Part shown: positions 1-64,000 of the stretch, piece by piece
Layout of the letters: every line of letters begins with the position of its first letter
Position numbering within the stretch: the first letter of the stretch is position 1
From: a virus
DNA length: 64,000 nt
Strand: one strand, 5' to 3'
Virus record (IMG/VR): IMGVR_UViG_3300048587_000983
Translations under genes and position numbers: made by a program
Notes under the pieces: generated by a model
Databases searched by the model: none
The model's input: the letters and a program-made list of their open reading frames with translations, nothing else
Told to the model about the DNA's origin: nothing

Positions 1-17
1 TTTTCTCGTCTGTCATG

Positions 18-308
18 TCAGTCCTTGATAATTACAACGCCAAGTCTCTGCTGAAGGTGACTTCCGTCTTCCGATTTGGTTTCGACGACGCCGATTTTTT
101 CGTAGAGAGTCTTGAGGATATTCTCCTTGATGACCCGCTCGTCCCAGGCCTCCAGCACGGGCAGGATCCCGTTTTCGATCGGCGCCTGAATCTTTATGTG
201 AACTGACTCGATGTGCCGCGAGGCCCACTTGAGAAAGCTCATACGGAGCGCCTTATCCTCAACCCGGTTGATGAGGCTCGTGAGCTCACTTAGAGCGAGA
301 GGCGCCAT
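18..308 (-). CDS. hypothetical protein (~96 aa)
   Basis: ORF track 18..365 starts at TTG; ATG at 308 has a GGGGAG Shine-Dalgarno and overlaps the upstream gene less, so I chose it. No recognisable motif. Confidence 0.55.
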   Translation of the reverse strand: MAPLALSELTSLINRVEDKALRMSFLKWASRHIESVHIKIQAPIENGILPVLEAWDERVIKENILKTLYEKIGVVETKSEDGSHLQQRLGVVIIKD

Positions 309-594
309 CGACTCCCCGAGCTGGGTTGTTCCTTGTCGTGATTGAGGAGAGGGATTCTGGTTCAACAGGTTTTCCTCCGACGGCGTTCATGATTGCGGGT
401 TTGAAGACGACCTGACCTTCGACGACAAAAAACTCGTCCTTGCCGCCCGAGTCGAGATACTTTTTGAGAGCAAGGCGCTGCGCCCTTTCAAGGTCATCAA
501 TCGAGTGAAGCGTGTCCTCTACAGGAATCATATCCCCATAGAAGGTCTTGCCGTCGGCAGCAAACTTTTTGCAAACAAAGTACATGCCCATCAC
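286..594 (-). CDS. hypothetical protein (102 aa)
   Basis: Start overlaps the stop of 591..896 (GTGA coupling). No motif recognised. Confidence 0.6.
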   Translation of the reverse strand: MMGMYFVCKKFAADGKTFYGDMIPVEDTLHSIDDLERAQRLALKKYLDSGGKDEFFVVEGQVVFKPAIMNAVGGKPVEPESLSSITTRNNPARGVDGASRSK

Positions 595-896
595 CGTCTC
601 CCTTTCTCGCCAAGCTCATTGGCACTTACAAAGTAAATCTTCTCCAGAACCCGCGGGTCAACGTCCTTGAGGACATCGAGCACATCGCAGAGGGCAAATC
701 TTTCCCTCCCGTCCGGGAGGACTTTCAGGAATTGCTCGGGGGTGTGATACCAGACCGCTTCCGGGTAAATGGCCTTACTGTAAACGACGATAGGCTCGCC
801 GCTCTCGGCGCTCCGGGCAATCGCGCGGACGCAGTAATATTCGCCCTGGTGATGCCGGTAGTATTGCTGAGGCGCAATATCCGCCAACGTGCGCAT
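591..896 (-). CDS. DUF1653-like protein
   Basis: YRHHQGEYYCVRAIARSAESGEPIVVYS...WYHTPEQF matches the YRHxKGxxYxVxxxAxHSETxExxVVY pattern of DUF1653. GGAGG SD upstream. Confidence 0.7.
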   Translation of the reverse strand: MRTLADIAPQQYYRHHQGEYYCVRAIARSAESGEPIVVYSKAIYPEAVWYHTPEQFLKVLPDGRERFALCDVLDVLKDVDPRVLEKIYFVSANELGEKGRR

Positions 897-1074
897 GGTG
901 GCCTCCGAATTTTTGGATTTTTAGACACTTGAAAATAATGCCTATCAGGTTTTTCGGTGGGAATCAGCCGGAAACTTGCTGCGGCAAAACGGGTCATCTA
1001 AAATGAAATAAAGGTAAATCCTTCCCTACACCTTGGGGGCGTAGCAATACGCCCTATCTTTCAAGGAAAAAATC

Positions 1075-1362
1075 ATGAGTTACCACGACGATCTGCCGGT
1101 TCCGTTTGGTTATGAGGTGCCTCAGTTCGTCAAACAGCTTCTTGAAAACTTTGACGTCTGTCTTTTTCAGATGCGCCTCGATCCGGATCCCGATGCGCAT
1201 CTCAGCATCATCCGAAACCTTTACGTCCACGACCTCATTGTCTCGGCAATTGTTGCCCTCAACATGCCGAAGGAAAAGGAGGCCCTCGTAAAGGAGCTCT
1301 CCCAGCAGCTTGAAATTTTATCGGCGCTCACAAACCCTATCGAGGAGGACCTGAAGAACTAA
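1075..1362 (+). CDS. hypothetical helical protein (95 aa)
   Basis: ATG preceded by AAGGA; divergent from 591..896 across an AT-rich gap; converges on terL. Confidence 0.6.
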   Translation: MSYHDDLPVPFGYEVPQFVKQLLENFDVCLFQMRLDPDPDAHLSIIRNLYVHDLIVSAIVALNMPKEKEALVKELSQQLEILSALTNPIEEDLKN

Positions 1363-4300
1363 GCCTGCGGCCCGTCGAGCGCCACGGCGTCGAGGGTATA
1401 GCGGCGGCTTTTTCCTGTCATGATATCGGACATGAGTTTCGCATAGTTCATCGAATGGAAATAATCGTCGGGGTCGGAGGGTCTATGATCATATTTTATC
1501 TCGCGGCGATATTCGTTGTACTCGGCGTAAATGCCAAGAATATCCTTTGCAAACGGCTCAAAGTCCTTCCAGCGCGGAAAAAGGATAAGACCGTGTTTCA
1601 TATCAAAGAAAAGCTCTGACATGATGAAGTTTCGCTGCAGTTGATAGCGGTAGCCGATAGCATCCCACTTCATTCTTTGCTTGAGCTTGGGCATATACTG
1701 AAACTGGGCCACGCGGTTGGGGCCAAAGGTCCGCATGAGGACGTTGTTAACCCCCCAGCCGTGCCCCCAGTCGGCACCGATAAGCTTGACGCCAAGAAGC
1801 TGGCAGATGCGCGTGATGTCTTTAACGACAAAGTCCGGATCCACCTCGCGTCCTTCGTACCGTTTCGCATAAAAGACTTTCCAGTGTTTCTGCGAGACGT
1901 AAGCCCCTATCGTGAGAACGGTATAGCTTGCGTTTCGTATTTTCCCGGAAGGCGACTTCTCGGAGCCATCATTCCCCTCGCCCCAATCGACGCCGGCCGT
2001 CAGACCCCATTTTTTGGCTTCCGCCTGGGCCGCGCGAATGCCTTCGGGGGTCGTGAGGTTCCAGAGCGAATAGTCGCCGCAGGCCTCGATAATCTCATCG
2101 CGCGTTATAGGCTTGGATGCCGAGTCGTAGGAAAGGCCAAGCACCTCGTTTGCAAGCTGCCCGTAGGGATAGTTGTCCCTTTTCCAGAGAAGCTTCATCC
2201 ACTGATCGTAGAGCCCGCAGATCCACGGCACCATGAGCTGGGGGACGCGGAAGCCCTTGATCATGTTGTTCGGATAAAACTCAACCCACCGGCCCGTCGA
2301 AGGGTCGATCGGCTTATGGCATTTTTTGCAAATGGGGCCAGGCGGAAGGCGCTTCGTTTGATACCACTCGGTCGGGCCGATGTTTTCCTCGTCGAGAAAA
2401 TTCCACTTGCCGCAGTGTGGGCACGGCACCAGCCACTCGGCCTGTGTCGTGGACTGCCAGTAGATCTCGATCGGGTTGTCGTGGGACTTCGGTGTGCCCG
2501 CCATGAGGTTGGAGGCGTCGGGAAAGTGGGACGTACACTCCATGATAACGGGAATTTCTGTCGTGAGGAAATCCTGGATCTCGTCAAGGCAGAGCACCCT
2601 CGCCGATATACCCCTCGTTCTATCCGCCGAACGGAATGCAGAGCGAAGGAAGATGTAGCTGCCGTTTGTGAAGCCCTTCTCAAAGACCTGAGTCGAAACC
2701 GAGCTATCCTGAAAGTAGCGGGCGATGAGAGGCGAGCGCTCGATTGCCGGCCGCAGCTTTTCGTTCGAGAACTGCCGCGTCTGAGTGTGCGACGGCGAGA
2801 CGTAGAGGGCCTTGTTGTAGGGGATGACGACCGAGGTGACGGTGAGGTTATTGGCAAGGAAGGTGGTGTTGTGCTGCACCAAAAAATCTGAAACATAGGT
2901 GTGAGTTTCAGTTTCTATGCCCCAGGTGTCTTGGACACCAATATCCTCAATTGATTCGATCTGGTCCCAGATTATGTCAGCTGCTAAAACGTCTGCCAGG
3001 TCTGGATCACAGAGCGTCTCGTTTATTTTTCTTATCTTTCCGAATGTCGGGGCATAGCTTCTATTGATTCTAAGACCTTGAGATTGAAGACCAGTTCTTT
3101 TCCAGTAGTTGCCGCCACGGCGTCTTGCCAATTCAACAAGATCGTAAACCTCGCTCGGTAAAGTATCGAGGTTACTATTGGAGGCCGTTCCGGGTAAAGA
3201 AAAGGGCTTGCCTGGAATCGGGCCGATTTTATTATAAAACGCCTCGATTGAATCTCTTGTGACGACACGAAGGATATAGGCCAGCTGCCCTCCGGTTGAC
3301 GGGCGATTCTCACGCACCGTAGTTACAATGCCGAATCTACGGAGCAAAAGACGAACCTGCCTCGCCAAAGTCTTGCTTGTAGTACAAAAGACGAGGTCTA
3401 TCTTCGATGAGGTTACGTTCTTGCAATGCCCGTCAGTGGCCCAAAGCCCCCGTAATAGTTGAACAGTGGAATCTGGCCCCAACTGCATCGCCTTGGAGGG
3501 GATGGTTTTTTCGGAGGCCCGTTTTCCAAAGATGCCGGTCTCCTGAAAATATTGATAGATCTGAGATTTTTTGGATATGTAGTAATTCCGCGTGCCTGAG
3601 CGCGGGTCGATCGAGAACTCGCAGGGGCCGTAGAGCGACTCAAACCAGTCTTGGACGACAGGGTTTTTTGCTGTAAACCTTTGGCAGTTTTCTGTCATGG
3701 AGCCATCGCCGATCATCAGCCCCAGTAGCGCGGCCGTGGGGTCCTCAGCCTCAAGAAAAAAACCCTGAGTGCGAAGACTCGCTATGCGGTCGCCTGGTCT
3801 GAGGTCGGCTGCCTGTCGCCACCCGAGCAGCATCCGCAAGGGGTGGTTATGGGTAACCTCCACGGTGGAGCCGAGGCGTGTTCGGATCCTAAGACAGGGT
3901 TTGGCTCCGTTAAACTCCGCCGCTATCACGCGATCCGCAGTCTGCCTGCCGTTTTCGCCAAGCGCCACTATCTCGTCGCCAGGCCTAAGGTCACGTATGG
4001 CTTTCTCTTCACCATATCGCGTCAAAACGAGGGACGTGCCGGTCTGGCACTTCTCCACTTGGCGGGCAGTCTTAAGAAGGATTCGCTTGAAGTTGCCGTC
4101 GTAGATCGGGCGGAGATAGCCCCTTCCGGTGAAGTCGAATTTATGGCCGTCAAGATAGATGAGGTTTCGCACAAAGTCCGACTTTTTGGCCTTCAGGATC
4201 TCCCGGAGCGTTCCGTCCTGGTTGACCGTGCTGCGGAACGCGGCCACCGTCCGCTCGGAGACAGCAGGCGGTTTGTCGTCATACATCCGCGCCTCAAAGG

Positions 4301-4376
4301 CGTCCGATCCCAGCTCTTCCTCGAGATCGATGTCGTCACCGATCCGCTTGTCACCGTTGTCACCGATTGTTCCCAT
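1359..4376 (-). CDS. terL: terminase large subunit, intein-containing (about 611 aa after splicing)
   Basis: Walker A KTARQVEK|TT split by an intein, Walker B VLCLDEIQD, motif III AGTPK, RNase H-like nuclease acidic motifs GVDWG and DDYFHS. Confidence 0.93.
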   Translation of the reverse strand: MGTIGDNGDKRIGDDIDLEEELGSDAFEARMYDDKPPAVSERTVAAFRSTVNQDGTLREILKAKKSDFVRNLIYLDGHKFDFTGRGYLRPIYDGNFKRILLKTARQVEKCQTGTSLVLTRYGEEKAIRDLRPGDEIVALGENGRQTADRVIAAEFNGAKPCLRIRTRLGSTVEVTHNHPLRMLLGWRQAADLRPGDRIASLRTQGFFLEAEDPTAALLGLMIGDGSMTENCQRFTAKNPVVQDWFESLYGPCEFSIDPRSGTRNYYISKKSQIYQYFQETGIFGKRASEKTIPSKAMQLGPDSTVQLLRGLWATDGHCKNVTSSKIDLVFCTTSKTLARQVRLLLRRFGIVTTVRENRPSTGGQLAYILRVVTRDSIEAFYNKIGPIPGKPFSLPGTASNSNLDTLPSEVYDLVELARRRGGNYWKRTGLQSQGLRINRSYAPTFGKIRKINETLCDPDLADVLAADIIWDQIESIEDIGVQDTWGIETETHTYVSDFLVQHNTTFLANNLTVTSVVIPYNKALYVSPSHTQTRQFSNEKLRPAIERSPLIARYFQDSSVSTQVFEKGFTNGSYIFLRSAFRSADRTRGISARVLCLDEIQDFLTTEIPVIMECTSHFPDASNLMAGTPKSHDNPIEIYWQSTTQAEWLVPCPHCGKWNFLDEENIGPTEWYQTKRLPPGPICKKCHKPIDPSTGRWVEFYPNNMIKGFRVPQLMVPWICGLYDQWMKLLWKRDNYPYGQLANEVLGLSYDSASKPITRDEIIEACGDYSLWNLTTPEGIRAAQAEAKKWGLTAGVDWGEGNDGSEKSPSGKIRNASYTVLTIGAYVSQKHWKVFYAKRYEGREVDPDFVVKDITRICQLLGVKLIGADWGHGWGVNNVLMRTFGPNRVAQFQYMPKLKQRMKWDAIGYRYQLQRNFIMSELFFDMKHGLILFPRWKDFEPFAKDILGIYAEYNEYRREIKYDHRPSDPDDYFHSMNYAKLMSDIMTGKSRRYTLDAVALDGPQA
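2868..4049 (-). mobile_element. intein with LAGLIDADG homing endonuclease (394 aa)
   Basis: Starts at Cys110 (CQTGTSLV), block B THNHP, LAGLIDADG blocks LLGLMIGDGS and LLRGLWATDGH, ends VQHN followed by +1 Thr. Part of it is visibly lower in GC than the flanks. Confidence 0.95.
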
Positions 4377-4818
4377 CGTTTTTTCAAGCCCTTTCGACGC
4401 ACTTTAAGAGACAAAGCTCTTTGATTACAGACACTTGTGCCAGAGCCGCCTCCGACCTTGTCACCAAACGCTTTTTTGCGGAGACACTTTCGGTGACGCT
4501 TTTCCGGACATTTTTTGTAGTCATTTCAATGGGTTTGAAATTTGTCACCGCTGGCACCAGTGAAACCCGAAAAGTAGAAAGCCTATACGCGAAAAACATC
4601 GTTATCAGAGAACTTACCCACGGGAGGGGAGGGGGTGGAGGCTCACACGATTTAAAATTCTCGCACGCGATAGTTACCCAAAAATGCCGGTGACAGCGGT
4701 GACAATGGTGACAACGACTCGGAGAGAGATATATATATTTAATTTTATTGGATTTTAATTTCGCAAAACGCCCGGATTTTGTCACCGCACTTGTCACCGC
4801 TCAGCTCCTCCTGGTGAC
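4335..4818. repeat. iteron-like GTCACC/GGTGAC array around an AT-rich core (candidate replication origin or pac site)
   Basis: 12 copies of the hexamer, mostly as TTGTCACC(G), in 484 bp and in both orientations; 31/33 A+T run at 4729-4761. Confidence 0.85.
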
Positions 4819-4857
4819 ACAGAGGGCAAACCGCCCCCTTATGCCGCAGTAATGGTG

Positions 4858-5727
4858 TCAATCTGTCTTGGATTTGGCTTTTTCCGCCACTTCCCGGAGC
4901 GTCTCCGAGTCGGGGGTCTCAAAGGTGGTCTCGACGAAGTCGAATTCGAGCTGCAGCGATTGGCTGAAGTCCGACTGATCGGCCGAGCGATATTTTTCGT
5001 ACTTGTCCGCGATCGCCAGCACCTGGCTAATCCACTCCCGCGCCTCTTTGGCAGATCCGGCGCCCCCGTCCTCAAGGTGGATGCGGGCCTTTTGGTAGGA
5101 TCGCGTTAAAAGCCCCTGGAGCATCGACGAGACCGAGACCTTGGCCGGAAGGTCGAGCTCCGACTTCAGGATGTCCAGCGGCTCGGTAAGGGCCAGGAAA
5201 TAGATTTTTTGCTCCTGGTCAGACACCCGCTTGAGATACCGGCGCCAGTCGGTCCTCGTCAGCCGCCGGGGGTCAAAGAAGACCCGCCGATAGAGGTCGA
5301 TGTGGACCTCCCGCAAAGGAGTGGCGAATTTGGCCTGGATCGCCTGGATGATATCGTGCGATTTGACGCCCTTCATGACGAGCGCGTTGATGGTCATGCG
5401 GAGCTTGGGGTCGTCGTGGATGTCGGTTGTCAGCTTCAACCGCATCCTGAACTCAGGTGTCACAAAAGGTTTTTCGCCCTGCCACAGTTCGAGGATATCA
5501 AGAACGCGCATCCAGTGAAGAAAATCCGCCCCGCCCTGGCTGCCGTTGGCGAGCTGACTTTGAACGCCAAGCGGAAGAGTCGAACGCACAAACTCGCACT
5601 GAAGATCGATCTCGCCCTGGGTTACGGGAGGCAGCATGAGAAGGGCAAGGTGCTCGTTGACCTCCTCTTCGACCACCATGTCCTTTGTGACGAGAAACCT
5701 CAGGTATAGTTCAAAAGGTGATGCCAT
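4858..5727 (-). CDS. hypothetical protein (289 aa), all-helical; weak small-terminase candidate
   Basis: Long ORF directly upstream of the iteron array and terL; function inferred only from position. Confidence 0.75.
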   Translation of the reverse strand: MASPFELYLRFLVTKDMVVEEEVNEHLALLMLPPVTQGEIDLQCEFVRSTLPLGVQSQLANGSQGGADFLHWMRVLDILELWQGEKPFVTPEFRMRLKLTTDIHDDPKLRMTINALVMKGVKSHDIIQAIQAKFATPLREVHIDLYRRVFFDPRRLTRTDWRRYLKRVSDQEQKIYFLALTEPLDILKSELDLPAKVSVSSMLQGLLTRSYQKARIHLEDGGAGSAKEAREWISQVLAIADKYEKYRSADQSDFSQSLQLEFDFVETTFETPDSETLREVAEKAKSKTD

Positions 5728-5736
5728 GGCCGCCCG

Positions 5737-6060
5737 CTAGGTGTGCGCTTTGCGGAATAGCTGTTCGAGCAGAGTTGCGCCGTCTCTCCCCCCAGCCAGA
5801 CGCTCGACCTCGCGCCCGTTTTTCAAAAGCACGATCGTCGGAAACGTCGTCACATGATGTTTCTGCGGCCTGAGAGGGTCTCGCTTCACCTCGACAAGGC
5901 GAACCTTTACGCTCGGATATTTACGGGAAAGGCGTCGAACATTGCCGCGGGCCGTCTCGCTCTCGCTCTCGCCGCTATCCCAAAAAAGCATTATGACGTG
6001 CTTTTTGAACTCGACCGGAGCCGCGGTTTTCCGCTCGAAGCCTTTCCAAAAGTAGCGCAT
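5737..6060 (-). CDS. thioredoxin-fold protein lacking CxxC
   Basis: IMLFWDSGESES at the active-site position and FPTIVLLKNGREVERLAG cis-Pro motif. ATG at 6060 has a GAGAGGGAAG RBS. N-terminus MRYFWKGFERKTA. Confidence 0.75.
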   Translation of the reverse strand: MRYFWKGFERKTAAPVEFKKHVIMLFWDSGESESETARGNVRRLSRKYPSVKVRLVEVKRDPLRPQKHHVTTFPTIVLLKNGREVERLAGGRDGATLLEQLFRKAHT

Positions 6061-6068
6061 CTTCCCTC

Positions 6069-8126
6069 TCAACCCGGCGCAATTTCCTGGGCCGACCTAA
6101 GCTTTTCAAGACCGTCGACCACCTCGATCAGCCTGTGCATCGACGTGCTGGCCGCCTCCTCGGGGATCTCTTTGAGCCCGATGCGGCTGGCGAGCAAACA
6201 GCTTGCAAGGCAGGAAATTGCAGCTTTCAGTTGTGGAATCTTTCCAATGAACTTAGCAATATTGTCAGGATTTACAAAGTTTAAAGCTAAAAGAGCGTCA
6301 ACCGTCTGCGCGTTGTCGATGTAAGAGGCCTCTTTCAAGAGGTCCCGGCGCAGAAGCGCGGCCACCTTTTCAGCCTTGTCGCGCAAGGGTTTTTTCGCAG
6401 CCAGCTTCTCCGAAGCAAGAGGCGGCGACGCAAGACCGTAGACCTCTGCGCGGCCGCGAACCTTTGCCTCCTTTATAACGCTGGCAATTTTCTCCCGACC
6501 GCAGCCGAGCGAGGCCAGAAGAAAACCTGCCTTTGCCTCGGAAAGAAGCGACTGGTCCCAGCCGATGGCCTGGGCATATTTCTGTGCGCCCTTGATCGAA
6601 AACTGTCCGTAGCCGGTCGATATCACATGAAGAGGAAGACCTTTTGGATTCTCTTCGGCTTCCTTGATCGCGTAGGATTCGAGCGTATCCGACACCGGGC
6701 CAAAGCTCTGCATGGGGACCCACTTCATGTTTCTCGGAAGCGTATGGTAGCCGTTCATCTCGGGCGTGATGCGGTGAAGCTCCATGGAGCCGTTGGTCCG
6801 GAGTTTGATCGGGCGGCCCATAAGATCGGCGCAAACCATTCGGTAGCCATAGGGCTCGGCCTCGATGACCCGGATCGTGACCGGGATTGTGGCCAGAGCG
6901 TGCGAAGCGTCAGGCTGATAGACGAACGTTCCCGTCTGCCCGACCTTTGGCGTTTCGTCGGGCATCCGAAAGTTGGTGTTCTTCACACGAACACCGGCGA
7001 TGCGCGGCTGGATGGTCGACATCGTTTTGCCGACAAAGATTTTGAGGTCAACCGGCTTCATATCAAAGTCGATGACTTTTGGAATAACCCAGCCCTCAAC
7101 AGTCACACCGGTTTTTGTTTTAACCCTGAAGGAGTCGAAGGTGGTCGCCTCCTCGACTATGGTTTGATCCTCCTGAGCCAGAATCACGTTGTCCTTGCCG
7201 CTCGGAAGGAGAAGAAACTTCTCTCCGTTCTGATCGACCTCATTCATCGTGTCTTCGACGTGATCGGAAATTTTTGAGACGAGCGAGTAGCAGTCATCGC
7301 GCGAGACAGGCCCCACAAGGCTTGGCGAGAAGACCTCGTCGCTATTTGAAAGGATCGAATACTTATCCGGACTCTCGCGGCGCAGCATGACGATGCTGTT
7401 TGGAATGAGCTTATCAGCACCCTGGCGGAACTCGTTCATGTTCACGCCCTGAAGATTGGCGATCTTTTTGATAAGCTTTGCGTGACCATGCTTGTGAAAA
7501 CCCGTCAGGTACTCGGGTTTTTTATTGAAAAAATCGAGGATTTTATCCCCATCCCCGACAGTCGGCGCGATCTCATCGATGAGAGGGTAGGAGGCGGTCT
7601 TCATGCCCTCCGGGATTTTCGAGACGATCGAAAGGACCTCGCCAATCGGATCCTCTTTTGCCCGCTCGGAGGCATAGGCGTAGCGGCCAAGCGAGGGCGG
7701 GTAGATTGCATTCCAGAGGTTCGCATCCTCGAAGCGCCCGAGGCCACCGTAGGTCGGAAACTCTTCGATCTTTTGAAAAGCCCCGGTTGTCATGAAGATT
7801 TCCTGGAACATCTGCGGGGTGAGAGGTAAAAGCTTTTGTTTGGCGATCATGACATCAAGGGGATAGAGCATGAAGTCTTTGACAATGATCGGAACGACGG
7901 CTGCCTTGTCGGTCGTGTTGATGATGATGGCGCCGGTCGCAGTTCCGTTCTCTTCGTCTTTTTTCTGAAACTTGACCATGACGCTCATTTCGCTCGCCAT
8001 GGGAACGCGCTCTTTAAACTTTTGGATAATTTCCTCGGGCCACTGCTCGAGATCGTTGCCGAGATGGGTGAGGCTTACATCCTGCACATCGGGCGCGTCG
8101 ATAAAAAGGTTCGCGGGCATGGTCAT
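6069..8126 (-). CDS. large hypothetical virion-associated protein (~685 aa)
   Basis: Long ORF in the structural operon; ATG at 8126 with GGAGA SD; several K-x-A motifs (KTAS, KKIA, KEAS, EKLA). Confidence 0.78.
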   Translation of the reverse strand: MTMPANLFIDAPDVQDVSLTHLGNDLEQWPEEIIQKFKERVPMASEMSVMVKFQKKDEENGTATGAIIINTTDKAAVVPIIVKDFMLYPLDVMIAKQKLLPLTPQMFQEIFMTTGAFQKIEEFPTYGGLGRFEDANLWNAIYPPSLGRYAYASERAKEDPIGEVLSIVSKIPEGMKTASYPLIDEIAPTVGDGDKILDFFNKKPEYLTGFHKHGHAKLIKKIANLQGVNMNEFRQGADKLIPNSIVMLRRESPDKYSILSNSDEVFSPSLVGPVSRDDCYSLVSKISDHVEDTMNEVDQNGEKFLLLPSGKDNVILAQEDQTIVEEATTFDSFRVKTKTGVTVEGWVIPKVIDFDMKPVDLKIFVGKTMSTIQPRIAGVRVKNTNFRMPDETPKVGQTGTFVYQPDASHALATIPVTIRVIEAEPYGYRMVCADLMGRPIKLRTNGSMELHRITPEMNGYHTLPRNMKWVPMQSFGPVSDTLESYAIKEAEENPKGLPLHVISTGYGQFSIKGAQKYAQAIGWDQSLLSEAKAGFLLASLGCGREKIASVIKEAKVRGRAEVYGLASPPLASEKLAAKKPLRDKAEKVAALLRRDLLKEASYIDNAQTVDALLALNFVNPDNIAKFIGKIPQLKAAISCLASCLLASRIGLKEIPEEAASTSMHRLIEVVDGLEKLRSAQEIAPG

Positions 8127-8157
8127 AGCTGTCTCCAATTTAAGGAAATCGTTTTTA

Positions 8158-8844
8158 TCATACTAGCTTACCGCCTGGCTGGCTAGGGATTCCGGCCACA
8201 GCGCCGCCTGGAGCCCCGGTCGTGACGAGAGGACTGCTGCTTGCAATCGTCGTCGTGAGCCAGACGCCCTCAAAGGTCATTTCAATGGTTTTGCCGATCG
8301 CTTTCACAAGAGGCTTTGACCGCGCCTGCGGGTTTTCAAGGTCCCACATGGGTGGCGTCAGCTGCTTTATCCAATCGTCGGCTATCCCGGCGATCGGCCC
8401 TCCGGCGCCAGCCGCCTTCAGCTGGGTCGGAAGGTTTTGGGCACTTACAGGGCCGGGGTTGATCGGCGTCGCCCCGCTCGTTCCGAGGTAGTTGAGTGAG
8501 CTGAATTTATAGGTCGTCGGCCAGCGGGTGAATTTTTCCGCGAGCACCGTGAGGAGCGCCTGGGTGAACATCACCTGCTCAGGCGAATCCTTTCCGAAAC
8601 TAGGTGCGGTGGCAACGAAGGGAGCCGACGTCATTACACCGCCAACCCCCGTACCGGCCCACGCTCCCACCCCTGCGCCCGTGATGATAAGGCTGTCGAA
8701 CAGGATTGAGTCCTGCCAGCTCTTCCAGGCTTTCTCCACAGCACCAAAAAGGCTTTCGATGTAGGAGACGCCCTCGGGCCCGAGAGGCATTCCGTAGAGT
8801 GCGATGGCCTGCTGGGCCATGGTCGATCCTGATGGCGCCGGCAT
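8158..8844 (-). CDS. hypothetical structural protein (228 aa)
   Basis: Coupled to the spike gene (overlap at 8844); rich in Gly, Ala and Pro. Confidence 0.72.
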   Translation of the reverse strand: MPAPSGSTMAQQAIALYGMPLGPEGVSYIESLFGAVEKAWKSWQDSILFDSLIITGAGVGAWAGTGVGGVMTSAPFVATAPSFGKDSPEQVMFTQALLTVLAEKFTRWPTTYKFSSLNYLGTSGATPINPGPVSAQNLPTQLKAAGAGGPIAGIADDWIKQLTPPMWDLENPQARSKPLVKAIGKTIEMTFEGVWLTTTIASSSPLVTTGAPGGAVAGIPSQPGGKLV

Positions 8845-10139
8845 TATTTCGATACCTTGACTGTGGTGGAAAACGGGACGAGCGGTGACCCTGTGAACGC
8901 GTTGATGGTTGACGGGTAGGTCAGCACGTTTTCAGTCGCGCCGGTACCTCCATCAAGCTCGATGGTGCCAAGTGCCTTTAGCTTGACGGGAGCTTTTGCC
9001 TCAAGGTTTACAGGCCCCAGCGACTGCACGTCGATCCCCGCCTTGGCGTCGATCTTCACCTTCTGAAGGGCAGTGAAGCTCATCTCGCCAGCATTGGAAA
9101 TCTTAACGGTGCCACCCGGCGCCGAGATCTCAAAATCCCCGGTGGCCAACGCATTGACCTTCACCAGTGGATTTGAGACCTCGATATCCCCGCTCTCCGT
9201 CAGCGACAGTTTGGATGTCGGATTCTTGACCTCCAAAGCCCCAGTCGCACTCAGATTGATTGTAATCAGACTATTTACGGCTACTTTAGCCGCACCTGTG
9301 GGAGAAATATCAAGCTCAAAATTTGGGATGGGACCGGACTTGAAGTTGTAGCTGCCGTCGGGGGAAATTTTTGTTCGTATCCCAATCGGTGTGCCGACGG
9401 GGGAGGGTGGGGATATTTGAAGCTCGTACACGCCGAGGTTTGAGATCGTTTCGGTGAAGCTCGGAAGTTGAACTCCCAGAACGCCAGGCACAGCAGGCCC
9501 TACCTGCCTCTTCCAGACGGTGGTGAGGTCAACCCCGCCGCGATCCTCAGTCATGATGAAGGTTCTAAGGAGGTCCCGTCGATACTCGGCCTTATGCACA
9601 GTGAGCTGGGTGATGGGATCTGATCCCCAGTCGATAGTCCCGCCGTCAGTCCTCAGTTGGTAGCGCCGGCAAAGATCGAAAATTGCCGAGCCTTTCGGGA
9701 TCATGGTCCGTCTTAATGTGTCGCTGCTTACGATCTCAATCGCCCCGTTCGATTTCACCGTAATTTTGTTGCCGGCAACGGTGGAGATGACCTTGTCACC
9801 CTCGATAAGCTTTGCTGGTTCATCGCCTGTGACCGTCGCAGCGTTTCGGGAGAGAGGCTTAAAAAAGCCAAAAATAAAAGGTTCGCCATCGACGTAAAAA
9901 ACAAGCCCTATCGAATTTTTGCGAGGTATTGAGGTGGACTCATCGCCTTCCGGATTACTATCTAGGTTGACCCACTGGCATCGAGGGATGTAATTATCAT
10001 TAAGACTACCCTTACCCAGAAATGTGACAACCGTGCAGTAGCGCTCCTTCGCAAAGACTTCGGTAATTCGTCCGAAGGCAAAACCGAAGGCCTGCTCCTC
10101 GCGGGTGGGATGCTCGCGCTCGTATATTGAAGCGTCCAT
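8844..10139 (-). CDS. baseplate central spike (gp5/gpV-like: OB-fold plus beta-helix repeats)
   Basis: N-terminal GRITEV...CTVV...IPRKNSIGLVFYVDGEPFIFGF OB-fold pattern; C-terminal short beta repeats (VKIDAKAGIDVQSLGPVNLEAKAPVKLKA). Confidence 0.7.
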   Translation of the reverse strand: MDASIYEREHPTREEQAFGFAFGRITEVFAKERYCTVVTFLGKGSLNDNYIPRCQWVNLDSNPEGDESTSIPRKNSIGLVFYVDGEPFIFGFFKPLSRNAATVTGDEPAKLIEGDKVISTVAGNKITVKSNGAIEIVSSDTLRRTMIPKGSAIFDLCRRYQLRTDGGTIDWGSDPITQLTVHKAEYRRDLLRTFIMTEDRGGVDLTTVWKRQVGPAVPGVLGVQLPSFTETISNLGVYELQISPPSPVGTPIGIRTKISPDGSYNFKSGPIPNFELDISPTGAAKVAVNSLITINLSATGALEVKNPTSKLSLTESGDIEVSNPLVKVNALATGDFEISAPGGTVKISNAGEMSFTALQKVKIDAKAGIDVQSLGPVNLEAKAPVKLKALGTIELDGGTGATENVLTYPSTINAFTGSPLVPFSTTVKVSK

Positions 10140-10213
10140 TCCGGCATTTCTCCGTGCATTCTCATGGGGTTTCTGGTCAGTCCCGAGTATATAGCCTTAG
10201 GAGCCATTTGCCG

Positions 10214-10768
10214 ATGTCATTTCAAAAAACGATTTTATGCGGCGAGATCATCACCGACCCCGAGCTCAGATGGAACCAGGCGGGCGTCGCCTGCTGTGCG
10301 TTTCGCTTGAAGACGGCGGAGAGCTGGATCGGTCCGGACGGCAGCGTGCGCGAGGACGAAGAGAGGCATCGCGTGCTCGTGTGGGGAAAAGACGCAGAGC
10401 GCATCTCAAAGGATTTCAAAAAAGGCCACCTCGTAGTCGTCGAAGGTCGGAACAAAACAAGGGCCTGGAAGAGCGAGAACGGGGTCACGATCGACATCAC
10501 GGAGGTGGTGGCCGTACCTAACGGCGTAAGGTTTTGCGGAGGAGCCGCCCTCGCCGAAAGTCGCCCCGCACGACCCGAGGCTTTCCCGGCTCCTCGACAG
10601 GATCCGCCTCCTGAGAGCGCCAAACAACCGTCCCCGGCAGCTCCCGAGGCTGCGGTAAAAGAAGAAAAGCCTTCCGCTCCCAAAAAGAAGACTCCAATCA
10701 AAGCCGCCGCCCCCAAGCCCGACAAGGTTCCCGTGGACCTCGCCGTCGCAGACGATTTACCCTTCTGA
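10214..10768 (+). CDS. ssb: single-stranded DNA-binding protein
   Basis: OB-fold motifs DPELRW, HRVLVWGKDAE, KKGHLVVVEGRNKTRAW; Pro/Ala linker; acidic DDLPF tail. ATG 10214 with AGGAG SD. Confidence 0.9.
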   Translation: MSFQKTILCGEIITDPELRWNQAGVACCAFRLKTAESWIGPDGSVREDEERHRVLVWGKDAERISKDFKKGHLVVVEGRNKTRAWKSENGVTIDITEVVAVPNGVRFCGGAALAESRPARPEAFPAPRQDPPPESAKQPSPAAPEAAVKEEKPSAPKKKTPIKAAAPKPDKVPVDLAVADDLPF

Positions 10769-10855
10769 TCGCCCGTAAACTTTACGGCTTGAGTTTTTCC
10801 GCAGGTCAGCCCAATATCGGGCTGGCGATGAATTAACACCGACCGAGGAATCAGT

Positions 10856-11179
10856 ATGAATTTGAGTGAGTTGACAGACCGAGTGGCCGCAGCTAGCGGA
10901 GCCAGCAAGGCTCAAACACGCGAGATAATCAAAACAACATTCGACGCCATGCAGCTTGAGGTCGCCAAGGGTGGCCGGGTTTGCATCGTCGGCTTTGGAA
11001 GTTTTTACCCCTTCGCCCGAAAAGAACGGGTGGGGCGTAACCCCCAGACGGGAGAAGAGGTAAAAATCCCGGCAGGCCCCGTGCCACGCTTTAAGCCGGG
11101 CAAGGAGTTCAAGGATACGATGGCCAAGGAGAGTCCGGCAAAAGCGCAGCGTCGCAAGGCCAACCGTAAAAAAGATTGA
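10856..11179 (+). CDS. hup: HU/IHF-family DNA-binding protein with basic C-terminal tail
   Basis: GGRVCIVGFGSF...ARKERVGRNPQTGEEVKIPAGPVPRFKPGKEFK signature. Confidence 0.93.
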   Translation: MNLSELTDRVAAASGASKAQTREIIKTTFDAMQLEVAKGGRVCIVGFGSFYPFARKERVGRNPQTGEEVKIPAGPVPRFKPGKEFKDTMAKESPAKAQRRKANRKKD

Positions 11180-11296
11180 AGGTGCACCGGAAGCTCCGGC
11201 TAATCCTTCCCTGTGAGTTTTCCGATAGAGTGCCAGTGCTCAATAGGCTAGGCTGATCTTAAGACCACCGAAGCTTTGCTGGGCAAGGAGGGCCGT

Positions 11297-11479
11297 ATGA
11301 ACGGTCTGACGACTGGCCTCCCTATTTTTCTGCGGCGCTTTCTTTGCCGCTTTCTCCCTCATTCCGACAGAAGGCTGGGCCCGGATCGAAACGAGCTGTG
11401 GGCAGACGGCGATCTGTCCCCCAGCACGGAAGTCTGCATCTGCAGGCGGTGTCTCAGAGTGAAGCGGAAACCTGCCTAG
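11297..11479 (+). CDS. small Cys/His protein (DUF1660-like, 60 aa)
   Basis: AAGGAGG SD; LCRFLPH...CICRRC pattern. Confidence 0.5.
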   Translation: MNGLTTGLPIFLRRFLCRFLPHSDRRLGPDRNELWADGDLSPSTEVCICRRCLRVKRKPA

Positions 11480-11661
11480 CCCCTTCTTTTTTCAAAGCCT
11501 CGCCAGAAAGCTTTTTTCTCTTCGTGATCTTCATGGAGACCGACCTTGGCTTCGAGCTTTTGCTCTTTCGGGCTTTCCGCAGCTTCCTGCTCCTTTGATT
11601 CCCGCCGCTCATGGCTCAGAAGGAGCGCTTTCAGATCTTTCTTCGACACATCGTCTCTCAT
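11476..11661 (-). CDS. charged 61-aa peptide ending in FWRGFEKRRG
   Basis: ATGA overlap with the helicase stop; carries the recurring motif at its C-terminus. Confidence 0.6.
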   Translation of the reverse strand: MRDDVSKKDLKALLLSHERRESKEQEAAESPKEQKLEAKVGLHEDHEEKKAFWRGFEKRRG

Positions 11662-13088
11662 GGCTTTTCGCTTCCTTTTTCACGGAGAATATTCAAAAAC
11701 TGGTCGTTCAGAGCATCCTTTTGCGCCGAGAGCATGTCGAGGTACTCATCCACACCAGAGTCCGCTTTCCTGCGTAAAACTCTCTGCAGGAAGGTTTTTG
11801 GAACGGTCGAATGGAACTTCTGAACATGGACATTCCTCTCTTCCGGCGGAAGGTGCTCATGGCTTTTAAAGCGGACGCCCCGGCCCTCAGCCTGCTCCAG
11901 CCGTGAGGTGTTCCAGTGCGGTTCCAAAAGCTGCATCAATTTTGTGCCTTTGAGGTCCAGGCCTTGAGCGCCTGCGCCAGAGATGAGGAGGGCCTTTGCT
12001 CGTCCGGCATTATAATCCTCCACCGCTTGCTTTCGTTTCGCATCAGAGAGTGTCCCGTCAAATACAGCGTGTGGAACACCAAGATTGGCAAGATGTCGCG
12101 CATATTCCTTCACTCCGGAATCGAGGTAGTTTGAGTAGACGACCGCCTTGAAGTTAGGGTCTTTTTGCATACGTTTTTGGAACTCGTCGATCGCCCGCTG
12201 AATTTTTGGAGAAGTCTCCGTTCCCCCAAACCCTCTCGTGCTATTTGATATTTGCCGCGGTCCGGAAAGGAAGGAATTGAGCGACTTGCTCTCCTGTTTG
12301 TTTGGCGGCAAGCCTCGACGAATCTTATAACGAAGCCCAGGACCTGCCTTGTCGAGGACGAAGTCGTAATATTTCATCTGCTCGGCATTCATCGGGACCT
12401 GGATCGTCTCGCGGCTCACAGCGGGAAAGTTCTCCCGCGCCGGCGCGTGATAGTCCACATAGCCCTTCACGAGATCAGCGAAGCGCTCGGGGTTTTTGAT
12501 TTTGTACTCGACCCCTGGTTTTGCCCCATGAAAGATTCGGGCCAGGAGTCCGGGGCTTTTCATGACCTCTGCTATGAAGGCCTTGTCGAAGGCCTTGGGG
12601 TCGGACGGTATTTTCGTATCGCCACGCACCATGGCCATAAGAGGGCCGATCTCGTGCGGGTAGTTGCGGATAGGAGTGCCTGTGAGAAGAATCCGCTTGT
12701 CGTAATCGCGCGCCTTTTGAATCATCTCCTGAGTCCGCTTGCTGTCGGTGCGACCGAGCATGTGGGCCTCATCGACCACAAGAGCGTGGCCCGTAGGTGG
12801 CGTCTTCACGGCCTTTTCGTAGCTCATGATGTTCGGCTTGTGGCCAGTCGTATGCTTTTGTACCTCTTTCGCATAGTTCTGACGAAGAGCCGCTGGTACA
12901 ACGACATCGGTTTCGTCACCTTGCGTCGCGGCCAGGGAGGTGAGCGTCTTGCCGCTTCCAAGGCCGTGATAGACAAGAACGCCCGGCTTTTTACCGAGCC
13001 TTTGCTGAACGCGGATCTGCTGCGGCTCCAGCTTGGTTGTGGTTTTTAGTTTGGCTCTCTTCTCAAAACCCAGCCAGAAGCTGTGCAT
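11658..13088 (-). CDS. SF2 (SNF2-related) ATPase/helicase resembling poxvirus D6/D11 (VETF small subunit/NPH-I) (476 aa)
   Basis: Motifs YHGLGSGKT, DEAH, LTGTP, GAGAQGLDLK, LLEPHWN..RLEQAEGRGVRFKSHEHLPPEERNV. True start ATG 13088 with GGAGGAG SD; N-terminus MHSFWLGFEKRA. Confidence 0.9.
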   Translation of the reverse strand: MHSFWLGFEKRAKLKTTTKLEPQQIRVQQRLGKKPGVLVYHGLGSGKTLTSLAATQGDETDVVVPAALRQNYAKEVQKHTTGHKPNIMSYEKAVKTPPTGHALVVDEAHMLGRTDSKRTQEMIQKARDYDKRILLTGTPIRNYPHEIGPLMAMVRGDTKIPSDPKAFDKAFIAEVMKSPGLLARIFHGAKPGVEYKIKNPERFADLVKGYVDYHAPARENFPAVSRETIQVPMNAEQMKYYDFVLDKAGPGLRYKIRRGLPPNKQESKSLNSFLSGPRQISNSTRGFGGTETSPKIQRAIDEFQKRMQKDPNFKAVVYSNYLDSGVKEYARHLANLGVPHAVFDGTLSDAKRKQAVEDYNAGRAKALLISGAGAQGLDLKGTKLMQLLEPHWNTSRLEQAEGRGVRFKSHEHLPPEERNVHVQKFHSTVPKTFLQRVLRRKADSGVDEYLDMLSAQKDALNDQFLNILREKGSEKP

Positions 13089-13110
13089 TACCGTTTCTCC
13101 TCCGGAAGAT

Positions 13111-13491
13111 TCAAATGGTGCCAAGCATAAGCTCTTCGTCTTCGCCCGTTCGCGCAAGATAGCGGAGGTATTCCTTCTGTTCTTTTGGAGGCATGGCGAG
13201 AACTCTTTTGGCTTCCTCGATACCCCGCTTCTGGGCGATCGCCCTAAGGACCCCGGCCAGCCCGCCGACAGCCAAGCCGGCCGCACCTCCGGCAAAAGCC
13301 CCAGGGACAGCGCGGTCCGCGGCACCGAAAAGAGCCCCCGTAACCCCGCCTAAACCAGCTCCGACGAGACCTCCTTTTAGTTTCGACAGCGGTTTTTTCT
13401 GCGCTGATTCTTCGAGCTCTTTTTTAAGAACACGAGCCTCGTAATCGTAGTCGTAAGCCCGCTTTTCAAAGCCGTTCCAAAATGCATGCAT
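13111..13491 (-). CDS. glycine-zipper membrane protein with N-terminal FWNGFEKRA motif
   Basis: GGLVGAGLGGVTGALFG / GAFAGGAAGLAVGGLAG; start overlaps the RNAP stop (TGATG). Confidence 0.8.
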   Translation of the reverse strand: MHAFWNGFEKRAYDYDYEARVLKKELEESAQKKPLSKLKGGLVGAGLGGVTGALFGAADRAVPGAFAGGAAGLAVGGLAGVLRAIAQKRGIEEAKRVLAMPPKEQKEYLRYLARTGEDEELMLGTI

Positions 13492-16400
13492 CAGTATTTC
13501 CCTTCCTTGCCTTTGCCAAACTCCGCTCCGTAGGCGAACGCCGGGATCGGATGGTAGTCACTCGTATTCGTGCTCCAGCCTTGCGAGGCCCCGGTCGTCA
13601 GCGCGCGCTGCAGCTGCTGATAGCCGAGAGCAGCCATCCAGTCTTTTCTCAAAAGAGGCAGATTGCGCACGGATTTGAGAAGTGGCGCATGAACTATGGG
13701 ATCCTTTTGAATCTTAACCGTTTTCACCGTGGCCGAAAGCCGGGAGATGTCCTCAGGGGTCATCTCGTGCCCCGCGCGAAGGCCTCCGGCAGACTCGGCG
13801 AGCTTAAAGCCGAGGCTCTCTTCGATCGGCACGTCCTGGGCGAGGTTTTTGTTGTGGTGCTGGGCCACCGTATAGGGGATCACATCCCCCGGAAGATAAC
13901 CCGTCCCTTTGGGAGCGTTCTGCACCTGGGTCGTATTGCCCATGGACCGCACAACGGTCTCAAAAATCTTTTTGTGGAGATTGACCCCCTGGCCCTCGTA
14001 GCTCTTTTTGAGCTCGGTGGCGAGGTAGTCCTGGGCGGCGTCCATCCCGAGGTGTTTCACGAGATCCTGGGGCTTGATAGGCCCCTCAGAAAGCGGCTCA
14101 CCACGCCTGACCTGCGAGCCCACCTGCACGCGAAGAGGTTTGCCCTGAGGAACATGCGCCTTTGTGTCTTTACCGATCGTCACGACAAAGCCGCCACCAA
14201 GACCCTTTTCGATCTTTGTCACCCGGCCATCGACCGGGGCAAGTGGCGCAGCGCCTGCGACCTGCTTTGGCATCTGAAGAAGCTGATCGATCCGGGCGTA
14301 GCCCTGAACGTCGGCCCCTGTGCCGGCAGCCCCGCCCGTGTGGAAAGTTCGCATCACCATCTGCACCAGCGGCTCACTTATCGTCTGGCCTGCCTTGGCA
14401 CCGATGTTCTCGCCTATCTCAGGCATGTGACCGTGCTCGTCGAGGCCATAGCACTTCGCGCATGTGCCTTTTGGGGCAAGACAGCGAAGTGGCGAGCGGA
14501 CCTTGATGCTTGAAAGACCGCGTTTTTTCAGCTCGTTGACCACCTTCGTGTCAACCAGGGTATTGTGAGAAAAGCCGCCCTGATCGCCCGCGAGGAAGCG
14601 GTCGTAGACATCGGTGTCCTCGATCTTGTGAGCGACCCCTTCTTTCGTTCCGCAGTCCTCTTTTGATATGACGTTTCCGATTGTGGTCGCCATGATGTCT
14701 TTTGAAAAGGCCCCGGGCAGCGAGGTCTGGATCGCCCTATCCATCATGCCTCGACGAGCCCCGTACATGCTGATCCAGTAATCGCCGACGTCCAGGCCTT
14801 CGGCGTAGGATTTTTTTATTGGGGTCGGGATAATGCGGCCCTTTTCGTCGCTCATAAAAAGAGGGGTCGCCACGATCTGCCTGAGCTGGCTTGAGTTGCC
14901 GCGCGCCCCTGAGCGGACCATATCGAAAAGCGGATTGTCTTTCCCTTCGAGCTTTTTCTCGATGACCTTGTCGATAAGGTTCGCCGCGCGCTTGTTGACG
15001 TCCATAAGCCGGGCCTGGTCGGTGGTCGCCGCAGCGGCTCTGGATGCACTCTCGACCACCCTGTCACGGATCGTCCCAAACTGCGCAATGTCTTCAAGAC
15101 CAAGTGTAAAGCCTCTTTCGTATGCGTGCTTTTCACCTTCGGCCTTGAGGTTGGCGACGATACTCGCATAGTCCTGCGGCGGCAGCTCTTTTGAAAGCTT
15201 CATGACAAGAGCCCCGGTCGCCTTTTTATCAAGGACACCCGTGACCTTATATTTCTCAGGCAGAAAGCGATTGAGGCTCTGGCGGCCAGCCGGCGTTTTT
15301 GAAAGGTAGAAAAGCCCAATCTGCGCCTCCTGGGAGGGCTGAATCATAAGCTTGCCCGACCCCGGCTGGAAGAGATTGCGCGAGGGCTTCAGCCGCTCGG
15401 CCTCTTTGTTGGCCTCATCTCCAATCGGCACGTGAACCGTCATCGTATCGCCGTCGAAGTCAGCATTGAATCCTTGAACGATAAGAGGCGGGATCTTGAT
15501 AGCCTTGCCGTCGGTGATCTTGGGCTTAAATGCCATGATCGAGAACTTATGCAGCGAAGGGGCTCTATTCAAAAGAACATGCCGCTGCTTCATGACATTA
15601 TCGAGTGCTCGGCGCGCAGTCTGCGTTTTCTTCTTGATGGCCTCTTTCGCGTCGAGGGGGTTCAGTCCGAAGTTGCGAAGCTCGCGCACGACGAAAGGTT
15701 CAAAGAGCGACCACGCCATAGGCTCGGGCATCGCCATTTCATCGACGCCAAGCGAGGGCTCAGGGATGATCGTCCCGCGGCCGACATAGTCCTGCTGCTT
15801 TGAGAGGAGCTTGCTGATAAAGAAGCCCTCTTTTGGCTGACCACCCGTGCCGCCCTTGATCTCGGCTATAAGGCCGTCCTTCGGCTTTCCTTTCATGGTC
15901 GTATTCGTAAGACCGACGACACCCTTCACGTGCTTATAAAGATCGGCGCGGACATCAGCCTTCGCATCCTCCGAAAGCAGGTCCATGACGGGAAGGTTCA
16001 TCACCGTGTTGACGACGCCCACGTTCTGATAAAGATCGTTCACGGGGGATGTCGCCACCTCGCCCGTTGGCAGTGGGTAGATGGGTCTATAGATGGGAGG
16101 CAGCACCGGAAGCTTTCTTCGGATGTAGGCCTCTTCAGGACGAAGACCTGTCTGCTTCAGCGCCGATAGGTAGCGAAGCTTTTTGTTCATGTCGTCAAGC
16201 TTCGAGCCAGTCGCATTCTGCGCTTTTCGCGTAAGGTTCTTAAGCTCCGCGTCGACGTCCATTTTCTTTAAAAGTGTTTCGATTCCCGCGCCGCCGGTGA
16301 CGCCCGTATGCTCGGTCGTGAGGCTGCCGTCAGGTTTAACGAAAAGCTTTCCTGCAACGATCTCGTCAAATTTCCCCGAGAGCCCGAGAAGTTTTCTCGC

Positions 16401-19400
16401 TGCCTCTTCAAACGCCGGGTTTACGACGGGCTCCTTCAGCTCAAGATGGCCCCACTTGGTTCCCTTGAGGCCGCCGAAGATCTTGCCATCGAAAAACCCG
16501 CCCTTGACGGGCTGAAAGTCCTTGGCGTGATAGAAGTGCGCCTTCTGCACGCCGCCGCTGCTCATCTTTTCGATCTGGGCGTCCGTGAGAGGGGCAAGCG
16601 TGAGTTTGGTCCCCTCCTTTTGGACATCGATGCCGGCCCCCTTCAGATAGGCCATGAATTTGTCGAATACAAACGGGGCCTTGGGCGGCGGCAGCTGCTG
16701 GCCGCTACGAAGTGCCTTCCAGTATTCGTCGTTGACGTTCGCTTTCAGCGAGCTCATCTCACGAAGGTTTGCCCGCGCCCCGTGGGAGAGGAGCGAATAC
16801 ATCGTCAGAAGGTCGAGCGATTTTGAGCCTTCCTCGCCGCCTGTTTTCAGGGGCTGAAGGTTACTGTCATACGGCATCCCAGGTCCGCCCTGGCGAACCG
16901 AGAAGTTGCCGGCCGATTGCTTGAAGAGCTTCAGGATGTATGGGTTTCCGACGTGCACCTGACCGAGGCTTTTGCCAGTCGAAGGATCAAAAAGTTCTTC
17001 CTTGTCAGACACCCCGTTTTCTTTAAGAAACTTTCGAGTTGTGCCAAGATAGTTTTGTCCTGTGAAGTTTTGAACCTTGTATGGAGCCCCAGCTTTGAGA
17101 GCCGCCTTGCCTGCAGCAGACTCGTAGATCTGACCAATGTTGATTCGTCCAATAACTCCGTGAGGATTGAGGAGGATATCGACAGCTCCGCCTCCAGCAT
17201 CCTTCGGCATCTGTCCATCGGGGAGGATTTTTGTGATGATGCCCTTGTTCCCCATGCGTCCCGAGAGCTTGTCGCCGATCTTTGCGCGCTCCTCGGTTCG
17301 TATGAAGACCGTGATCGTTCCCCCAACTTTAACCACTTCAGTGACAACGCCTTCGTCCTCGCCCGTCCAGCGAACGCTGGCATCCCGCGGTCTATCCGCG
17401 AGGGTTTTGGAGATAACCGCGATCTGAGCATCCCGATTCTTCCTCTCCATTGCTGCGATGATAATATCACCCGAGCGGACGCGCGAACCTTTTTTGATAA
17501 CGCCATCAGAACCAATTTTTGAGGCGTTGTCCGGACTCAGGAGCGCCGGGTAGTTCAGCCGGAAAAGCCCCTTGTCGAGAGTTGACTGGGGTGTTACCGC
17601 GTAGGATTTTTTGTGTATGTGCTCGCTCGTGAGCTTCTCAGCCGCAGACTCCGAGATTACAATCCCGTCCTCGAAGTTGTAGCCCTTGTAGGGAATATAT
17701 GCGGCGCGCAGGTTTGTGCCGAGCGCCAGCGTCCCGCCTTTTGTAAAATTGCTCTCCGCGAGGAGCTGATCCTTTTTCACCCGCTCCCCGACCTTGACCA
17801 CGGGCGTATGATGGAGAAAGCTTTTCCGGTTGAGCGAGAAGTTATTATAGAGGCTAATCTTCCGATCACCTCCAGCCGTCGTAAGAACGATCTCGTCCTC
17901 GCCAACCTTTTTTACAGTGCCTTCTTCAGGGGCACGAATCGCCACCTGGCGCCCGACGACCTCCTCCATGGATTGGCCGGTTGAAGTTCCGACTTGAACA
18001 AGCGGCGCCTCCCGGTGCTTAAGGCCGATGGCCTGCTCCAGCATTTTCGAGGCCATCATCGCCCGGTTCCCCTGGTTTGAGGGAAGAAAGGGGACAAGGT
18101 TTGTCGATGGAGAGAAAAGGGCCTCGGCGGTTGGCGTGAAGTAATCCACCTTGGAGACGGGCACCATAACGATCTGCCCGCGGTAGAGGGCCTTGACCGT
18201 ATCGCCCTTTTGCCCCGGAAAAGCCACGTACTTCTCCCAGCTTTCAATTGGCGTGAGAGCCTCAGGCTGCCCCGTCTTTGCATTTTTCAGGATGGCCTTA
18301 AGATTCTTGCCGTCCTTGATCACGCCCATTGGAAGGTGGAGGTTGACGCCTATTCGTTCTGATTCAGGCGTGTGGACGGGGTCTATGAAACCGTAATGCG
18401 AAGGGTGGACCTGCCGCATCTCGTCTTTGATTGCATGGCGCGATGTGATCCCGCCCGAACCCATGAAAGTCGCCTTGTGTCCGCCGGATAGCATCTCAAG
18501 GGGATTTGTCTGCTCGGGCGTTGCCGCCTTGTCGTCCTGCGTGAAAAACCCCTCGACCGTAGACGAGAACGCGGCCGGGTTTACGAGCTGGCTTATCTTC
18601 ACACGGCGCGGGTTATCGACCTGTCTTCGGATCTTGCGCTCCAGCTCTGTGCGGTTCTTTTCAAGACGCTCGGCTATGAAATCCTCCACGCTATGGATTT
18701 CTTTAAACGCGAGGGAGTCCCTGTCCACGGGTTCTTTTTTTCCAAGCTGCACATCAAGAAGGTTTTTGGACGCGGCCAAGAGCATTGGCCCATCGACCCT
18801 CTCAAACGAAGTCCCAAGCACCAGTTTCGTCGTATCCGCCGGCAGAGACGTTTTTCCAAAATACTCTCTGAGACCATCTTTTTTAACCCCGAACGCGGTT
18901 TCAGCACGCTGCACCGCTTTCGGATCAGTATTTTTGTTGGCCGCCTCTAGTTTGGAACCCCAGGTTTGAGCCATGAGTACAGGAGAGACGCCGAGATGAG
19001 TAAGAATAGGATAAAGAGGAATATTCGTCTGACCCCCGCCGATTTTCTGGATGGTGAAGACACCACTCCTCTCATCAAACGCGAGGTCAAAGTTCCTTCC
19101 TCGTGCCAGGTTAACTTGGGTTTTGAGTTGTCCATTTTGCTTCCTTATCGTGTAGACGCCAGAGCGCAGGCGAAGCTGGTTGTTCACCTGATACTCGTTG
19201 CCGGCGACGATATACGACGAGCGCGCCGTTGCCGTTGGAAGAAGAAAGAGCCTCACTTTCTCCGCGCGGTCAATCACTTTTCCTGTCGAATTTTCGACGA
19301 GTGACAGCGAGGCGTACACAGGAACCCCCCATGTCCCCTCACGAAGCTTTGTCTTTGCCTGGCCGGAAAAGTCGTCCGGAGCGGCTTTGTCGTCGGTCCA

Positions 19401-19517
19401 GACGTTATCAAGCTTCATCGTGCGGATTCGCCCAGTCACCGGAAAAATCGATCGGACGGCATTTACCGCAGCACTCTTCACCGATTCAGTTTGCTGTTTG
19501 GCGTCAAAATTTCGCAT
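13491..19517 (-). CDS. rpoBC: phage DNA-directed RNA polymerase, fused beta-beta' (2008 aa)
   Basis: beta motifs YNFEDG, GDKLSGRMGNKG, LLNPHGVIGRINIGQ; beta' motifs LLNRAPSLH, NADFDGD (15447-15467), GARG, bridge helix GARRG, CGT/C/CAKC zinc site, trigger loop MRTFHTGG. Confidence 0.97.
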   Translation of the reverse strand: MRNFDAKQQTESVKSAAVNAVRSIFPVTGRIRTMKLDNVWTDDKAAPDDFSGQAKTKLREGTWGVPVYASLSLVENSTGKVIDRAEKVRLFLLPTATARSSYIVAGNEYQVNNQLRLRSGVYTIRKQNGQLKTQVNLARGRNFDLAFDERSGVFTIQKIGGGQTNIPLYPILTHLGVSPVLMAQTWGSKLEAANKNTDPKAVQRAETAFGVKKDGLREYFGKTSLPADTTKLVLGTSFERVDGPMLLAASKNLLDVQLGKKEPVDRDSLAFKEIHSVEDFIAERLEKNRTELERKIRRQVDNPRRVKISQLVNPAAFSSTVEGFFTQDDKAATPEQTNPLEMLSGGHKATFMGSGGITSRHAIKDEMRQVHPSHYGFIDPVHTPESERIGVNLHLPMGVIKDGKNLKAILKNAKTGQPEALTPIESWEKYVAFPGQKGDTVKALYRGQIVMVPVSKVDYFTPTAEALFSPSTNLVPFLPSNQGNRAMMASKMLEQAIGLKHREAPLVQVGTSTGQSMEEVVGRQVAIRAPEEGTVKKVGEDEIVLTTAGGDRKISLYNNFSLNRKSFLHHTPVVKVGERVKKDQLLAESNFTKGGTLALGTNLRAAYIPYKGYNFEDGIVISESAAEKLTSEHIHKKSYAVTPQSTLDKGLFRLNYPALLSPDNASKIGSDGVIKKGSRVRSGDIIIAAMERKNRDAQIAVISKTLADRPRDASVRWTGEDEGVVTEVVKVGGTITVFIRTEERAKIGDKLSGRMGNKGIITKILPDGQMPKDAGGGAVDILLNPHGVIGRINIGQIYESAAGKAALKAGAPYKVQNFTGQNYLGTTRKFLKENGVSDKEELFDPSTGKSLGQVHVGNPYILKLFKQSAGNFSVRQGGPGMPYDSNLQPLKTGGEEGSKSLDLLTMYSLLSHGARANLREMSSLKANVNDEYWKALRSGQQLPPPKAPFVFDKFMAYLKGAGIDVQKEGTKLTLAPLTDAQIEKMSSGGVQKAHFYHAKDFQPVKGGFFDGKIFGGLKGTKWGHLELKEPVVNPAFEEAARKLLGLSGKFDEIVAGKLFVKPDGSLTTEHTGVTGGAGIETLLKKMDVDAELKNLTRKAQNATGSKLDDMNKKLRYLSALKQTGLRPEEAYIRRKLPVLPPIYRPIYPLPTGEVATSPVNDLYQNVGVVNTVMNLPVMDLLSEDAKADVRADLYKHVKGVVGLTNTTMKGKPKDGLIAEIKGGTGGQPKEGFFISKLLSKQQDYVGRGTIIPEPSLGVDEMAMPEPMAWSLFEPFVVRELRNFGLNPLDAKEAIKKKTQTARRALDNVMKQRHVLLNRAPSLHKFSIMAFKPKITDGKAIKIPPLIVQGFNADFDGDTMTVHVPIGDEANKEAERLKPSRNLFQPGSGKLMIQPSQEAQIGLFYLSKTPAGRQSLNRFLPEKYKVTGVLDKKATGALVMKLSKELPPQDYASIVANLKAEGEKHAYERGFTLGLEDIAQFGTIRDRVVESASRAAAATTDQARLMDVNKRAANLIDKVIEKKLEGKDNPLFDMVRSGARGNSSQLRQIVATPLFMSDEKGRIIPTPIKKSYAEGLDVGDYWISMYGARRGMMDRAIQTSLPGAFSKDIMATTIGNVISKEDCGTKEGVAHKIEDTDVYDRFLAGDQGGFSHNTLVDTKVVNELKKRGLSSIKVRSPLRCLAPKGTCAKCYGLDEHGHMPEIGENIGAKAGQTISEPLVQMVMRTFHTGGAAGTGADVQGYARIDQLLQMPKQVAGAAPLAPVDGRVTKIEKGLGGGFVVTIGKDTKAHVPQGKPLRVQVGSQVRRGEPLSEGPIKPQDLVKHLGMDAAQDYLATELKKSYEGQGVNLHKKIFETVVRSMGNTTQVQNAPKGTGYLPGDVIPYTVAQHHNKNLAQDVPIEESLGFKLAESAGGLRAGHEMTPEDISRLSATVKTVKIQKDPIVHAPLLKSVRNLPLLRKDWMAALGYQQLQRALTTGASQGWSTNTSDYHPIPAFAYGAEFGKGKEGKY

Positions 19518-19545
19518 AGAAGTTGATATAAGCCTCCTGGCGGAG

Positions 19546-19564
19546 CGTTTAACTTTTCACTTTG
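19546..19564 (-). promoter_or_regulatory. candidate phage promoter element CAAAGTG-AAAAGTTAAACG
   Basis: The 12-mer AAAAGTTAAACG recurs exactly upstream of 37748; CAAAGTG-N8-AAACG recurs upstream of 36537. Confidence 0.35.
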
Positions 19565-19668
19565 AAAGGGGTTCTATAGACAAACTAGAGTAGTTTTCGT
19601 GAAAAATCACCTTTTCTTTCCGATGAGTTGTTTCTGAATGAACTGGCTTTACACAAGGAAGGCAAGCC

Positions 19669-20199
19669 ATGTCGATTAACGCTGAATTTGAAGCTGAAGT
19701 TTCGTCTGACCACGATAGTCCTTTTTCAAAAGCGCCCGGTGGAAACCCTTTCGGGGGTTTTGCGGGAGAGACGGGTGGAAACCCATTCCGCGATTCCCCC
19801 GGGGCGCAGCAGCGGAAATCGCCAAGCGGCGGATCGAAGCCGAACTTTGTGGTACGCGCGTGGCGAGTTGTGAAGGACTTCTTCGTCGGTATCGGAAGGG
19901 CTGTATTTTCACGACAGTTCTGGGTTGATTTTATAGCAACAGCGCTCCGTGATGCGCTTGCCGCTCTTGGGTATTCGATCGGCATGCGAATGGTCAAGAA
20001 AGCTGCGGCGACCGGTGACATCATCTTCCGTGACAAGAGCGGAATGGTGTCAGAGACTGAAGCAGCTGCGCAGGGTACGGCGTATGCGAGCCAGCAGTCC
20101 TGGCCGCCAAGAGCAAGGCCATCAGGTGGTTCCGTCCAGGACAATCTCATGGCTTACCCCGCTGACAGGCCGTACGCACAACGGTCGTTTGTAAACTGA
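19669..20199 (+). CDS. hypothetical protein (176 aa)
   Basis: AAGGAAGG SD; divergent from RNAP; central amphipathic helices. Confidence 0.7.
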   Translation: MSINAEFEAEVSSDHDSPFSKAPGGNPFGGFAGETGGNPFRDSPGAQQRKSPSGGSKPNFVVRAWRVVKDFFVGIGRAVFSRQFWVDFIATALRDALAALGYSIGMRMVKKAAATGDIIFRDKSGMVSETEAAAQGTAYASQQSWPPRARPSGGSVQDNLMAYPADRPYAQRSFVN

Positions 20200-20216
20200 G
20201 AAGGTTTGCGCATCGG

Positions 20217-20253
20217 TGCGCCCTGGGATCCCAGGGCGCATTCTCATTTTTTT
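20217..20253. terminator. intrinsic terminator (perfect 24-bp palindrome) between convergent genes
   Basis: TGCGCCCTGGGATCCCAGGGCGCA at 20217-20240, T-tract at 20247-20253. Confidence 0.65.
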
Positions 20254-20264
20254 AGCTATGCCCA

Positions 20265-20507
20265 TCAGTAGTTCCGCGGGCCGCCGCCCGCTTGAACAGG
20301 CTTCACCTCAGGCGAATCGGTAAGCTTTCCGAGTCCGTAAAGACCGCCTCCAGCAGCGATGGTGCCAAGCGCCGCCTTCTGCTTGAGTTTAAAAAGAGGA
20401 CTTTTGCTCGTTCGCTTGTACCAGTGAAGAGGCATCATAAGGCCCTCAGCCATGCCCGCAGCGAGCTTTTCCTCAAACGCTTTCAGAGCAATGTTCTTTC
20501 CTGCCAT
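20265..20507 (-). CDS. small hypothetical protein with AFEEKLA motif variant and a Gly-rich hydrophobic segment
   Basis: MAGKNIALKAFEEKLAAG; ALGTIAAGGGLYGLG. Confidence 0.62.
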   Translation of the reverse strand: MAGKNIALKAFEEKLAAGMAEGLMMPLHWYKRTSKSPLFKLKQKAALGTIAAGGGLYGLGKLTDSPEVKPVQAGGGPRNY

Positions 20508-20701
20508 GTCACCACCAGCTCCAAGTGATCCTGAATCGAGGTGATGCGCCCTGTGTCCGGGTCCATCTCCCGATTCGATATTTTTTCCTTGATGCGGTCG
20601 AGGATCTGCGCGTTTGGGTTATTCAGGATCGCCTCGTACTCTGCGCAGTCCTCTTTGTCATTGAGGTTGAACCGCTTTACAAATTTTCTTGTCGTATACA
20701 T
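20483..20701 (-). CDS. hypothetical protein (72 aa)
   Basis: Start coupled to the portal stop at 20701. Confidence 0.65.
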   Translation of the reverse strand: MYTTRKFVKRFNLNDKEDCAEYEAILNNPNAQILDRIKEKISNREMDPDTGRITSIQDHLELVVTWQERTLL

Positions 20702-22731
20702 TAAACCGCTCCCTGCCGCCGCGGAACCTTCTGCTCAGGCAAAGGGTCCATGCCTACGCCGCCACCACTGGGCGCTGGCGTGGGAGAGCCTGCACCACCT
20801 TGCATCGGCGCGGCTTCGCCCGAGCCCTCAGCGCGCAGCTGATTGAGACGGGTTTCGATACGCTGACCAACCTCGGGCATTTTTTGTTTCACCTCGGAGA
20901 GCGTAAGGGCGGCTTCACCGGGCGAAAGGCTCATCAACTGGCGAGCCCAGGAATCGACTTTCGAGTCGATTTGCTGACCAAGAGCCTTGTCTTCCTTGCC
21001 GCCGGCAGCCGCTCCACCTGCTGTGCCCGGCAGGCCTTGAGCCGTAGCAGCGCCGGGTGCGCCCCCTCCAGCTCCGCCTCCAGGGCCGGCAGGTCCGCCT
21101 GCAGAGGGGTCACCGCCGCCGGGTGCATTTGGATCAGTTGGCTGATCGAGGGGACCAGGAATCCCAAGCCTCTGAGCCCGCTCCTGTGCAGCCACCTGGG
21201 CCTTCTCGGAAAGCTCCTGAAGTGTCTGCTGATAATTAAACTGAATGAGCGAGGCCTCACCCTGCGAGCGTGCACCTGATTTGCTTTGTAGATCCATGAT
21301 GTAGTTCTGGACATGCTGCTCTTCGATAAGTTTTTTGGTTTCCGACTCGTAGTCGTAGCCGAGTTCTGTGAGAAGAGTTTGGTCGCTGATCTTCCGCTGA
21401 GCGTTAAGCCCGATGAGCTGCTGATTCCTTTGAATATCGTCAGCCATACGAAAGTCGGAGAACCGGATATCCTTTACGTCAGAGAGGTTGAGCCATGTGC
21501 GCAGCTTGTCTTTCAGCCAAAGAGTAAAATCAAGAAGCTGGCTTCTATTCTGGATAAAGTCGTTCTCGAGCGTCCGAAGCGAAACGCTCGACCCTGTCCA
21601 GTTGAGACCACCAAAGAGGAACTCCTGCGGAAGCCCGAGCCCACCGACAACTGTCTGCGTGATGTAGTTGATTTCAGGCGCGAGGAGGAGCGCTTTTCCG
21701 TCACCACCAAGTCGCCCAAAGCCAATCGGGATAGGGATAACACCTTTGAAGTTGGGATCGCGGCGGTGCTTTGTGATGACGTTTTCAACCTGCTGCCGCC
21801 AGCTGGCAAGGTCCGTATGAATGTAGGGGTCCTGCTGCGCGTTTGGAAGCGGGTAGATCATATCGAAGGGGACGATATGCTCCATCGCAATCGCTTCCTG
21901 CGCACGCCTGAGGGTATAGAGGTAATACATATCCTTCAGGACGTGGATGATTGCAGGCTTGCCCCAGCCCTGGTCCTGCTCAGCCAGTGTCGGAGCTTTC
22001 AGGTGTTTGATGTTATCTGAGTTGAAGCGAATCATCCGGCGGTTTTTAAGAGCTTCAAGGACGATGATGGGAATGTCCTCGATGATGTCCTTGTCGCCGC
22101 GAAGGATGGCATTACGAAGCTTTCCGGGCACCGAGTACATATAGATGTAGCGGCCCGTATATTCGTTGAACTTGATGTGGATATTTTCAGGGTTCCAGCG
22201 GACTATCCGGATCCCTTTTCTACTTCGATAAGGGACGTCTTTTACGGTCACCTGCCCCGTGTGGTTGCAGCGTGAACAGGTCCCCGAGAACTGATAGTCG
22301 GCCCCGCGAAACGTCCAGTCCCATTGGCGAATAGGCTGGCTGTTGCGACATTCCTTACAGACGAGAAACCGCGTGAAAGGGAAGTGGATACTGACGAACG
22401 CGTTGCCGTAAGTATGGTAGTCGAGGTTAATCTCCATGAGCTTGTCTTTGATGAAAAGCTCTTTGTTGAGAATCTTGTCCCAGACGTTACGGTTGCTCTC
22501 CTGGTCGTCCTCGATGATAAGGTCTGTGATCGGGTACCGCGAAACCTTCTTCATCGCAGCCCCGATGAGGGGGCTGTTGTAGTAGTAGTAGGTGCACCAG
22601 CGGAAAAGCTCCTTGATCGTCGGCGGCATGTACTGCTGCGCGAGGTCAAAGAACTGGTTTGGATACCGCTGGCCCCTCATGTCTCCGAGGGCAAGCGAGG
22701 GCTCGGCCAGGCGTTCCTGTGGGTTGGTCAT
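20701..22731 (-). CDS. putative portal protein (676 aa)
   Basis: Size and helical/beta pattern typical of large-phage portals (YYNSPLIGAAM, RWNPENI, WGKPAII, FSDFRMADD); CxxC...CxxC insert; Pro/Gly C-tail. Assigned by pattern, not by search. Confidence 0.62.
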   Translation of the reverse strand: MTNPQERLAEPSLALGDMRGQRYPNQFFDLAQQYMPPTIKELFRWCTYYYYNSPLIGAAMKKVSRYPITDLIIEDDQESNRNVWDKILNKELFIKDKLMEINLDYHTYGNAFVSIHFPFTRFLVCKECRNSQPIRQWDWTFRGADYQFSGTCSRCNHTGQVTVKDVPYRSRKGIRIVRWNPENIHIKFNEYTGRYIYMYSVPGKLRNAILRGDKDIIEDIPIIVLEALKNRRMIRFNSDNIKHLKAPTLAEQDQGWGKPAIIHVLKDMYYLYTLRRAQEAIAMEHIVPFDMIYPLPNAQQDPYIHTDLASWRQQVENVITKHRRDPNFKGVIPIPIGFGRLGGDGKALLLAPEINYITQTVVGGLGLPQEFLFGGLNWTGSSVSLRTLENDFIQNRSQLLDFTLWLKDKLRTWLNLSDVKDIRFSDFRMADDIQRNQQLIGLNAQRKISDQTLLTELGYDYESETKKLIEEQHVQNYIMDLQSKSGARSQGEASLIQFNYQQTLQELSEKAQVAAQERAQRLGIPGPLDQPTDPNAPGGGDPSAGGPAGPGGGAGGGAPGAATAQGLPGTAGGAAAGGKEDKALGQQIDSKVDSWARQLMSLSPGEAALTLSEVKQKMPEVGQRIETRLNQLRAEGSGEAAPMQGGAGSPTPAPSGGGVGMDPLPEQKVPRRQGAV

Positions 22732-23567
22732 TCGCGGTACTCCAAGGGATAGCGATAATCAAGGTCCACCAGAATATCAGTCAGAAACTGATAGGCGAGG
22801 TAGGGCACTTCGATTTCGCGTGAGAATTGAACCTCTTTTATTTCAAACTGTATCAGGGCCCCCTGGAGGACCGGAACCGAAAAGCGACCGTCCGGCCCTG
22901 TGAGAAAGCGGAGCTTGTGCCGCGTAATTTGCGGAACCTTTCCCTGAGCCTGTGGGTAGCGGATAAGCTGTATTGAGATCTCGGCGTCCGGGTACCGCAC
23001 ACCCTGAAGATCAGTCACGATACCTTCAAGGACACAGACGGCGCCGGTGTAGGCGACCGCCTGCCGATAGCTCGTCTTCAGGCTCTCATTGCCAAAGCTA
23101 TCGACCGTTACGATCGCATAGAAATCCTCGGGAACTCCGTCGGAATCGGCCCACTCGACCATTTCCTCAGGGTCCTCAAGCGCATCGACTTCGGCAACGA
23201 GAAGATCCTCTGATTTTTCCGTGATCGTGCGCGCTGTGAGCTGAAGATCGGCCAACGCGGTCCCGCCCGTGATCTGCACAGAGCCCGGCGCACTTCTGAT
23301 ATTCGAGCGCACGAAAAAATAAGCGCTGTCGGCGTTTGACGCGAAAGCCTTGCCGCCCGTGAGAACGGCATTTATCTGATCGACCGCGCTCGCCGTGCCG
23401 GAGAACGTTATGGTTTGCGTCGAGCCGCCGTTGAGTTTCAGGGAGAGGGTTTTGCCGACGAGAGCCGATGGCAGTGCCGCAAGCGCCCTGAAACCGATCA
23501 TGCTGCGGTAGACCTTGTAGCTGGCGACATCTGACCCGGGGAAAGGGGCCCACCGAAGGTTAATCAC
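22728..23567 (-). CDS. virion structural protein with a C-terminal prealbumin/carboxypeptidase-regulatory-like domain
   Basis: CVLEGIVTDLQG...TGPDGRFSVPV resembles the C-terminus of 32273..32890. Confidence 0.72.
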   Translation of the reverse strand: MINLRWAPFPGSDVASYKVYRSMIGFRALAALPSALVGKTLSLKLNGGSTQTITFSGTASAVDQINAVLTGGKAFASNADSAYFFVRSNIRSAPGSVQITGGTALADLQLTARTITEKSEDLLVAEVDALEDPEEMVEWADSDGVPEDFYAIVTVDSFGNESLKTSYRQAVAYTGAVCVLEGIVTDLQGVRYPDAEISIQLIRYPQAQGKVPQITRHKLRFLTGPDGRFSVPVLQGALIQFEIKEVQFSREIEVPYLAYQFLTDILVDLDYRYPLEYRE

Positions 23568-23731
23568 GGAATGTCCTCCTCAGGCGGCAAGGCCACGGTA
23601 AAACCCACTACAGGCGGGTTGATGTAGTAAACATCGAAATATCGAATCTGTGGCCCGATCTGCCCGAAGTCATGGCCGATCCCGGCACCATCCATAAACG
23701 TCACGACCGTGTTGGACGGAAGAATCTTCAT
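23564..23731 (-). CDS. 55-aa protein missed by the ORF track
   Basis: MKILPSNTVV...EEDIP; ATGA overlap at 23728-23731 and GTGA overlap at 23564-23567. Confidence 0.6.
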   Translation of the reverse strand: MKILPSNTVVTFMDGAGIGHDFGQIGPQIRYFDVYYINPPVVGFTVALPPEEDIP

Positions 23732-23985
23732 ACGAACTCCGTTGTGCCCTCGTCCTCGTTGAGATCGAAAATCGTTTTGTGGTTCTGGCGCACAACGCCG
23801 TTGGGCCAGCGAGCCTGCTGGATTCGGCTCAGCGATTCAAAAAACGCCCGCGCCCTCACACCCTCCAGAATGATCTCGCCGATCGTGGTCGTATCACCCT
23901 CGTCGCGGAAGGTGATGGTTAGGACGCCCGTGTTTTCGTCGGTCGAGTGCCTCGTTATAAATTTGGTGAGCGTCGTGAAGTCCAT
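23728..23985 (-). CDS. hypothetical protein (85 aa)
   Basis: Starts 2 nt after the long fibre gene; coupled to the next ORF. Confidence 0.62.
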   Translation of the reverse strand: MDFTTLTKFITRHSTDENTGVLTITFRDEGDTTTIGEIILEGVRARAFFESLSRIQQARWPNGVVRQNHKTIFDLNEDEGTTEFV

Positions 23986-23986
23986 G

Positions 23987-26900
23987 TCACCCCACAGTTA
24001 TGAAAGCGGAGCGCCCGGAGATGTCGGTCGCGCCATCATTGATAAGCATCTCGATATAGTAGCTTCGATCCGCGGCGGGCGGGACGAACGGCATGCTGAA
24101 GGCGAAGACGCCGTCTGCATTCGGCGAGGCGAGGTTCGCCTCCCAAAGAAGAGCGCCTTCGGTGCTCTTGACCTTGATGCGTGCATTGCTCGCCGAAAGG
24201 AAGGGTGCTCCGTTCTTTTCAAGCCAGACTATGACTTCCTGCGTTTCATCGCTGGAGTTCAGCGTCGTGGACATCCTGCAGAAGGCGGTGTTGATCGTGA
24301 TTTCCTCAACATCCTCTTTCGTTGCAAGGTCTGAGATATCAGGCCCGAAGCTCTGAGGATCCTGCGTAATCGTCCGGCTCGGGTAGGTCCAGATTTCGGC
24401 TGCAGTAGCGCCCCCGCCCCCGCCACCGCACACGTTGTCGATCTCGCTTAGGATATTCGCCTCGACCGTCGAAAGCTGCGAGCCTGTTGCAGGGTCGCTT
24501 GTGATCTGATCGGTTTTGGCCTTCACAAGATTCACCGTCGCCTGGAGCGTATTGAGCTTGGCTTCGTTCTGATTGATCTCGGAGGTCAAAGCCGTTTGAG
24601 TGCTCGACAGCTGGGCCGTAGTGGCCAGAGGGGCGAGGTCCGCGGCCTGTACCGTGCCTCTTGTCGATACCGCGACGTCGAGCCTTGTAAGACGCACATC
24701 GCTGGCCAGGACCGGATTTGTCGGACGCGCGAGAACGCTCGTCTCCTTCGCCGGATCTGGCGGGAGGTTGTCTGTCTTGGACTTGATGCCGGTGGCCTTG
24801 AGGTCGAGGTTGGCGATGGCTATCGACTGAGCCGAGAAGCCGCCTGTCACAACGGAAGCGGAAACCGGATCGGACGGCAGGTTGGTCGTTTTCGCCTGGA
24901 TGGCGGATACGTCGGCCTGCATCGCATTGACGAGAATCTGCGTCTGATTGTCACCCGAGGTGATGAGTCCTGCCAGCGAGCTCACGGTGGACTCCTGAGC
25001 CACACCGGCGAGAGCGGAAGCGACCTGTGAAGCCGTTGCGCGGGTCGAGACCTGGGCATCGAGCATGTCGGCCACACGTTTGCCGAGAGAGCCGTTTACG
25101 GTCGCCTGCGAAGCCAGATGATCCCAGATGGCCTTGACCGAGGCCGCGGGCAAGCTGAAGCTCGTCAGCTCGCGCGTGCCGTAACTCCAGACGCTGGCGG
25201 CGTCGAGGATCGAGCGGCTCGAAATCGTTGCGTCGAGGTTGTTGAGCCGCGGGTCGTTGGTCTTCATGATAGGCGTAAAGTCGATCTTGTCGTAGATCGC
25301 CGTGTTGTTGCGGTTGTCAGGACCAACGATGTAGTCCCGCGTCAGGTCGAGACGGGTCTGAATCTCATTGATGTCAGGGCGCGTCAACACAGTGGCGTTG
25401 ACAGCCGAGACCGAGGCCAGCGTTGCCGGATCGTTCGGTATCAGATCGGTCCGGGCCTTGATGTTGATGAGAAGCAGCTCGTTGGCGTCAATTTCGCCGA
25501 TGATCTGGCTTTGGCCTGTTTTGATGGCTGCAAGCCCGTACACTCCGGAGTTCACGGCGAGGTTTGTGTTGGTGACGGTGCCTTGAACACTTGTCAGCTG
25601 GGCCTGAATCGAGTTGAGATCGCTCTCAAACTCTGTGATTTCAGTGACCGCCGGTACATAGCGCGTTGCCCCGTTCTCGATCACGGTCGCCTCAACGAGA
25701 GCCTGATATTCGTCCGTTCCCGAGGTTATGCTAAAATTATAGTAGTAAGCCCCCACTTTGACTCCGTCGGGCGTCATCGCAGCTCCCGCCACGATGTCGA
25801 TGCCTGTGTCGAGTCTACGTATCCTTATTGTGGGGGTGCTATCCGGGGCCTCAGCGTGCCCCGTCTCATCATAGAGCCGCAGGTGGAACTGGTAGGTTTT
25901 GGTTCCACTCGTCGGCTTCACCAGCCTCTCAGGAACAATAAACCGCACCGTTGTATTGTTTTGAATCGTCCCGATCTGGGCGGCGACGGCGTCGACCTTT
26001 GTTTCGACGACATTGATTTCGCCTATGATGCTCGACTCGGCGGCGGTCAGCTGCGTGGCCAGAGCCTCGATCAAAATCTGATTCTGATCAATCTCGCTTT
26101 TCAGCAGAGCTGTCTGCGAGCCGACGTAAGGTATGATGGCGTCGATCTTCGTCTCGTTCCCGTTGACCTCTGCTATGACAGCCAGTTCACTGTCGCCGAT
26201 CGCGCCGAAAATCTGCGACAGACCGTAGGTGGGGCTGTTGAGCTCGGCCAGGGTCGAGAGCGCGGATTGCCGGATGACCTGGACATAGTTGCCGAAGGTG
26301 TTCGGAAGGTTGTGTGGTGCGACAAGAGCGTCCCATACCGCAGCGGCGATTCCGGTTGGGGTCGAAGCTGTAAGGCTGCCGAGAGCCTCCCCCGTTGATC
26401 CAGGCGATGTGTGAGCAGAGAGCAGCTCATCCCATACTTCATCAACCACAGCGGCTCTGGATGCTGACGACAACGCGTAGTCCGTCTTATCCGAGACGAC
26501 CTGCGCATTCGCGTTGACATTGGAACCGGTGAAGGTCAGCTGATCGGTTTTGACTTTGATTGCGGTGACGTCGGCCGCTGTGGAGTCCGCGACGGCTTTA
26601 ACCGCAGCGATATCAGCAGAGACGGTCGAGACCGGCGTCCCAATCTTCGTTTGAATGTCATCCGTATCGGCCTGCACACCGGCAATATCGGAGGTCAAAT
26701 CGTTGAACCTTGTGAGCGCATCGGACTCAGCCTGCCGAGTGGAGACATCAACATCGAGCCGCTTGCCAAAGCTCCCTGCTGCTGTGTGACCAGCCTGGAG
26801 CTCATCCCAAACGGCATCGACCAGCTGGGCCTCGGCCGCCGGAGAGAGAACGACACCGCTCGTCCCCGTATCATCGAGAATCGCTGCAGTGTCCGCTTTC

Positions 26901-29212
26901 ACAGCGGCGACATCAGCACTGAGCGAGGCGCCGACAGGGGTCCCGATTTTTGAATTGATGGTATCGGCAGTGGATTTGACCGCCGCAATGTCGCCCGCCA
27001 GTGTCGTGACAGGGGTTCCGATTTTGGATTGAATGTCATCCGTGTCAGATTGGATGGAGGCCGTCTCAGCTTTCACAGCTGCGATATCACCAGCAAGCGT
27101 GGAGGCAGGTGAACCGATCTTCGATTGGATATCGTCCGTGTCTGACTGCACGCCTGCAATGTCACCGGCAAGAGTTGAAACCGGCGTCCCAATTTTGGAT
27201 TGAATGTCATTCGTATCTGTCTGGATCGACGCCGTCTCGGCTTTTACAGCTGCGATATCCGCGCTTACCGAGGCGCCGGCTGGCGTTCCAAGCTTTGTCT
27301 GTACCGCTGCAATGTCACCGGCCAGAGTTGTGACCGGCGAACCTATTTTTGACTGAATGTCATCGGTGTCAGCCTGTACGCCTGCGATATCGCCAGCGAG
27401 GGTCGATACGGGCGACCCGATCTTCGCCTGGATGTCATCCGTGTCTGCTTGAAGCGCGTTGTATTGAGAAAGCGCAGTCGCAGACGACTGCCTGGAGCTA
27501 ACCGTTGTATCGAGGTTCGGGAGGTTATCAAGATAACCCGCGCGAGTCGCCGTGAGACGGGAAAGGAGAGTATCGAGTTTCGTTTCAAACTCTTGAACTT
27601 CCGTTGTCCGGACTTGCTGGAATGGGACGGAGTTTTCCGCGTATTCCATGAAGACAACAAGCGGGCGCTCGGGGTCCGTTGAGTTCACAGTGTATGGGTA
27701 TTCATAAGCTCCGACAGCCGTCCTTGTCATAGGGGTTGTTGCCACAACCACTGAGCCGCCAGGGGTCTCGATTCGGATGTTGATCGTGTTGGAGTCCGGA
27801 TCCTCGGGGCTTCCGGCATCATCGTAAAGCCGCCCGAAGAATTTATAGACCTGACTTCCAGAGGTCGGAAGAATGAGAGGCGACTGGACAACCATTGCAA
27901 AGCGCGTGTTGTTTTGAATCGCATCGACCGAGGCCTGCGTGGCCCGGGAGCTGACTGTCGCATCGAGATTCGGCAGATTGTCGAGGTAGCCTGCGCGCGT
28001 AGCCGTGAGGCGGCTCGTAAGGGTTGAGGTATCCGACTTCACGGCTGCAATGTCGACGCTCACCGAGGCGCCCGCCGGGGTGCCTAGTTTTGTCTGGACA
28101 GCTGCGATATCGCCGGAAATCGTGGATACCGGCGAGCCGATTTTAGCCTGGATGTCATCCGTATCAGCCTGCACGGCAGCTATGTCGCCGGCTAGGGTCG
28201 TGACAGGCGTTCCTATTTTGGACTGGATGTCGTTGGTATCGGATTGGATTGATGCCGTTTCCGCTTTAACGGCTGCAATATCAGCACTAACTGAGGCGCC
28301 AGCCGGTGTACCGATCTTCGATTGAATGTCGTCAGTATCGGCCTGCACACCCGCGATGTCGCCAGCGAGAGTCGTGACAGGCGTACCGATCTTCGATTGA
28401 ATGTCGTTTGTATCGGATTGAATCGAGGCAGTCTCTGCTTTGACTGCAGCGATGTCCGCGCTTACCGAAGCCCCAGCGGGAGTGCCTATCTTCGATTGGA
28501 TATCGTCCGTATCGGCCTGAACGCCCGCGATGTCCGACGCCAGTGTGCCCACGGGCGCCCCGATTCTCGCCTGAATGTCGTTGGTGTCAGACTGCACGCC
28601 TGCGATATCACCGGCAAGAGTTGAAACCGGAGTTCCGATTTTTGCCTGGATATCGTTTGTATCTGCCTGGATCGAGGCCGTCTCGGCTTTTATAGCGGCG
28701 ATGTCCACACTCACCGAAGCCCCAGCGGGAGTGCCTATTTTGGATTGTATATCGTTGGTGTCGGCCTGTACGCCTGCGATATCACCGGCAAGAGTTGAAA
28801 CCGGAGTTCCGATTTTAGCCTGAATGTCGTTGGTGTCGGCCTGAACGCTCGCAATGTCACCGGCGATGGTCGAGACCGGCACCCCGAGTCTTGTCAGAAG
28901 AGTGGCCAGATCCTGATCGATGGAGCGGACCTCGATCTCTTCATCATCCCACTCATAGGCGCGGTCTGCTGTTGCAAACCCAACCGTGGTATAGATTTCG
29001 TAGGACACTGAATACTGACCTTCGACTGTCGGGTTCCACCCGCTCCCCGAATAGTGGCCGCTTCCCCTGTGGGTGAGGGTGAACGGCGAGCCCGACACCT
29101 CAGTGCCGGCGGAATTGAAAACCCTGGCACGAACACCTTTCGTGGTATTCCCGTCCCAGAGGGTTTTACAGAGGAGGACGTTGCTATTTACCTCAGCCGT
29201 TCTTCCTGCCAT
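23987..29212 (-). CDS. long segmented coiled-coil fibre (fibritin/whisker-like, 1741 aa)
   Basis: Many heptad repeats with G-T/S-P hinges; two copies of a globular Ig-like domain (..PTSG..Y.F..RLYD..G..E.PDS..). Confidence 0.82.
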   Translation of the reverse strand: MAGRTAEVNSNVLLCKTLWDGNTTKGVRARVFNSAGTEVSGSPFTLTHRGSGHYSGSGWNPTVEGQYSVSYEIYTTVGFATADRAYEWDDEEIEVRSIDQDLATLLTRLGVPVSTIAGDIASVQADTNDIQAKIGTPVSTLAGDIAGVQADTNDIQSKIGTPAGASVSVDIAAIKAETASIQADTNDIQAKIGTPVSTLAGDIAGVQSDTNDIQARIGAPVGTLASDIAGVQADTDDIQSKIGTPAGASVSADIAAVKAETASIQSDTNDIQSKIGTPVTTLAGDIAGVQADTDDIQSKIGTPAGASVSADIAAVKAETASIQSDTNDIQSKIGTPVTTLAGDIAAVQADTDDIQAKIGSPVSTISGDIAAVQTKLGTPAGASVSVDIAAVKSDTSTLTSRLTATRAGYLDNLPNLDATVSSRATQASVDAIQNNTRFAMVVQSPLILPTSGSQVYKFFGRLYDDAGSPEDPDSNTINIRIETPGGSVVVATTPMTRTAVGAYEYPYTVNSTDPERPLVVFMEYAENSVPFQQVRTTEVQEFETKLDTLLSRLTATRAGYLDNLPNLDTTVSSRQSSATALSQYNALQADTDDIQAKIGSPVSTLAGDIAGVQADTDDIQSKIGSPVTTLAGDIAAVQTKLGTPAGASVSADIAAVKAETASIQTDTNDIQSKIGTPVSTLAGDIAGVQSDTDDIQSKIGSPASTLAGDIAAVKAETASIQSDTDDIQSKIGTPVTTLAGDIAAVKSTADTINSKIGTPVGASLSADVAAVKADTAAILDDTGTSGVVLSPAAEAQLVDAVWDELQAGHTAAGSFGKRLDVDVSTRQAESDALTRFNDLTSDIAGVQADTDDIQTKIGTPVSTVSADIAAVKAVADSTAADVTAIKVKTDQLTFTGSNVNANAQVVSDKTDYALSSASRAAVVDEVWDELLSAHTSPGSTGEALGSLTASTPTGIAAAVWDALVAPHNLPNTFGNYVQVIRQSALSTLAELNSPTYGLSQIFGAIGDSELAVIAEVNGNETKIDAIIPYVGSQTALLKSEIDQNQILIEALATQLTAAESSIIGEINVVETKVDAVAAQIGTIQNNTTVRFIVPERLVKPTSGTKTYQFHLRLYDETGHAEAPDSTPTIRIRRLDTGIDIVAGAAMTPDGVKVGAYYYNFSITSGTDEYQALVEATVIENGATRYVPAVTEITEFESDLNSIQAQLTSVQGTVTNTNLAVNSGVYGLAAIKTGQSQIIGEIDANELLLINIKARTDLIPNDPATLASVSAVNATVLTRPDINEIQTRLDLTRDYIVGPDNRNNTAIYDKIDFTPIMKTNDPRLNNLDATISSRSILDAASVWSYGTRELTSFSLPAASVKAIWDHLASQATVNGSLGKRVADMLDAQVSTRATASQVASALAGVAQESTVSSLAGLITSGDNQTQILVNAMQADVSAIQAKTTNLPSDPVSASVVTGGFSAQSIAIANLDLKATGIKSKTDNLPPDPAKETSVLARPTNPVLASDVRLTRLDVAVSTRGTVQAADLAPLATTAQLSSTQTALTSEINQNEAKLNTLQATVNLVKAKTDQITSDPATGSQLSTVEANILSEIDNVCGGGGGGATAAEIWTYPSRTITQDPQSFGPDISDLATKEDVEEITINTAFCRMSTTLNSSDETQEVIVWLEKNGAPFLSASNARIKVKSTEGALLWEANLASPNADGVFAFSMPFVPPAADRSYYIEMLINDGATDISGRSAFITVG
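26560..28890 (-). repeat. intragenic 75-nt/99-nt tandem repeats (25-aa and 33-aa units)
   Basis: DIQAKIGTPVSTLAGDIAGVQADTN and DIQSKIGTPAGASVSVDIAAIKAETASIQADTN units in two main blocks (~28030-28890 and ~26880-27450) plus a short third copy. Confidence 0.9.
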
Positions 29213-29216
29213 TTTT

Positions 29217-29684
29217 TTACCTCAGCCTTATAAGCTCCATTAGAAGCATCGTACCGAATGTCCGGACGGTTTGAGTCAGTCCGCCTTCGAGCTTTAAAAT
29301 ACGCAGCTCGATATAATCGTTCGCATTCAGATCGAGAACAAACGTCCTGGATGCGTCGCCCCCCGGCTCGTTTGCGCTGGCCCGGGAGTTGCCGCCCGCG
29401 CGACTCCGCTCGATCACGCTCGTCCCGTTGAGATAGCAGTGGACTTCAAAGCCGTCATCGTTCGCCGTCGAGTCGAGGTTCACCCCGTAGCTCACGCGAA
29501 CAGTGCAGTCCCGCAGCGCTCTGAACTGGCTGGTCGTGGGCTTGTCAAGGAGCCCGTTTGGATAACTGCCTTGATCCGTCGCAAGAGCGACGATTGCCGT
29601 CGTACCCGCCCCACCAGCAATATTCTGGGCAGCCGCGTTCGAGTATTGAAGATATGCATCAGGTCTACCCTGCCTTGCGCTCAC
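29217..29684 (-). CDS. C1q/TNF-like jelly-roll domain protein
   Basis: ...VRVSYGV...YLNGTSV...VLDLNANDYIEL; GTG start at 29684 overlaps the upstream stop. Confidence 0.68.
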   Translation of the reverse strand: MSARQGRPDAYLQYSNAAAQNIAGGAGTTAIVALATDQGSYPNGLLDKPTTSQFRALRDCTVRVSYGVNLDSTANDDGFEVHCYLNGTSVIERSRAGGNSRASANEPGGDASRTFVLDLNANDYIELRILKLEGGLTQTVRTFGTMLLMELIRLR

Positions 29685-30139
29685 GGTCGCCTCACAAATT
29701 CCATCAGGAAGCAAGATCCCTCTGCCAGGGCTGTAACGTCATCACCACCCTCCAATGACAGCAGGTTCAGCTCCAGATAGTCGTTCACCGCCATATCCAG
29801 ACGGATCGTTCTTTTCACACTGACGGGCTCCAGCGCTGTGTCACGAGCGCTTCGTCCTGAATTACCAAAGGTCAGGGCCGCGCCGTTTTTTAAAATCTGA
29901 ACTTCTGCGCCGCGGTTGTTCGCATCGCCTGTGAGCACGAGACCGTAGCTTACGCGCACACTGCAGGCAACCAGCGTCCGAAAGCGTGCCGTCGTTGGTT
30001 TGTCGAAGAGCCCGTCAGCGAAACTTCCTTCGTCCGTCGCAAAGTTTAGAATGACGTTGGAAGGCCCGGCGGCAGCGGTCTGCGGGGCAGCCATACGGTA
30101 CTGAAGCCAAGCTCGTTCCTGCGCCTGCCCTGCACCCAT
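29681..30139 (-). CDS. C1q/TNF-like jelly-roll domain protein (paralog of 29217..29684)
   Basis: Shares ATD.GS...GL.DKPTT..FR.L..C.VRVSYG and L.M/L..NDY.EL with its neighbour. Confidence 0.68.
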   Translation of the reverse strand: MGAGQAQERAWLQYRMAAPQTAAAGPSNVILNFATDEGSFADGLFDKPTTARFRTLVACSVRVSYGLVLTGDANNRGAEVQILKNGAALTFGNSGRSARDTALEPVSVKRTIRLDMAVNDYLELNLLSLEGGDDVTALAEGSCFLMEFVRRP

Positions 30140-30140
30140 C

Positions 30141-30434
30141 TTACACCACCGGTTTTACACGTTTGGCTATCTCATAAGACTTGTCAGTAAGAGAGCCGGC
30201 CCCCGTGTAGTTGTCTGCGAACCCCTTCAGGGCAGACTGGAGGGCTCGGAGAGCGTTTCTTTCCGTCGCAGCCTCACCGCCTCCCAGAATCTCTTCAATG
30301 TCGGCGTCGAGATACTGTGAAAGAACCTGATCAATACCCTTGATCTCCTGCACAAGATCGTGCGTTCTGAAACAGATCCTTTGCATAAGGTTAATGAGCT
30401 CGTCACGGGTCATCGGCGTTGCAAAAATAGCCAT
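30141..30434 (-). CDS. hypothetical helical protein (97 aa)
   Basis: Coupled to the upstream gene at 30434. Confidence 0.65.
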   Translation of the reverse strand: MAIFATPMTRDELINLMQRICFRTHDLVQEIKGIDQVLSQYLDADIEEILGGGEAATERNALRALQSALKGFADNYTGAGSLTDKSYEIAKRVKPVV

Positions 30435-31192
30435 TAGAGTTCCTTTCCAAAATGATCGGCCACATACTGCTCAATTTCCTTGAGCCTGGCCTTTTGAATA
30501 AGATAGTCGGCGCCTCCGGTGTCCTCGCCCTTCATCACCGCCGCCGCGAGTGCGGTGTCGTTTCCCATGCGGTCGAGGAAACCCTGGCAACCGGCTGTGA
30601 ACACAGCCTCCGGGAGGGCAACAAGGCCCGCGTTGCGCGCCGACGCGGCGAGGTAGGCGCAGATCTCCGAGTCAAACTCCTGCTTCGGTCTAATCGTCCG
30701 CAGGAGCTTCAGCGTCAGTGCAGCCTCCTCAATCTCAAGAGGCTGAACAATCCCGAAATTAACGGGATTGAAGTTGAACGCGTGGCCCACCTTTTCAAAA
30801 ATGTGCCAGTTCTCAAAGGGCTGATTGGTCGTCACCGTAAGCTGCAGAGCGGAGATGAGGTTTCTAAGGTCCTCGTCCGGGTCTATGCCGTGGGATTTTT
30901 GAAGCGTGGTCCAAACCGTCTCAGGCTCCCACTGCCACCACTCTCGTCCGTAGTGCTCGTTAAGGATTCCATATATGCCGAGAACCGTGACGCCGGCTTC
31001 CTTGTCGAACAGGGCTTTCATGGTCACGCCCGAGACGAGTGCTTTTCCTAGCGCCTTGTGCGGGTCCTGAATCGAGTTCACGACGCTTTTGAAGGTTCTC
31101 AGTTTGGAGAGGTCGCGCTTCTTCTCCTCGCTCGCCGATTCGTCAGCGATCTTCTCCATGAAGTCGAGCGTATTCTTGTCAAAGCGTCCCAT
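30434..31192 (-). CDS. hypothetical virion-associated protein (~252 aa)
   Basis: Clean ORF; N-terminal DFMEKIA motif variant. Confidence 0.72.
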   Translation of the reverse strand: MGRFDKNTLDFMEKIADESASEEKKRDLSKLRTFKSVVNSIQDPHKALGKALVSGVTMKALFDKEAGVTVLGIYGILNEHYGREWWQWEPETVWTTLQKSHGIDPDEDLRNLISALQLTVTTNQPFENWHIFEKVGHAFNFNPVNFGIVQPLEIEEAALTLKLLRTIRPKQEFDSEICAYLAASARNAGLVALPEAVFTAGCQGFLDRMGNDTALAAAVMKGEDTGGADYLIQKARLKEIEQYVADHFGKEL

Positions 31193-32258
31193 CACCAAAG
31201 CTCACAATAATTTCTTTTGCGTCCATCGGAAGACTATCGAAGATCGCAACCGGATCCTTCTTCATCTCCTCGGCTATTGTGCGGCCAAAATACTCGGCGA
31301 TCTTGTCGAAGCGGCTTCCGACTATGGAGCGAAGCTCCTCGTGGGTGAGCTCGCGCGAGCTTGCGAGTTTGATCCTGTAACCCGTGTAGGGGTCGGCCTG
31401 CCTGCCAAAGGTCGCAAGAAAAGGATCTGTCAGCGCCCCACCGTAGTAACGGTTGAGCTTTGCTGTCTTATCGAAGGCATGCAGGACCTGGGCGAAGTGC
31501 GAAGGTGTGAGGGAGCGTTTCATACCCGCGATTTTTTCGAGGCGCCCCCGCTGCTCGTTGTTCGATTGAAGCAGGTTCATACGGGCCGCAATATGCGCAT
31601 CCACATGCGGGCTGTAATGGTCGGATGCGTACTTGGCAACCGTGCCTCCCTGCAGCCCCAGACCGAACTCCTGCGAGCGCCTTTGAATCTGGGCGGCGTA
31701 TTTATGCCGAAGGTCCAGCGGTATTTTTTCGTGCTGCGCCTCAAAGAACGCGCATGCAACCTTGAGGTGGTCAGGCGTGGCGAAGGCATACTGCGCCTCG
31801 GTGTAGCTCTCCGCGATATCGCTCACGGCAGCTATCTTTGAGAGATCGGGCTGCACAGTGCTTGCCACCTTGCTCAGCCCCCGGCTCTCGCAGAAGACGT
31901 TGGTGGACGACTCCTGGGCCAGTTTCTCGACGGCCGGCGAGGGTTCAATCCGAAACTTCCGACAGGCCTTTTTCAGATGCCAGGCGGCGATCTTTTGAGC
32001 ACCCTCCGGAAGCTTGTGCGCGTTCATTTGGAAATACTGATTCGACAGCCACGTCGAGTCGTGATCAGAAACCGGGAACTTGTTAAGCTTCGATGCTGTC
32101 TTTGTAATGATCGAAAGAGCAAACGCGCGATCAGGTAGATTCGCGCGTTCCTCGGCCGACATCACGTTGATGTTGGGGCTTTTTGCGGCGAGCTTTCGGA
32201 TTCCCTCGCCGAGGACATCGTCGTGGATATCAAGTACCTGATTGCTGAGCTTAATCAT
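31179..32258 (-). CDS. putative head core/scaffold protein rich in K-x-A
   Basis: 14 K-x-A tripeptides by hand count; N-terminal ERANLPDRAFA...KFPV resembles DUF6582; GGAGA SD. Confidence 0.75.
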   Translation of the reverse strand: MIKLSNQVLDIHDDVLGEGIRKLAAKSPNINVMSAEERANLPDRAFALSIITKTASKLNKFPVSDHDSTWLSNQYFQMNAHKLPEGAQKIAAWHLKKACRKFRIEPSPAVEKLAQESSTNVFCESRGLSKVASTVQPDLSKIAAVSDIAESYTEAQYAFATPDHLKVACAFFEAQHEKIPLDLRHKYAAQIQRRSQEFGLGLQGGTVAKYASDHYSPHVDAHIAARMNLLQSNNEQRGRLEKIAGMKRSLTPSHFAQVLHAFDKTAKLNRYYGGALTDPFLATFGRQADPYTGYRIKLASSRELTHEELRSIVGSRFDKIAEYFGRTIAEEMKKDPVAIFDSLPMDAKEIIVSFGDGTL

Positions 32259-32272
32259 GGCTGTCTCCAGGC

Positions 32273-32890
32273 TTAAATAACAGGTGGAATGGGTGGCAGA
32301 AGATCGAGAAGGTTTGCCGAGCTGGCGTCAGGAACTTCGATAAGTACCTTGATACCGGCGTCAGGAATCTTCACAAGCACCCGGCTTTCGCGGATCAGTT
32401 TTACGGAGAAGTTTCCGTAGACGTCCGTCAGAAGCTCGATATTGCCTGAGGCAATCAACGAGCCACCGGTCTTGCCAGGCACGTTCTTCGGCTGAAAGAA
32501 AACCCGCGTTTGCTGCAGGGGATCGCCGCCAATGTCCACGATGTTTCCACTCACAATACACTGGGGAGGCGCCGTTTCAAAGGATATTGGTGCCGGATCC
32601 ACATCAAAGGCGCCGGAAGTGGTGTCGAACGATGGTCCCGAAAGGACGTAGCGGAGTTCGCCCAAAACATCAAAATCCTCGGCCGAAAAGCGGAGGGCAT
32701 AGTAACCCAGGCCAATCTCAAGCCACTCCCCTTCTTCAAGAGAGCGCTCCGTAAAGGCCTCCTCGCCGTTCTTGCGAAGCTGAAGGGTGACGTCCTCTCG
32801 CGGCACCCCTTCGATCGGCGCGGGGCCATAGGCTCCAGTGTTGAAGAGCTGAAGCGTTATGTCCTTTTGTTTGCCGAAAAATGCTGTCAC
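32273..32890 (-). CDS. virion structural protein (Ig-like plus prealbumin-like domain)
   Basis: GTG start coupled to the 32887 stop; C-terminal domain similar to 22728..23567. Confidence 0.72.
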   Translation of the reverse strand: MTAFFGKQKDITLQLFNTGAYGPAPIEGVPREDVTLQLRKNGEEAFTERSLEEGEWLEIGLGYYALRFSAEDFDVLGELRYVLSGPSFDTTSGAFDVDPAPISFETAPPQCIVSGNIVDIGGDPLQQTRVFFQPKNVPGKTGGSLIASGNIELLTDVYGNFSVKLIRESRVLVKIPDAGIKVLIEVPDASSANLLDLLPPIPPVI

Positions 32891-33336
32891 CAGACTTTCT
32901 CCTCTACGAGTCTTACGAGGAAACCCGCGTAGGCCGTGGAGTCGCCGCCTGTGGCCCGGATAATCTCACCGGGTGCGATCTTTGCCGGGAAGGTCGTCGG
33001 GAAGGTCCTCGTCGGTGTTGTCAGGGCATCAGCCCGGACAAGGGAAAGAGTGACGCCGGCCTTGACGTCAGTCGCCTCGATGATGAACGCTTTTTTGGCT
33101 TTATAGAAAGCCGTAAAGAGCCCGCCTTTGATAAGCTCCGTCCATTCAACAAGACCCGCCGACACCGTCGGGTCCAGGTCGTTGGCGGCTACGAGGGTCG
33201 TTTCTGGAGCTTCCCCCGTGAATCCGGAGCCGTCCATTCGCTGGTAGACCCAGACGGGTGAGGCGGTCAGGACATTGTATCGGGAGCGCGGCCCTATAAA
33301 GGGGACATTGTTATCAGCCTTTGCCGTTACGGGCAT
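32887..33336 (-). CDS. hypothetical beta-rich protein (149 aa)
   Basis: In-operon ORF with coupled stop. Confidence 0.68.
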   Translation of the reverse strand: MPVTAKADNNVPFIGPRSRYNVLTASPVWVYQRMDGSGFTGEAPETTLVAANDLDPTVSAGLVEWTELIKGGLFTAFYKAKKAFIIEATDVKAGVTLSLVRADALTTPTRTFPTTFPAKIAPGEIIRATGGDSTAYAGFLVRLVEEKVW

Positions 33337-33613
33337 CGTCGTCTCTCCTGCGGATCAACGCCTCGATCTCAGCTTCGGCACTATGCTGCTGAGCTTCGGC
33401 ATTGGCATTCTCGATAGGATTTAGAGCTATCGCATTATGCCGAGTTTCTGCGTTTTTGGCACTATGGTCTTTCTGTATTTTACGGAATTTTGAGTATAAA
33501 AGAACCAGCAAAGCGCTGAAAAAGACACCTATCCAAAAACCGGCCGGGCCGCTTTGGGAGGCTGCCCTCAAAAGCTCTTCAGCCAGAAGAGGCGCTGCAT
33601 CTATTGGCGACAT
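33314..33613 (-). CDS. single-TM protein with coiled-coil tail (i-spanin-like topology)
   Basis: FWIGVFFSALLVLLYSKFRK TM segment followed by a charged helix. Confidence 0.55.
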   Translation of the reverse strand: MSPIDAAPLLAEELLRAASQSGPAGFWIGVFFSALLVLLYSKFRKIQKDHSAKNAETRHNAIALNPIENANAEAQQHSAEAEIEALIRRRDDDARNGKG

Positions 33614-34545
33614 TCAAATTCCCCTCTCGGCTGGATCCATTGGCAGACAACGGATCGCCCTTTGACGGTTAAAAGCCTCAGCGTGTGCGTCTGACCCTGG
33701 TCGAGTTTAAAGGAGGCCTTGTTTGAAAGAGTGTAAGCCTCGTCGAAAAGGATGGCGGCAACCGAAGGGTCAGCATCCACGCGAAGCGTCTCGCCGTTGA
33801 ATTCAAGTTTCGGCAAGGGCAGGGGCGTAAAGGCTTTCGAGTAAATCCAGATGTTCCAGCTGACCCGCTTCAGCTCTCCTGGCGAATCAATGAAGCCTTC
33901 GTGGACGCATCTTTTGAGGGGCTCGGGTCCGCTCACGGACCTCGCCGAAACCATGGCCTCCCCATCGTTTATCGGAACGGTGTCGTCATAGGCGTGGCCG
34001 CAGCCTCGAAAGACGGCGCCCACTGAGCCCGATATGCCATCGACGGGTACAAAAAGGTTCGTGTCGGTGCCCTCAGGGACCTTGGAGGACGCAAGGTGGA
34101 AGGGCCTTCCGTCTGAGAGGACTTTTACAAGAAGCTGCCCCTTCATCTCGTAGACAAGAGCAGCACGGTCTATCTCCGAGGGAAAGATGCTTGCCACAGT
34201 GATGTCGATCACGCAGCTTTCCCGCGCAAGCCCATCGAAGGCGATGGGGACGAGTTCGCTGCCCGCATAGCTGATGGATTTTCTAAGATGGCAAAAAGCG
34301 GAGTCCACGCGTATCGTTCCCCCAAAGTAGCCCTGCACTTTGAATTCGATCGACGAGAGGGGAGCCCCCTTTTTCAAAGCGACCTCACCAAGGCCGTGAA
34401 AGAGCTGCCCCTGGGCACGAAACTCGGCAGTGGGATAGTTGGATACGGCGGCCGAAGGGGACGGGTCCGGGTTGGGTTGGTGAACGCATCCCGGACCTCC
34501 CATGAGCAATAGAATGGCCAACGAGATTCTTTTCAAATCAATCAT
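33601..34545 (-). CDS. predicted lipoprotein (314 aa)
   Basis: MIDLKRISLAILLLMGGPG-C signal/lipobox-like sequence, then a Pro-rich linker and a beta-rich body with several Cys. Confidence 0.7.
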   Translation of the reverse strand: MIDLKRISLAILLLMGGPGCVHQPNPDPSPSAAVSNYPTAEFRAQGQLFHGLGEVALKKGAPLSSIEFKVQGYFGGTIRVDSAFCHLRKSISYAGSELVPIAFDGLARESCVIDITVASIFPSEIDRAALVYEMKGQLLVKVLSDGRPFHLASSKVPEGTDTNLFVPVDGISGSVGAVFRGCGHAYDDTVPINDGEAMVSARSVSGPEPLKRCVHEGFIDSPGELKRVSWNIWIYSKAFTPLPLPKLEFNGETLRVDADPSVAAILFDEAYTLSNKASFKLDQGQTHTLRLLTVKGRSVVCQWIQPRGEFECRQ

Positions 34546-34564
34546 AGCGCAGTTCCTCCGAATG

Positions 34565-34591
34565 AAAAAAGCCCCCGCAAAAAGCAGGGGC
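34565..34591 (-). terminator. Rho-independent terminator
   Basis: Minus strand GCCCCTGC-TTTTT-GCGGGGGC followed by TTTTTT. Confidence 0.7.
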
Positions 34592-34623
34592 CCGCGACTG
34601 ACACTATCGACGGTTCCTGGCCG

Positions 34624-34953
34624 TTAGGCCGGATTCGCAACAGGAGTTGCAGGGGTATCTTTTTTGATGACGTCCACGAACTTCGGAATGTAGGCCAGCT
34701 GCACCGTGACGAGCTCGAGAGCTTCATTGACGTCGAGGTCCGAGATCTCTCCCGAGATCGAGCTCCAGCCCTCGTAGGCTGCGGCGAGTTGGGCTTTGAA
34801 AGTCTCATCTTCGCTCAGCTTCTTCCAGATTTGCATGACGTCCTGGAACTGTGCTCCATCGGCAAAAAGCTGCACCATCGTGAGACCCACCTCGTTGATG
34901 GCGATCATGGCATCTTTTGTTTCCTGAATTCCGGCTTTGATGGGTGTGTTCAT
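34624..34953 (-). CDS. hypothetical acidic helical protein (109 aa)
   Basis: AGGAG SD; directly downstream of the holin. Confidence 0.7.
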   Translation of the reverse strand: MNTPIKAGIQETKDAMIAINEVGLTMVQLFADGAQFQDVMQIWKKLSEDETFKAQLAAAYEGWSSISGEISDLDVNEALELVTVQLAYIPKFVDVIKKDTPATPVANPA

Positions 34954-34968
34954 CCAGTATCTCCTATT

Positions 34969-35484
34969 TTAATGGTGGCTCGAAATCGGCAGAGGCTCAG
35001 GTTCAGATGAGGTTTTTTGCTCACCTTTCAATGATTTCAGGCGACTGACGAGCAACGTTGGTACAGCGAAACCCAGGGCCCGCATGTTCTCCATGATGCT
35101 GATAGCCTCGGTCGCTGCCAAAAAAGTGATCATGATCACCGACGCAAAACCCATGGGAAGGGTTTTATCGACGAGCGACGCCGTGGCGATAAGAAGAAGG
35201 TAAACGGTGCATTTGAGCGAAAAGCGGAAAAACCCGTGGCTTGAAAGCTTTCCAAACTTGTATGCTTTGAAAGCGCCCGAGATGGTGTCGATAAAAATAA
35301 GACAGGTGACCGCGGCCAGACCCTGGGTGTTGCCTTGAAAGACCCAGTGAAAGCCAAAAGCGACGGCTGAGAGGGCTGCCTTGACCCCCGCGTGGTCACT
35401 GATTTGCACGAGCACCGTATGAAGCTTTGTAAAGCTGAAGTGGTCAGTGTAGTCGATCTGTGTCGGGTCGCGTCCAGCTGCCAT
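34969..35484 (-). CDS. phage holin (Phage_holin_4_1 / Cph1-like)
   Basis: LIFIDTISGAFKA...TEAISIMENMRALGFAVP signature; three hydrophobic segments; GGAGG SD. Confidence 0.85.
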   Translation of the reverse strand: MAAGRDPTQIDYTDHFSFTKLHTVLVQISDHAGVKAALSAVAFGFHWVFQGNTQGLAAVTCLIFIDTISGAFKAYKFGKLSSHGFFRFSLKCTVYLLLIATASLVDKTLPMGFASVIMITFLAATEAISIMENMRALGFAVPTLLVSRLKSLKGEQKTSSEPEPLPISSHH

Positions 35485-35671
35485 TTTCAGGTCCTCCGAA
35501 AAGTCAGAGGCCGTATCGGGCGGACGGAAATCCCGCTAAAGCTTTAATTTTTGCCTGGAACTTTTCATATAACCACGGCGTAGCGTGCGATTACCCAAGG
35601 GGAAATTGGGTGGCGGTAAAGTTCGTTTAAGCAAAATCACGCGAAAGCCTTAAAATTACCCAAAGGAAAGA

Positions 35672-36154
35672 TTAGCGAAGTTGCCGAGGCCTGGGCTCGA
35701 TCGCCTGGGCACCCGGGCGTTCGTCCATCTGCTTTTGGACTTTGGCCGAAAGGCCCTTGGTCTCCGAGATACTGATGTTGAGAATCTGAATAATGTCCCT
35801 CAGAAGCTGCTCGATGACGGCGAGCTCTTTGCTGTTCTGCCGGACGCCTTCGGCGAGCGTTTCGATGCGGCAGGCCTGCTCGATAAGCTCGGACTTTACC
35901 CGGCCTTCAGCCTCCAGGATGATTGTGGTTTGAGCTGAAAGCCTTGACGTCAGAAGATCCTCGATCTTTGGCAAAAGCTCACGGACGGCAAAAACCGCCT
36001 CAGGAACCTCCTGTCGAGGCTCATCCTCCACGGGTTTTCGTCTTGTTCCGGCTCGCGCAAACCCTAGGATAAGAGCCGAGACGGCCAGCAGAATGGCAAG
36101 CCCCACAAAGGCTGCGACGAGAAGCATTCGGGGTTGGTAGAGTGCAGGATCCAT
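35672..36154 (-). CDS. membrane-anchored coiled-coil protein (160 aa)
   Basis: N-terminal TM (LLVAAFVGLAILLAVSALILG) then heptads; no clear SD. Confidence 0.55.
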   Translation of the reverse strand: MDPALYQPRMLLVAAFVGLAILLAVSALILGFARAGTRRKPVEDEPRQEVPEAVFAVRELLPKIEDLLTSRLSAQTTIILEAEGRVKSELIEQACRIETLAEGVRQNSKELAVIEQLLRDIIQILNISISETKGLSAKVQKQMDERPGAQAIEPRPRQLR

Positions 36155-36163
36155 AGGGCGCCC

Positions 36164-36198
36164 AATAAAAAGGGCTACAGCGCCCAGGCACCGTAGCC
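36164..36198 (-). terminator. Rho-independent terminator
   Basis: 11-bp stem GGCTACGGTGC/GCGCTGTAGCC, 4-nt loop, then CTTTTTATT on the minus strand. Confidence 0.65.
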
Positions 36199-36249
36199 TC
36201 GTCCAGAATTTTTACTCTACATGGCGAAGTAGATGACTCTTCGCCCAGT

Positions 36250-36537
36250 TTAGTTGATTTTCGGCTGCTCCGCATCCTCAGATCGACGCTGAGCCTGGAG
36301 CCTTTGCTGCCGGTTGGCCTCTGCAATAAGAGCCCGCTCCGGGGAGAATTTGACGAGATAGCGATCCATAGGAAACTCGTAGCGGGTCTGATCTGCGAGA
36401 GTGAGAAAGCGGAAGGGGATGTAGTTCGCCTGCTCGTCCTGCACAATCCCGTCGCTAATCACGCCCGAGTACGTGCGCACGCTTTGGGCGTTACTGATGT
36501 CGGTCAGCTCGATCGAATAGGATTCTGGCAATGCCAT
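36250..36537 (-). CDS. hypothetical protein (95 aa)
   Basis: GGAG SD; no motif recognised. Confidence 0.65.
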   Translation of the reverse strand: MALPESYSIELTDISNAQSVRTYSGVISDGIVQDEQANYIPFRFLTLADQTRYEFPMDRYLVKFSPERALIAEANRQQRLQAQRRSEDAEQPKIN

Positions 36538-36598
36538 GGGGGAACTCCAATCTCGTTTGTTTTTCCCACTTTGCCTTCATAAACCCCATGGATCAAGG

Positions 36599-36631
36599 AA
36601 AAACGCCCAGGGGATGTGCGGTCCCAGGGCG
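36599..36631 (-). terminator. probable terminator after the oxygenase pair
   Basis: CGCCCTGGGA...TCCCCTGGGCG imperfect stem followed by TTTTT. Confidence 0.5.
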
Positions 36632-36663
36632 CCATGGAATCCTATTACTTTCCCTCGATTTAG

Positions 36664-37176
36664 TCAGTCTATTGTACCTTCAAAACCCACCGGCACAAAA
36701 TGGAAAAAGGCGAGGTTGCAGAAGTTGCCAAGGTCAATCACATCCCGATAGTGTGGGTGGTCTGTCCCGCTGTACGCGAGAGCCTCGTTCGGCTGCAGAA
36801 TGTAAGGTTCGTCGTTGACGTAAATGGGCCAGGGGTCGCGCTGGCTCACGCAGAGGTCGATCGTATATTTGCACTGCGGGCGATCCGTGTGAAGAGGGCA
36901 GATGCCGCCCTCGCCGTACATGGAAAGAAACACATAGCTCGGCTTCACAGGCTCCGGAAAGATCGTCTCCGCAATACGCGCGAGATGCGGAGAATGATGG
37001 AGTCGGCGAAGAAGAGGCAGGTTATGCCAATACCAGCGATTGAACTTGCTGTGCATCTCTGCGTCTTTATCGTGGTACGGCGTACCCTCAAAAGCACGCC
37101 GGACCTCGCGTATGTGCACGGCCAGATCGCTAAAGACAGCTTCCGGAAAAAGTTCTTTTACAACGGTCGGTCTCAT
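36664..37176 (-). CDS. 2OG-Fe(II) oxygenase
   Basis: H-x-D (LHTD) and a distal His (HPHYR); ATG 37176 overlaps the upstream stop. Confidence 0.78.
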   Translation of the reverse strand: MRPTVVKELFPEAVFSDLAVHIREVRRAFEGTPYHDKDAEMHSKFNRWYWHNLPLLRRLHHSPHLARIAETIFPEPVKPSYVFLSMYGEGGICPLHTDRPQCKYTIDLCVSQRDPWPIYVNDEPYILQPNEALAYSGTDHPHYRDVIDLGNFCNLAFFHFVPVGFEGTID

Positions 37177-37748
37177 CTGAATGGCTCCCCCGAAACCCAT
37201 GCGACAAGAGATTTGCGAACACCCTTCGTCACGGGTTTTACACCATGGATTTCAAAACTTGGAAAAACGACGACAGTGCCCTGCTTGAATCTATGTTCGC
37301 CGCCGGCAAAGAACACAAGCTCGCCACCCTCGTAAGTTTCAGGGTCAGTGAGCATAAGGACCATGCTGAGCTTTCGCTGAGCCATCTGGTTTTTACCGAA
37401 GTCTGAGTGAAGGCGGTAGTGGGAACCCGAGTCGTCGTAAATTGTATACTGGAGCTTTTCCATGAAGCCGGTAAGCTGGAAACGATATCGGGCTTCGTTG
37501 GCGCCGCGTACGATGTAGCCAAGCTTATCGAAAAGCCAGGCTGTCTGCTCTTCAAAGCCGATCCACGAGTTCTTGGACTTGCGAGTTTCTTCGTAGATGC
37601 CGCCATCTCCCACCCTACTCTCAAGGGTTTCCAGGTGATCGCCGAGAGCAATGATTCGCTCGCATTCCTCTTTTGTAAAAGCGTCTTCAAAGAAGCAGTA
37701 GTGCTCAAAATCGGGCCGAGGCTCGTTGTGGAAGATATAAAACGTCAT
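37173..37748 (-). CDS. 2OG-Fe(II) oxygenase, prolyl-4-hydroxylase/PKHD type
   Basis: YRLHSD, RKLSMVLML, YEGGEL, FPSFEIHGVKPVTKGVRKSLVAW (HxD...H...R). Confidence 0.9.
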   Translation of the reverse strand: MTFYIFHNEPRPDFEHYCFFEDAFTKEECERIIALGDHLETLESRVGDGGIYEETRKSKNSWIGFEEQTAWLFDKLGYIVRGANEARYRFQLTGFMEKLQYTIYDDSGSHYRLHSDFGKNQMAQRKLSMVLMLTDPETYEGGELVFFAGGEHRFKQGTVVVFPSFEIHGVKPVTKGVRKSLVAWVSGEPFR

Positions 37749-37788
37749 AAAGCCTTCTGCGGCAGCGGAGCCTTGCTGCCCCGCTGCT

Positions 37789-37800
37789 CGTTTAACTTTT
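37789..37800 (-). promoter_or_regulatory. candidate phage promoter element AAAAGTTAAACG
   Basis: Exact match to the 12-mer upstream of RNAP, in the same orientation. Confidence 0.35.
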
Positions 37801-37813
37801 GAGATATCTCTGA

Positions 37814-38071
37814 CTATGCGATTTTAGAGACATCAAAGTCAAGGCGTTGTCGCGTGGTATTGTCGGAGAAGCAGTATTCGATATAACCCTTGGTGGGCGT
37901 CAAATCGAACTCCGGATTGTGGACTTCAAACTTCGGCGCGTTGATACCGCCTGGCCACTCGGCGGGGTTGATCGTGTCCTTGAGCCAGCCGCCTGAACGC
38001 AGAACGATGAGCTTTGAAGCCTGCTCACTCGTAAGGGAAAGCTCTTTTGCAACAATGTCCTTGACCTTCAT
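37814..38071 (-). CDS. small hypothetical protein (paralog of 38090..38404)
   Basis: K.IVAK.L...L..LR.GGW is shared with the neighbour; AGGAGG SD. Confidence 0.7.
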   Translation of the reverse strand: MKVKDIVAKELSLTSEQASKLIVLRSGGWLKDTINPAEWPGGINAPKFEVHNPEFDLTPTKGYIEYCFSDNTTRQRLDFDVSKIA

Positions 38072-38089
38072 TTCTGCCTCCTTTCGATA

Positions 38090-38404
38090 TTAAAGATCAA
38101 ATTCGCCCGGCTCGCCCGCGGCAATCATCGCTTCGATATCGGACTGGTCGATCTCAATGTTTAAATCCCGCCCTACCGTATTTCCGGCTTTAATGGCGAC
38201 GGTCGCCATGAACCTACTCGACTCCTGTGGGAACGCCGCGTCATAGGTCGCGTAATCAGGTGTGTTTTGAATTCCGTTTTGGAACGCAGGTGAATCCACG
38301 TTCGTAACCCAACCGCCAAGCCGCAGAAGGACAAGGCTCGATGCAGGCATACCAAGGACCTTCGCCACGATCTTTTTCGCCGAGAAGCCTGACAAATCCA
38401 TCAT
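38090..38404 (-). CDS. small hypothetical protein (paralog of 37814..38071)
   Basis: KKIVAKVLGMPASSLVLLRLGGW. Confidence 0.7.
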   Translation of the reverse strand: MMDLSGFSAKKIVAKVLGMPASSLVLLRLGGWVTNVDSPAFQNGIQNTPDYATYDAAFPQESSRFMATVAIKAGNTVGRDLNIEIDQSDIEAMIAAGEPGEFDL

Positions 38405-38452
38405 AAAGACCCCTTATGCTTACTAACGTTTTAGAAACCCGTATCGAATGCA

Positions 38453-40954
38453 TTAAAGCGACTGCTTATAGCCTGCAGGGGCTGTGGAGGGCAGGAGTCC
38501 TGCACCGTCCGCGGAGGCACTCGCATAGACACCGCTCTGGGTCAGGAAGACGACTTTGAATCGTCCAAAAGCTCCCTGACCGCTGACGCCACCCGCGTCC
38601 CCGCTCGACCCACCAACCCCTATATTAACAGACGGAACACTGGTGCCGCCCGGTCCAGAGGCCCCACCGGCTCCACCAGAACCCGCGCTTCCTCCTCCAC
38701 CTCCTGGACCACCGGCTCCACCAGCACCTCCTGCCCCGCCGCCACCGCCACCGCCGCCTGAGAACAGGCCGGGAAGGCCTAAAGGAAATGCAGGTTTTCT
38801 AAAGTTGGCTCCACTGGCCCCGCTGCCCGCTGCTCCGCCGCTTCCGCCACCACCTCCACCGCTAGCACCGACCGAACCCGTCGGGTGAATCGCAGCCCCT
38901 CCTGCGGCACCTAAGCCTCCTACCAACCCGCTGCCAGGGTCTCCTGGGTTCCCAGGTAAGCCTGGTGGGGCGGGCTGCGGGCCCGCACCTCCACCTGCAC
39001 CGGCTCCACCAGGGCTTCCTCCTGAGCCTCCCGTCGCCACTATGGGCCCCGGAGCAACAGCGATGTTGTCCACCCGTGATTGACCAGACCCACCACCGCC
39101 ACCGCCGAATCCGGTCCCCCCTGCCGATCCTGTCGCACCCGTTGCGCCGGCTACGCCGTTCCAACCGTTACCGTTGACAGGAGCTGGTGTTGGAGCCGGG
39201 ACATACGGCGGCCTTGGCGAAGGTGTAACAGTGCCTCCGGGCGAACCCGCAGCCCCTGGCGTTGGAGTCAGGGCAGCTGGAACGGCAGAGGCCTCACCGT
39301 TTAAAGTGCCGAGTGTCTGACAATAGATGACAACCTGACCCGACGCACCGCTGCCTCCGGAGGCGCCGGGTGAACCCGAACCGCCTGTCCCTCCTGTCCC
39401 GCCGCTTCCGCCCGTTCCCCCATAACCACCTGTCCCGCCTCTTCCGCCAGCCCCGCCGTATGCACCGGACCCACCGCCGCCACCGCCTCCGGCGCCTGTC
39501 CTTGCCGAGTTTGTCGGAGGCGATCTCTGAGGACCGGCAATCCCTCCTGGAAGCCCCGGAGATCCGGCAGATGGAGGTCCGGCGCCCGGCGAGCCGGTAC
39601 TGCCGACCGCAGCCACAGGAGCTATAGAACCCGCCGTGCCGGGCGTCCCTGAGCCACCAGCGACGTAATTTGTTCCGCTCTGACCTAAGGTCCGACACGC
39701 CAGATTTGAGATTGTCTTTGCCTTGATAAGAAGGATGCCGCCACCGGCTCCACCGTTCCCGAAGGCTCCTGCAGAGCCCCCTGGTCCACCTGCTCCTCCA
39801 GAGGCCCCGGCAGGACCGGGAGAGCCTGCACCACCTGCCCCACCCCCTCCGCCGGAACTTCCGCCCCCTCCGTTACCGCCAGCTCCTCCGTACACGAGAG
39901 GCGCGGGCACCGGGTAGCCGATTCCGCCCGCACCCCCTGAAGCCCCGGAGCCAGGGCTACCGGGCGCAACGTTGCCAAAGCTACCAGGAGGCACAGGAAC
40001 ATAAGTGGGCTCCGTCGTTTCGACACCAGACCCACCTCCACCACCCCCGCCTCCACTGCCGCCGGTGCTGCCGGTGTTCCCTGTTCCACCGGTACCTCCA
40101 GGAGTCCCGGGTAAGCCACCGACTCCTGGCGACCCCGTAGCACCGACAATCCCATTACTACCAGCTGACCCGCCGCCTCCCATCAGTATTTTATCGAGAG
40201 AGCTGTTGCCCGTGGCTGCCCCGGCTGTTCCGGAAACTCCACCGCTCGACCCGCCAGCCCCGCTTCCTATTGCTGCGGTTTGAACAGTGTTTCGGCCTCC
40301 TGCACTTCCTTCGCCAGTCCCGGAGGCAACCGTCGCTCCTCGATAACCTTTCGCATCCGCATGCACGACCCCAGTGCCTGCGCAGTTAATCGAGGTCGCA
40401 AAGAAAGCGACAACCCCACCGAGCGAGCCGTTCCAGGCTGAGCAGGTGAGCGCCGTTCCGTTGGGAACGGAGAGCGCTTTGTACTCCGGCATACGCATCA
40501 AAATTACTTTCTGCGAGCCGATGCTGGAGTTGTCTATGTCGCCGTAAAGCTTGGTGAGTGCGGTTTTTAGTGTGACATCGCTGACACCAACTGACTCAAT
40601 GACGACGTATTCAAAATTCCCGACGTTGCCGTTATTAGCTGCTGTTCCCTGCAAATTGATAAGGAGACAGCAATCACCGGGCTTATAGTCGGAGATCGTT
40701 CCTGGAGCGAGAAAGCCCGAGAGCGAGAGGGTCTGACCGCTGATCGCAGTGATGTTTGAGACAACGGCGTCGACATTCCTCGAGTAGGGCGTGTTCGACC
40801 CGAGGCGCTCGGTGTTTATATCCTTTGTGCCGCTGACCGTGACATCGCCGTCGACTTCACGTCCAAAAGCAGGAAATGGGATTCCTGTTTGAACCGCAAA
40901 TCCTGGATCCTCTTGCGAGAACGAAGGCGCGGCAGTTGCTTTGATTGATGGCAT
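38453..40954 (-). CDS. glycine-rich adhesin/fibre with G-G-X and G-X-Y repeats (833 aa)
   Basis: N-terminal globular domain (DCCLLINLQG...WNGSLGGVVAFFA), then long polyglycine/collagen-like tracts with Pro-rich loops. Confidence 0.8.
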   Translation of the reverse strand: MPSIKATAAPSFSQEDPGFAVQTGIPFPAFGREVDGDVTVSGTKDINTERLGSNTPYSRNVDAVVSNITAISGQTLSLSGFLAPGTISDYKPGDCCLLINLQGTAANNGNVGNFEYVVIESVGVSDVTLKTALTKLYGDIDNSSIGSQKVILMRMPEYKALSVPNGTALTCSAWNGSLGGVVAFFATSINCAGTGVVHADAKGYRGATVASGTGEGSAGGRNTVQTAAIGSGAGGSSGGVSGTAGAATGNSSLDKILMGGGGSAGSNGIVGATGSPGVGGLPGTPGGTGGTGNTGSTGGSGGGGGGGGSGVETTEPTYVPVPPGSFGNVAPGSPGSGASGGAGGIGYPVPAPLVYGGAGGNGGGGSSGGGGGAGGAGSPGPAGASGGAGGPGGSAGAFGNGGAGGGILLIKAKTISNLACRTLGQSGTNYVAGGSGTPGTAGSIAPVAAVGSTGSPGAGPPSAGSPGLPGGIAGPQRSPPTNSARTGAGGGGGGGSGAYGGAGGRGGTGGYGGTGGSGGTGGTGGSGSPGASGGSGASGQVVIYCQTLGTLNGEASAVPAALTPTPGAAGSPGGTVTPSPRPPYVPAPTPAPVNGNGWNGVAGATGATGSAGGTGFGGGGGGSGQSRVDNIAVAPGPIVATGGSGGSPGGAGAGGGAGPQPAPPGLPGNPGDPGSGLVGGLGAAGGAAIHPTGSVGASGGGGGGSGGAAGSGASGANFRKPAFPLGLPGLFSGGGGGGGGAGGAGGAGGPGGGGGSAGSGGAGGASGPGGTSVPSVNIGVGGSSGDAGGVSGQGAFGRFKVVFLTQSGVYASASADGAGLLPSTAPAGYKQSL

Positions 40955-40965
40955 ATCACCGCTCC

Positions 40966-43509
40966 TTACAGAGAATTTTTGTAACCGACAGGGTTTGTGT
41001 CAGGGTAGAGTCCAGCTCCGTCCGCCGTCGCTGATGAAAAGGTGCCAGCTTTGGTCAGGTAGACCACACGGATTCTTGCAGCGGCACCTGCACTGGCCGG
41101 ATCACCCGAAGACGCACTGCCACCGCCTGCACCGCGAACCGCCGCCGACCCGCCTGGCCCGGGTGAACCTGGTGTGCCTGCGGCTCCGCCAGCGCCGGCC
41201 GAGCCTCCGGAGCCGCCTGGCCCACCTGCACCGGGAGCACCAGCAAGGCCTCCAGCCCCTCCCCCTCCACCACCGGCAAGGACCACGAAAAGGAACGGAC
41301 CGCTAGGATCGTAAGAAGAAGGACCGCCAACACCTCCTCCGGCGGCTGTAGGTGAGGCCGCACCTCCCCCAGTCGGCGAGTAAAATTGGGGGTTTATCTG
41401 TCCAGGGGGACTTACGCCCGCATAGTTGCCGCCGGATCCCCCGGGCGAGCCCGGTGAACCAGGTTGAGGGGTGTAGGGCGGGGACGAAGGCGGTGCCATA
41501 GTGGCTCCAGCCCCTCCTCCCCCTGCAGCACCGGTGGGCGCTCCAGAGCCTCCGCCGCCTGGCGGGTACGGCACGTCGTAGTCGCTATTTACCCAAATGC
41601 CGTGCTTTGTCCAGCCTCCGCCCCCTCCTCCACCACGAAAACCAGATGACCCTGCTGAACCGGCAGCGCCCGCCGCACCTGCTGCGCCCGGCCATCCGGC
41701 GCCGTTTATTGGCGAAGGCTGGGGAGCCGGTATATAGGGCGGCCTTGGGGACGGGGAAAGGGCTGGCGTCGGTGCGCCCGCAGAGCCGCTGGAAGGCGCG
41801 GGCGAGGCTGCAGTCGCTACGCCGTTAAAAGTGATGGTTGTTGCTATCGTTCTGCAAAAAATGATCGCCTGACCGGCGGCACCCGAGCCCCCGCTGGACC
41901 CCTGACCGCCACCACCGCCGTCTCCCCCTCGACCGCCTTTCCCTCCCTGCCCGCCGCGCCCCCCAGCTCCGCCTCCGCCACCAGACCCACCTCCGCCACC
42001 AGACCCACCTCCGCCTCCGCCTCCAGGCACCCCCACATAGCTTATGGTGAAAGAAAAGGGGTTGAAGCCTGACCAGACAGGCTGAGGTCCGCTGCCGCCA
42101 GAAAGCCCCGGAGAGCCCAGACCTGCAGGTGGCGCAACAACCCCAGCAGCTCCTGCGTTTCCATCCAATCCAGCCGAAGAGTCGTTAGCGCTTGTTCCTG
42201 CGACTCCCAAGCTGCCGGCAGTGCCTACAGCACCTAATGTCTGACCAGAGAGATCTGAAACCGTTTCGATGTGCAGGAGAACGATCCCGCCGCCGGCCCC
42301 ACCAGCCCCGAAGGGTCCTCCAGCCCCACCGAGTCCGCCGCTACTTCCAGCCCCACCAGCCCCACCAGGCCCGCCGGCCCCACCAGCCCCACCGGCGCCG
42401 CTGGTTCCTCCAGTGCCGCCATTGCCTCCAGCCCCCCCAGCAGACGTTCGGCCGAAGCCTTGAGGGACAGCCGGTCCTCCAGCCCCACCGGGTTGATTCC
42501 CAGAAGGTCTTGTGGTTCCTGGGTTACCCGGAATCAGCGTGGTTTGATTTAAAGGCTGGACTAGGTCGAACAGGCCGCCTGAAGCTCCACCACCGCCACC
42601 ACCTCCGGCACCTCCAGCTGAACCAGGGTTTCCGTTGCCGCCCGTGCCGCCGATACCCCCAGAAAGACCCGTGCTTCCGGGCGTCCCCGTGGTACCAGAC
42701 ACACCGTCGACGCCGCTGCTTCCGCCGCCACCCAGGAAAATTTTTGATACGTCGGTGGAGCCTGTGGCAGCGCCCGCGGTACCAGGTGCGGCTAGCGTGC
42801 TCCCTCCAGCGCCGGCCCCGATATTTGCCGTTTGCACTGTGTTGCGGCCACCTTGCTCCCCCTCACCCGTACCCCCTGCGACTGAAGCTCCGCGGAAACC
42901 CTTTCCATCTGCGCTCACGACGCCTCCGCCTGAGCAGTCGATCGATTTGGCGAAGAAAGCCACAACCCCACCGAGCGTCCCATTGAATGCCGAGCAAGTG
43001 AGGTTTGATGCCGCAGGCATGGTGAGATCTTCAAACTCCGGCATCCGCATGAGCATGACTTTTTGTGAGCCGATGCTGTCATTATTAGTATCGCCGTAAA
43101 GCTTTTGTACCGGGGTTTTCAGCTTGATCGTGCCTGGTGCAATTACCTCATCGATGACCACATATTCAAAGTTCCCGACATTGGAATTATTTGAGACAGT
43201 GCCCTGGAGGTTTATTAAAAGGCAGCAATCTCCCGCCTTGAAATCAGTGATGACAGCGGGTGCGAGGATGCCTGTAATTGAGATCTGGAGCCAGGATATA
43301 GCTGTGACAGTCGCTGCGGGAGCGTCGACCGTTCGCGTATAGATGGCATTACTGCCGCTGCGCGTTGTATTGATGTCCTGCGTCCCGGACCAGGTTACAT
43401 CTCCGTCCACGCCCCTTCCGAACGTCGGAAACGGAACAGCACTTTGAACACCAAAAGCAGCACGGTTTTGCGTGAAGGATGCGGGATCAGTGGCTTTAAT
43501 CGACGGCAT
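40966..43509 (-). CDS. glycine-rich adhesin/fibre (847 aa), paralog of 38453..40954
   Basis: Same MPSIKAT start, same N-terminal domain and same ADGAGL.P...P.GYK.SL end. Confidence 0.8.
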   Translation of the reverse strand: MPSIKATDPASFTQNRAAFGVQSAVPFPTFGRGVDGDVTWSGTQDINTTRSGSNAIYTRTVDAPAATVTAISWLQISITGILAPAVITDFKAGDCCLLINLQGTVSNNSNVGNFEYVVIDEVIAPGTIKLKTPVQKLYGDTNNDSIGSQKVMLMRMPEFEDLTMPAASNLTCSAFNGTLGGVVAFFAKSIDCSGGGVVSADGKGFRGASVAGGTGEGEQGGRNTVQTANIGAGAGGSTLAAPGTAGAATGSTDVSKIFLGGGGSSGVDGVSGTTGTPGSTGLSGGIGGTGGNGNPGSAGGAGGGGGGGASGGLFDLVQPLNQTTLIPGNPGTTRPSGNQPGGAGGPAVPQGFGRTSAGGAGGNGGTGGTSGAGGAGGAGGPGGAGGAGSSGGLGGAGGPFGAGGAGGGIVLLHIETVSDLSGQTLGAVGTAGSLGVAGTSANDSSAGLDGNAGAAGVVAPPAGLGSPGLSGGSGPQPVWSGFNPFSFTISYVGVPGGGGGGGSGGGGGSGGGGGAGGRGGQGGKGGRGGDGGGGGQGSSGGSGAAGQAIIFCRTIATTITFNGVATAASPAPSSGSAGAPTPALSPSPRPPYIPAPQPSPINGAGWPGAAGAAGAAGSAGSSGFRGGGGGGGWTKHGIWVNSDYDVPYPPGGGGSGAPTGAAGGGGAGATMAPPSSPPYTPQPGSPGSPGGSGGNYAGVSPPGQINPQFYSPTGGGAASPTAAGGGVGGPSSYDPSGPFLFVVLAGGGGGGAGGLAGAPGAGGPGGSGGSAGAGGAAGTPGSPGPGGSAAVRGAGGGSASSGDPASAGAAARIRVVYLTKAGTFSSATADGAGLYPDTNPVGYKNSL

Positions 43510-43518
43510 GAAGCGGCC

Positions 43519-44037
43519 TCACTCAAAGTATGAATCCTGATCGAGGTTGTCCGTGCCGCCCGCGTAATCAATACCAGCAGCAGGACCTACGCCCACAACG
43601 CCTGTGAAAGTTGTCTGCAGAATTCTATTATAGCTACCGGTTACGTAGACACAAGTCACCGGGTCGTCGTTATCGACCTGGAAAAAGCAGTCCTTTATGA
43701 TCGCCCTTGTCTCGGGCATCTCAACAAGGTTTCCGCTGGTTTTCCCCGAGATCACGGTGAGATCGCGTAGCTCTGACTTTGCAGCAAGGCTGAGACTTCC
43801 GCCCACACCGATGGTGAGTTTTTGGGCCCCATACTTCCCAAGCAGAAGGACTCCGGCAGGCACGACCAGTGCTGCGGTGATGGTGATATCATCCTGAAGA
43901 CAGATGATCCCACCCGCCCCGTCGAGCGATGTGAGCGAGTTGGCAAGCTCGGTTGCCGTGGAGACGAGGACTGTTGGGTAGCCGTCTGAGATGCCTCCGC
44001 CGGCGCCTGATGTAACGATGGAATTTGGTGTGGGCAC
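43519..44037 (-). CDS. short right-handed beta-helix protein
   Basis: GGIICLQDDITI...LLLG... followed by repeating beta-coil pattern (LRDLTV, IIKDCFF, RILQTTF). Confidence 0.62.
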   Translation of the reverse strand: MPTPNSIVTSGAGGGISDGYPTVLVSTATELANSLTSLDGAGGIICLQDDITITAALVVPAGVLLLGKYGAQKLTIGVGGSLSLAAKSELRDLTVISGKTSGNLVEMPETRAIIKDCFFQVDNDDPVTCVYVTGSYNRILQTTFTGVVGVGPAAGIDYAGGTDNLDQDSYFE

Positions 44038-44064
44038 GGATCACCTCTCGAAAGTTTCAATTTT

Positions 44065-46329
44065 TCAAAGTTCGCGCGCGTTGAGTGTTCGATATGTGCT
44101 TGGCGCCGTGCCTGTGCCAGCCGTCACGTTCCAGAAGACCTCAATCAGGTTCTCACCCGCGGGGACGGGTACAACGGTTCTACAGGAGACCGTCTGCCTG
44201 TAGCCTGCGGTGGAAACCGTGACGTCGCTTTCGGTGAAGCTGTAGAAGACGCCGTTGACACAGAGAATAAGCGCTGTAATCGCACCAACGTTATTGTTGG
44301 TAACGACACAATGGTAGGCGATCTCAATGGGATTTCCCGATGTTTTTATAACCGTTGTGAGGTCTGGGAGAGGCGCAAGGGCGGTTCCTGAGTATGAGGG
44401 ACCGTTCAACGCTCCGACTGCTTGTGAGACTGGTTTTAGGGTTCGATAGGCGGCCGGCAGTGTCCTTAAATCACCGATGGACGACGCTACATGAGAGACG
44501 CTTTGGTGTCTCATAGGGCCTAGTGCTTCGTAGGAGTGGAAAGGCGTGATGACGTCCACGCAGTCAAAGAGCATGGATACGGCGGAACCAACCTGTCTCG
44601 TGACTCGCAGCTTGTGAAAGCCCTGTGGAAGGTTAGTGACGCGCACCATCCACGTTCCCTGGTCCCCAGTTCCTGTAACCACACCCGCGGCGCTGAATGC
44701 GAGGCCTGCGCTTGAAAAGATGGCTTTCGAGGACGCCCCGTTCGGTCCGGCGTTCAGCGCAAAGCCGTCAACAGTAAAGGCAAAGTTGACGTCAGAGTCG
44801 TCGGCGTAGCTTCGGAATTCAAAACCACTCCCGTAAAAAGTAATCTCGCCATACGAGTCGTTGGCGGTTGCTCCGAAATAAAAGCTTCCGCTGTTGCCGT
44901 AGTTGTAATTGACCTGGGTAAATGTGCCGTTATAGAAGGCCTCACGGTGGTATGTTTTTCGGATCACCCCCGTTGATACGCTAAAGGCTTGGTGGAGGTT
45001 GTTACTCACAAAGTTTGCAAGTATGAAATACCGGGCCAGGGCTTGAGCCCCCGCCGGAAGGCTGGGTGTGGCAGGAGTATATACCCGGAAGCCGACAAAC
45101 CCAGGGCGGTTGGCTGTCGCTGCCACGTTCAACCGTATTTCCACAGTATGCGTGCCGTACGGTAGGCCACTGGCGATCTTCTCTATTCGTGAGAGCGTGC
45201 TTCCGGTGCTCGATAGAGTCCCGACAAGAGTTCTGTCGATATAAACCTGACAGCTATCGACAGCGGCGTTCGCAGTGTCCGCACGAATAATATCGAGCCC
45301 TACGCCTACGAAGGTTATGAAGATGCTACCGCTGGTATTTATCGTAAAACAGTGGACGTTGTTGCCCGGGTTTGCCCTTGCCAGAAAGCGCCCTTGGACA
45401 GACGTGCTGTTATCGTCAAGGATCGTCGTCTGACTTTCCGTGGGGCCTCCAAACGAGATGGACAGAAATTCGCCGAGGTAATACTCACGCCTTGTCTCCT
45501 CCGTGCCGTGATCGGTTGAGGTGAGGTAGGCTGCCGAAGCTCTGGTCGGTGTCAAGGCTCTGCCGATGGAGCCGTCCGACTTCTGGTAGACCAGCACATG
45601 ACCGCCACGACCTGCGAGTGTCCCGGACTCAAATCCTGAGTTGTAGGTAAAGCTGCCGGCGGAAACCTGAAGTTTTTTTGTCCCGTAGGTTGTTGTAGCA
45701 GGCATATACGAGGTGGCGTTGGTGACGACCTCAAAACCGTAAACGTGAAGGTTTGTTCCGTTGTTTTGCGTGAGCCTGATTGTGTGGATGCCCAGCGATA
45801 GGTCTCTCGCCACATTCACCATTGAGTAGGTCGCATAACCTCTCGAGTTCATAATTCCGCTGTTGGTGGACAGATCCCAAATGAGAGTTCCCGAGGCAAC
45901 ACCGTCAATAGTAACAGCTACACTTCGCTCGTTCCCGTTTCCTGTTACGGTAAGGAGGTTAAGTTCAGTGCCATAAAAAGTGATCTCTACCGCTTCACCA
46001 TTAGCAGCGCCCGATGTAGTGCTTACGTAGCTGCCGTTCGCTCCAGTCTGAGTAATCCAATTCCCGATAAAACGCAGCATGTCATCAAAGTCGTTCACAG
46101 CCTTGAAGACTGGCTTGTCAGGCGTAACGACCTCGGCCGGCATCCGAATGAGCGACGCGACGATGATACGCCTCGCGCCATGTTTTGGCAGACCGTCAGC
46201 AGTAAAATCAGTGACCGTTCCACGGCCTGTGACAATACTGTTGGGCGCAGCGATCCTTGGGAGGTCCGTATAGGTCTCGCTTATGAGACTGACTGGCACC
46301 GGAGGTAAAATTTCAGACAGAAGAGCCAT
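44065..46329 (-). CDS. receptor-binding protein with three carbohydrate-binding-like beta-sandwich repeats
   Basis: Three copies of (E/F)ITF.G....V.IDG...L..G.H...(L/I); C-terminal lectin-like domain. Confidence 0.72.
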   Translation of the reverse strand: MALLSEILPPVPVSLISETYTDLPRIAAPNSIVTGRGTVTDFTADGLPKHGARRIIVASLIRMPAEVVTPDKPVFKAVNDFDDMLRFIGNWITQTGANGSYVSTTSGAANGEAVEITFYGTELNLLTVTGNGNERSVAVTIDGVASGTLIWDLSTNSGIMNSRGYATYSMVNVARDLSLGIHTIRLTQNNGTNLHVYGFEVVTNATSYMPATTTYGTKKLQVSAGSFTYNSGFESGTLAGRGGHVLVYQKSDGSIGRALTPTRASAAYLTSTDHGTEETRREYYLGEFLSISFGGPTESQTTILDDNSTSVQGRFLARANPGNNVHCFTINTSGSIFITFVGVGLDIIRADTANAAVDSCQVYIDRTLVGTLSSTGSTLSRIEKIASGLPYGTHTVEIRLNVAATANRPGFVGFRVYTPATPSLPAGAQALARYFILANFVSNNLHQAFSVSTGVIRKTYHREAFYNGTFTQVNYNYGNSGSFYFGATANDSYGEITFYGSGFEFRSYADDSDVNFAFTVDGFALNAGPNGASSKAIFSSAGLAFSAAGVVTGTGDQGTWMVRVTNLPQGFHKLRVTRQVGSAVSMLFDCVDVITPFHSYEALGPMRHQSVSHVASSIGDLRTLPAAYRTLKPVSQAVGALNGPSYSGTALAPLPDLTTVIKTSGNPIEIAYHCVVTNNNVGAITALILCVNGVFYSFTESDVTVSTAGYRQTVSCRTVVPVPAGENLIEVFWNVTAGTGTAPSTYRTLNAREL

Positions 46330-46350
46330 AACTTGCACCCCATAGTTTAC

Positions 46351-49300
46351 TTAGAATACGCCCCACCCTCTTGATCCGGCCATATAAACGAGCTGCACCT
46401 TGCTCCCGCTTACGTTGCAGACCAAATTTGACGCTGCACCTTCGATCTGACTTCCGTTGCGCGCGACGGTGAGGTTGTTCGTACCCCACGTGCTTTGTCC
46501 GTCCCAGATCTCCACCTCATCGCCGACTGAAGGCGCTGGAGGAAGAGTTAGCGTAAAAGGTCCCCCTGAAGTGTTTGCGATGATTCTGTCGCCGTCGACC
46601 AGATCATACGCGGCAGTCTTTACCGTTGGCGTTGAAAGCCCCCCACTGGCTGCAATCGGTGTCGCATCCGAGGACATCGCCGGGTTGATCTGAATGTCTG
46701 TCGAGCTTCTTGCGAATCCGACGGGCACGATATATTGATTCAGTGTTGTTGGTCTTGTGGCAGTAAGATCGCCTGCGCTTGCGGGATCGGCATAATATGT
46801 AAGACCTGGAGTCAAACCAGCAAACCCGGTCATAGGTCCTGCACGCTGAACGGTAACTGTCGCACCGGAGAGGACAGTGGACTGCACAAAACCTATAGCC
46901 TGAGAGCGAATGGCGGCAAGCGTGGCGTGCCCGGCATTGACCAGGTAGAACTGACCTTGTGTTCGGCCCGTATCCCCCGCAGCATTGCCCGGCGAAAGAT
47001 AGACCAATTCATTTGCCGTAAGGTTCTCACCAGCCAAACCTGATATGGTCTCGACGCCCGATTGCAACGAAACAATCGAACTGTCGGGCGACATCGAGGG
47101 GTTTACCTGGATCTCAGTTGCCGAGATTGCAAGTCCAACCGGCACAACCCAGTGGCCTAAGGTGGTCGGTCTCGTTGCCGTCAAGGCGCCAGGAGTTGAA
47201 GGGTCAGCATAGTAAAGCAGACCGGCTGTCAGTGCACTGAAGCCGTCCATAGGCCGGGAAAACTGAACGGATGCGGTGTTTCCTGCAGTCACAGTGGTTT
47301 GCACAAATCCAATTCCCTGGCTTCTAATTGCCGCCAAGGTTGAGTTGGCATTCCCTGCGTCACACTTATGGACCTGACCGAGCGTGCGCCCTGTATCACC
47401 GTTGGCGTTTCCGGGACTGATGTAGACCAGCTCATTAGCTGCCAGATTTTCGCCAGCAGTGAAATCCAGCGTGGGTGCCGTATCAGCTTCAACCTGCTGT
47501 GTTCTCGCAGCCATGGCGGGGTTGATCCAAAGCTGCGTAACGCTCGTGCCGAGACCTACCGGGACACTCCACTGCCCAACTGTCACGGGTTTCGTTGTCG
47601 TCAGTGCCCCAGGCGTGATGGGATCGGCATAGTAGACCATTCCCACGAGAAGCCCGACAAATCCACCCTTCTCGCCCGCCAGCTGAGCTTGCGAGGCGTT
47701 GCCCGCCGTGGCCGTCACCGTACAGATGCCAATTGCTTTGGCCCTGATTTCCGCGAGAGCGGGGTCTGCATTCCCAGCGTCGCACTTATAGAGCTGCCCC
47801 TGAGTCCGCGCCGTATCGCCAAGCGCTGTGCCGGGCGAAAGATAGACGAGATCGCCTTCGGTAAGGTTTTCCCCTGCTGTCGCGGTGAAAAAGTAGGTCA
47901 GCGCGTTGGAGCCGCCACTCGACGGCCTGAGCGGCAAAACCATGAGCTGCGTGGCGCTGAGGGCAAATCCGACAGGGTTTGAAAAGTAGGGGGCGGTCGG
48001 CTCTGTGACTGTAAGAGCGCCGGCCGTATCCTTGCTCACAAAGTAGTAGGCGCCCGGCGTAAGGCCGCTCAACCCTTCGACCGGACCGACAACGCGCACC
48101 GTGAAGTTATCAGCATCGGTGACTTCTTTGACAATCCCCTCGGCCATGGTGTAGCCGCTATCGGCCTGAGCGAGCTGCCAGTCGGTCCCATCAAAGTAAA
48201 CCGGCTGGCCTACAGTGAAGCCGTGTGCCACCTGATTTGCATCAAAATCGGTTGGGCTGGCCACGACCTCAATAAGCTCAGCATCTGATGACATTGAAGG
48301 GTTGATGTCGAGCTGCGTGGCGTTGCGAGGCACTCCGACAGGGACAAGCCATTCGCCATCAGCCGTCGGCGCAGTTGAAGTGATCGCGCCTGGAGTGGAC
48401 GGGTCCGCGTAATATTGAATACCGGGCGTCAGGCCTACAAAGTTTTTTCTGAGCCCACCGAGCGCAACCTTGACATCGGCCCCTGTGAGCACCGTTGCCT
48501 GGCAGAAGCCGATCGCCTGGCTCCGGATCGCTGCGAGGGCTGGCGAGGCGTTTCCGGCGTCCACAAGGTAAATATCGCCCTGGGTTCTACCCGTATCGCC
48601 AGCTGCGTTTCCGGGAGACATATAGACAAGGTCATTTTCGCTCAGGTTTTCGCCCGCAGGCGCTTTGAGCGTGGTGGATCCGCCGCCCCCACCCACATCG
48701 AGCGTCAGAAGATTCACGATGTTGATGTCAGTGATCGGATCGATTGCTATGCCGTCGGCGCTTGTGATAGCCACCTGACCGACCTTGGGACCGGAGTCAA
48801 ATTCCGCCCGGACGGCAGCCGCCTGGCTGGCGCCGTCAGCGGACGCGGGCGTGACGATCACCCGGAGCTGGATTTGGTTTTCCGAGTCCGGCGTCGTTGA
48901 CTCGAGGTTGATTGCAAACCAGCGCCAAAGGCCAAGAGCCGGGACAACCGGCGTAAAGTTGAGACCAAGAGGCGTGATCCCGTCGGACTCGTAGATATCG
49001 CCCGTCGCAAAATCGATCTCAGCGCCGTCGAATTCCACAAGAAGGTTTTCGACCTGCGCCCCGAGCACGCTGCCTGAGAAGAGAGTTTTATAGGCGCCCG
49101 TGATCACGACCCGCGTGGAGTTGGGTGATTTCGGGAGAATCGAAACCTGCTCCAGGATCTGCTTGATGACGAGATCGAGATTACTGATGGCCTCGGGGTA
49201 GTTGTCGCCCGCCGCAAGGTTTTTCGTCGAGGAGTAGGCGTCGAAGTTCACATCGTTTGTGAAGCCAGCTCGATCTTTGAGAGCGACAGGAAGGCTTTCG

Positions 49301-52300
49301 CCGAAGACCCTCTCCTCGCCAGGCTCAAGAACCTCCAGGTTCATCGCAGCCGGAACGAAACTCCCTCCTCGAATGACACCGATCACATAGATGTTTTGCG
49401 TGGTGGGTAGCGATGAAAGCGTCACGACCTGCGGAGTTGGGGTGAGATCAGCTGTATCAAGTTCGATGTAAAGAGCATCGTCCTCGGCCATCGCATAGCC
49501 GCCAGCGACAGGCAGCCAGCTCACGCCGATGGTAAGGTCGCGGATGGTAAACCCTGCACCGAATGTAAACTCACCCGCTGCTGTCAGCTCCCAGTCATAG
49601 CTGAAGGCGCCGCTTACCAGAAACTGACCGCCGCCACCACTGGATCCTTCCGAAGTGGAAAAGTTGGTCAGGAGGTTAACAAGGTTTGTATAGTCGATCG
49701 CATCGATCGTGATTCCGTCACTGCTGAAAACAGCCACCTGACCGACGTCGGGTTGATTTGTAAAGGCCGCACGCGGGGCAGAGTCCTGCGTCGCGCCATC
49801 GCTCGCGGCAGGTGTCACCTTGAACTTGATCGAAAGACGGTTGTCAGAGCCGATCGTTCCTGGAAGAAGATTCACGGCATACCAGCGCCACTGGCCGGCT
49901 GCGGGTATGACTGGCGTGAAGTTCTCGCCGAGCGGGGTGACATCATCGTCCTCGTTGATTGTGCCAGTGGCAAAATCAATCACCGCACCCGTGAAATCAA
50001 TCAGCCGGTCCTTGTACTTGATCCCGAAGATCGAACCGTTCAGGAGCGTGCGGTCCACGCCCGACACCAGGACCTTGGTTGAGATGGGATTTTCAGCCGT
50101 CATCTGAATCTGGCCGAAAATGTTTTGCACGGCGGTATCGAGGTTACTCATGGCCTCGGGGTAGTTATCGCCCGCATTGATGTGTTCGGTTGAGGTGTAA
50201 GCCTCAAAAGTCACGTCGTCGATAATCCCGAGTCGGTTTTTTATATCGACGGAGAGGTTCTCACCGAGGACCATTTCCTCACCCGTGATGAGCGGTCGGA
50301 GGTTGGCCATCGAGGGCTCAAATTTCCCATCGACAATGATACCGATCACACCGATCTCGTCGTTCCAGGGAAGCGTGGGAATCGGTGTCACAAGCGGAGT
50401 TGGTGTAAGGTCCGAGGGGTCGAGAGGCACATAAAGCGCGTCGCCCTCGGTCATGGGATAGCCGCCCGAGGTCAGCTGGAACTCGGTAGCTGTGAAGATG
50501 TTGGTGAGTTTCACAGTCCCTGTAAGGGTCAGTTCGCCCGCTGCCGTCTTCTCCCAATCAACCGAGCCCGAGCCCCCGATCACAAGAAAGTCTGCGAGGT
50601 CGCCCGCAGACCCTGGCGGCAGCCAATTGAGGATCGCTGTGCCCGGCGCCACAATGCGGCTTAAAAGAATGTCGGATGGCAGCTCGAATAGACCAAAGAC
50701 CCGATCGTGCGATTCGGAAACGGATTTGACGTAAAAAGCGTTGTTGCCATCGGGTGCCTGAAAATCACCGTTCGCGGTTGCAGGCTCCTCGGACGCCGTG
50801 AAGTTGTTTTGCACGGTGACCCGGTAGACGTCATCAATGGCGTCAAGCGACAAGAGCTCGACGTTTGTGATGAGACGGGTCGAGTTGTTGCCGCCGATGC
50901 CGGAGCCTGTGATCGTAACCTGATCGTCGATGTCGGGCGCCTGCGAAAGCGAGGCTGCCGTCACGAGAAATTGGTTGGCATCGACGTTTATCGTTGTGAT
51001 GCCGCCGATGACGCTGACTGCACCGAAAGCTATGATGTCAGTTACGGCATCGTAGCTTGTATAGGTTCCTGCCGCAGCGTCGGCCACTGCATGAAGAAGG
51101 GAGCCGAGCTTGTCACGTGCGACAGAAACCCCACGACTGCCTGAGGCTGCAAGGTTTATCGAAAAGCTGACTTCCTCTCCGTACATCTTGACGAAGTCAA
51201 CACTCGACGCCTGGACGAGCGTGAGCATGAGGGAATTGAAGATTGGGTCCGTCTGAACGTCGAATGCCGTGAAGTTTTCCGCCGGGGCCAAAAGCTCCTG
51301 CATGAAGGCGCCGCTTCCGGTATATACAGATATGCCGAAGGCGGATCCACCCTTATCCTGTCGAAAAAGGACAAACAGTTCACGATTGTCTGCCACGAGG
51401 ATGCGAGGGTCAGCCGCGTTTCCTGTGAGCGTTCCCACCCCGATCTGCTCGACGTCCGTGGAGACCGTCGTGGCGCTGCCATCAAGAGGATCGCCGATAT
51501 CATCAAAGCGGCGATAAAGAATTGAGCCGAGAGTGTCGTTCTCCCAGGCGACGAAAACATAGAGGTCCTCGCTTACAAAAATATCGGGCGTAATCAGGTT
51601 CTGGGCCGAGCTGTTCAGGTTCTTTGGCGACGTTATGAGCGAGCCGGCCAGTGTACGAGCTGTAAAAAAGATCTGATTGTTGTTCGGACCCATAAGGGCC
51701 TGATAGACGACAAAGACCTTGGTGCCGGCCGGGTCAATCGAAACCCGCGGATGATCGCACGCCCCTGCCTGCGTGTCGAGAACCGTCTCGGACACAAGGT
51801 TACCGCCAACATCATCGAACTTCTGATAGCAGATGTTGCCCGATTTTACGTAGACAACGTGGATATTGTCAGCCGGATCGATGGCCGCGCTGAAATACTT
51901 TGAAGTGATGCCTGTGATGAGTGTCGTGGGCGCAACGTCGGCGCTCAGACGATCGGAGGCAATCTTCGTATAGTCAAGCTCGTAAGAGGTTCCCGAGCCG
52001 CTCAGCGTGAGGATATGCCCCGCGTTGGCTGAATCGATCAGGACCTTCTGCGTTTGACGAACAAGCGTGTCGTCGAACGATTCGACAGGAGCAAGCGATG
52101 CAGGGATTGTTTCGTAGGTACCGCCGAGAAGAAACTGCCGCGTTCCGATCCGCGGCGAGTAGTCTGTTGGGCGACGGTAGACAATTCTGTCAACACGAGG
52201 CCAGTCGGGGTCCTCGGCGACCACAGGAAATGAGGCGATCTCTTCAAACCGCTGCGTTTCCCCCAGTTTGTCAACCAGGGTCCCTGGCGCGTTATCATAA

Positions 52301-52767
52301 TTGCCACCATTGAGCGAGGTGCGGAGCCCACTGAATGGCCCAATGCGCAGAGTGTCAATATTGGTCTGGCGCAGAAGATCAAGAAGTCCCTTGATGGAGA
52401 TCTTCTGCGGGACACGCCACTCAACGCCGTCGTAGGTTCCAAGGATGACCTCGTTGTCAGATACGTCCTCGGGGGTTTTTGCGAACGTGAAAAGAAGGTC
52501 ATCGATCGGGCTCGACGTCGGTGCCGTCACCACGAGATAAAAAGGGGCCGCCATGGAAGGGGCCGTGAGTGTGGTTGCGACATCCTTTTCGTAAATCAGC
52601 CCGTTCTGGACAGCTCGAAACGCCGGCAGCGTAATCGTGGGGCCCGCCTGAGTAATTGGGCCGTCCATATCGAGAACGCCATGAACGCCTTCGATGGAGT
52701 CCACGATATCCCGGAACGTGCTAGCTGAATATGGAGCGCGAAAGCCAGTAATCTTGATAACAGCCAC
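46351..52767 (-). CDS. giant modular tail fibre (2138 aa)
   Basis: Propeller-like N-region, an internal ~300-aa duplication, five DUF2190-like modules (AGENL...LVY.SPG...GLTPG..YY), and a C-terminal T4 gp34/36-like module (TSGGPFTLTLPPAPSVGDEV). Confidence 0.8.
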   Translation of the reverse strand: MAVIKITGFRAPYSASTFRDIVDSIEGVHGVLDMDGPITQAGPTITLPAFRAVQNGLIYEKDVATTLTAPSMAAPFYLVVTAPTSSPIDDLLFTFAKTPEDVSDNEVILGTYDGVEWRVPQKISIKGLLDLLRQTNIDTLRIGPFSGLRTSLNGGNYDNAPGTLVDKLGETQRFEEIASFPVVAEDPDWPRVDRIVYRRPTDYSPRIGTRQFLLGGTYETIPASLAPVESFDDTLVRQTQKVLIDSANAGHILTLSGSGTSYELDYTKIASDRLSADVAPTTLITGITSKYFSAAIDPADNIHVVYVKSGNICYQKFDDVGGNLVSETVLDTQAGACDHPRVSIDPAGTKVFVVYQALMGPNNNQIFFTARTLAGSLITSPKNLNSSAQNLITPDIFVSEDLYVFVAWENDTLGSILYRRFDDIGDPLDGSATTVSTDVEQIGVGTLTGNAADPRILVADNRELFVLFRQDKGGSAFGISVYTGSGAFMQELLAPAENFTAFDVQTDPIFNSLMLTLVQASSVDFVKMYGEEVSFSINLAASGSRGVSVARDKLGSLLHAVADAAAGTYTSYDAVTDIIAFGAVSVIGGITTINVDANQFLVTAASLSQAPDIDDQVTITGSGIGGNNSTRLITNVELLSLDAIDDVYRVTVQNNFTASEEPATANGDFQAPDGNNAFYVKSVSESHDRVFGLFELPSDILLSRIVAPGTAILNWLPPGSAGDLADFLVIGGSGSVDWEKTAAGELTLTGTVKLTNIFTATEFQLTSGGYPMTEGDALYVPLDPSDLTPTPLVTPIPTLPWNDEIGVIGIIVDGKFEPSMANLRPLITGEEMVLGENLSVDIKNRLGIIDDVTFEAYTSTEHINAGDNYPEAMSNLDTAVQNIFGQIQMTAENPISTKVLVSGVDRTLLNGSIFGIKYKDRLIDFTGAVIDFATGTINEDDDVTPLGENFTPVIPAAGQWRWYAVNLLPGTIGSDNRLSIKFKVTPAASDGATQDSAPRAAFTNQPDVGQVAVFSSDGITIDAIDYTNLVNLLTNFSTSEGSSGGGGQFLVSGAFSYDWELTAAGEFTFGAGFTIRDLTIGVSWLPVAGGYAMAEDDALYIELDTADLTPTPQVVTLSSLPTTQNIYVIGVIRGGSFVPAAMNLEVLEPGEERVFGESLPVALKDRAGFTNDVNFDAYSSTKNLAAGDNYPEAISNLDLVIKQILEQVSILPKSPNSTRVVITGAYKTLFSGSVLGAQVENLLVEFDGAEIDFATGDIYESDGITPLGLNFTPVVPALGLWRWFAINLESTTPDSENQIQLRVIVTPASADGASQAAAVRAEFDSGPKVGQVAITSADGIAIDPITDINIVNLLTLDVGGGGGSTTLKAPAGENLSENDLVYMSPGNAAGDTGRTQGDIYLVDAGNASPALAAIRSQAIGFCQATVLTGADVKVALGGLRKNFVGLTPGIQYYADPSTPGAITSTAPTADGEWLVPVGVPRNATQLDINPSMSSDAELIEVVASPTDFDANQVAHGFTVGQPVYFDGTDWQLAQADSGYTMAEGIVKEVTDADNFTVRVVGPVEGLSGLTPGAYYFVSKDTAGALTVTEPTAPYFSNPVGFALSATQLMVLPLRPSSGGSNALTYFFTATAGENLTEGDLVYLSPGTALGDTARTQGQLYKCDAGNADPALAEIRAKAIGICTVTATAGNASQAQLAGEKGGFVGLLVGMVYYADPITPGALTTTKPVTVGQWSVPVGLGTSVTQLWINPAMAARTQQVEADTAPTLDFTAGENLAANELVYISPGNANGDTGRTLGQVHKCDAGNANSTLAAIRSQGIGFVQTTVTAGNTASVQFSRPMDGFSALTAGLLYYADPSTPGALTATRPTTLGHWVVPVGLAISATEIQVNPSMSPDSSIVSLQSGVETISGLAGENLTANELVYLSPGNAAGDTGRTQGQFYLVNAGHATLAAIRSQAIGFVQSTVLSGATVTVQRAGPMTGFAGLTPGLTYYADPASAGDLTATRPTTLNQYIVPVGFARSSTDIQINPAMSSDATPIAASGGLSTPTVKTAAYDLVDGDRIIANTSGGPFTLTLPPAPSVGDEVEIWDGQSTWGTNNLTVARNGSQIEGAASNLVCNVSGSKVQLVYMAGSRGWGVF

Positions 52768-52770
52768 GGT

Positions 52771-54243
52771 TTACCCCCGCTTGCGAACCACCACTCGAAG
52801 AAAGCCAATTTGTTGATCGTTGCCGTCGTAGTCCGTGTAGAAGACGTTGCCGACAACGTTTTTGATCCAGATGCGGTTTTTGTCCCATTTGACCCGGATC
52901 GCGCGTTCCATGTCGACACTGCCCGTGATCGACGCGCTCAGAGAACCCGTAAGCGCTCCTGTGACGGTCCCCGTAAGGGAGCCAGGGATATAGGAAGCGT
53001 CCGTCGTTCCGGGGTTGAAAACGCCCGGCGTGAAGATCAGGCCGTTGGTAATGGAGACGCCAAGCGTATTGTTCAGGGAGACGCCCGTCGTGTTTACGAG
53101 CGTTGCGAGGTCGAGCTCTTCGACCGGGGAGCTGCCGTCGTTTGCAAGTGAGACCTGCACCGAAAAATCCAGCTTGTCCGAGCCGAGCTTATGAGAATAG
53201 ATTTCCTCGAAAGTCGGCGTGCCGCTGACGTCAATGGCCCGCCATTCTCCGACAAAAGTGTCTCCGAAATGTCTTGCTCTTACGGCTGTGACAGCCGAGC
53301 CGTCAAAATCCGCCTCGCCCAGGAAAAGGCGTCCCGTGGCGGGTATTTCGCTCGTATCAAAGCCAAGCGTTACCGCGAGAGCATCACGGACGACGTAATT
53401 GATGCCGCTGATCCCCGAGGTTGGGAAGAGACCGACAATCTCAAGGCGGCTCACAACCGCACCAGGCGCCACGGTTTTTACGATGTAGATGCCTATGCTC
53501 GTGCTATCGAGAAGTTCGAGAATATCTCCCGGCTGCACGTCCTCGGCTGTAAAGTCTTTCGTGGCGTCGTTGAAGTAAACTGCGTAATTGTTTACGTCAG
53601 TTGAGATCGTGCCGTTACCGGCGGAAGGACTGAGGTCGCCATCTATTACCTCGACGCCACTCGCCTGAAAGTCTGCGTAGACGTATTTTACGCCTGAACC
53701 GCCGGTCAATGTCACTTCTTTCAGTGTTCTTACGCGAGAGACATAGCCCTCGATCTGAAGCTTAAGAAGATCGACTGAACCGTCCACCTGGACCTTGTTT
53801 GCAGTAAAGCCCATCCACGCGGGGTATCCATTGCCGTCCATCGAGCCCGATATGATGCGGTTCGGGATGGTGGCGCGAGCAGCCAGGGCTGCTCTGAGCG
53901 AGTCCGCGCCCTCGCGCGCATCGAAGACTTCATCGTCACCGGCCGAGATGCGGTCGTTAAGAGAGAAGTCGCTCGTATCCGGATTAAGATAGCCGTAAAC
54001 CTGAGAGCTCGATGCCTCAGCCTCTGAAGTCGTTGGCTTGAGCGAGCCATCGGGGTTATGAGCGACGAGCAGGAAGGCCGAGAGAGACGCTTGAGAGCCG
54101 CGGGCGTCGCTCAGCTCCTGGCCCGTACTGTCTGCAAAGGCATCTATTTTTTGCATGTTTTCATTGACGGGTATATGCCACGTATCGACATATTCACCGC
54201 TACCCGGCAGCACCAGACCCAGATAAATCGTCTTCGTTGACAT
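52771..54243 (-). CDS. tail/baseplate fibre-anchor protein (490 aa)
   Basis: N-terminal LGLVLPGSGEYVDTWHIPVNENMQKID pattern typical of fibre anchors. Confidence 0.68.
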   Translation of the reverse strand: MSTKTIYLGLVLPGSGEYVDTWHIPVNENMQKIDAFADSTGQELSDARGSQASLSAFLLVAHNPDGSLKPTTSEAEASSSQVYGYLNPDTSDFSLNDRISAGDDEVFDAREGADSLRAALAARATIPNRIISGSMDGNGYPAWMGFTANKVQVDGSVDLLKLQIEGYVSRVRTLKEVTLTGGSGVKYVYADFQASGVEVIDGDLSPSAGNGTISTDVNNYAVYFNDATKDFTAEDVQPGDILELLDSTSIGIYIVKTVAPGAVVSRLEIVGLFPTSGISGINYVVRDALAVTLGFDTSEIPATGRLFLGEADFDGSAVTAVRARHFGDTFVGEWRAIDVSGTPTFEEIYSHKLGSDKLDFSVQVSLANDGSSPVEELDLATLVNTTGVSLNNTLGVSITNGLIFTPGVFNPGTTDASYIPGSLTGTVTGALTGSLSASITGSVDMERAIRVKWDKNRIWIKNVVGNVFYTDYDGNDQQIGFLRVVVRKRG

Positions 54244-54252
54244 ATATCACCT

Positions 54253-54948
54253 TCACTCAATGAAAATGGTATAGCGTATTGTTACCGTGATGTCGTTCGC
54301 CGCTACAAAGGGCACGGAACGATAGGTGCGGATCGAGAAAAGCGCTTCGTCCGAATCCGGCGCGTTGGGCGCAGCGACAGCTGGCCGCGGGAACGGGGCA
54401 GCGTTGAGATTGGCCGTAATCAGCCCCACCTCATTCACAACAGGGTCCGCTTGATTTGAAAAGCTTGTGATCGGAACATCCGTGGCAGCGAAAGTCTTTA
54501 TGAACTTCGCCTCGTGCACGGTGGGCGTCCCCACGTTGAGGATAACGGCGTCGATGTCCGCCCGATAAACCTCGTTATAAAGCTCGGTCATCGTCGAAAC
54601 TGGTGTTTTTGGAACGGTCGGGTCCGAAGGTATCGTGCCCCGATCGCCAATGGCCATTCGCATAATAGGGAAGAAGTCGCCGCTTGTGAGCGATTCGATC
54701 ACGCTGTCTTTGCCGACGTTGACGATGATGTTTTTGATCTTCATCTGATCGAGGATGCGGCAGCCACTGAAGTCCAGCGAATGCCCTTTGGCAATGATCG
54801 GGCCGCCTCGCTTCCGGGCACGCGGACTATCCAGGGAAAGGACGGGTTTGCCCTGACAGACAAAGATTTCGACCATACCGATAGGCTTCAGTCCGTCCGT
54901 GATGGACTGCGGACCTTCGCCGCTGTGTGCCTTCGAGGCTCGCTTCAT
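54253..54948 (-). CDS. baseplate/tail-collar protein (DUF3751-like)
   Basis: KNIIVNVGKDSV...MRMAIGD...NEVGL pattern. Confidence 0.62.
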   Translation of the reverse strand: MKRASKAHSGEGPQSITDGLKPIGMVEIFVCQGKPVLSLDSPRARKRGGPIIAKGHSLDFSGCRILDQMKIKNIIVNVGKDSVIESLTSGDFFPIMRMAIGDRGTIPSDPTVPKTPVSTMTELYNEVYRADIDAVILNVGTPTVHEAKFIKTFAATDVPITSFSNQADPVVNEVGLITANLNAAPFPRPAVAAPNAPDSDEALFSIRTYRSVPFVAANDITVTIRYTIFIE

Positions 54949-54984
54949 CGAGTGTTCCTTTATTTGCTCTTATCCTACACTGGT

Positions 54985-56571
54985 TTAGATCGTGAAGCTA
55001 TCAATTAGGGTGCCCCCTTCACGGACCTCAAACTCAACAGACTCGTTGAACAAAACCGTCTCGGGATCGGTATCGAGACCCTCGTTGGCCACCGTCTCAT
55101 AGGAAAGAAGAGTTGCCTGGGTCTGCCAGGTCGTTTCGTTCCAGTCAAGGCTCGGCGTGAGGTCGATGTCGGGTGAGAACCCGGCCATCTCCCCGAGGGA
55201 AATCTCATCCTGAAACTCGCCCACGATAATCTGAAAAAGGTAGGTTTTGTTCTTCGGTTTTATGGCTTCAAGAAACGTCACGACATTGGAAAGGTCGATG
55301 TCGGGGTAAATAAAGGCATTGACCGAAATCTGCGGGAGGAATGTGTATTCCTCGAGCATCGTCAAAGCCTTGGTCTCGTCGGTGTCGCCGGGACCCCGGG
55401 TCGCGTCCTCGGTCAAAAACCGCTCAATACCAAAGCGTCCGACTTCCGCTTCGATAAAGCCGGGGTAGTTGACTTTATCGAAGACCGTTATGCCCGTGAC
55501 TAGGGGATCAAACCTTAAAACCCGCTCGCCAGTCACGACGTCCGGGGCCAGCCCGGTCGGCACTTCAAATGTCCTCTCAACACCGTTATCACCGAGCGTT
55601 ACGACCTCAGTTGGGGTGGCGGAGAGAACCGTGCCGTCCTCCTGCGCAACGGGGAGGCCGAAGAGAAGGTAGAGGGCGCGCCTTACGTTTTCGGGGGTGG
55701 GGCCATTCCAGAACGCGTACCAGAGGCCTTGAATAACCTGCACATAGCGAGGGCTGTTCTCCTGATAGATGTCGATGAGAAAGCCGAAGTTATTCCACGG
55801 CGTTTCCTTATCGACGAGCGTTCTTTTCGCCCAGAGGATGGCCGGCGGTGGCTCCGCAAAGCTGATAATTCCCGTGTGCCGATCGACTGCGTAGTCGGTA
55901 CCCTCAACGAGCGATACCGTTACACTCTCATCCCGCACCGCGTCCCGCATTTCAGGGATGGAGACAACCCTCTCCCGCCCGTGGGCGTAAGGGTAGCGGA
56001 ACTCTGGGAAGGTCGTGGGTAGAGATTCGGCATCAACACCAAGGATAAATTCGCAGCAGTTTGCGAGAGGAATCGAGGTCGGCAGGATCTCAATGGAGCT
56101 TGATACGCCAGCCACGTTGGAGACGAGCTGAAGAATAGTGTTTTCAAAAATCGCACGCGCAAAGTCAAATCCCGCTGCGATATTGATCTTTGTCACGATC
56201 TCGTCAATGGTCGTCTGTATAGGCACAAGCCCTTGCAGGTTGACCTCAATAGGCGACCCGCCGTTGATGGCAAAGCGGAGAAGGTATTTGGAGGTAAGAT
56301 TGATACCGCTGCCTATATCCTGGTTTCCCGTGATGACGGAGGGTTTCGTGATGAAATTGTCGGAGGTGAAACTGTAGTTGAGCCAGCGCTCCGTGGCGAA
56401 GGCCTGCAGATCGCGCACCGCAATGTTTAGGTTAACCTCAGCAAACTGCTGGTAGACAGCGGCAATGACCTGCTCGAAGCCGTGCCACGTCTCGCCCATC
56501 CGCTCCCGGTCTTCCTCGGAAAGCTCATCCCAGACAGTGCCAAGAAAATCGAAATACTGCGGTGACGACAT
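54985..56571 (-). CDS. putative baseplate wedge protein (528 aa)
   Basis: NGPTPENVRRALYLLFGLP pattern; position in the baseplate block. Confidence 0.62.
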   Translation of the reverse strand: MSSPQYFDFLGTVWDELSEEDRERMGETWHGFEQVIAAVYQQFAEVNLNIAVRDLQAFATERWLNYSFTSDNFITKPSVITGNQDIGSGINLTSKYLLRFAINGGSPIEVNLQGLVPIQTTIDEIVTKINIAAGFDFARAIFENTILQLVSNVAGVSSSIEILPTSIPLANCCEFILGVDAESLPTTFPEFRYPYAHGRERVVSIPEMRDAVRDESVTVSLVEGTDYAVDRHTGIISFAEPPPAILWAKRTLVDKETPWNNFGFLIDIYQENSPRYVQVIQGLWYAFWNGPTPENVRRALYLLFGLPVAQEDGTVLSATPTEVVTLGDNGVERTFEVPTGLAPDVVTGERVLRFDPLVTGITVFDKVNYPGFIEAEVGRFGIERFLTEDATRGPGDTDETKALTMLEEYTFLPQISVNAFIYPDIDLSNVVTFLEAIKPKNKTYLFQIIVGEFQDEISLGEMAGFSPDIDLTPSLDWNETTWQTQATLLSYETVANEGLDTDPETVLFNESVEFEVREGGTLIDSFTI

Positions 56572-56573
56572 CG

Positions 56574-56843
56574 TTACTTCCCGCGCATGAGATTGCCGTT
56601 ACGATCCATAAAGCCGCCGCCTTTCAGGTCTTCCGGGGTCACCTTGCGCTTTGGGAACTTGCCGTGCCACCTGCCGCCGTCGGAGTTTTTCGACCCGTCC
56701 TTGTAGGTGTCAGGCGAACACTCACTGCAGAGGGCTTTTCCCACAAGCTCAGGCTTTCCAAAGTAGTCCTGGTCTCTTCCCCAGTAGTGTCCGAGGGCGG
56801 TGTTTTCAACACACTGGCAAAGGTCACAGACAAAAAGCGGCAT
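56574..56843 (-). CDS. small zinc-finger-like protein (89 aa)
   Basis: True start ATG 56843 (TGATG overlap); CDLC...CSEC. Confidence 0.62.
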   Translation of the reverse strand: MPLFVCDLCQCVENTALGHYWGRDQDYFGKPELVGKALCSECSPDTYKDGSKNSDGGRWHGKFPKRKVTPEDLKGGGFMDRNGNLMRGK

Positions 56844-57652
56844 CAGCGTCCTCTTCTCAAAAGTTTTTTGGCACCTTGAACTGCATATGGTGCCGCAAGC
56901 GTGCCGAGACCGGCAAGCTCGAACTTGTCTTTCGTGTGCTCGTTCATCGGTTTTCCACGGAGATTTTGGATGCTCGGCACAGCGAGAAGACCAAGCCCGC
57001 CCAGTTCGGCGGCGATATTGGCCTTTTTCTCGAAGCCGAGCCAAAAGCCCTTCTCGAAAGCCAGTTTTTGAAACCAGTCGGTCTCCTGAATGGCTTGCCA
57101 GGCTGCATTGATTTTCGACATGGTCTCCTCGCTCCCGCCCTTGTCGGGGTGGTGTTTCATGGCAAGATTGTGAAAAGCGCGCCTCACCTCGCGCTTTGTC
57201 GTTTCGTTGCCGGATAAGTCGAGCGTTTTTTTAAGATCGCTCACCGAGGCCGAGCCCCGGTTCCAGTTTCCGGCGCGATGCCAGCTCTGCTCGTAGCTCT
57301 GATTCCGGTATTCCTGGCGACCCTGCTGGCGGTAGCCTCTGGAACCCGAGGTCAAGGAGCTCGCCCAAAGACCCGCCATGCCCCCTGACAGCGCACCGAT
57401 AAGGGCGTCACGCCGGGGCGCATCCTTCAGCTCTTTTTTCACAGCCTCGTCCTCGAAAGCTTTCAGCTCCGGCGTGTCGGGCTTAATGCCCTTTTTCGCG
57501 GCCTCGCGCCGCACCTTTTTCATGAAATCGGAGTCGTAGCGGATGTCTTTTTCGTCAAGAGTGAGCCTGGTCGAAAGATAGTTCGTCGCGCCGGCTGCTC
57601 CTGCGCCCAGAAGAGGGAGCATCACCATGGGGTTTTTCAAAGGGTTTTGCAT
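56843..57652 (-). CDS. J-domain (DnaJ-like) protein with glycine-zipper segments and FWLGFEKKA motif
   Basis: EVRRAFHNLAMKHHPDKGGSEETMSKINAAWQAI; hydrophobic GxxxG segments on both sides. Confidence 0.85.
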   Translation of the reverse strand: MQNPLKNPMVMLPLLGAGAAGATNYLSTRLTLDEKDIRYDSDFMKKVRREAAKKGIKPDTPELKAFEDEAVKKELKDAPRRDALIGALSGGMAGLWASSLTSGSRGYRQQGRQEYRNQSYEQSWHRAGNWNRGSASVSDLKKTLDLSGNETTKREVRRAFHNLAMKHHPDKGGSEETMSKINAAWQAIQETDWFQKLAFEKGFWLGFEKKANIAAELGGLGLLAVPSIQNLRGKPMNEHTKDKFELAGLGTLAAPYAVQGAKKLLRRGR

Positions 57653-57660
57653 GATCCGCC

Positions 57661-57930
57661 TCAGTATAAAAGGTGGGGGTTGCTGTCGGCCTGGAAAACC
57701 GGCCCCTGGTTTCCGACACCGAAATCTCTCGGGTTACGCTCCCTGTCGAGAAGCGTTTTGTCCGTCATAAGCTGATTTCGCGGGTTTTCGCCCGAGACGT
57801 TCGTGCTTGACGCCAGAGGGCCATCAAACTCGTATTCGCCGTAGATTGAGCCCTTGCCGGAAGACGAAAAGCCTCCACCACCCGTGAAGGCCTCCGCTCG
57901 CTTGATAAATCCGCACCAGAAGCTTTTCAC
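57661..57930 (-). CDS. small protein with N-terminal FWCGFIKRA motif
   Basis: GTG start coupled to the upstream stop. Confidence 0.68.
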   Translation of the reverse strand: MKSFWCGFIKRAEAFTGGGGFSSSGKGSIYGEYEFDGPLASSTNVSGENPRNQLMTDKTLLDRERNPRDFGVGNQGPVFQADSNPHLLY

Positions 57931-58817
57931 CGCGCCCGCCCCGCAAAACCGGCGAGGAATGCGTCGGTGGCGACCTTCTCCTTGCCGACGTTTATGTTGA
58001 TGGTATGACCGCCCTTGCCTTCGGACTTTTTGCCCGAGCCCTTGGAATCACTGTCTTTTTTTGTTTTGGGCTTCGGTTTTGAATTTCCACCTTCCGGGCT
58101 CGATTCCGCAACCCCCGGGGCACCGCCCTCCTCCATGCTAGACTCGCCGGCAGGGCCGCCCTCGCCTTCCATCGGCATCGGACCCTCACCGCCACCCTGG
58201 AAGTCTGACATGATATTTTGAGCTGTGGGGTCGCCTTCGGCGTAGGCCTGACCGGCCATCGCAGCCTCCTGCGCCGCCTGCTCCTGCATCGCAGCTTCCT
58301 CTGCGGCAGCCTCGGCCGCGGAATAAGCCCCGGGATGCGACCAGTGGCCGCAGAGCATACGAGCTGTCACGTCCTGCTTGATCGCAGGGTTGGTGCAAAA
58401 ACCCGATCCGAGCTGGGGATTCAAGGCGCGGAAATGCATGCAGTTGCCGCAGTTGCCGCCCTCGATCTCGGCAGGCAAAGTGATAAGTCCAACTGCAGCG
58501 CCGGCCTCCATGTCCTCTGGGGTGCGCGGGTCAACGCCGCCAAGCTCGTTCCACTTGAGCATTTTCTCAGGAGCAACCCCACCAGGACTGGCGCCCTCAA
58601 TCATGGGGTCGGCCGGCTCAGCCTGCACATAGGTTTCCGCTGCACGTTTTTCAAATCCAGCCCAGAAATTCATTGCCATGGCTCCTGTTTTCTTAAGACG
58701 CTCGGGAAGGTCCTCGGGGGTTTCCTTCTCCCACTCGTCGATCGTTTTCTGACTCATCTTCCCCTCAGCCTTGAGGGCGTAGAACTTGCGCCTTTGCGCC
58801 ATCGATTTAAAGGGCAT
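57927..58817 (-). CDS. protein with FWAGFEKRA motif and HiPIP-like four-Cys domain
   Basis: NCGNCMHF...GFC...MLCGHW; low-complexity acidic then basic tail. Confidence 0.75.
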   Translation of the reverse strand: MPFKSMAQRRKFYALKAEGKMSQKTIDEWEKETPEDLPERLKKTGAMAMNFWAGFEKRAAETYVQAEPADPMIEGASPGGVAPEKMLKWNELGGVDPRTPEDMEAGAAVGLITLPAEIEGGNCGNCMHFRALNPQLGSGFCTNPAIKQDVTARMLCGHWSHPGAYSAAEAAAEEAAMQEQAAQEAAMAGQAYAEGDPTAQNIMSDFQGGGEGPMPMEGEGGPAGESSMEEGGAPGVAESSPEGGNSKPKPKTKKDSDSKGSGKKSEGKGGHTININVGKEKVATDAFLAGFAGRAR

Positions 58818-61270
58818 CAGTCAAGCCTCGTCAAAACAATGTTATCGGCCAGCCAGTGCGTTATTCTCGGGCTGATCGGGCTTGTCGTGTACCGGGGGAA
58901 GGGGTCCGGCGCCTCCACGCGGAGGTAATCCTGACCAGTGATGACGGTGGTGGACCCGTCCGTCATGTGCACGACGGCCTCCAGCGTAAACGAGCGAATG
59001 AATGTCCCGTAGCGACGGTAGGGGTCGGTCGTCTGTTGGATGAACTGGACGATGTCGGAGTATTCGAGATCAGTCCCAGCCTTCTGCGCGTTGATAAAGT
59101 CTTTGACGAGCTCGGTGAGCGTCTCATTATCAGGAATGCTGGTGTCCGTCTCGTCCACGCGGTACTCGATGGTGCCTGACACAAACGCCGGCAGATAGTG
59201 GCGAATCAGAAAGTCCCCGTCGAGGACCCGCTCCTGATCGGACCGGCAGAAGTTGTGAAGATCGAGAATCTCCGGCACGTAGTCGTATTCCACGCGGAAT
59301 GAAAGACCGATGAGGCCGGAATTGAAGACGATGTACGAGTCTTCAAAGGCCGAGAAACGGTCCGTCGGCGAGTTTACGACAAGCCTGTAATCCGCACCAG
59401 CGCCTATACCGAACGGGCCTTGACCGAAACCGCCGAGACCAAAGCCCGCGCGCCCATCAAGGAATTCTCCGGTGGGCTCAAGCGTCAACGGGTCGATAAT
59501 CTCGATGGCCCGAATCCGTAGAAAGGCCACGTCGGTAATTGTGAAATCCTCCCGACCGGGACGAATGCCGCGCGTATAGCCCGTGTCATCGAGTTTTACG
59601 AGGGGGCCTATGTCGATCGAAAGTGGGTTGTACCAAAATTGGACGTAGACGACTTCGCCGTCTTTTATCCCCGTACGGCGAATGTAGTAGTTGATGCCCG
59701 ACGCCGAATCGGTAAGCTCAGCATCGAGCACAAGGGTATTGTCGTCAATTTTCTCAAGAACCCTGTAATCGCCGACGTCATCACCTGTCGTGATCGTTAC
59801 GATGTCATTGGCAAGGACGTTGAGAAAGACGCCCGGGGTTGGGTCGGAGAAGGTGTTGTCGCCATCGACCGTGACGCCTGTGGTCTGGGCGCCCAGCACA
59901 GAGGGACCGATCACGCGGCGAATATTGCCGTTTGGATCATCGACCTCGTAATGAGTGATCTCTGTAAAAACGATTGGCCCGTCTCCGAAGTAGACATACG
60001 GGCCGCCGCCGTTGGTGAGACCAAAGACTGCGTTAAGAGCCGATGTGCCTGAGATAGGATCGTCGAGCACGATCTCTGAGGTGAGACCCTGGGTCGGCGA
60101 GGTGATACGGATCGAGTTACCGGACGCAAACGCCACGTTGAAGCCAAATGCCTGGTTGATGGCGACAATAATCTCCTGACGGGATGTCGCGGAAGGCACC
60201 GCCCCGGCGACCTTGATGTTAAAGAAAACACCGCCGATCCCGATGTAGACATATTGAGCCAAAGCGAGATTGAGAGGCGAGTTCATGTTTACAGGGCTGA
60301 GGTACGAGGCCGCGGACGCGGGCTTCACCTGCTGGACGATAGGATTCTTTCCGCCAGTGCGGTCGAGATTTGTAGCGCGAACGTTGACGTAAGACGTCCC
60401 GTTGAGCTGTATGTTGCTGCTGCCGTAGGCCTGCCGCGACGTGTCTGTGAGAACGGCGACGAAGTTTTTCTCGCCCACCCGCACAGATGTCGTTTTCACG
60501 AAGCCATCCACCTTGCCGCCGATGTGAACATTATATTGAATGTCCCGCATCATCTCGGGATCCCCGAAACCTATGGGGGTGATCTGCTTCAGGAACGTGG
60601 CAAAGTTTTCAAAAAGAATGGCGTTGATACCCTTGCCGGTGACGAGATCTCTGACGCCGATCGAGTTTTTGACTCTATCTATGTAGTCGATGTTGGTTTC
60701 GCGTGAGGCACCGCCCTCGAAAGCGAGCTTGTTTGTGACAAGAACAGCTTCCGAGTCGTTTGTGATTTCAATGAGGCCGCCGGCGTCAAGATCCCCGTCA
60801 GTCCCAAGCTCGGTGCAGACCACCGGGATATCGTAGTAGTAATTCCCGTCTTCGATTTGAGCGGACATTTCCGTTGCGAGGATTGCGAAGGGGGAGGGGT
60901 TGGTGTAGGTTTTCCCGTTGCTCCCCGTGAAAAGCGCACCTTCAGCAGGCCATTCTCTATCGACAGGCGAGACGTAGTAGACACGCGCTGTGCCGCCGGC
61001 TTGGTCGCCCTCAACACGTGGAACGTAGAGGTTGCTGGCCAGTGCGTCAACAGCCTCCTCGGAGAAGGAGTTGGGGTCGTCCTGCTGAAGGATCCGGCGG
61101 AAGCTTTGTGCGATTTCGAGCGTGTTGGCTTCGTCAGCAAACGGCTGCAGAATAAACTGCATCGGCTTGAAGAAAAGCGCTTCAAACCCCGTGCCTGGGC
61201 GCACGTCAAACTTGGGATCGTACTCCGTAAGACGTGTTCGCAGAAAATCCGCAATCGGTAGTTGTGCCAT
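58817..61270 (-). CDS. baseplate J/gp6-like wedge protein (817 aa)
   Basis: GGTARVYY...GTDGDL...VTNKLAFEGGASRETNIDYIDRV baseplate-J pattern. Confidence 0.78.
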   Translation of the reverse strand: MAQLPIADFLRTRLTEYDPKFDVRPGTGFEALFFKPMQFILQPFADEANTLEIAQSFRRILQQDDPNSFSEEAVDALASNLYVPRVEGDQAGGTARVYYVSPVDREWPAEGALFTGSNGKTYTNPSPFAILATEMSAQIEDGNYYYDIPVVCTELGTDGDLDAGGLIEITNDSEAVLVTNKLAFEGGASRETNIDYIDRVKNSIGVRDLVTGKGINAILFENFATFLKQITPIGFGDPEMMRDIQYNVHIGGKVDGFVKTTSVRVGEKNFVAVLTDTSRQAYGSSNIQLNGTSYVNVRATNLDRTGGKNPIVQQVKPASAASYLSPVNMNSPLNLALAQYVYIGIGGVFFNIKVAGAVPSATSRQEIIVAINQAFGFNVAFASGNSIRITSPTQGLTSEIVLDDPISGTSALNAVFGLTNGGGPYVYFGDGPIVFTEITHYEVDDPNGNIRRVIGPSVLGAQTTGVTVDGDNTFSDPTPGVFLNVLANDIVTITTGDDVGDYRVLEKIDDNTLVLDAELTDSASGINYYIRRTGIKDGEVVYVQFWYNPLSIDIGPLVKLDDTGYTRGIRPGREDFTITDVAFLRIRAIEIIDPLTLEPTGEFLDGRAGFGLGGFGQGPFGIGAGADYRLVVNSPTDRFSAFEDSYIVFNSGLIGLSFRVEYDYVPEILDLHNFCRSDQERVLDGDFLIRHYLPAFVSGTIEYRVDETDTSIPDNETLTELVKDFINAQKAGTDLEYSDIVQFIQQTTDPYRRYGTFIRSFTLEAVVHMTDGSTTVITGQDYLRVEAPDPFPRYTTSPISPRITHWLADNIVLTRLD

Positions 61271-61271
61271 G

Positions 61272-61682
61272 TTATATCACCACATCCTGCTGTTGCCCGA
61301 GTTCGTTTGTAATCCGAAGCCTGACGAACACCGCGTCGATAGCATCGCCCTCTTCAATACTGACGATTTGAATCTCCTGCAGACGCTCTGAAGCGGGAAC
61401 CGTGAGGCCTATTTGCTGCTCCAGCACTTCAGCCTCGGTCTTGCGAACCCGGCGTGTGACTTCGGCTGCAATCTCGTTGAAATCACCCGCTCCGAAGTTA
61501 AAGCTGATCAGCTCAGGGATTCCACCGCCCAACTCAGGGTCCAAAACGTCCTGTCCTGGTATATTTAAGAGCGATAGTAGCACGATTTGAGTGAGTTTTA
61601 AAATGCCAGAGGCGACCTTTGGCTGGATTTTAAAGGTCACCCGGCGCGTGTTAGGGTCGGTATAAATCACGAGTATTTCCAC
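61272..61682 (-). CDS. baseplate gp25-like protein
   Basis: LLSLLNIPGQDVLDPELGGGI...ERLQEIQIV pattern; adjacent to baseplate J. Confidence 0.72.
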   Translation of the reverse strand: MEILVIYTDPNTRRVTFKIQPKVASGILKLTQIVLLSLLNIPGQDVLDPELGGGIPELISFNFGAGDFNEIAAEVTRRVRKTEAEVLEQQIGLTVPASERLQEIQIVSIEEGDAIDAVFVRLRITNELGQQQDVVI

Positions 61683-61691
61683 GGCGACTCC

Positions 61692-63917
61692 TTAGAAGCT
61701 GAGTACGTCTTTAAGCCTTGCAAGGGACTGGCCGACGCCGCTGCTGGAGATGATCCCGCAGAACGCCTCCTGGATACTGAAGGAACCACCGAGGCTGTTG
61801 AAGCGAAGGCAGTCCTGGAGGTTTTTGAAGATGGCAAGATCGAAGTCGATGGAGAACTGGATATTGAGAAGATCGGCATCCTTTTCCAACTCGAACTCGA
61901 TCTGACTAAGCTTGTCGCGGCTCGCCTGGTCAGGAAAGCACTGCTTTAAAAGTGCCACGGATGCGAGAGCGGCACCCACAAACGTCGCCTCTTTGCTGTT
62001 GAGCTTAAAGAATTTGTTAAAATCGCCGGACTCCAAAAGCTCCTGCGCGTTATCGAGCCCAGCGCTTTGAAGAAGCGCAAAGATTCCGTCGCCGATCTTT
62101 TTTATGGTGTCCTCAAGCTCAAAGGGAGTATCGACAAACCGCTGGAGGATGGCGGCTATCTCGTTGTCGCGGGAAACGGTGATGGCGAGTCTTTTGAGGA
62201 CCGAGCGGGCCACGCCCAGCACTTCCGTCCGCACCGTGGCACTGATAGGGGCATTATTTGCCTCAAGAAGAAAGACGAGGAGCTGACTTTCAAGCTCGGC
62301 CGTCTGCTCCTGGGCATCGGTTGCCCGGAAGACCGCCCCTTCGATCTTGATATCGTCAAGCTTTTTGAGGTTGACGACTGCTGTTTGATAGGCGTTTGCC
62401 GACTGCTGACTTATGTTCAAAGCATCAAGTGCCCCGGACGGCGACTCCAGTTTAGCCCTTGCGAAAGTCGGATATTCCGGCTCAAGGCGACCAGCCAGCG
62501 TAAGAAGCACGACATCGTTCTCCTGACTAAGTGTGGCGGCGTGCACCCGTGCCAGCGTTGTGACCACATTGTTGGCCGCAATTGATGCTCCAAGCACAGT
62601 GATGCGATCACCCTGTTTCGGAGTCCGGGGCAGGCCTGCACTCAAAATGAGTATCTGGTTGGCCCCGACAGAGACCTTTGCCAGTGCGCCTGGAATCTCA
62701 GCCGTCCCGATGGCGACAATCGTGGCAGCTTGCACGTAGGTCGTAAACTGCCCGGTTGGTATCGTCTTAAAGTTTTCAAGGATTATACTGAGGTCCATCC
62801 CCCACTTGAACGCTTGAACGGAGGCGGTCAGAGGCTGAGGCTTAAAGCCGCCGATAGGCCCCGCAAAGGCCGTAGGCGAACCGTTGAGGATATCAGCCAT
62901 GGAGCCCGCGACGTTATCCACCCGGTTAAGGAGAGGGTCAAAGAGTGAGAGGATATATTTTTTGTAGTAGGCGGGAAGACCGCTCGTCATCTGACTTAGA
63001 GCCGAGATGAAGGCAGCGATTCGCGCATTGATGTTGACCACGATTTCAAAGTAACCTTCCGCAGCCTCAATCACCTGTTTTGAAACCTTGGGGATTGAGA
63101 TCGTGGCCTGAACCTGCTGCTCTGTGGTCGGCACAGGCGGGTTCTCAAAAAGCCCTATGGCCGCGATTTGCCCGGCTTTCACGGCATCGACCGCGCTGTT
63201 CCCCGTCGTGCCGTTGGCAAGGGGGTTATTGACAACGCTTGTCAGTGTGCTCTTGTTGACAGTTCCGCCGGCCACGCCGCGGTTGATGCTTTGGTTCGGG
63301 AGGGGTGGCGTGACGAGCGACCTGGCTCTTTCGAGCGAAGCCTTCGCCGAATCAAAGCGCCTTGAAAGCCATAGATCCCTACGGACGAACGTATTTCGGA
63401 CCAGAAGAAGATCGGTACGAGCCGAGCGCACGTCAAGGAGGGCTCGTCGAAGCTGGGCGATGTAAGGGTCATAGACCGGGTTTCCCTGAGTGAGAATTTT
63501 AAGAAGGTTATAAAGCTCTGTGACCTTTGATGATAGCTCGGCAAGGATCTCCTGCTTTTCCCGCAAAAGCGTGATGGTATTGGTCGCCAGTCGCCGCACG
63601 AAGTACATCACGAGCTCGTTGTTAGCCATGATGCTCGCCGCGAGAATGTTGTTGGCGAGGTTGAAGGCCTGCTGAGCTGTATCCTCAAGCCCTGTCGCCT
63701 GCAGCGCTTCAATGAGGACGACGCCTGTGTTCTGCCTAAGATATTCGCCCGCAAATGACGAAAGGGGACCGAGGCCCCCTGACGCTGCATCGACGAGCTT
63801 GCCGGAAAGCTCAAACGTCACAAGGTTCCCCGGGTCAGAGAGCTTCATCTGAAGCAGCGCCAGGTTTTCAATAATGTTATCGGTACATTTTTTAACGAAG
63901 TACGCGCCAAGACTCAT
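61692..63917 (-). CDS. large helical hypothetical structural protein (~741 aa)
   Basis: ATG 63917 overlaps the TGA of an upstream ORF in another frame, so it is preferred over the track start 63986. Confidence 0.75.
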   Translation of the reverse strand: MSLGAYFVKKCTDNIIENLALLQMKLSDPGNLVTFELSGKLVDAASGGLGPLSSFAGEYLRQNTGVVLIEALQATGLEDTAQQAFNLANNILAASIMANNELVMYFVRRLATNTITLLREKQEILAELSSKVTELYNLLKILTQGNPVYDPYIAQLRRALLDVRSARTDLLLVRNTFVRRDLWLSRRFDSAKASLERARSLVTPPLPNQSINRGVAGGTVNKSTLTSVVNNPLANGTTGNSAVDAVKAGQIAAIGLFENPPVPTTEQQVQATISIPKVSKQVIEAAEGYFEIVVNINARIAAFISALSQMTSGLPAYYKKYILSLFDPLLNRVDNVAGSMADILNGSPTAFAGPIGGFKPQPLTASVQAFKWGMDLSIILENFKTIPTGQFTTYVQAATIVAIGTAEIPGALAKVSVGANQILILSAGLPRTPKQGDRITVLGASIAANNVVTTLARVHAATLSQENDVVLLTLAGRLEPEYPTFARAKLESPSGALDALNISQQSANAYQTAVVNLKKLDDIKIEGAVFRATDAQEQTAELESQLLVFLLEANNAPISATVRTEVLGVARSVLKRLAITVSRDNEIAAILQRFVDTPFELEDTIKKIGDGIFALLQSAGLDNAQELLESGDFNKFFKLNSKEATFVGAALASVALLKQCFPDQASRDKLSQIEFELEKDADLLNIQFSIDFDLAIFKNLQDCLRFNSLGGSFSIQEAFCGIISSSGVGQSLARLKDVLSF

Positions 63918-64000
63918 TTTTTGAAAGCCTTCTCCGCGCGCTCGCGGATCCGTGCGTGAAGCGCCCGAACCTTGGACGCCGACCATCCATTTCTCTGCCC
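63914..64000 (-). CDS. 3' end of a gene truncated by the window edge
   Basis: Open frame ...RIRERAEKAFKK* ending in an ATGA overlap. Confidence 0.5.
   Translation of the reverse strand, partial: GQRNGWSASKVRALHARIRERAEKAFKK

Follow-up and report, generated by a model that had tools for sequence, protein, structure and literature searches.

The window analyzed here, the whole 64,000-nucleotide stretch of IMG/VR virus record IMGVR_UViG_3300048587_000983, encodes a 476-amino-acid SNF2-type ATPase that very probably belongs to the D6/D11-like clade of helicases. Outside its own phage group, its closest relatives appear, from sequence comparison, to be the transcription helicases of giant viruses and poxviruses. 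We tentatively regard it as a virion-packaged accessory translocase for the RNA polymerase of the phage, more like NPH-I or RapA in role than like a factor that initiation cannot do without, a reading to which we give slightly less than an even chance. The gene and its product comprise the following features.

11658..13088, minus strand: ATPase coding sequence, 476 aa, SNF2-type and very probably D6/D11-like (translation, Pfam, AlphaFold [AF2] model, and trees)
13097..13103, minus strand: Shine-Dalgarno sequence GGAGGAG, 8 nt 5' of the ATPase ATG (sequence)
13053..13088, minus strand: N-terminal tag MHSFWLGFEKRA, residues 1 to 12 (disordered in the model, with pLDDT <50 for residues 1 to 10)
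12945..12965, minus strand: Walker A motif GLGSGKT, residues 42 to 48 (translation; G42, G44, G46, and K47 invariant in the phage-family alignment A1)
12762..12773, minus strand: Walker B motif (motif II) DEAH, residues 106 to 109 (translation; D106 and E107 invariant in A1)
11829..11924, minus strand: C-lobe signature EPHWN...Q..GR..R.KSH..LP..ER.V, residues 389 to 420 (Megavirus BLASTP and NPH-I profile alignment)

The open reading frame (ORF) starts with the ATG at 13088 and is a genuine gene with a strong ribosome-binding site; use of an alternative longer frame with a GTG start, extending up to 13325, is unlikely. Both SNF2-family lobes exceeded their Pfam cut-offs (SNF2-rel_dom PF00176, 3e-17, 63.1 bits against a cut-off of 24.9; Helicase_C PF00271, 6e-14, 52.6 bits against 23.5), and only helicase-core families matched at E <= 0.01. 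The two motifs quoted in the initial annotation are present in the translation as VYHGLGSGKTLTS and LLEPHWNTSRLEQAEGRGVRFKSHEHLPPEERNVHV, along with VVDEAHM and motif III (TGTPxxN) in the form LLTGTPIRN. Residues G42/G44/G46/K47, D106/E107, and G137/P139/N142 were all invariant among 36 relatives, and the catalytic motifs of an SNF2 ATPase are intact in the window protein. Only 12 residues lie N-terminal to the core and about 55 follow motif VI. The AF2 model (pLDDT 91.9) has the two-lobe SNF2 fold with helical protrusions; Pfam and the model revealed a bare motor with neither a methyltransferase nor another effector domain, and an extra DNA-binding domain was also absent.

Foldseek and VIA-align comparisons with solved structures confirmed the SNF2 fold (E values of 1e-19 to 1e-16 and Z scores of 23 to 29). 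The VIA-align Z scores of the model were 28.8 for INO80 (389 aligned residues, rmsd 3.0), 27.9 for SNF2h, 25 for CSB, and 23.7 for NPH-I. Placement by fold was given up, as NPH-I and VETF-s were indistinguishable from chromatin remodelers or CSB; the structural scores overlap across SNF2 groups, and therefore the fold alone cannot place the ATPase.

Sequence profiles were more discriminating. The phage-family profile A1 scored 278 to 311 bits against Mimiviridae helicases of 441 to 553 aa and 117 to 192 bits against other NCLDV helicases, with generic phage SNF2 proteins at 52 to 105 bits, bacterial and archaeal SNF2 proteins at 62 to 92 bits, and Escherichia coli RapA at 23.4 bits over positions 100 to 411 only. 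In the PDB, eukaryotic remodelers scored at most 79 bits and NPH-I 68 bits, and VETF-s was not among the 60 matches listed for this profile. With a joint phage-plus-NCLDV profile, NPH-I was aligned end to end at 190 bits, compared with 137 for the best remodeler and 87 for VETF-s, and the NPH-I C-lobe signature was set against DSDWNPQ...RAHRIGQ of ISWI. Compared directly, vaccinia NPH-I and the ATPase matched weakly (26 bits, C-lobe only).

The SNF2-type core and the C-lobe signature are shared by the ATPase, vaccinia NPH-I (D11), and the NCLDV helicases, including that of Megavirus chiliensis (YP_004894706.1; 441 aa, "putative ATP-dependent RNA helicase"), which BLASTP aligned with the ATPase collinearly over its full length (29% identity, E 3e-63). 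In this signature, EPxWN...Q..GR..R..SH..P..eR.V (window, LLEPHWNTSRLEQAEGRGVRFKSHEHLPPEERNV; Megavirus, MEPHWNESKITQVIGRAIRYKSHEKLPVNERNV) replaces the remodeler motif DxxWNP...RxHRIGQ, and it is followed in the ATPase by D.yL....K, as in the NCLDV/NPH-I group. Vaccinia NPH-I was the best solved relative of the Megavirus helicase and of three helicases from NCLDV metagenome-assembled genomes (MAGs) (2e-14 to 5e-40); for the latter three, NPH-I and VETF-s (1e-13) were the sole solved-structure matches at E <= 1e-3. In BFVD, the second and third ranks went to NCLDV proteins annotated as "Early transcription factor 70 kDa subunit", above all generic Caudovirales SNF2 proteins.

Maximum-likelihood trees were built with RapA and with SNF2 proteins of bacteria, archaea, and generic phages for comparison, leaving out eukaryotic SNF2, poxvirus, and yeast-plasmid sequences. 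The phage family and the NCLDV helicases formed one clade (SH-aLRT, 98 to 99), apart from the generic phage SNF2 helicases with which the ATPase might have clustered. Thus, profile scores and trees agree with the initial annotation, which had put the ATPase nearer the D6/D11 helicases than RapA. The same separation bears on the alternative that the protein is an ordinary SNF2 helicase of replication, recombination, or repair. Phage replication modules often hold such helicases beside RuvC-like or PD-(D/E)XK nuclease genes, whereas the ATPase gene lies between those for the portal and the large terminase, outside any replication module.

Within the trees, the NCLDV clade was nested among the phage sequences, and phage ATPases encoded next to a polymerase branched on either side of it. 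In AU tests, a single clade of the 20 core phage rows fitted no worse (p-AU 0.63), and constraining all phage rows (lnL -14.6, p 0.22) or also the unlabelled MAG group (lnL -21.3, p 0.14) gave values with which a simple sister relationship of phages and NCLDVs is compatible (p 0.14 to 0.22). The phage ATPase family would accordingly be either sister or ancestral to the giant-virus D6/D11-like helicases. It is conceivable but unlikely that the D6/D11 helicases of poxviruses, other giant viruses, and the cytoplasmic plasmids of yeast (NPH-I, VETF-s, and K2ORF4) descend from a phage ATPase that was already paired and co-packaged with a virion multisubunit RNA polymerase; if true, the capsid early-transcription module of a polymerase plus an SNF2 motor would be older than eukaryotic giant viruses and of tailed-phage origin. 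An initial reading of the "MAG_other" sequences closest to the NCLDV clade as phages was dropped. One of them (L104) is probably a misbinned eukaryotic virus, because it is flanked by Rpb1- and Rpb2-type genes with matches to the Pfam domains Rpb2_4/5 and Rpb1_3.

The phage ATPase family is large and diverse, with >1300 metagenome clusters at 90% identity. In a scan of 185,579 prokaryote genomes, relatives were found on MAG contigs only, the full-length close ones mostly on contigs of ~100 to 230 kb. None of the isolate genomes in that set had a relative, and nothing therefore points to a reservoir in cells or prophages.

The genes around the ATPase that bear on its function are as follows.

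13491..19517, minus strand: single-chain beta-beta' RNA polymerase, 2008 aa (Pfam Rpb2_3/6 and Rpb1_1/2/4/5)
13111..13491, minus strand: 126-aa glycine-zipper ORF with the tag, separating the polymerase and ATPase genes (weak Gly-zipper_YMGG match)
11476..11661, minus strand: 61-aa ORF with the tag at its C terminus, FWRGFEKRRG* (sequence)

As the initial annotation had described, the ATPase is the second gene downstream of the fused polymerase; the 126-aa ORF intervenes. The start of this ORF overlaps the stop of the polymerase gene, and the start of the 61-aa ORF overlaps the ATPase stop. The NADFDGD motif of the polymerase was conserved across 22 relatives. Promoter- or terminator-like sites did not exceed the shuffle expectation between 10800 and 20300.

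The association between the two genes recurs elsewhere. In Salmonella phage Arash, the ATPase gene overlaps the beta'-C polymerase gene. An ATPase lay within 10 kb in 11 of 79 polymerase-centred loci, every time on the same strand and either downstream of the polymerase or between its pieces (L188, L190, and L191). These polymerase-adjacent ATPases include two lineages with a mutual identity of 27 to 30%, and the gene immediately follows the polymerase on the same strand in lineages 27 to 68% identical to the window ATPase. All eight IMG/VR contigs with the ATPase encode the polymerase too, which may reflect mere shared descent, since the polymerase appears to be a general feature of these phages. 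Conversely, of 10 complete genomes that bear the polymerase and were chosen for having no adjacent copy of the ATPase, just 1 has it anywhere, and therefore the polymerase works without the ATPase in most lineages. Because this reverse test failed, genome-wide co-occurrence was abandoned as an argument for linkage, which thus rests on adjacency. Moreover, the complete 137-kb genome of cyanophage PA-SR01 carries the ATPase among structural genes and showed no Rpb2_6 or Rpb1_2 match and none to the window polymerase. The proposed partnership with the polymerase is hence supported in part, by direct downstream position in divergent lineages, but it is not universal.

These exceptions suit a different view, in which a virion-delivered DNA translocase acts independently of the polymerase in genome pull-in, host-protein stripping, or restriction protection; in phage P1, injected Dar-type proteins protect the genome from restriction. 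Besides PA-SR01 and the majority of loci in which ATPase and polymerase are not adjacent, the best PHROG match (phrog_62, 2e-36), which covers the helicase portion of a multidomain "DNA helicase" profile of 1881 positions, and the abundance of a homologue in Arash virions would fit this view. However, the window protein is a bare motor with no effector domain, its nearest characterized relatives are transcription factors, and the recurrent position directly 3' of the polymerase ties it to that gene. We therefore consider a polymerase-independent function unlikely, though the most serious of the alternatives, and put action with the phage polymerase at about an even chance.

Virion proteomics is available for one relative. 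Gp217 of phage Arash, a 38%-identical homologue of the window ATPase, was detected in purified virions by mass spectrometry; its sequence was 100% covered, with 38 unique peptides and 1148 spectra (PMC10585845). From that table we computed ~2.4 spectra per residue for Gp217; the polymerase subunits reach 2.3 and 2.0 and the portal protein 1.5, which puts the homologue roughly on a par with the polymerase. The 116 listed proteins include ribonucleotide reductases (PMC10585845), and therefore the preparation also contained non-structural proteins. It follows that an ordinary helicase might have entered the list, with other clearly non-structural enzymes, through high expression only; however, Gp217 has 38 unique peptides, whereas DNA ligase, primase, and the other helicases in that table have 2 (PMC10585845). 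With the trees and the location of the gene likewise against it, an ordinary replication or repair function seems to us the least probable of the readings, with a very low likelihood. Of the delivery with the virion that the initial annotation had proposed, presence in virions is thus observed for the Arash homologue, which is abundant there together with the polymerase; for the window phage itself, packaging of the ATPase is probable by analogy.

The N-terminal tag MHSFWLGFEKRA, which the initial annotation had also pointed out, is repeated on other window proteins (6 N-terminal matches, versus 1.45 matches of any kind in shuffled sequences). On the ATPase, relatives above ~50% identity keep it, and neither Arash gp217 nor the NCLDV homologues have it. 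It was considered and rejected as a packaging signal: Arash Gp217 is packaged though tagless, and the tag is therefore not necessary.

We propose that the ATPase would be a minimal SNF2-fold, ATP-driven double-stranded-DNA translocase, synthesized late alongside the head genes, packaged in the capsid with the fused beta-beta' polymerase, and brought into the cell with the DNA. Positioned beside the polymerase on the incoming genome, it would most likely serve as an accessory motor, acting on stalled or terminating polymerase by pushing, releasing, or recycling it in the manner of NPH-I and RapA; a VETF-like part that is indispensable for promoter recognition is less likely. The accessory role is favored because NPH-I scored above VETF-s with the joint profile and with A1, because the ATPase has no extra DNA-binding domain, and because most relatives with the polymerase do not have it, which sets it apart from an essential initiation factor. 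If the ATPase acts with the polymerase, release, recycling, or elongation is moderately preferred to initiation. Physical contact between the two proteins, the transcription step affected, and the promoter opening or transcript release named in the initial annotation are inferred.

Like NPH-I, the ATPase accompanies a virus-encoded multisubunit polymerase and has a homologue in virions. Unlike NPH-I, it comes from a tailed bacteriophage and has neither a Rap94-type adaptor nor the NPH-I-specific C-terminal domain, which in NPH-I contacts Rap94; it is also small, at 476 aa against roughly 630 to 1100 for most NCLDV members. Yeast plasmids and most NCLDVs likewise are without Rap94 (PMC6211774). 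VETF-s (D6) and K2ORF4 of pGKL2 belong to the same D6/D11 group and serve a reduced or fused beta/beta'-type polymerase, with which K2ORF4p co-immunoprecipitates (PMC6211774). The large subunit of VETF has no evident counterpart here, and no VETF-l-like gene was recognized among the window ORFs scanned. As had been noted initially, no sigma-factor domain was found in the ~44 window ORFs searched by Pfam and/or PHROGs; a sigma-free system is nevertheless not inferable from one 64-kb window, because Arash virions contain a protein, Gp10, that is annotated as a sigma factor (PMC10585845).

E. coli RapA (HepA), whose SNF2-fold motor recycles the multisubunit polymerase that it binds, offers a functional analogy, although it is much larger (968 aa), carries N-terminal polymerase-binding domains, and falls outside the clade. 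The analogy raises the alternative that the ATPase is a delivered or early factor acting on host RNA polymerase or host DNA, in displacement or recycling during takeover, like RapA or Mfd. PA-SR01, necessarily host-transcribed, retains the ATPase, and the best fold matches include the polymerase-acting SNF2 motors CSB/Rad26 and Mot1. Yet of all the SNF2 proteins tested RapA stood furthest away (23 bits, and nothing by tblastn at 1e-4), the ATPase is missing the RapA-type N-terminal polymerase-binding domains, and by gene order it is linked to the phage polymerase rather than to genes of the early or takeover phase. A host-directed factor is, in our judgment, improbable, and we keep the accessory motor of the phage polymerase as the preferred reading.

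A polymerase-linked phage motor has a precedent. In the relevant passages of Iyer et al. 2021 (PMC7824862), phiKZ-like jumbo phages are described as having a Rad25-related Swi2/Snf2-type helicase whose phyletic pattern and neighbourhood track the multisubunit polymerase, and a RapA-like role is suggested for it; those passages suggest no NCLDV D6/D11 link. That helicase appears to be of a different lineage, and the polymerase is of another kind, with split subunits. No phiKZ-like phage was among the 12 tblastn matches of the ATPase at 1e-5 in 50,697 phage records. The paper defining the present phage lineage mentions no helicase (PMC7481178), and we found no paper describing a link between the phage ATPase and NCLDV D6/D11 helicases; the connection to eukaryotic giant viruses thus appears to be unreported.

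D6/D11-like helicases are regarded as a hallmark of giant viruses and yeast cytoplasmic plasmids, where they act on a virus-encoded polymerase carried in the particle. The family described here sits in phages with their own deeply branching multisubunit polymerase, and it would be a second transcription component, beyond the polymerase, tying this phage lineage to giant-virus transcription. Phage Arash offers a tractable system for the role of the motor beside a virion polymerase. Its polymerase is split like that of the yeast plasmids, in which K2ORF6 holds beta and part of beta' and K2ORF7 the beta' C terminus, the Arash counterparts being gp206 and gp216.

We tentatively favor, at a little under an even chance, the reading that the 476-aa SNF2-type ATPase is a virion-packaged translocase that serves the phage-encoded polymerase on the injected genome. 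Nearly every gene of the window is carried on the minus strand, and the portal gene upstream and the large terminase gene downstream place the polymerase-ATPase block within the head and packaging module. The relevant features are as follows.

1359-4376, large terminase gene, downstream of the ATPase
11658-13088, minus strand, ATPase ORF of 476 aa (ATG at 13088, stop at 11658)
8 nt 5' of the ATPase ATG, minus strand, Shine-Dalgarno-like GGAGGAG, as read from the sequence
directly after the ATPase, minus strand, 61-aa ORF overlapping the ATPase stop
between polymerase and ATPase, minus strand, glycine-zipper ORF of 126 aa, its start overlapping the polymerase stop
13491-19517, minus strand, single-chain beta-beta' RNA polymerase of 2008 aa, upstream of the ATPase (Pfam Rpb2_3/6 and Rpb1_1/2/4/5)
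20701-22731, portal gene, upstream of the ATPase
13053-13088, 13456-13491, 11476-11510, about 57900-57930, about 58650-58680 and about 6020-6050, FWxGFEKRA-type tag sites

Promoter- and terminator-like sites in 10800-20300 were no more frequent than shuffled expectation, and a sigma-factor domain was absent from the about 44 ORFs scanned, as the initial annotation had stated for the window. The ATPase and the 126-aa ORF both begin with the tag FWxGFEKRA, as do several further proteins, and the 61-aa ORF ends with it, holding the C-terminal copy. As [M]xxFWxGFEKRA it forms the N terminus of at least five unrelated window proteins, a count far exceeding shuffled expectation. It is lineage specific, being present only in relatives above about 50% identity and found neither in loci of relatives below that level nor in Salmonella phage Arash, whose ATPase homologue (Gp217) lacks it at the N terminus. 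A DnaJ-domain protein of the window holds an internal copy.

Both peptides cited in the initial annotation were found in the ATPase translation, which matched Pfam SNF2-rel_dom (3e-17) and Helicase_C (6e-14) and, as its best PHROG, phrog_62 "DNA helicase" (2e-36). Walker A GLGSGKT, DEAH, and TGTPIRN were intact, with no variation among 36 relatives. An AlphaFold2 model built from a 36-relative alignment was confident (pLDDT 91.9, pTM 0.87), with disorder limited to residues 1-10. Among solved structures, this model matched INO80 (Z 28.8), CSB (Z 25), and NPH-I (Z 23.7), a model-based comparison that establishes only the SNF2 fold and does not discriminate among SNF2 subgroups. In part of the family the N terminus seems to be lengthened by a long extension or fusion, namely, in P0050, P0064, and P0070 (about 750 aa, from putative start codons) and in the members at L090 (1181-aa open frame) and L091 (1531-aa open frame), likewise with putative starts.

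Sequence comparison was more discriminating. In IMG/VR, the phage family ranked first and giant-virus contigs were next best. A 441-aa "putative ATP-dependent RNA helicase" of Megavirus chiliensis aligned with the ATPase over its full length (29% identity, 199 bits, E 3e-63), including the C-terminal block EPHWN...GR.+R+KSHE.LP..ERNV...DEYL..LS.+K, and its own closest solved structure was vaccinia NPH-I (2e-14), with CHD4 behind (1e-7). Three longer helicases from giant-virus MAGs matched NPH-I (5e-40, 5e-22, and 1e-16) and VETF-s (1e-13) and nothing else in the PDB at E <=1e-3; judged by these matches, they are bona fide D6/D11 helicases. The profile of the phage family (A1) gave the following scores.

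Mimiviridae short helicases, 278-311 bits
other NCLDV helicases, 117-192 bits
generic phage SNF2, 52-105 bits
bacterial and archaeal SNF2, 62-92 bits
eukaryotic and archaeal SNF2 in the PDB, <=79 bits
E. coli RapA, 23 bits

The NCLDV matches run through the C-terminal extension; those of generic phage SNF2 end near profile position 407. In BFVD, an unnamed 598-aa protein ranked first (33% identity), ranks 2 to 8 were, apart from an unnamed entry, NCLDV proteins, of which two bear the name "Early transcription factor 70 kDa subunit," and generic Caudovirales SNF2 first appeared at rank 9. A joint phage-plus-NCLDV profile matched the whole length of NPH-I at 190 bits, the best remodeler at 137, and VETF-s at 87, scores that are partly circular because NCLDV rows were built into it; in its alignment, the C-lobe signature that the phage family shares with NCLDV helicases and NPH-I stands against DSDWNPQ...RAHRIGQ of ISWI.

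Phylogenetic analysis (IQ-TREE, LG+C20+F+G4, rooted on RapA) of 51 to 64 rows, with NCLDV rows picked by likeness to the query and eukaryotic SNF2, poxvirus, and yeast-plasmid sequences left out, united the phage family with NCLDV helicases and with a group of unlabelled MAG sequences in one clade (SH-aLRT 98-99) against generic phage SNF2, bacterial/archaeal SNF2, and RapA. The trees agree with the profile scores (NCLDV 117-311 bits versus RapA 23) in bearing out the initial view that the ATPase is closer to the VETF-s/NPH-I family than to RapA. The NCLDV clade sits inside phage diversity in the best trees, and polymerase-adjacent genes occur in both a basal phage clade (L096, L134, L165, and L189) and the main family. 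AU tests rejected monophyly neither of the core phage family (p 0.63) nor of all phage rows (p 0.22), so the NCLDV helicases are either sister to the phage family or nested within it. In the MAG group beside NCLDV, locus L104 (1397-19917 of CAZKTU010000001.1, 229,619 bp, binned as Oscillochloris) encodes a 687-aa D6/D11-like helicase flanked by Rpb1-type (1457 aa, Pfam Rpb1_1-5) and Rpb2-type (1202 aa, Rpb2_1-7) genes. Rpb1_3 and Rpb2_4/5 were matched there and not by the window polymerase, and L104 probably comes from a large DNA virus of eukaryotes whose contig was wrongly binned as bacterial.

The metagenomic family is large (1367 clusters at E <=1e-5, many from 150- to 190-kb contigs), and among 50,697 deposited phage genomes the only close relatives were in Arash (38%) and Pseudanabaena phage PA-SR01 (35%), followed by generic SNF2 helicases (21-25% identity, <=72 bits). 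The latter adjoin RuvC-like or PD-(D/E)XK nuclease genes, i.e., recombination modules; that the ATPase is itself an ordinary replication or repair helicase is the least probable reading we considered. Across 185,579 prokaryote genomes, relatives were confined to MAG contigs (mostly about 100-230 kb for full-length close relatives), and no isolate genome carried one.

The proposed linkage to the RNA polymerase held in part. The ATPase lay within 10 kb of the polymerase, always on the same strand, in 11 of 79 polymerase-centred loci, covering lineages 27 to 68% identical to the window protein. It is downstream with gaps of 341-5454 nt, except at L188, L190, and L191, where it lies 120 nt past the beta-beta'N gene and ahead of the beta'-C piece; in Arash it overlaps the beta'-C gene end. 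All eight ATPase-bearing IMG/VR contigs encode a polymerase somewhere, although this genome-level co-occurrence may reflect descent only. On the other side, among 10 complete polymerase-bearing genomes picked for no adjacent copy (CheckV 100% except one at 88%, several with terminal repeats), only one had the ATPase anywhere, a match that serves as positive control, and two of five examined wholly lacked a Helicase_C domain. Besides, complete PA-SR01 (137 kb) carries the ATPase among structural genes, with no match to the window polymerase, Rpb2_6, or Rpb1_2. The motor is thus an accessory rather than a universal polymerase partner, and an injected translocase working independently of the polymerase is an unlikely alternative.

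The polymerase, a single chain in the window, is split after about residue 1410-1422 in Arash (locus L001, 821-5398 and 10169-11989) and some metagenomic relatives into beta plus the beta' N terminus (with NADFDGD) and the beta' C terminus. The same architecture is described for yeast pGKL2 plasmids, where K2ORF6 encodes beta with a portion of beta' and K2ORF7 the beta' C terminus (PMC6211774). The closest relatives, at about 70% polymerase identity, show a polymerase match of 7.4-8.6 kb versus 6.0 kb in the window (L138, 7546-16104; L173, 9740-18298; L142, 10001-17464), a span that suggests insertions, for example, of inteins, introns, or homing endonucleases.

Delivery with the virion, also proposed initially, is backed by Arash, and we infer it for the window's own ATPase. 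Virion mass spectrometry recovered Gp217 ("DNA helicase") at 100% coverage with 38 unique peptides and 1148 spectra, beside 3516 and 1210 spectra for the polymerase pieces Gp206 and Gp216, 1333 for the major capsid protein, and 877 for the portal (PMC10585845). From these data we computed about 2.4 spectra per residue for Gp217, 2.3 and 2.0 for the polymerase subunits, and 1.5 for the portal; Gp217 is on a par with the polymerase subunits and exceeds the portal in per-residue abundance. Probable contaminants had two unique peptides apiece, and the authors concede that their 116-protein list may include carry-over of highly expressed enzymes (PMC10585845). A factor that targets the host polymerase instead is improbable in our estimate.

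For a translocase serving the phage polymerase, a role of the NPH-I/RapA type, in which the ATPase would promote forward translocation, release, or recycling of the polymerase, fits better than VETF-type initiation because it scores nearer NPH-I, is without a DNA-recognition module or partner, and is lacking from most polymerase-bearing relatives. A D6/D11-like helicase of yeast plasmids coimmunoprecipitates with the plasmid polymerase (PMC6211774), and Iyer et al. 2021 predicted a polymerase-linked, RapA-like role for a Rad25-related helicase of phiKZ-like phages, a helicase different from the window ATPase (PMC7824862). The founding paper on these polymerase-encoding phages mentions neither helicase, SNF2, nor virions (PMC7481178), and our literature search, incomplete in coverage, found no paper linking the phage ATPase to the D6/D11 group.

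Elsewhere in the window, the large terminase (1005 aa) matches terminases over residues 521-989 alone, its N-terminal half matching unknown phrog_9666 and, weakly, a primase family. Within the structural region, auxiliary genes at 5737-6072, 36664-37748, and 56843-57652 encode a protein with a thioredoxin fold, a ferrochelatase-like protein paired with a 2OG-Fe(II) oxygenase, and the DnaJ-domain protein. At 38000-44000, G+C reaches 0.63 with strongly negative GC skew, and ORFs 38453-40954 and 40966-43509 (about 840 aa each) are without Pfam or PHROG match.

Follow-up and report, generated by a model that had tools for sequence, protein, structure and literature searches.

The window analysed here is a 64,000-nucleotide stretch of viral DNA (IMG/VR record IMGVR_UViG_3300048587_000983). 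Its minus strand carries at positions 13491..19517 one open reading frame, P0001, which starts with ATG, has no internal stops and encodes a 2008-aa single-chain RNA polymerase with a mass of 225 kDa. The window also encodes a terminase with an intein, a portal protein, baseplate J, tail-fibre and holin proteins.

The polymerase gene is preceded by a 151-nt region separating divergent genes (19518..19668, minus strand), which contains the ribosome-binding site CCAGGAGG. The 12-mer AAAAGTTAAACG at 19546-19557 is repeated at 37789-37800, which is weak evidence because just two copies are present. On the plus strand lies a gene for a 176-aa protein with no functional assignment (19669..20199), called on an identical contig and followed at its 3' side by a predicted terminator with a 12-bp stem (20215-20252). 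The minus-strand ORF at 19557-20150, overlapping this gene, is probably not a real gene. The upstream neighbour on the minus strand encodes the 676-aa portal protein (20701..22731), assigned by a PHROG portal match (E 8.7e-6) and by 31% identity to the portal gp204 of Salmonella phage Arash (E 2e-78). Of 67 related loci, 57 have a portal gene upstream of the polymerase on the same strand, in a family diverged down to 34% identity. The preliminary description had located the polymerase between portal and spike genes and embedded among morphogenesis genes. The upstream portal is confirmed by the Arash match and the related loci; the spike genes were not confirmed, and the polymerase gene lies outside the portal operon, with the divergent gene and the terminator in between.

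Downstream, the start of a gene for a 126-aa Gly-zipper membrane-like protein (13111..13491, minus strand; N-terminus MHAFWNGFEKRA) overlaps the polymerase stop. It is followed by a gene for a 476-aa SNF2-family ATPase (11658..13088, minus strand; N-terminus MHSFWLGFEKRA; Pfam SNF2-rel_dom and Helicase_C), the ortholog of Arash gp217 (38% identity, E 2e-92), whose distribution is patchy (7 of 22 related genomes). The products of these two genes share an N-terminal tag, to which no part of the polymerase N-terminus bears any resemblance.

The polymerase consists of a complete bacterial-type beta module, the four-residue linker KEGT and a complete beta' module, in this order. Residues 1-966 (16620..19517, minus strand) comprise the protrusion, a reduced lobe, the fork, the flap and clamp parts of beta, with the Pfam domains Rpb2_3 (residues 335-395, E 1.8e-11) and Rpb2_6 (residues 542-879, E 3.7e-56). 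Residues 971-2008 (13494..16607, minus strand) contain the beta' domains Rpb1_1, Rpb1_2 (E 1.2e-28), Rpb1_4 and Rpb1_5 (E 1e-24). The linker (residues 967-970; 16608..16619, minus strand) joins AGIDVQ (961-966) to KLTLAPLTD (971-979) with a spacing fixed in the family, and this junction (nt 16581-16637) aligns with the final residues of bacterial beta and with residue ~15 of bacterial beta'. AF2 models of the beta and beta' modules have pLDDT values of 82 and 83, respectively. The beta model matched full-length bacterial beta chains in Foldseek (TM 0.76 over ~1075 columns, E 3e-74), and the beta' model was aligned by VIA-align to E. coli beta' 16-1367 with Z 33.1 and an rmsd of 4.8 A over 966-968 residues. 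In these models, both halves match the folds of bacterial beta and beta' from end to end.

All elements of the active centre could be recognised by alignment and are conserved. The beta module has a double-psi barrel with the GDK..GRxGNKG lysines in addition to the Rpb2 domains, and its active-site motif, GDKLSGRMGNKG, occupies residues 748-759 (minus strand; motif reading and alignment). In the beta' module, the catalytic loop NADFDGD (residues 1351-1357; 15447..15467), the bridge helix (residues 1580-1612; 14682..14780) and the trigger loop without the E. coli SI3 insertion (residues 1706-1747; 14277..14402) were found on the minus strand, together with the second zinc site formed by C1622, C1679, C1686 and C1689 (14451..14660, minus strand). 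The catalytic aspartates D1353, D1355 and D1357, the lysines K750 and K758 and the four zinc-site cysteines, the only cysteines in the protein, are invariant in 29 family sequences of 47-85% identity. The C-terminal end HPIPAF..GKEGKY (13494..13553, minus strand) is also conserved, the last residue being Tyr in 196 of 238 family proteins. Among the homologs, inteins occur at the catalytic and trigger loops as well as the fork region, and such insertions are typical of essential enzymes. The alignment to bacterial beta/beta' is collinear over ~1900 columns. The preliminary reading of the gene as beta running directly into beta' at ~16610-16630, with collinear bacterial-like motifs and intact NADFDGD, bridge helix, trigger loop and second zinc site, was thus borne out by the junction, the motif alignment and strong collinear Pfam and PDB sequence matches.

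At 2008 aa, the chain is shorter than every bacterial pair compared, including the open frames of Staphylococcus and Saccharibacteria (~2400 aa). It had been described as streamlined, and this holds against the compared pairs, but most of the shrinkage relative to E. coli reflects the lack of E. coli-lineage insertions, namely SI1, SI2, beta 1129-1182 and SI3. What the family itself has lost is the beta' zinc ribbon, along with a few short segments. This N-terminal ribbon, a four-Cys element at E. coli beta' 69-100, corresponds to a 32-residue segment missing from every aligned family row; in the window its place is marked by IFGGLKGTKWGHLEL (16437..16481, minus strand; alignment), and no Cys-rich segment follows the junction in the family members tested.

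The interfaces for promoter factors are altered as well. The clamp coiled-coil, which forms the sigma-docking helices of bacteria, is present in the alignment (15912..16049, minus strand), with E. coli R270, R271, R275, R278 and R281 replaced by Q, N, V, V and L, and the flap tip is about six residues shorter than in bacteria. The counterpart of rifampicin cluster I (18450..18548, minus strand; alignment) differs from E. coli by Q513 to A, F514 to T, D516 to E, H526 to G and S531 to T. Because this pocket has diverged, we infer that the enzyme is insensitive to rifampicin. No sigma gene was found among the 40 ORFs of the window or by tblastn, a search that covered the 64-kb window of a genome with a further 117 kb. 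A recognisable sigma is encoded in 6 of 14 complete related genomes and in 8 of 22 relatives overall; genes with sigma-70 r2 and r4, which encode small sigma-70-family proteins, occur in part of the family. Promoters must be selected by a separate factor; in some relatives this may be one of the small sigma-70-family proteins, and Arash probably packages such a protein. Given the loss of the zinc ribbon and of the basic residues in the docking helices, this factor is perhaps a co-evolved or a non-sigma protein.

The fused architecture is not rare. The identical 2008-aa protein is encoded on 10 contigs, and the fused form recurs in over 120 clusters built at 90% identity. At 50% identity, more than 150 clusters have the ~2000-aa fused chain, among them each of the best 150, which excludes an assembly error as the source of the fusion. 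Hundreds of independent contigs have the same junction with fixed spacing, and the fusion is fixed across the family. The window polymerase is 28% identical to the tested bacterial beta/beta', compared with 54-56% between bacterial phyla. The preliminary description had proposed a phylogeny with cellular and phage beta/beta'; in the tree, sampled with seven bacteria and without an archaeal or eukaryotic outgroup, the family, the bacteria and the group of Yersinia phage YerA41 each fell on one side of a branch with SH-aLRT 100, and the family formed a separate long branch outside the seven bacteria. The low identity and the separate clade argue against a recent capture from bacteria. The protein belongs to a fused beta-beta' family that includes Arash: it is a chain of ~2000 aa with the fixed short junction, lacks the zinc ribbon and is monophyletic with the polymerases of Arash and Vibrio phage D69. 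The fused form marks out a very large metagenomic phage family, some of whose members have been cultured, and its gene is the hallmark of tailed phages that make up a large, old lineage and have genomes of ~130-230 kb.

A recently captured bacterial rpoBC, a mis-assigned contig that carries a cellular gene, or an artefact joining two genes might be suggested by the occurrence of copies in five bacteria-labelled MAGs and by the JGI naming of homologs as plain beta or beta' subunits. These five MAGs, which are the only copy-bearing genomes among 185,579 species genomes, belong to five phyla, and all of them have a normal rpoC on another contig. With the divergence, the separate clade, the fixed junction in independent contigs and the terminase, portal, baseplate J, tail-fibre and holin genes of the window, this explanation is refuted on present data and retains a negligible probability.

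Salmonella phage Arash and Vibrio phages D69, D148 and D181 nest inside the fused clade, and their enzymes are 32-34% identical to the window polymerase over the whole length. They share the gene order portal, small gene, polymerase and SNF2 helicase, and Arash Gp206 spans the beta-beta' junction as the window protein does. In contrast to the uninterrupted window gene, the genes of these cultured phages are secondarily split in beta', near window residue 1422, by ~4.7 kb of inserted genes in Arash and, in the Vibrio phages, by insertion of a homing endonuclease or of small ORFs. Mass spectrometry of Arash virions yielded 3516 spectra with 100% coverage for Gp206, 1210 for Gp216, 1148 for the helicase Gp217, 467 for the sigma Gp10 and 877 for the portal (PMC10585845). 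Counted per residue, spectra of the polymerase are at least as abundant as those of the portal. By analogy with the proteome of this relative at ~33% identity, it is plausible that the window polymerase is a virion RNAP.

The same data leave room for a polymerase that is not packaged, where the host RNAP would transcribe the early genes, that of the phage polymerase among them, and the phage enzyme the middle and late ones, as in the case of T7 RNAP or the non-virion enzyme of phiKZ. The Arash proteome of 116 proteins includes ribonucleotide reductases, RNA ligases and other enzymes, and its authors note that abundant intracellular proteins may be carry-over (PMC10585845). In the window, the polymerase gene has an upstream region of its own, the divergent gene and terminator separate it from the portal, and its product lacks the tag of the two downstream neighbours. 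However, each of five near-complete relatives encodes exactly one polymerase, the linkage to the portal persists across the family, and the Arash enzyme reaches at least portal level per residue and was found together with the sigma and the helicase encoded nearby. A non-virion enzyme is considered rather unlikely.

The reading we favour, with moderate confidence, is that of a self-contained phage transcription core, in which one chain provides the complete bacterial-type catalytic core and is probably a component of the virion. With beta and beta' joined head-to-tail, one polypeptide comprises the full catalytic core of a multisubunit RNA polymerase. The covalent link may stand in for the alpha-dimer scaffold, on the model of the phiKZ and AR9 enzymes, which lack alpha, and would therefore allow phage genes to be transcribed without the host core. 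The Arash analogy and the portal linkage suggest that the polymerase is probably made late, stored in the head and delivered along with the DNA, so that it can begin early transcription; this one enzyme probably also transcribes the later gene classes. The more specific proposal that the chain is self-sufficient without alpha and omega, is packaged next to the portal and is injected, perhaps accompanied by an initiation factor of the phage and in some lineages also by the SNF2 ATPase, is put forward tentatively.

The five near-complete relatives contain no alpha or omega genes, which is still compatible with the use of host subunits. The phage might thus supply the catalytic core only and depend on its host for the alpha dimer, omega and/or sigma factors needed in assembly and promoter recognition. 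A fused beta-beta' of E. coli still assembles with alpha, which counts in favour of such a hybrid enzyme, as do the lack of sigma in the window and in most complete relatives and the alignment of the beta' fold to E. coli residue 1367, C-terminal region included. Against it stand the replaced clamp-helix residues, which in E. coli dock sigma region 2, the deleted zinc ribbon and the shortened flap tip; interfaces with host subunits are unlikely to be preserved in a chain that is 28% identical to any bacterial core. Moreover, phiKZ- and AR9-type enzymes function without alpha (PMC7598289). Overall, a hybrid enzyme appears improbable.

Natural fusions of the beta C-terminus to the beta' N-terminus in one chain of ~2900 aa exist in Helicobacter and Wolbachia, where they are cellular genes close to proteobacterial kin and their products associate with alpha, omega and sigma. 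The window polymerase differs from them in its 28% identity to the tested bacteria and the lack of the zinc ribbon. The cultured Yersinia phage YerA41 and Cobetia phage Carin-5 have bacterial-like beta and beta', in Carin-5 with an adjacent sigma gene; unlike the window, they encode separate proteins in the order beta' then beta, keep the zinc ribbon, have the catalytic loop NLDYDGD and form a long branch of their own at 22% identity.

The phiKZ and AR9 enzymes are likewise alpha-less phage relatives of beta/beta', of which one set is packaged and injected, and an SNF2-type helicase is linked to their polymerase genes (PMC7598289, PMC7824862). Their beta and beta' each comprise two or three polypeptides, with two enzyme sets per genome, whereas the window family has one chain and one set, in agreement with the earlier distinction from these split subunits. 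They have no sigma homolog, and their sequences are far more diverged, in contrast to the strong Pfam matches of the window polymerase. The crAss-like virion RNAP, YonO and the P23-45 tape-measure RNAP also have both double-psi barrels on one polypeptide, those of crAss and P23-45 being virion-borne (PMC10770324, PMC7481178). They are too diverged for cellular profiles and non-collinear with beta/beta', so that the separation from crAss vRNAP made at the outset holds given the strong collinear matches of the window protein.

A parallel from metagenomes is the mReC, multimeric-RNAP-encoding Caudovirales (Weinheimer and Aylward 2020, PMC7481178). These are also uncultured tailed phages with similarly small subunits, found by cellular profiles and branching deeply apart from cells. 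Every listed mReC entry, however, has separate beta and beta' proteins, often two sets per contig, and no fused protein of ~2000 aa appears in the published lists (PMC7481178), which sets the single polymerase ORF of the window apart from them in gene organisation. The literature search found no papers or biochemical studies on a single-chain fused beta-beta' phage architecture, in accordance with the preliminary statement that it is biochemically uncharacterised.

The fused family is very large and more diverse than bacterial phyla are among themselves, and it bears on the debate over deep-branching phage RNA polymerases, where the mReC lists lack the fused form. If the self-sufficient packaged reading is true, these phages would follow the N4- or poxvirus-like strategy of 'bring your own transcription machine' with a cellular-type enzyme, the smallest natural bacterial-type core, which has dropped the zinc ribbon and docks sigma in no canonical way. 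Should the chain prove active by itself, no more compact bacterial-type RNA polymerase core would be known from nature. As one gene without alpha, omega or a zinc ribbon, it would then offer a convenient minimal system to ask what purpose is served by the alpha scaffold, by the zinc-binding domain and by the insertions of particular lineages, how promoters are recognised with altered sigma-docking helices, and how a 225-kDa protein is packaged and ejected. Since the family has cultured members on Salmonella and Vibrio, these questions can be tested now.

The single-chain RNA polymerase is encoded on the minus strand at 13491-19517, in a reading frame of 2008 codons that begins with ATG. Pfam places the beta domains Rpb2_3 and Rpb2_6 at residues 335-879 and the beta' domains Rpb1_1, 1_2, 1_4 and 1_5 at residues 1088-1749 of the same chain. 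The elements that the preliminary description had called intact were all located: the NADFDGD motif (residues 1351-1357), the bridge helix (1580-1612), the trigger loop (1706-1747) and the second zinc site, the four ligands of which are the only cysteines of the protein. The beta lysine motif occupies residues 748-759. Across a 29-sequence alignment of the family, no variation is seen at the three catalytic aspartates, at the beta lysines or at the four cysteines. AlphaFold models of the beta and beta' halves, computed separately, were confident (pLDDT 82 and 83). The beta half matched whole bacterial beta chains in Foldseek (E = 3e-74, TM 0.76, about 1075 columns), and the beta' half was superimposed on E. 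coli beta' 16-1367 and on a Gram-positive beta' 5-1181 (Z 33, rmsd 4.2-4.9 Å, about 968 residues). The protein almost certainly functions as a catalytic core.

The two halves meet at AGIDVQ-KEGT-KLTLAPLTD (residues 961-979, nt 16581-16637). In the alignment with bacteria, AGIDVQ corresponds to the last residues of beta and KLTLAPLTD to beta' from about residue 15; therefore, the subunits are joined head-to-tail via four residues. The single ORF, the Pfam domains of both subunits and the aligned junction bear out the earlier view that beta runs directly into beta'. The junction spacing is identical in 60 family proteins, namely those where a simple motif search found both sides, and in full-length HMMER matches the beta' part begins at about residue 1010-1045 of a protein of about 2000 aa. 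Most of the database proteins that look unfused owe this to contig ends or N runs: the protein P0268 is truncated by a contig end, the breaks in the related entries L124 and L126 fall on N runs past the beta' N-terminus, and L127 is fragmented. The sole clean case among the unfused candidates is L125 (2894-9210 of a 115-kb related contig), where separate ORFs for beta (1036 aa) and for beta' (1069 aa) share an ATGA overlap exactly at the family junction, the usual spacing being retained. This arrangement reflects either a genuine secondary split or an assembly mistake of a single base. Since most of the "unfused" rows are artefacts, the additional tree containing them was dropped.

Several segments of the bacterial subunits are absent. 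In E. coli numbering, these are residues 17-40, 225-357 (SI1 region), 935-1046 (SI2) and 1129-1182 of beta, and residues 69-100 (zinc ribbon), 152-168, 517-572, 944-1131 (SI3) and the last 30 residues of beta'. Even against a Staphylococcus pair, in which the E. coli insertions do not occur, the protein is short of 389 residues; its length is thus some 16% below that of the smallest bacterial pairs compared (about 2400 aa). The surfaces facing partner proteins are altered as well. The clamp helices are present, with the E. coli basic residues R270, R271, R275, R278 and R281 replaced by Q, N, V, V and L, and about six residues are missing from the flap tip. Rifampicin cluster I has diverged at Q513, F514, D516, H526 and S531, which suggests that the enzyme would be insensitive to rifampicin.

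An identical protein was found on 10 public contigs, the longest being a JGI metagenome contig of 180,819 bp. The published genome of Salmonella phage Arash (OQ632216) has the same length; the proteins are about 33% identical and the match in length was taken as a coincidence. A word-indexed search revealed more than 120 clusters at 45-85% identity, nearly all of 1990-2040 aa, the longer members containing inteins. In an exhaustive HMMER search with the beta' half as a query, the best 150 clusters (50% identity level) all belonged to the family, and IMG/VR contains 147 contigs with its members, up to 226 kb long. The window polymerase adds one more member to a family that is very large yet unstudied. 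Many homologs (among the proteins P0007-P0104) contain inteins, one to three per protein and 340-515 aa long. The insertion points are fixed hot spots: after residue ~386, in the HTPES motif of the fork; after ~1357, within NADFDGD; and after ~1724, in the trigger-loop sequence MRTFHTGG. A single case lies at ~595. With its inteins, the largest protein reaches 3221 aa; the window polymerase is intein-free. Of 238 full-length family proteins, 196 end in Tyr and 7 in Phe, a feature that holds down to 34% identity, and the 4-8 residues preceding it are variable (the window C-terminus lies at 13494-13553, minus strand). The conserved terminal Tyr is possibly a docking or packaging signal.

The sole cultured phages with a full-length match are Arash and the Vibrio phages D69, D148 and D181, with about 33% identity. 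In all four, the polymerase gene is interrupted near residue 1422 (window protein numbering). Arash gp206 (1525 aa) covers beta and continues across the junction through the catalytic part of beta', and gp216 (606 aa), 4.7 kb beyond gp206, comprises the remaining beta'. In the Vibrio phages, the gap between the pieces is filled by small ORFs or a homing endonuclease. Because these phages nest within the fused family in the tree, the split is secondary.

In an alignment of about 1900 columns, the window protein shares 27.5-28.6% identity with beta plus beta' of four of the seven bacteria compared; between bacteria of different phyla the figure is 54-56%. The phylogeny against cellular and phage beta/beta' proposed earlier was constructed with IQ-TREE (LG+C20 PMSF, quick search) from 2017 columns and 36 rows; the tree is unrooted and composed solely of bacterial and phage rows. 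The 27 family rows, the seven bacteria and the pair of cultured phages YerA41 and Carin-5, which have separate beta' and beta genes, each form one side of a branch with an SH-aLRT of 100, and the family is a separate long branch. The family and the bacteria are separated by about 2.1 substitutions per site, and family members have diverged from each other more deeply than the bacterial phyla have. A scan of 185,579 species, one genome each, yielded five copies, all on large contigs of metagenome-assembled genomes from five phyla. As the phyla differ and each of the five genomes has an ordinary rpoC elsewhere, the copies fit mis-binned phage contigs. As far as the sampling goes, a recent bacterial capture is excluded.

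Metagenomic Caudovirales with deep-branching beta and beta' (mReC) were described by Weinheimer and Aylward in 2020 (PMC7481178). In every listed mReC entry, beta and beta' are two separate proteins, often with two sets per contig (PMC7481178), whereas the window encodes one chain. No fused protein of about 2000 aa occurs among the mReC listings, and no IMG/VR sample number overlapped with the mReC supplement. Reviews of jumbo-phage polymerases cover the split phiKZ/AR9 enzymes and beyond them mention only mReC, and no description of the fused architecture was found in literature searches. It is a variant within the phage-encoded multisubunit-type RNA polymerases.

The window is phage DNA, as its terminase, portal, baseplate J, tail-fibre-like protein and holin genes demonstrate. 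The terminase large subunit gene (GpA_ATPase, 1359-4376, minus strand) is interrupted by an intein that carries a LAGLIDADG endonuclease (Hint, Intein_splicing, LAGLIDADG_3). Baseplate J is encoded at 58817-61270, the holin (Phage_holin_4_1) at 34969-35484 (minus strand) and a DnaJ-domain protein, among tail and baseplate genes, at 56843-57652 (minus strand). The polymerase had been placed between portal and spike genes. The portal side of that placement holds, with a portal gene at 20701-22731 (31% identity to Arash gp204, E = 2e-78) and, in 57 of the 67 related loci that have sufficient flank, a portal gene lying upstream of the polymerase on its strand; the spike genes were not confirmed. 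Between polymerase and portal lie two small ORFs, a plus-strand gene for a 176-aa protein (19669-20199) and a plus-strand terminator with a 12-bp stem (20215-20252). A 197-aa ORF on the opposite strand (19557-20150, minus) overlaps this gene and is probably spurious, since the plus-strand ORF has a good ribosome-binding site, the strong terminator and a gene call on the identical contig. Given the intervening gene and terminator, the polymerase gene is more than a plain member of the portal operon and begins its own unit from a 151-nt divergent region. It is followed by a gene for a 126-aa Gly-zipper protein (13111-13491, minus strand), the start of which overlaps the polymerase stop, and then by an SNF2 ATPase gene (11658-13088, minus strand; 38% identity to Arash gp217, E = 2e-92). 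Of 22 related genomes, only 7 have an ortholog of the ATPase, and its gene does not always adjoin that of the polymerase. The ATPase and the Gly-zipper protein start with nearly identical 12 residues, MHSFWLGFEKRA and MHAFWNGFEKRA; the polymerase N-terminus, MRNFDAKQQTES, is without this tag.

An exact 12-mer, AAAAGTTAAACG, occurs on the minus strand at 19546-19557 and 37789-37800. The first copy precedes the polymerase start codon by 29 nt, and the second precedes that of a 2OG-Fe(II) oxygenase gene (37173-37748, minus strand) by 41 nt. Further similarity (ACT.T...T.TCTA.A) is seen about 25-30 nt upstream of both sites. As it occurs only twice, the 12-mer is no more than a possible shared promoter or leader; with up to two mismatches, its count in the window was at chance level, and the intergenic regions are too few for a motif search. 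A sigma-70 consensus scan of the window also gave matches at chance level. The G+C content rises to 59-63% at 38001-44000, compared with about 55% elsewhere, and the GC skew there is strongly negative. The rise covers two genes for proteins of 833 and 847 aa (38453-43509, minus strand) with no Pfam match.

Each of five near-complete relatives contains exactly one beta match. Neither alpha (PF01000, PF01193) nor omega (PF01192) was found in these five, and 14 of 14 control genomes were positive. A hybrid enzyme working with host subunits is one reading of such a gene set, and we consider it improbable next to an alpha-independent enzyme. The T7-type RNAP profile PF00940 had no match in the relatives and none in the control, so this negative carries no weight. 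Sigma-70 region 2 was detected in 8 of 22 relatives (6 of the 14 that are at least 90% complete), usually in a protein of about 195 aa that also has region 4, and the annotations of Arash and D69 include sigma factors. No sigma was found in the window, either among 40 ORFs with Pfam or by tblastn with five phage sigmas. Two close relatives gave weak Sigma70_r4 matches, below the cut-off, at the C-terminal end of the helicase-sized ORF that follows the polymerase. As the window helicase has no such match, they were treated as chance. Complex prediction for a relative's beta' clamp region and the 192-aa sigma of the same phage gave a score of 0.01, which speaks neither for nor against binding.

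The phage suspension of Arash has been analysed by LC-MS, with 116 proteins identified (PMC10585845). Gp206 was the most-detected protein (3516 spectra, 100% coverage, 128 unique peptides), and Gp216, the helicase Gp217, the portal and the sigma Gp10 gave 1210, 1148, 877 and 467 spectra, respectively (PMC10585845). The protein list includes ribonucleotide reductases and RNA ligases, and the authors point out that the preparation may still contain proteins that are abundant inside the cell (PMC10585845). These data, from a distant relative, are the only experimental sign of packaging and may be read as a hint of it. The main rival reading, a middle or late polymerase that is not packaged, has a smaller but appreciable probability.

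The most economical model combines alpha-independence, packaging and a phage specificity factor. The covalent beta-beta' link would free the enzyme from the alpha scaffold. Being the phage's sole polymerase, it would be synthesised late and packaged close to the portal, and its injection would start transcription. The enzyme would use a phage-encoded specificity factor, which in part of the lineage would be a small sigma.
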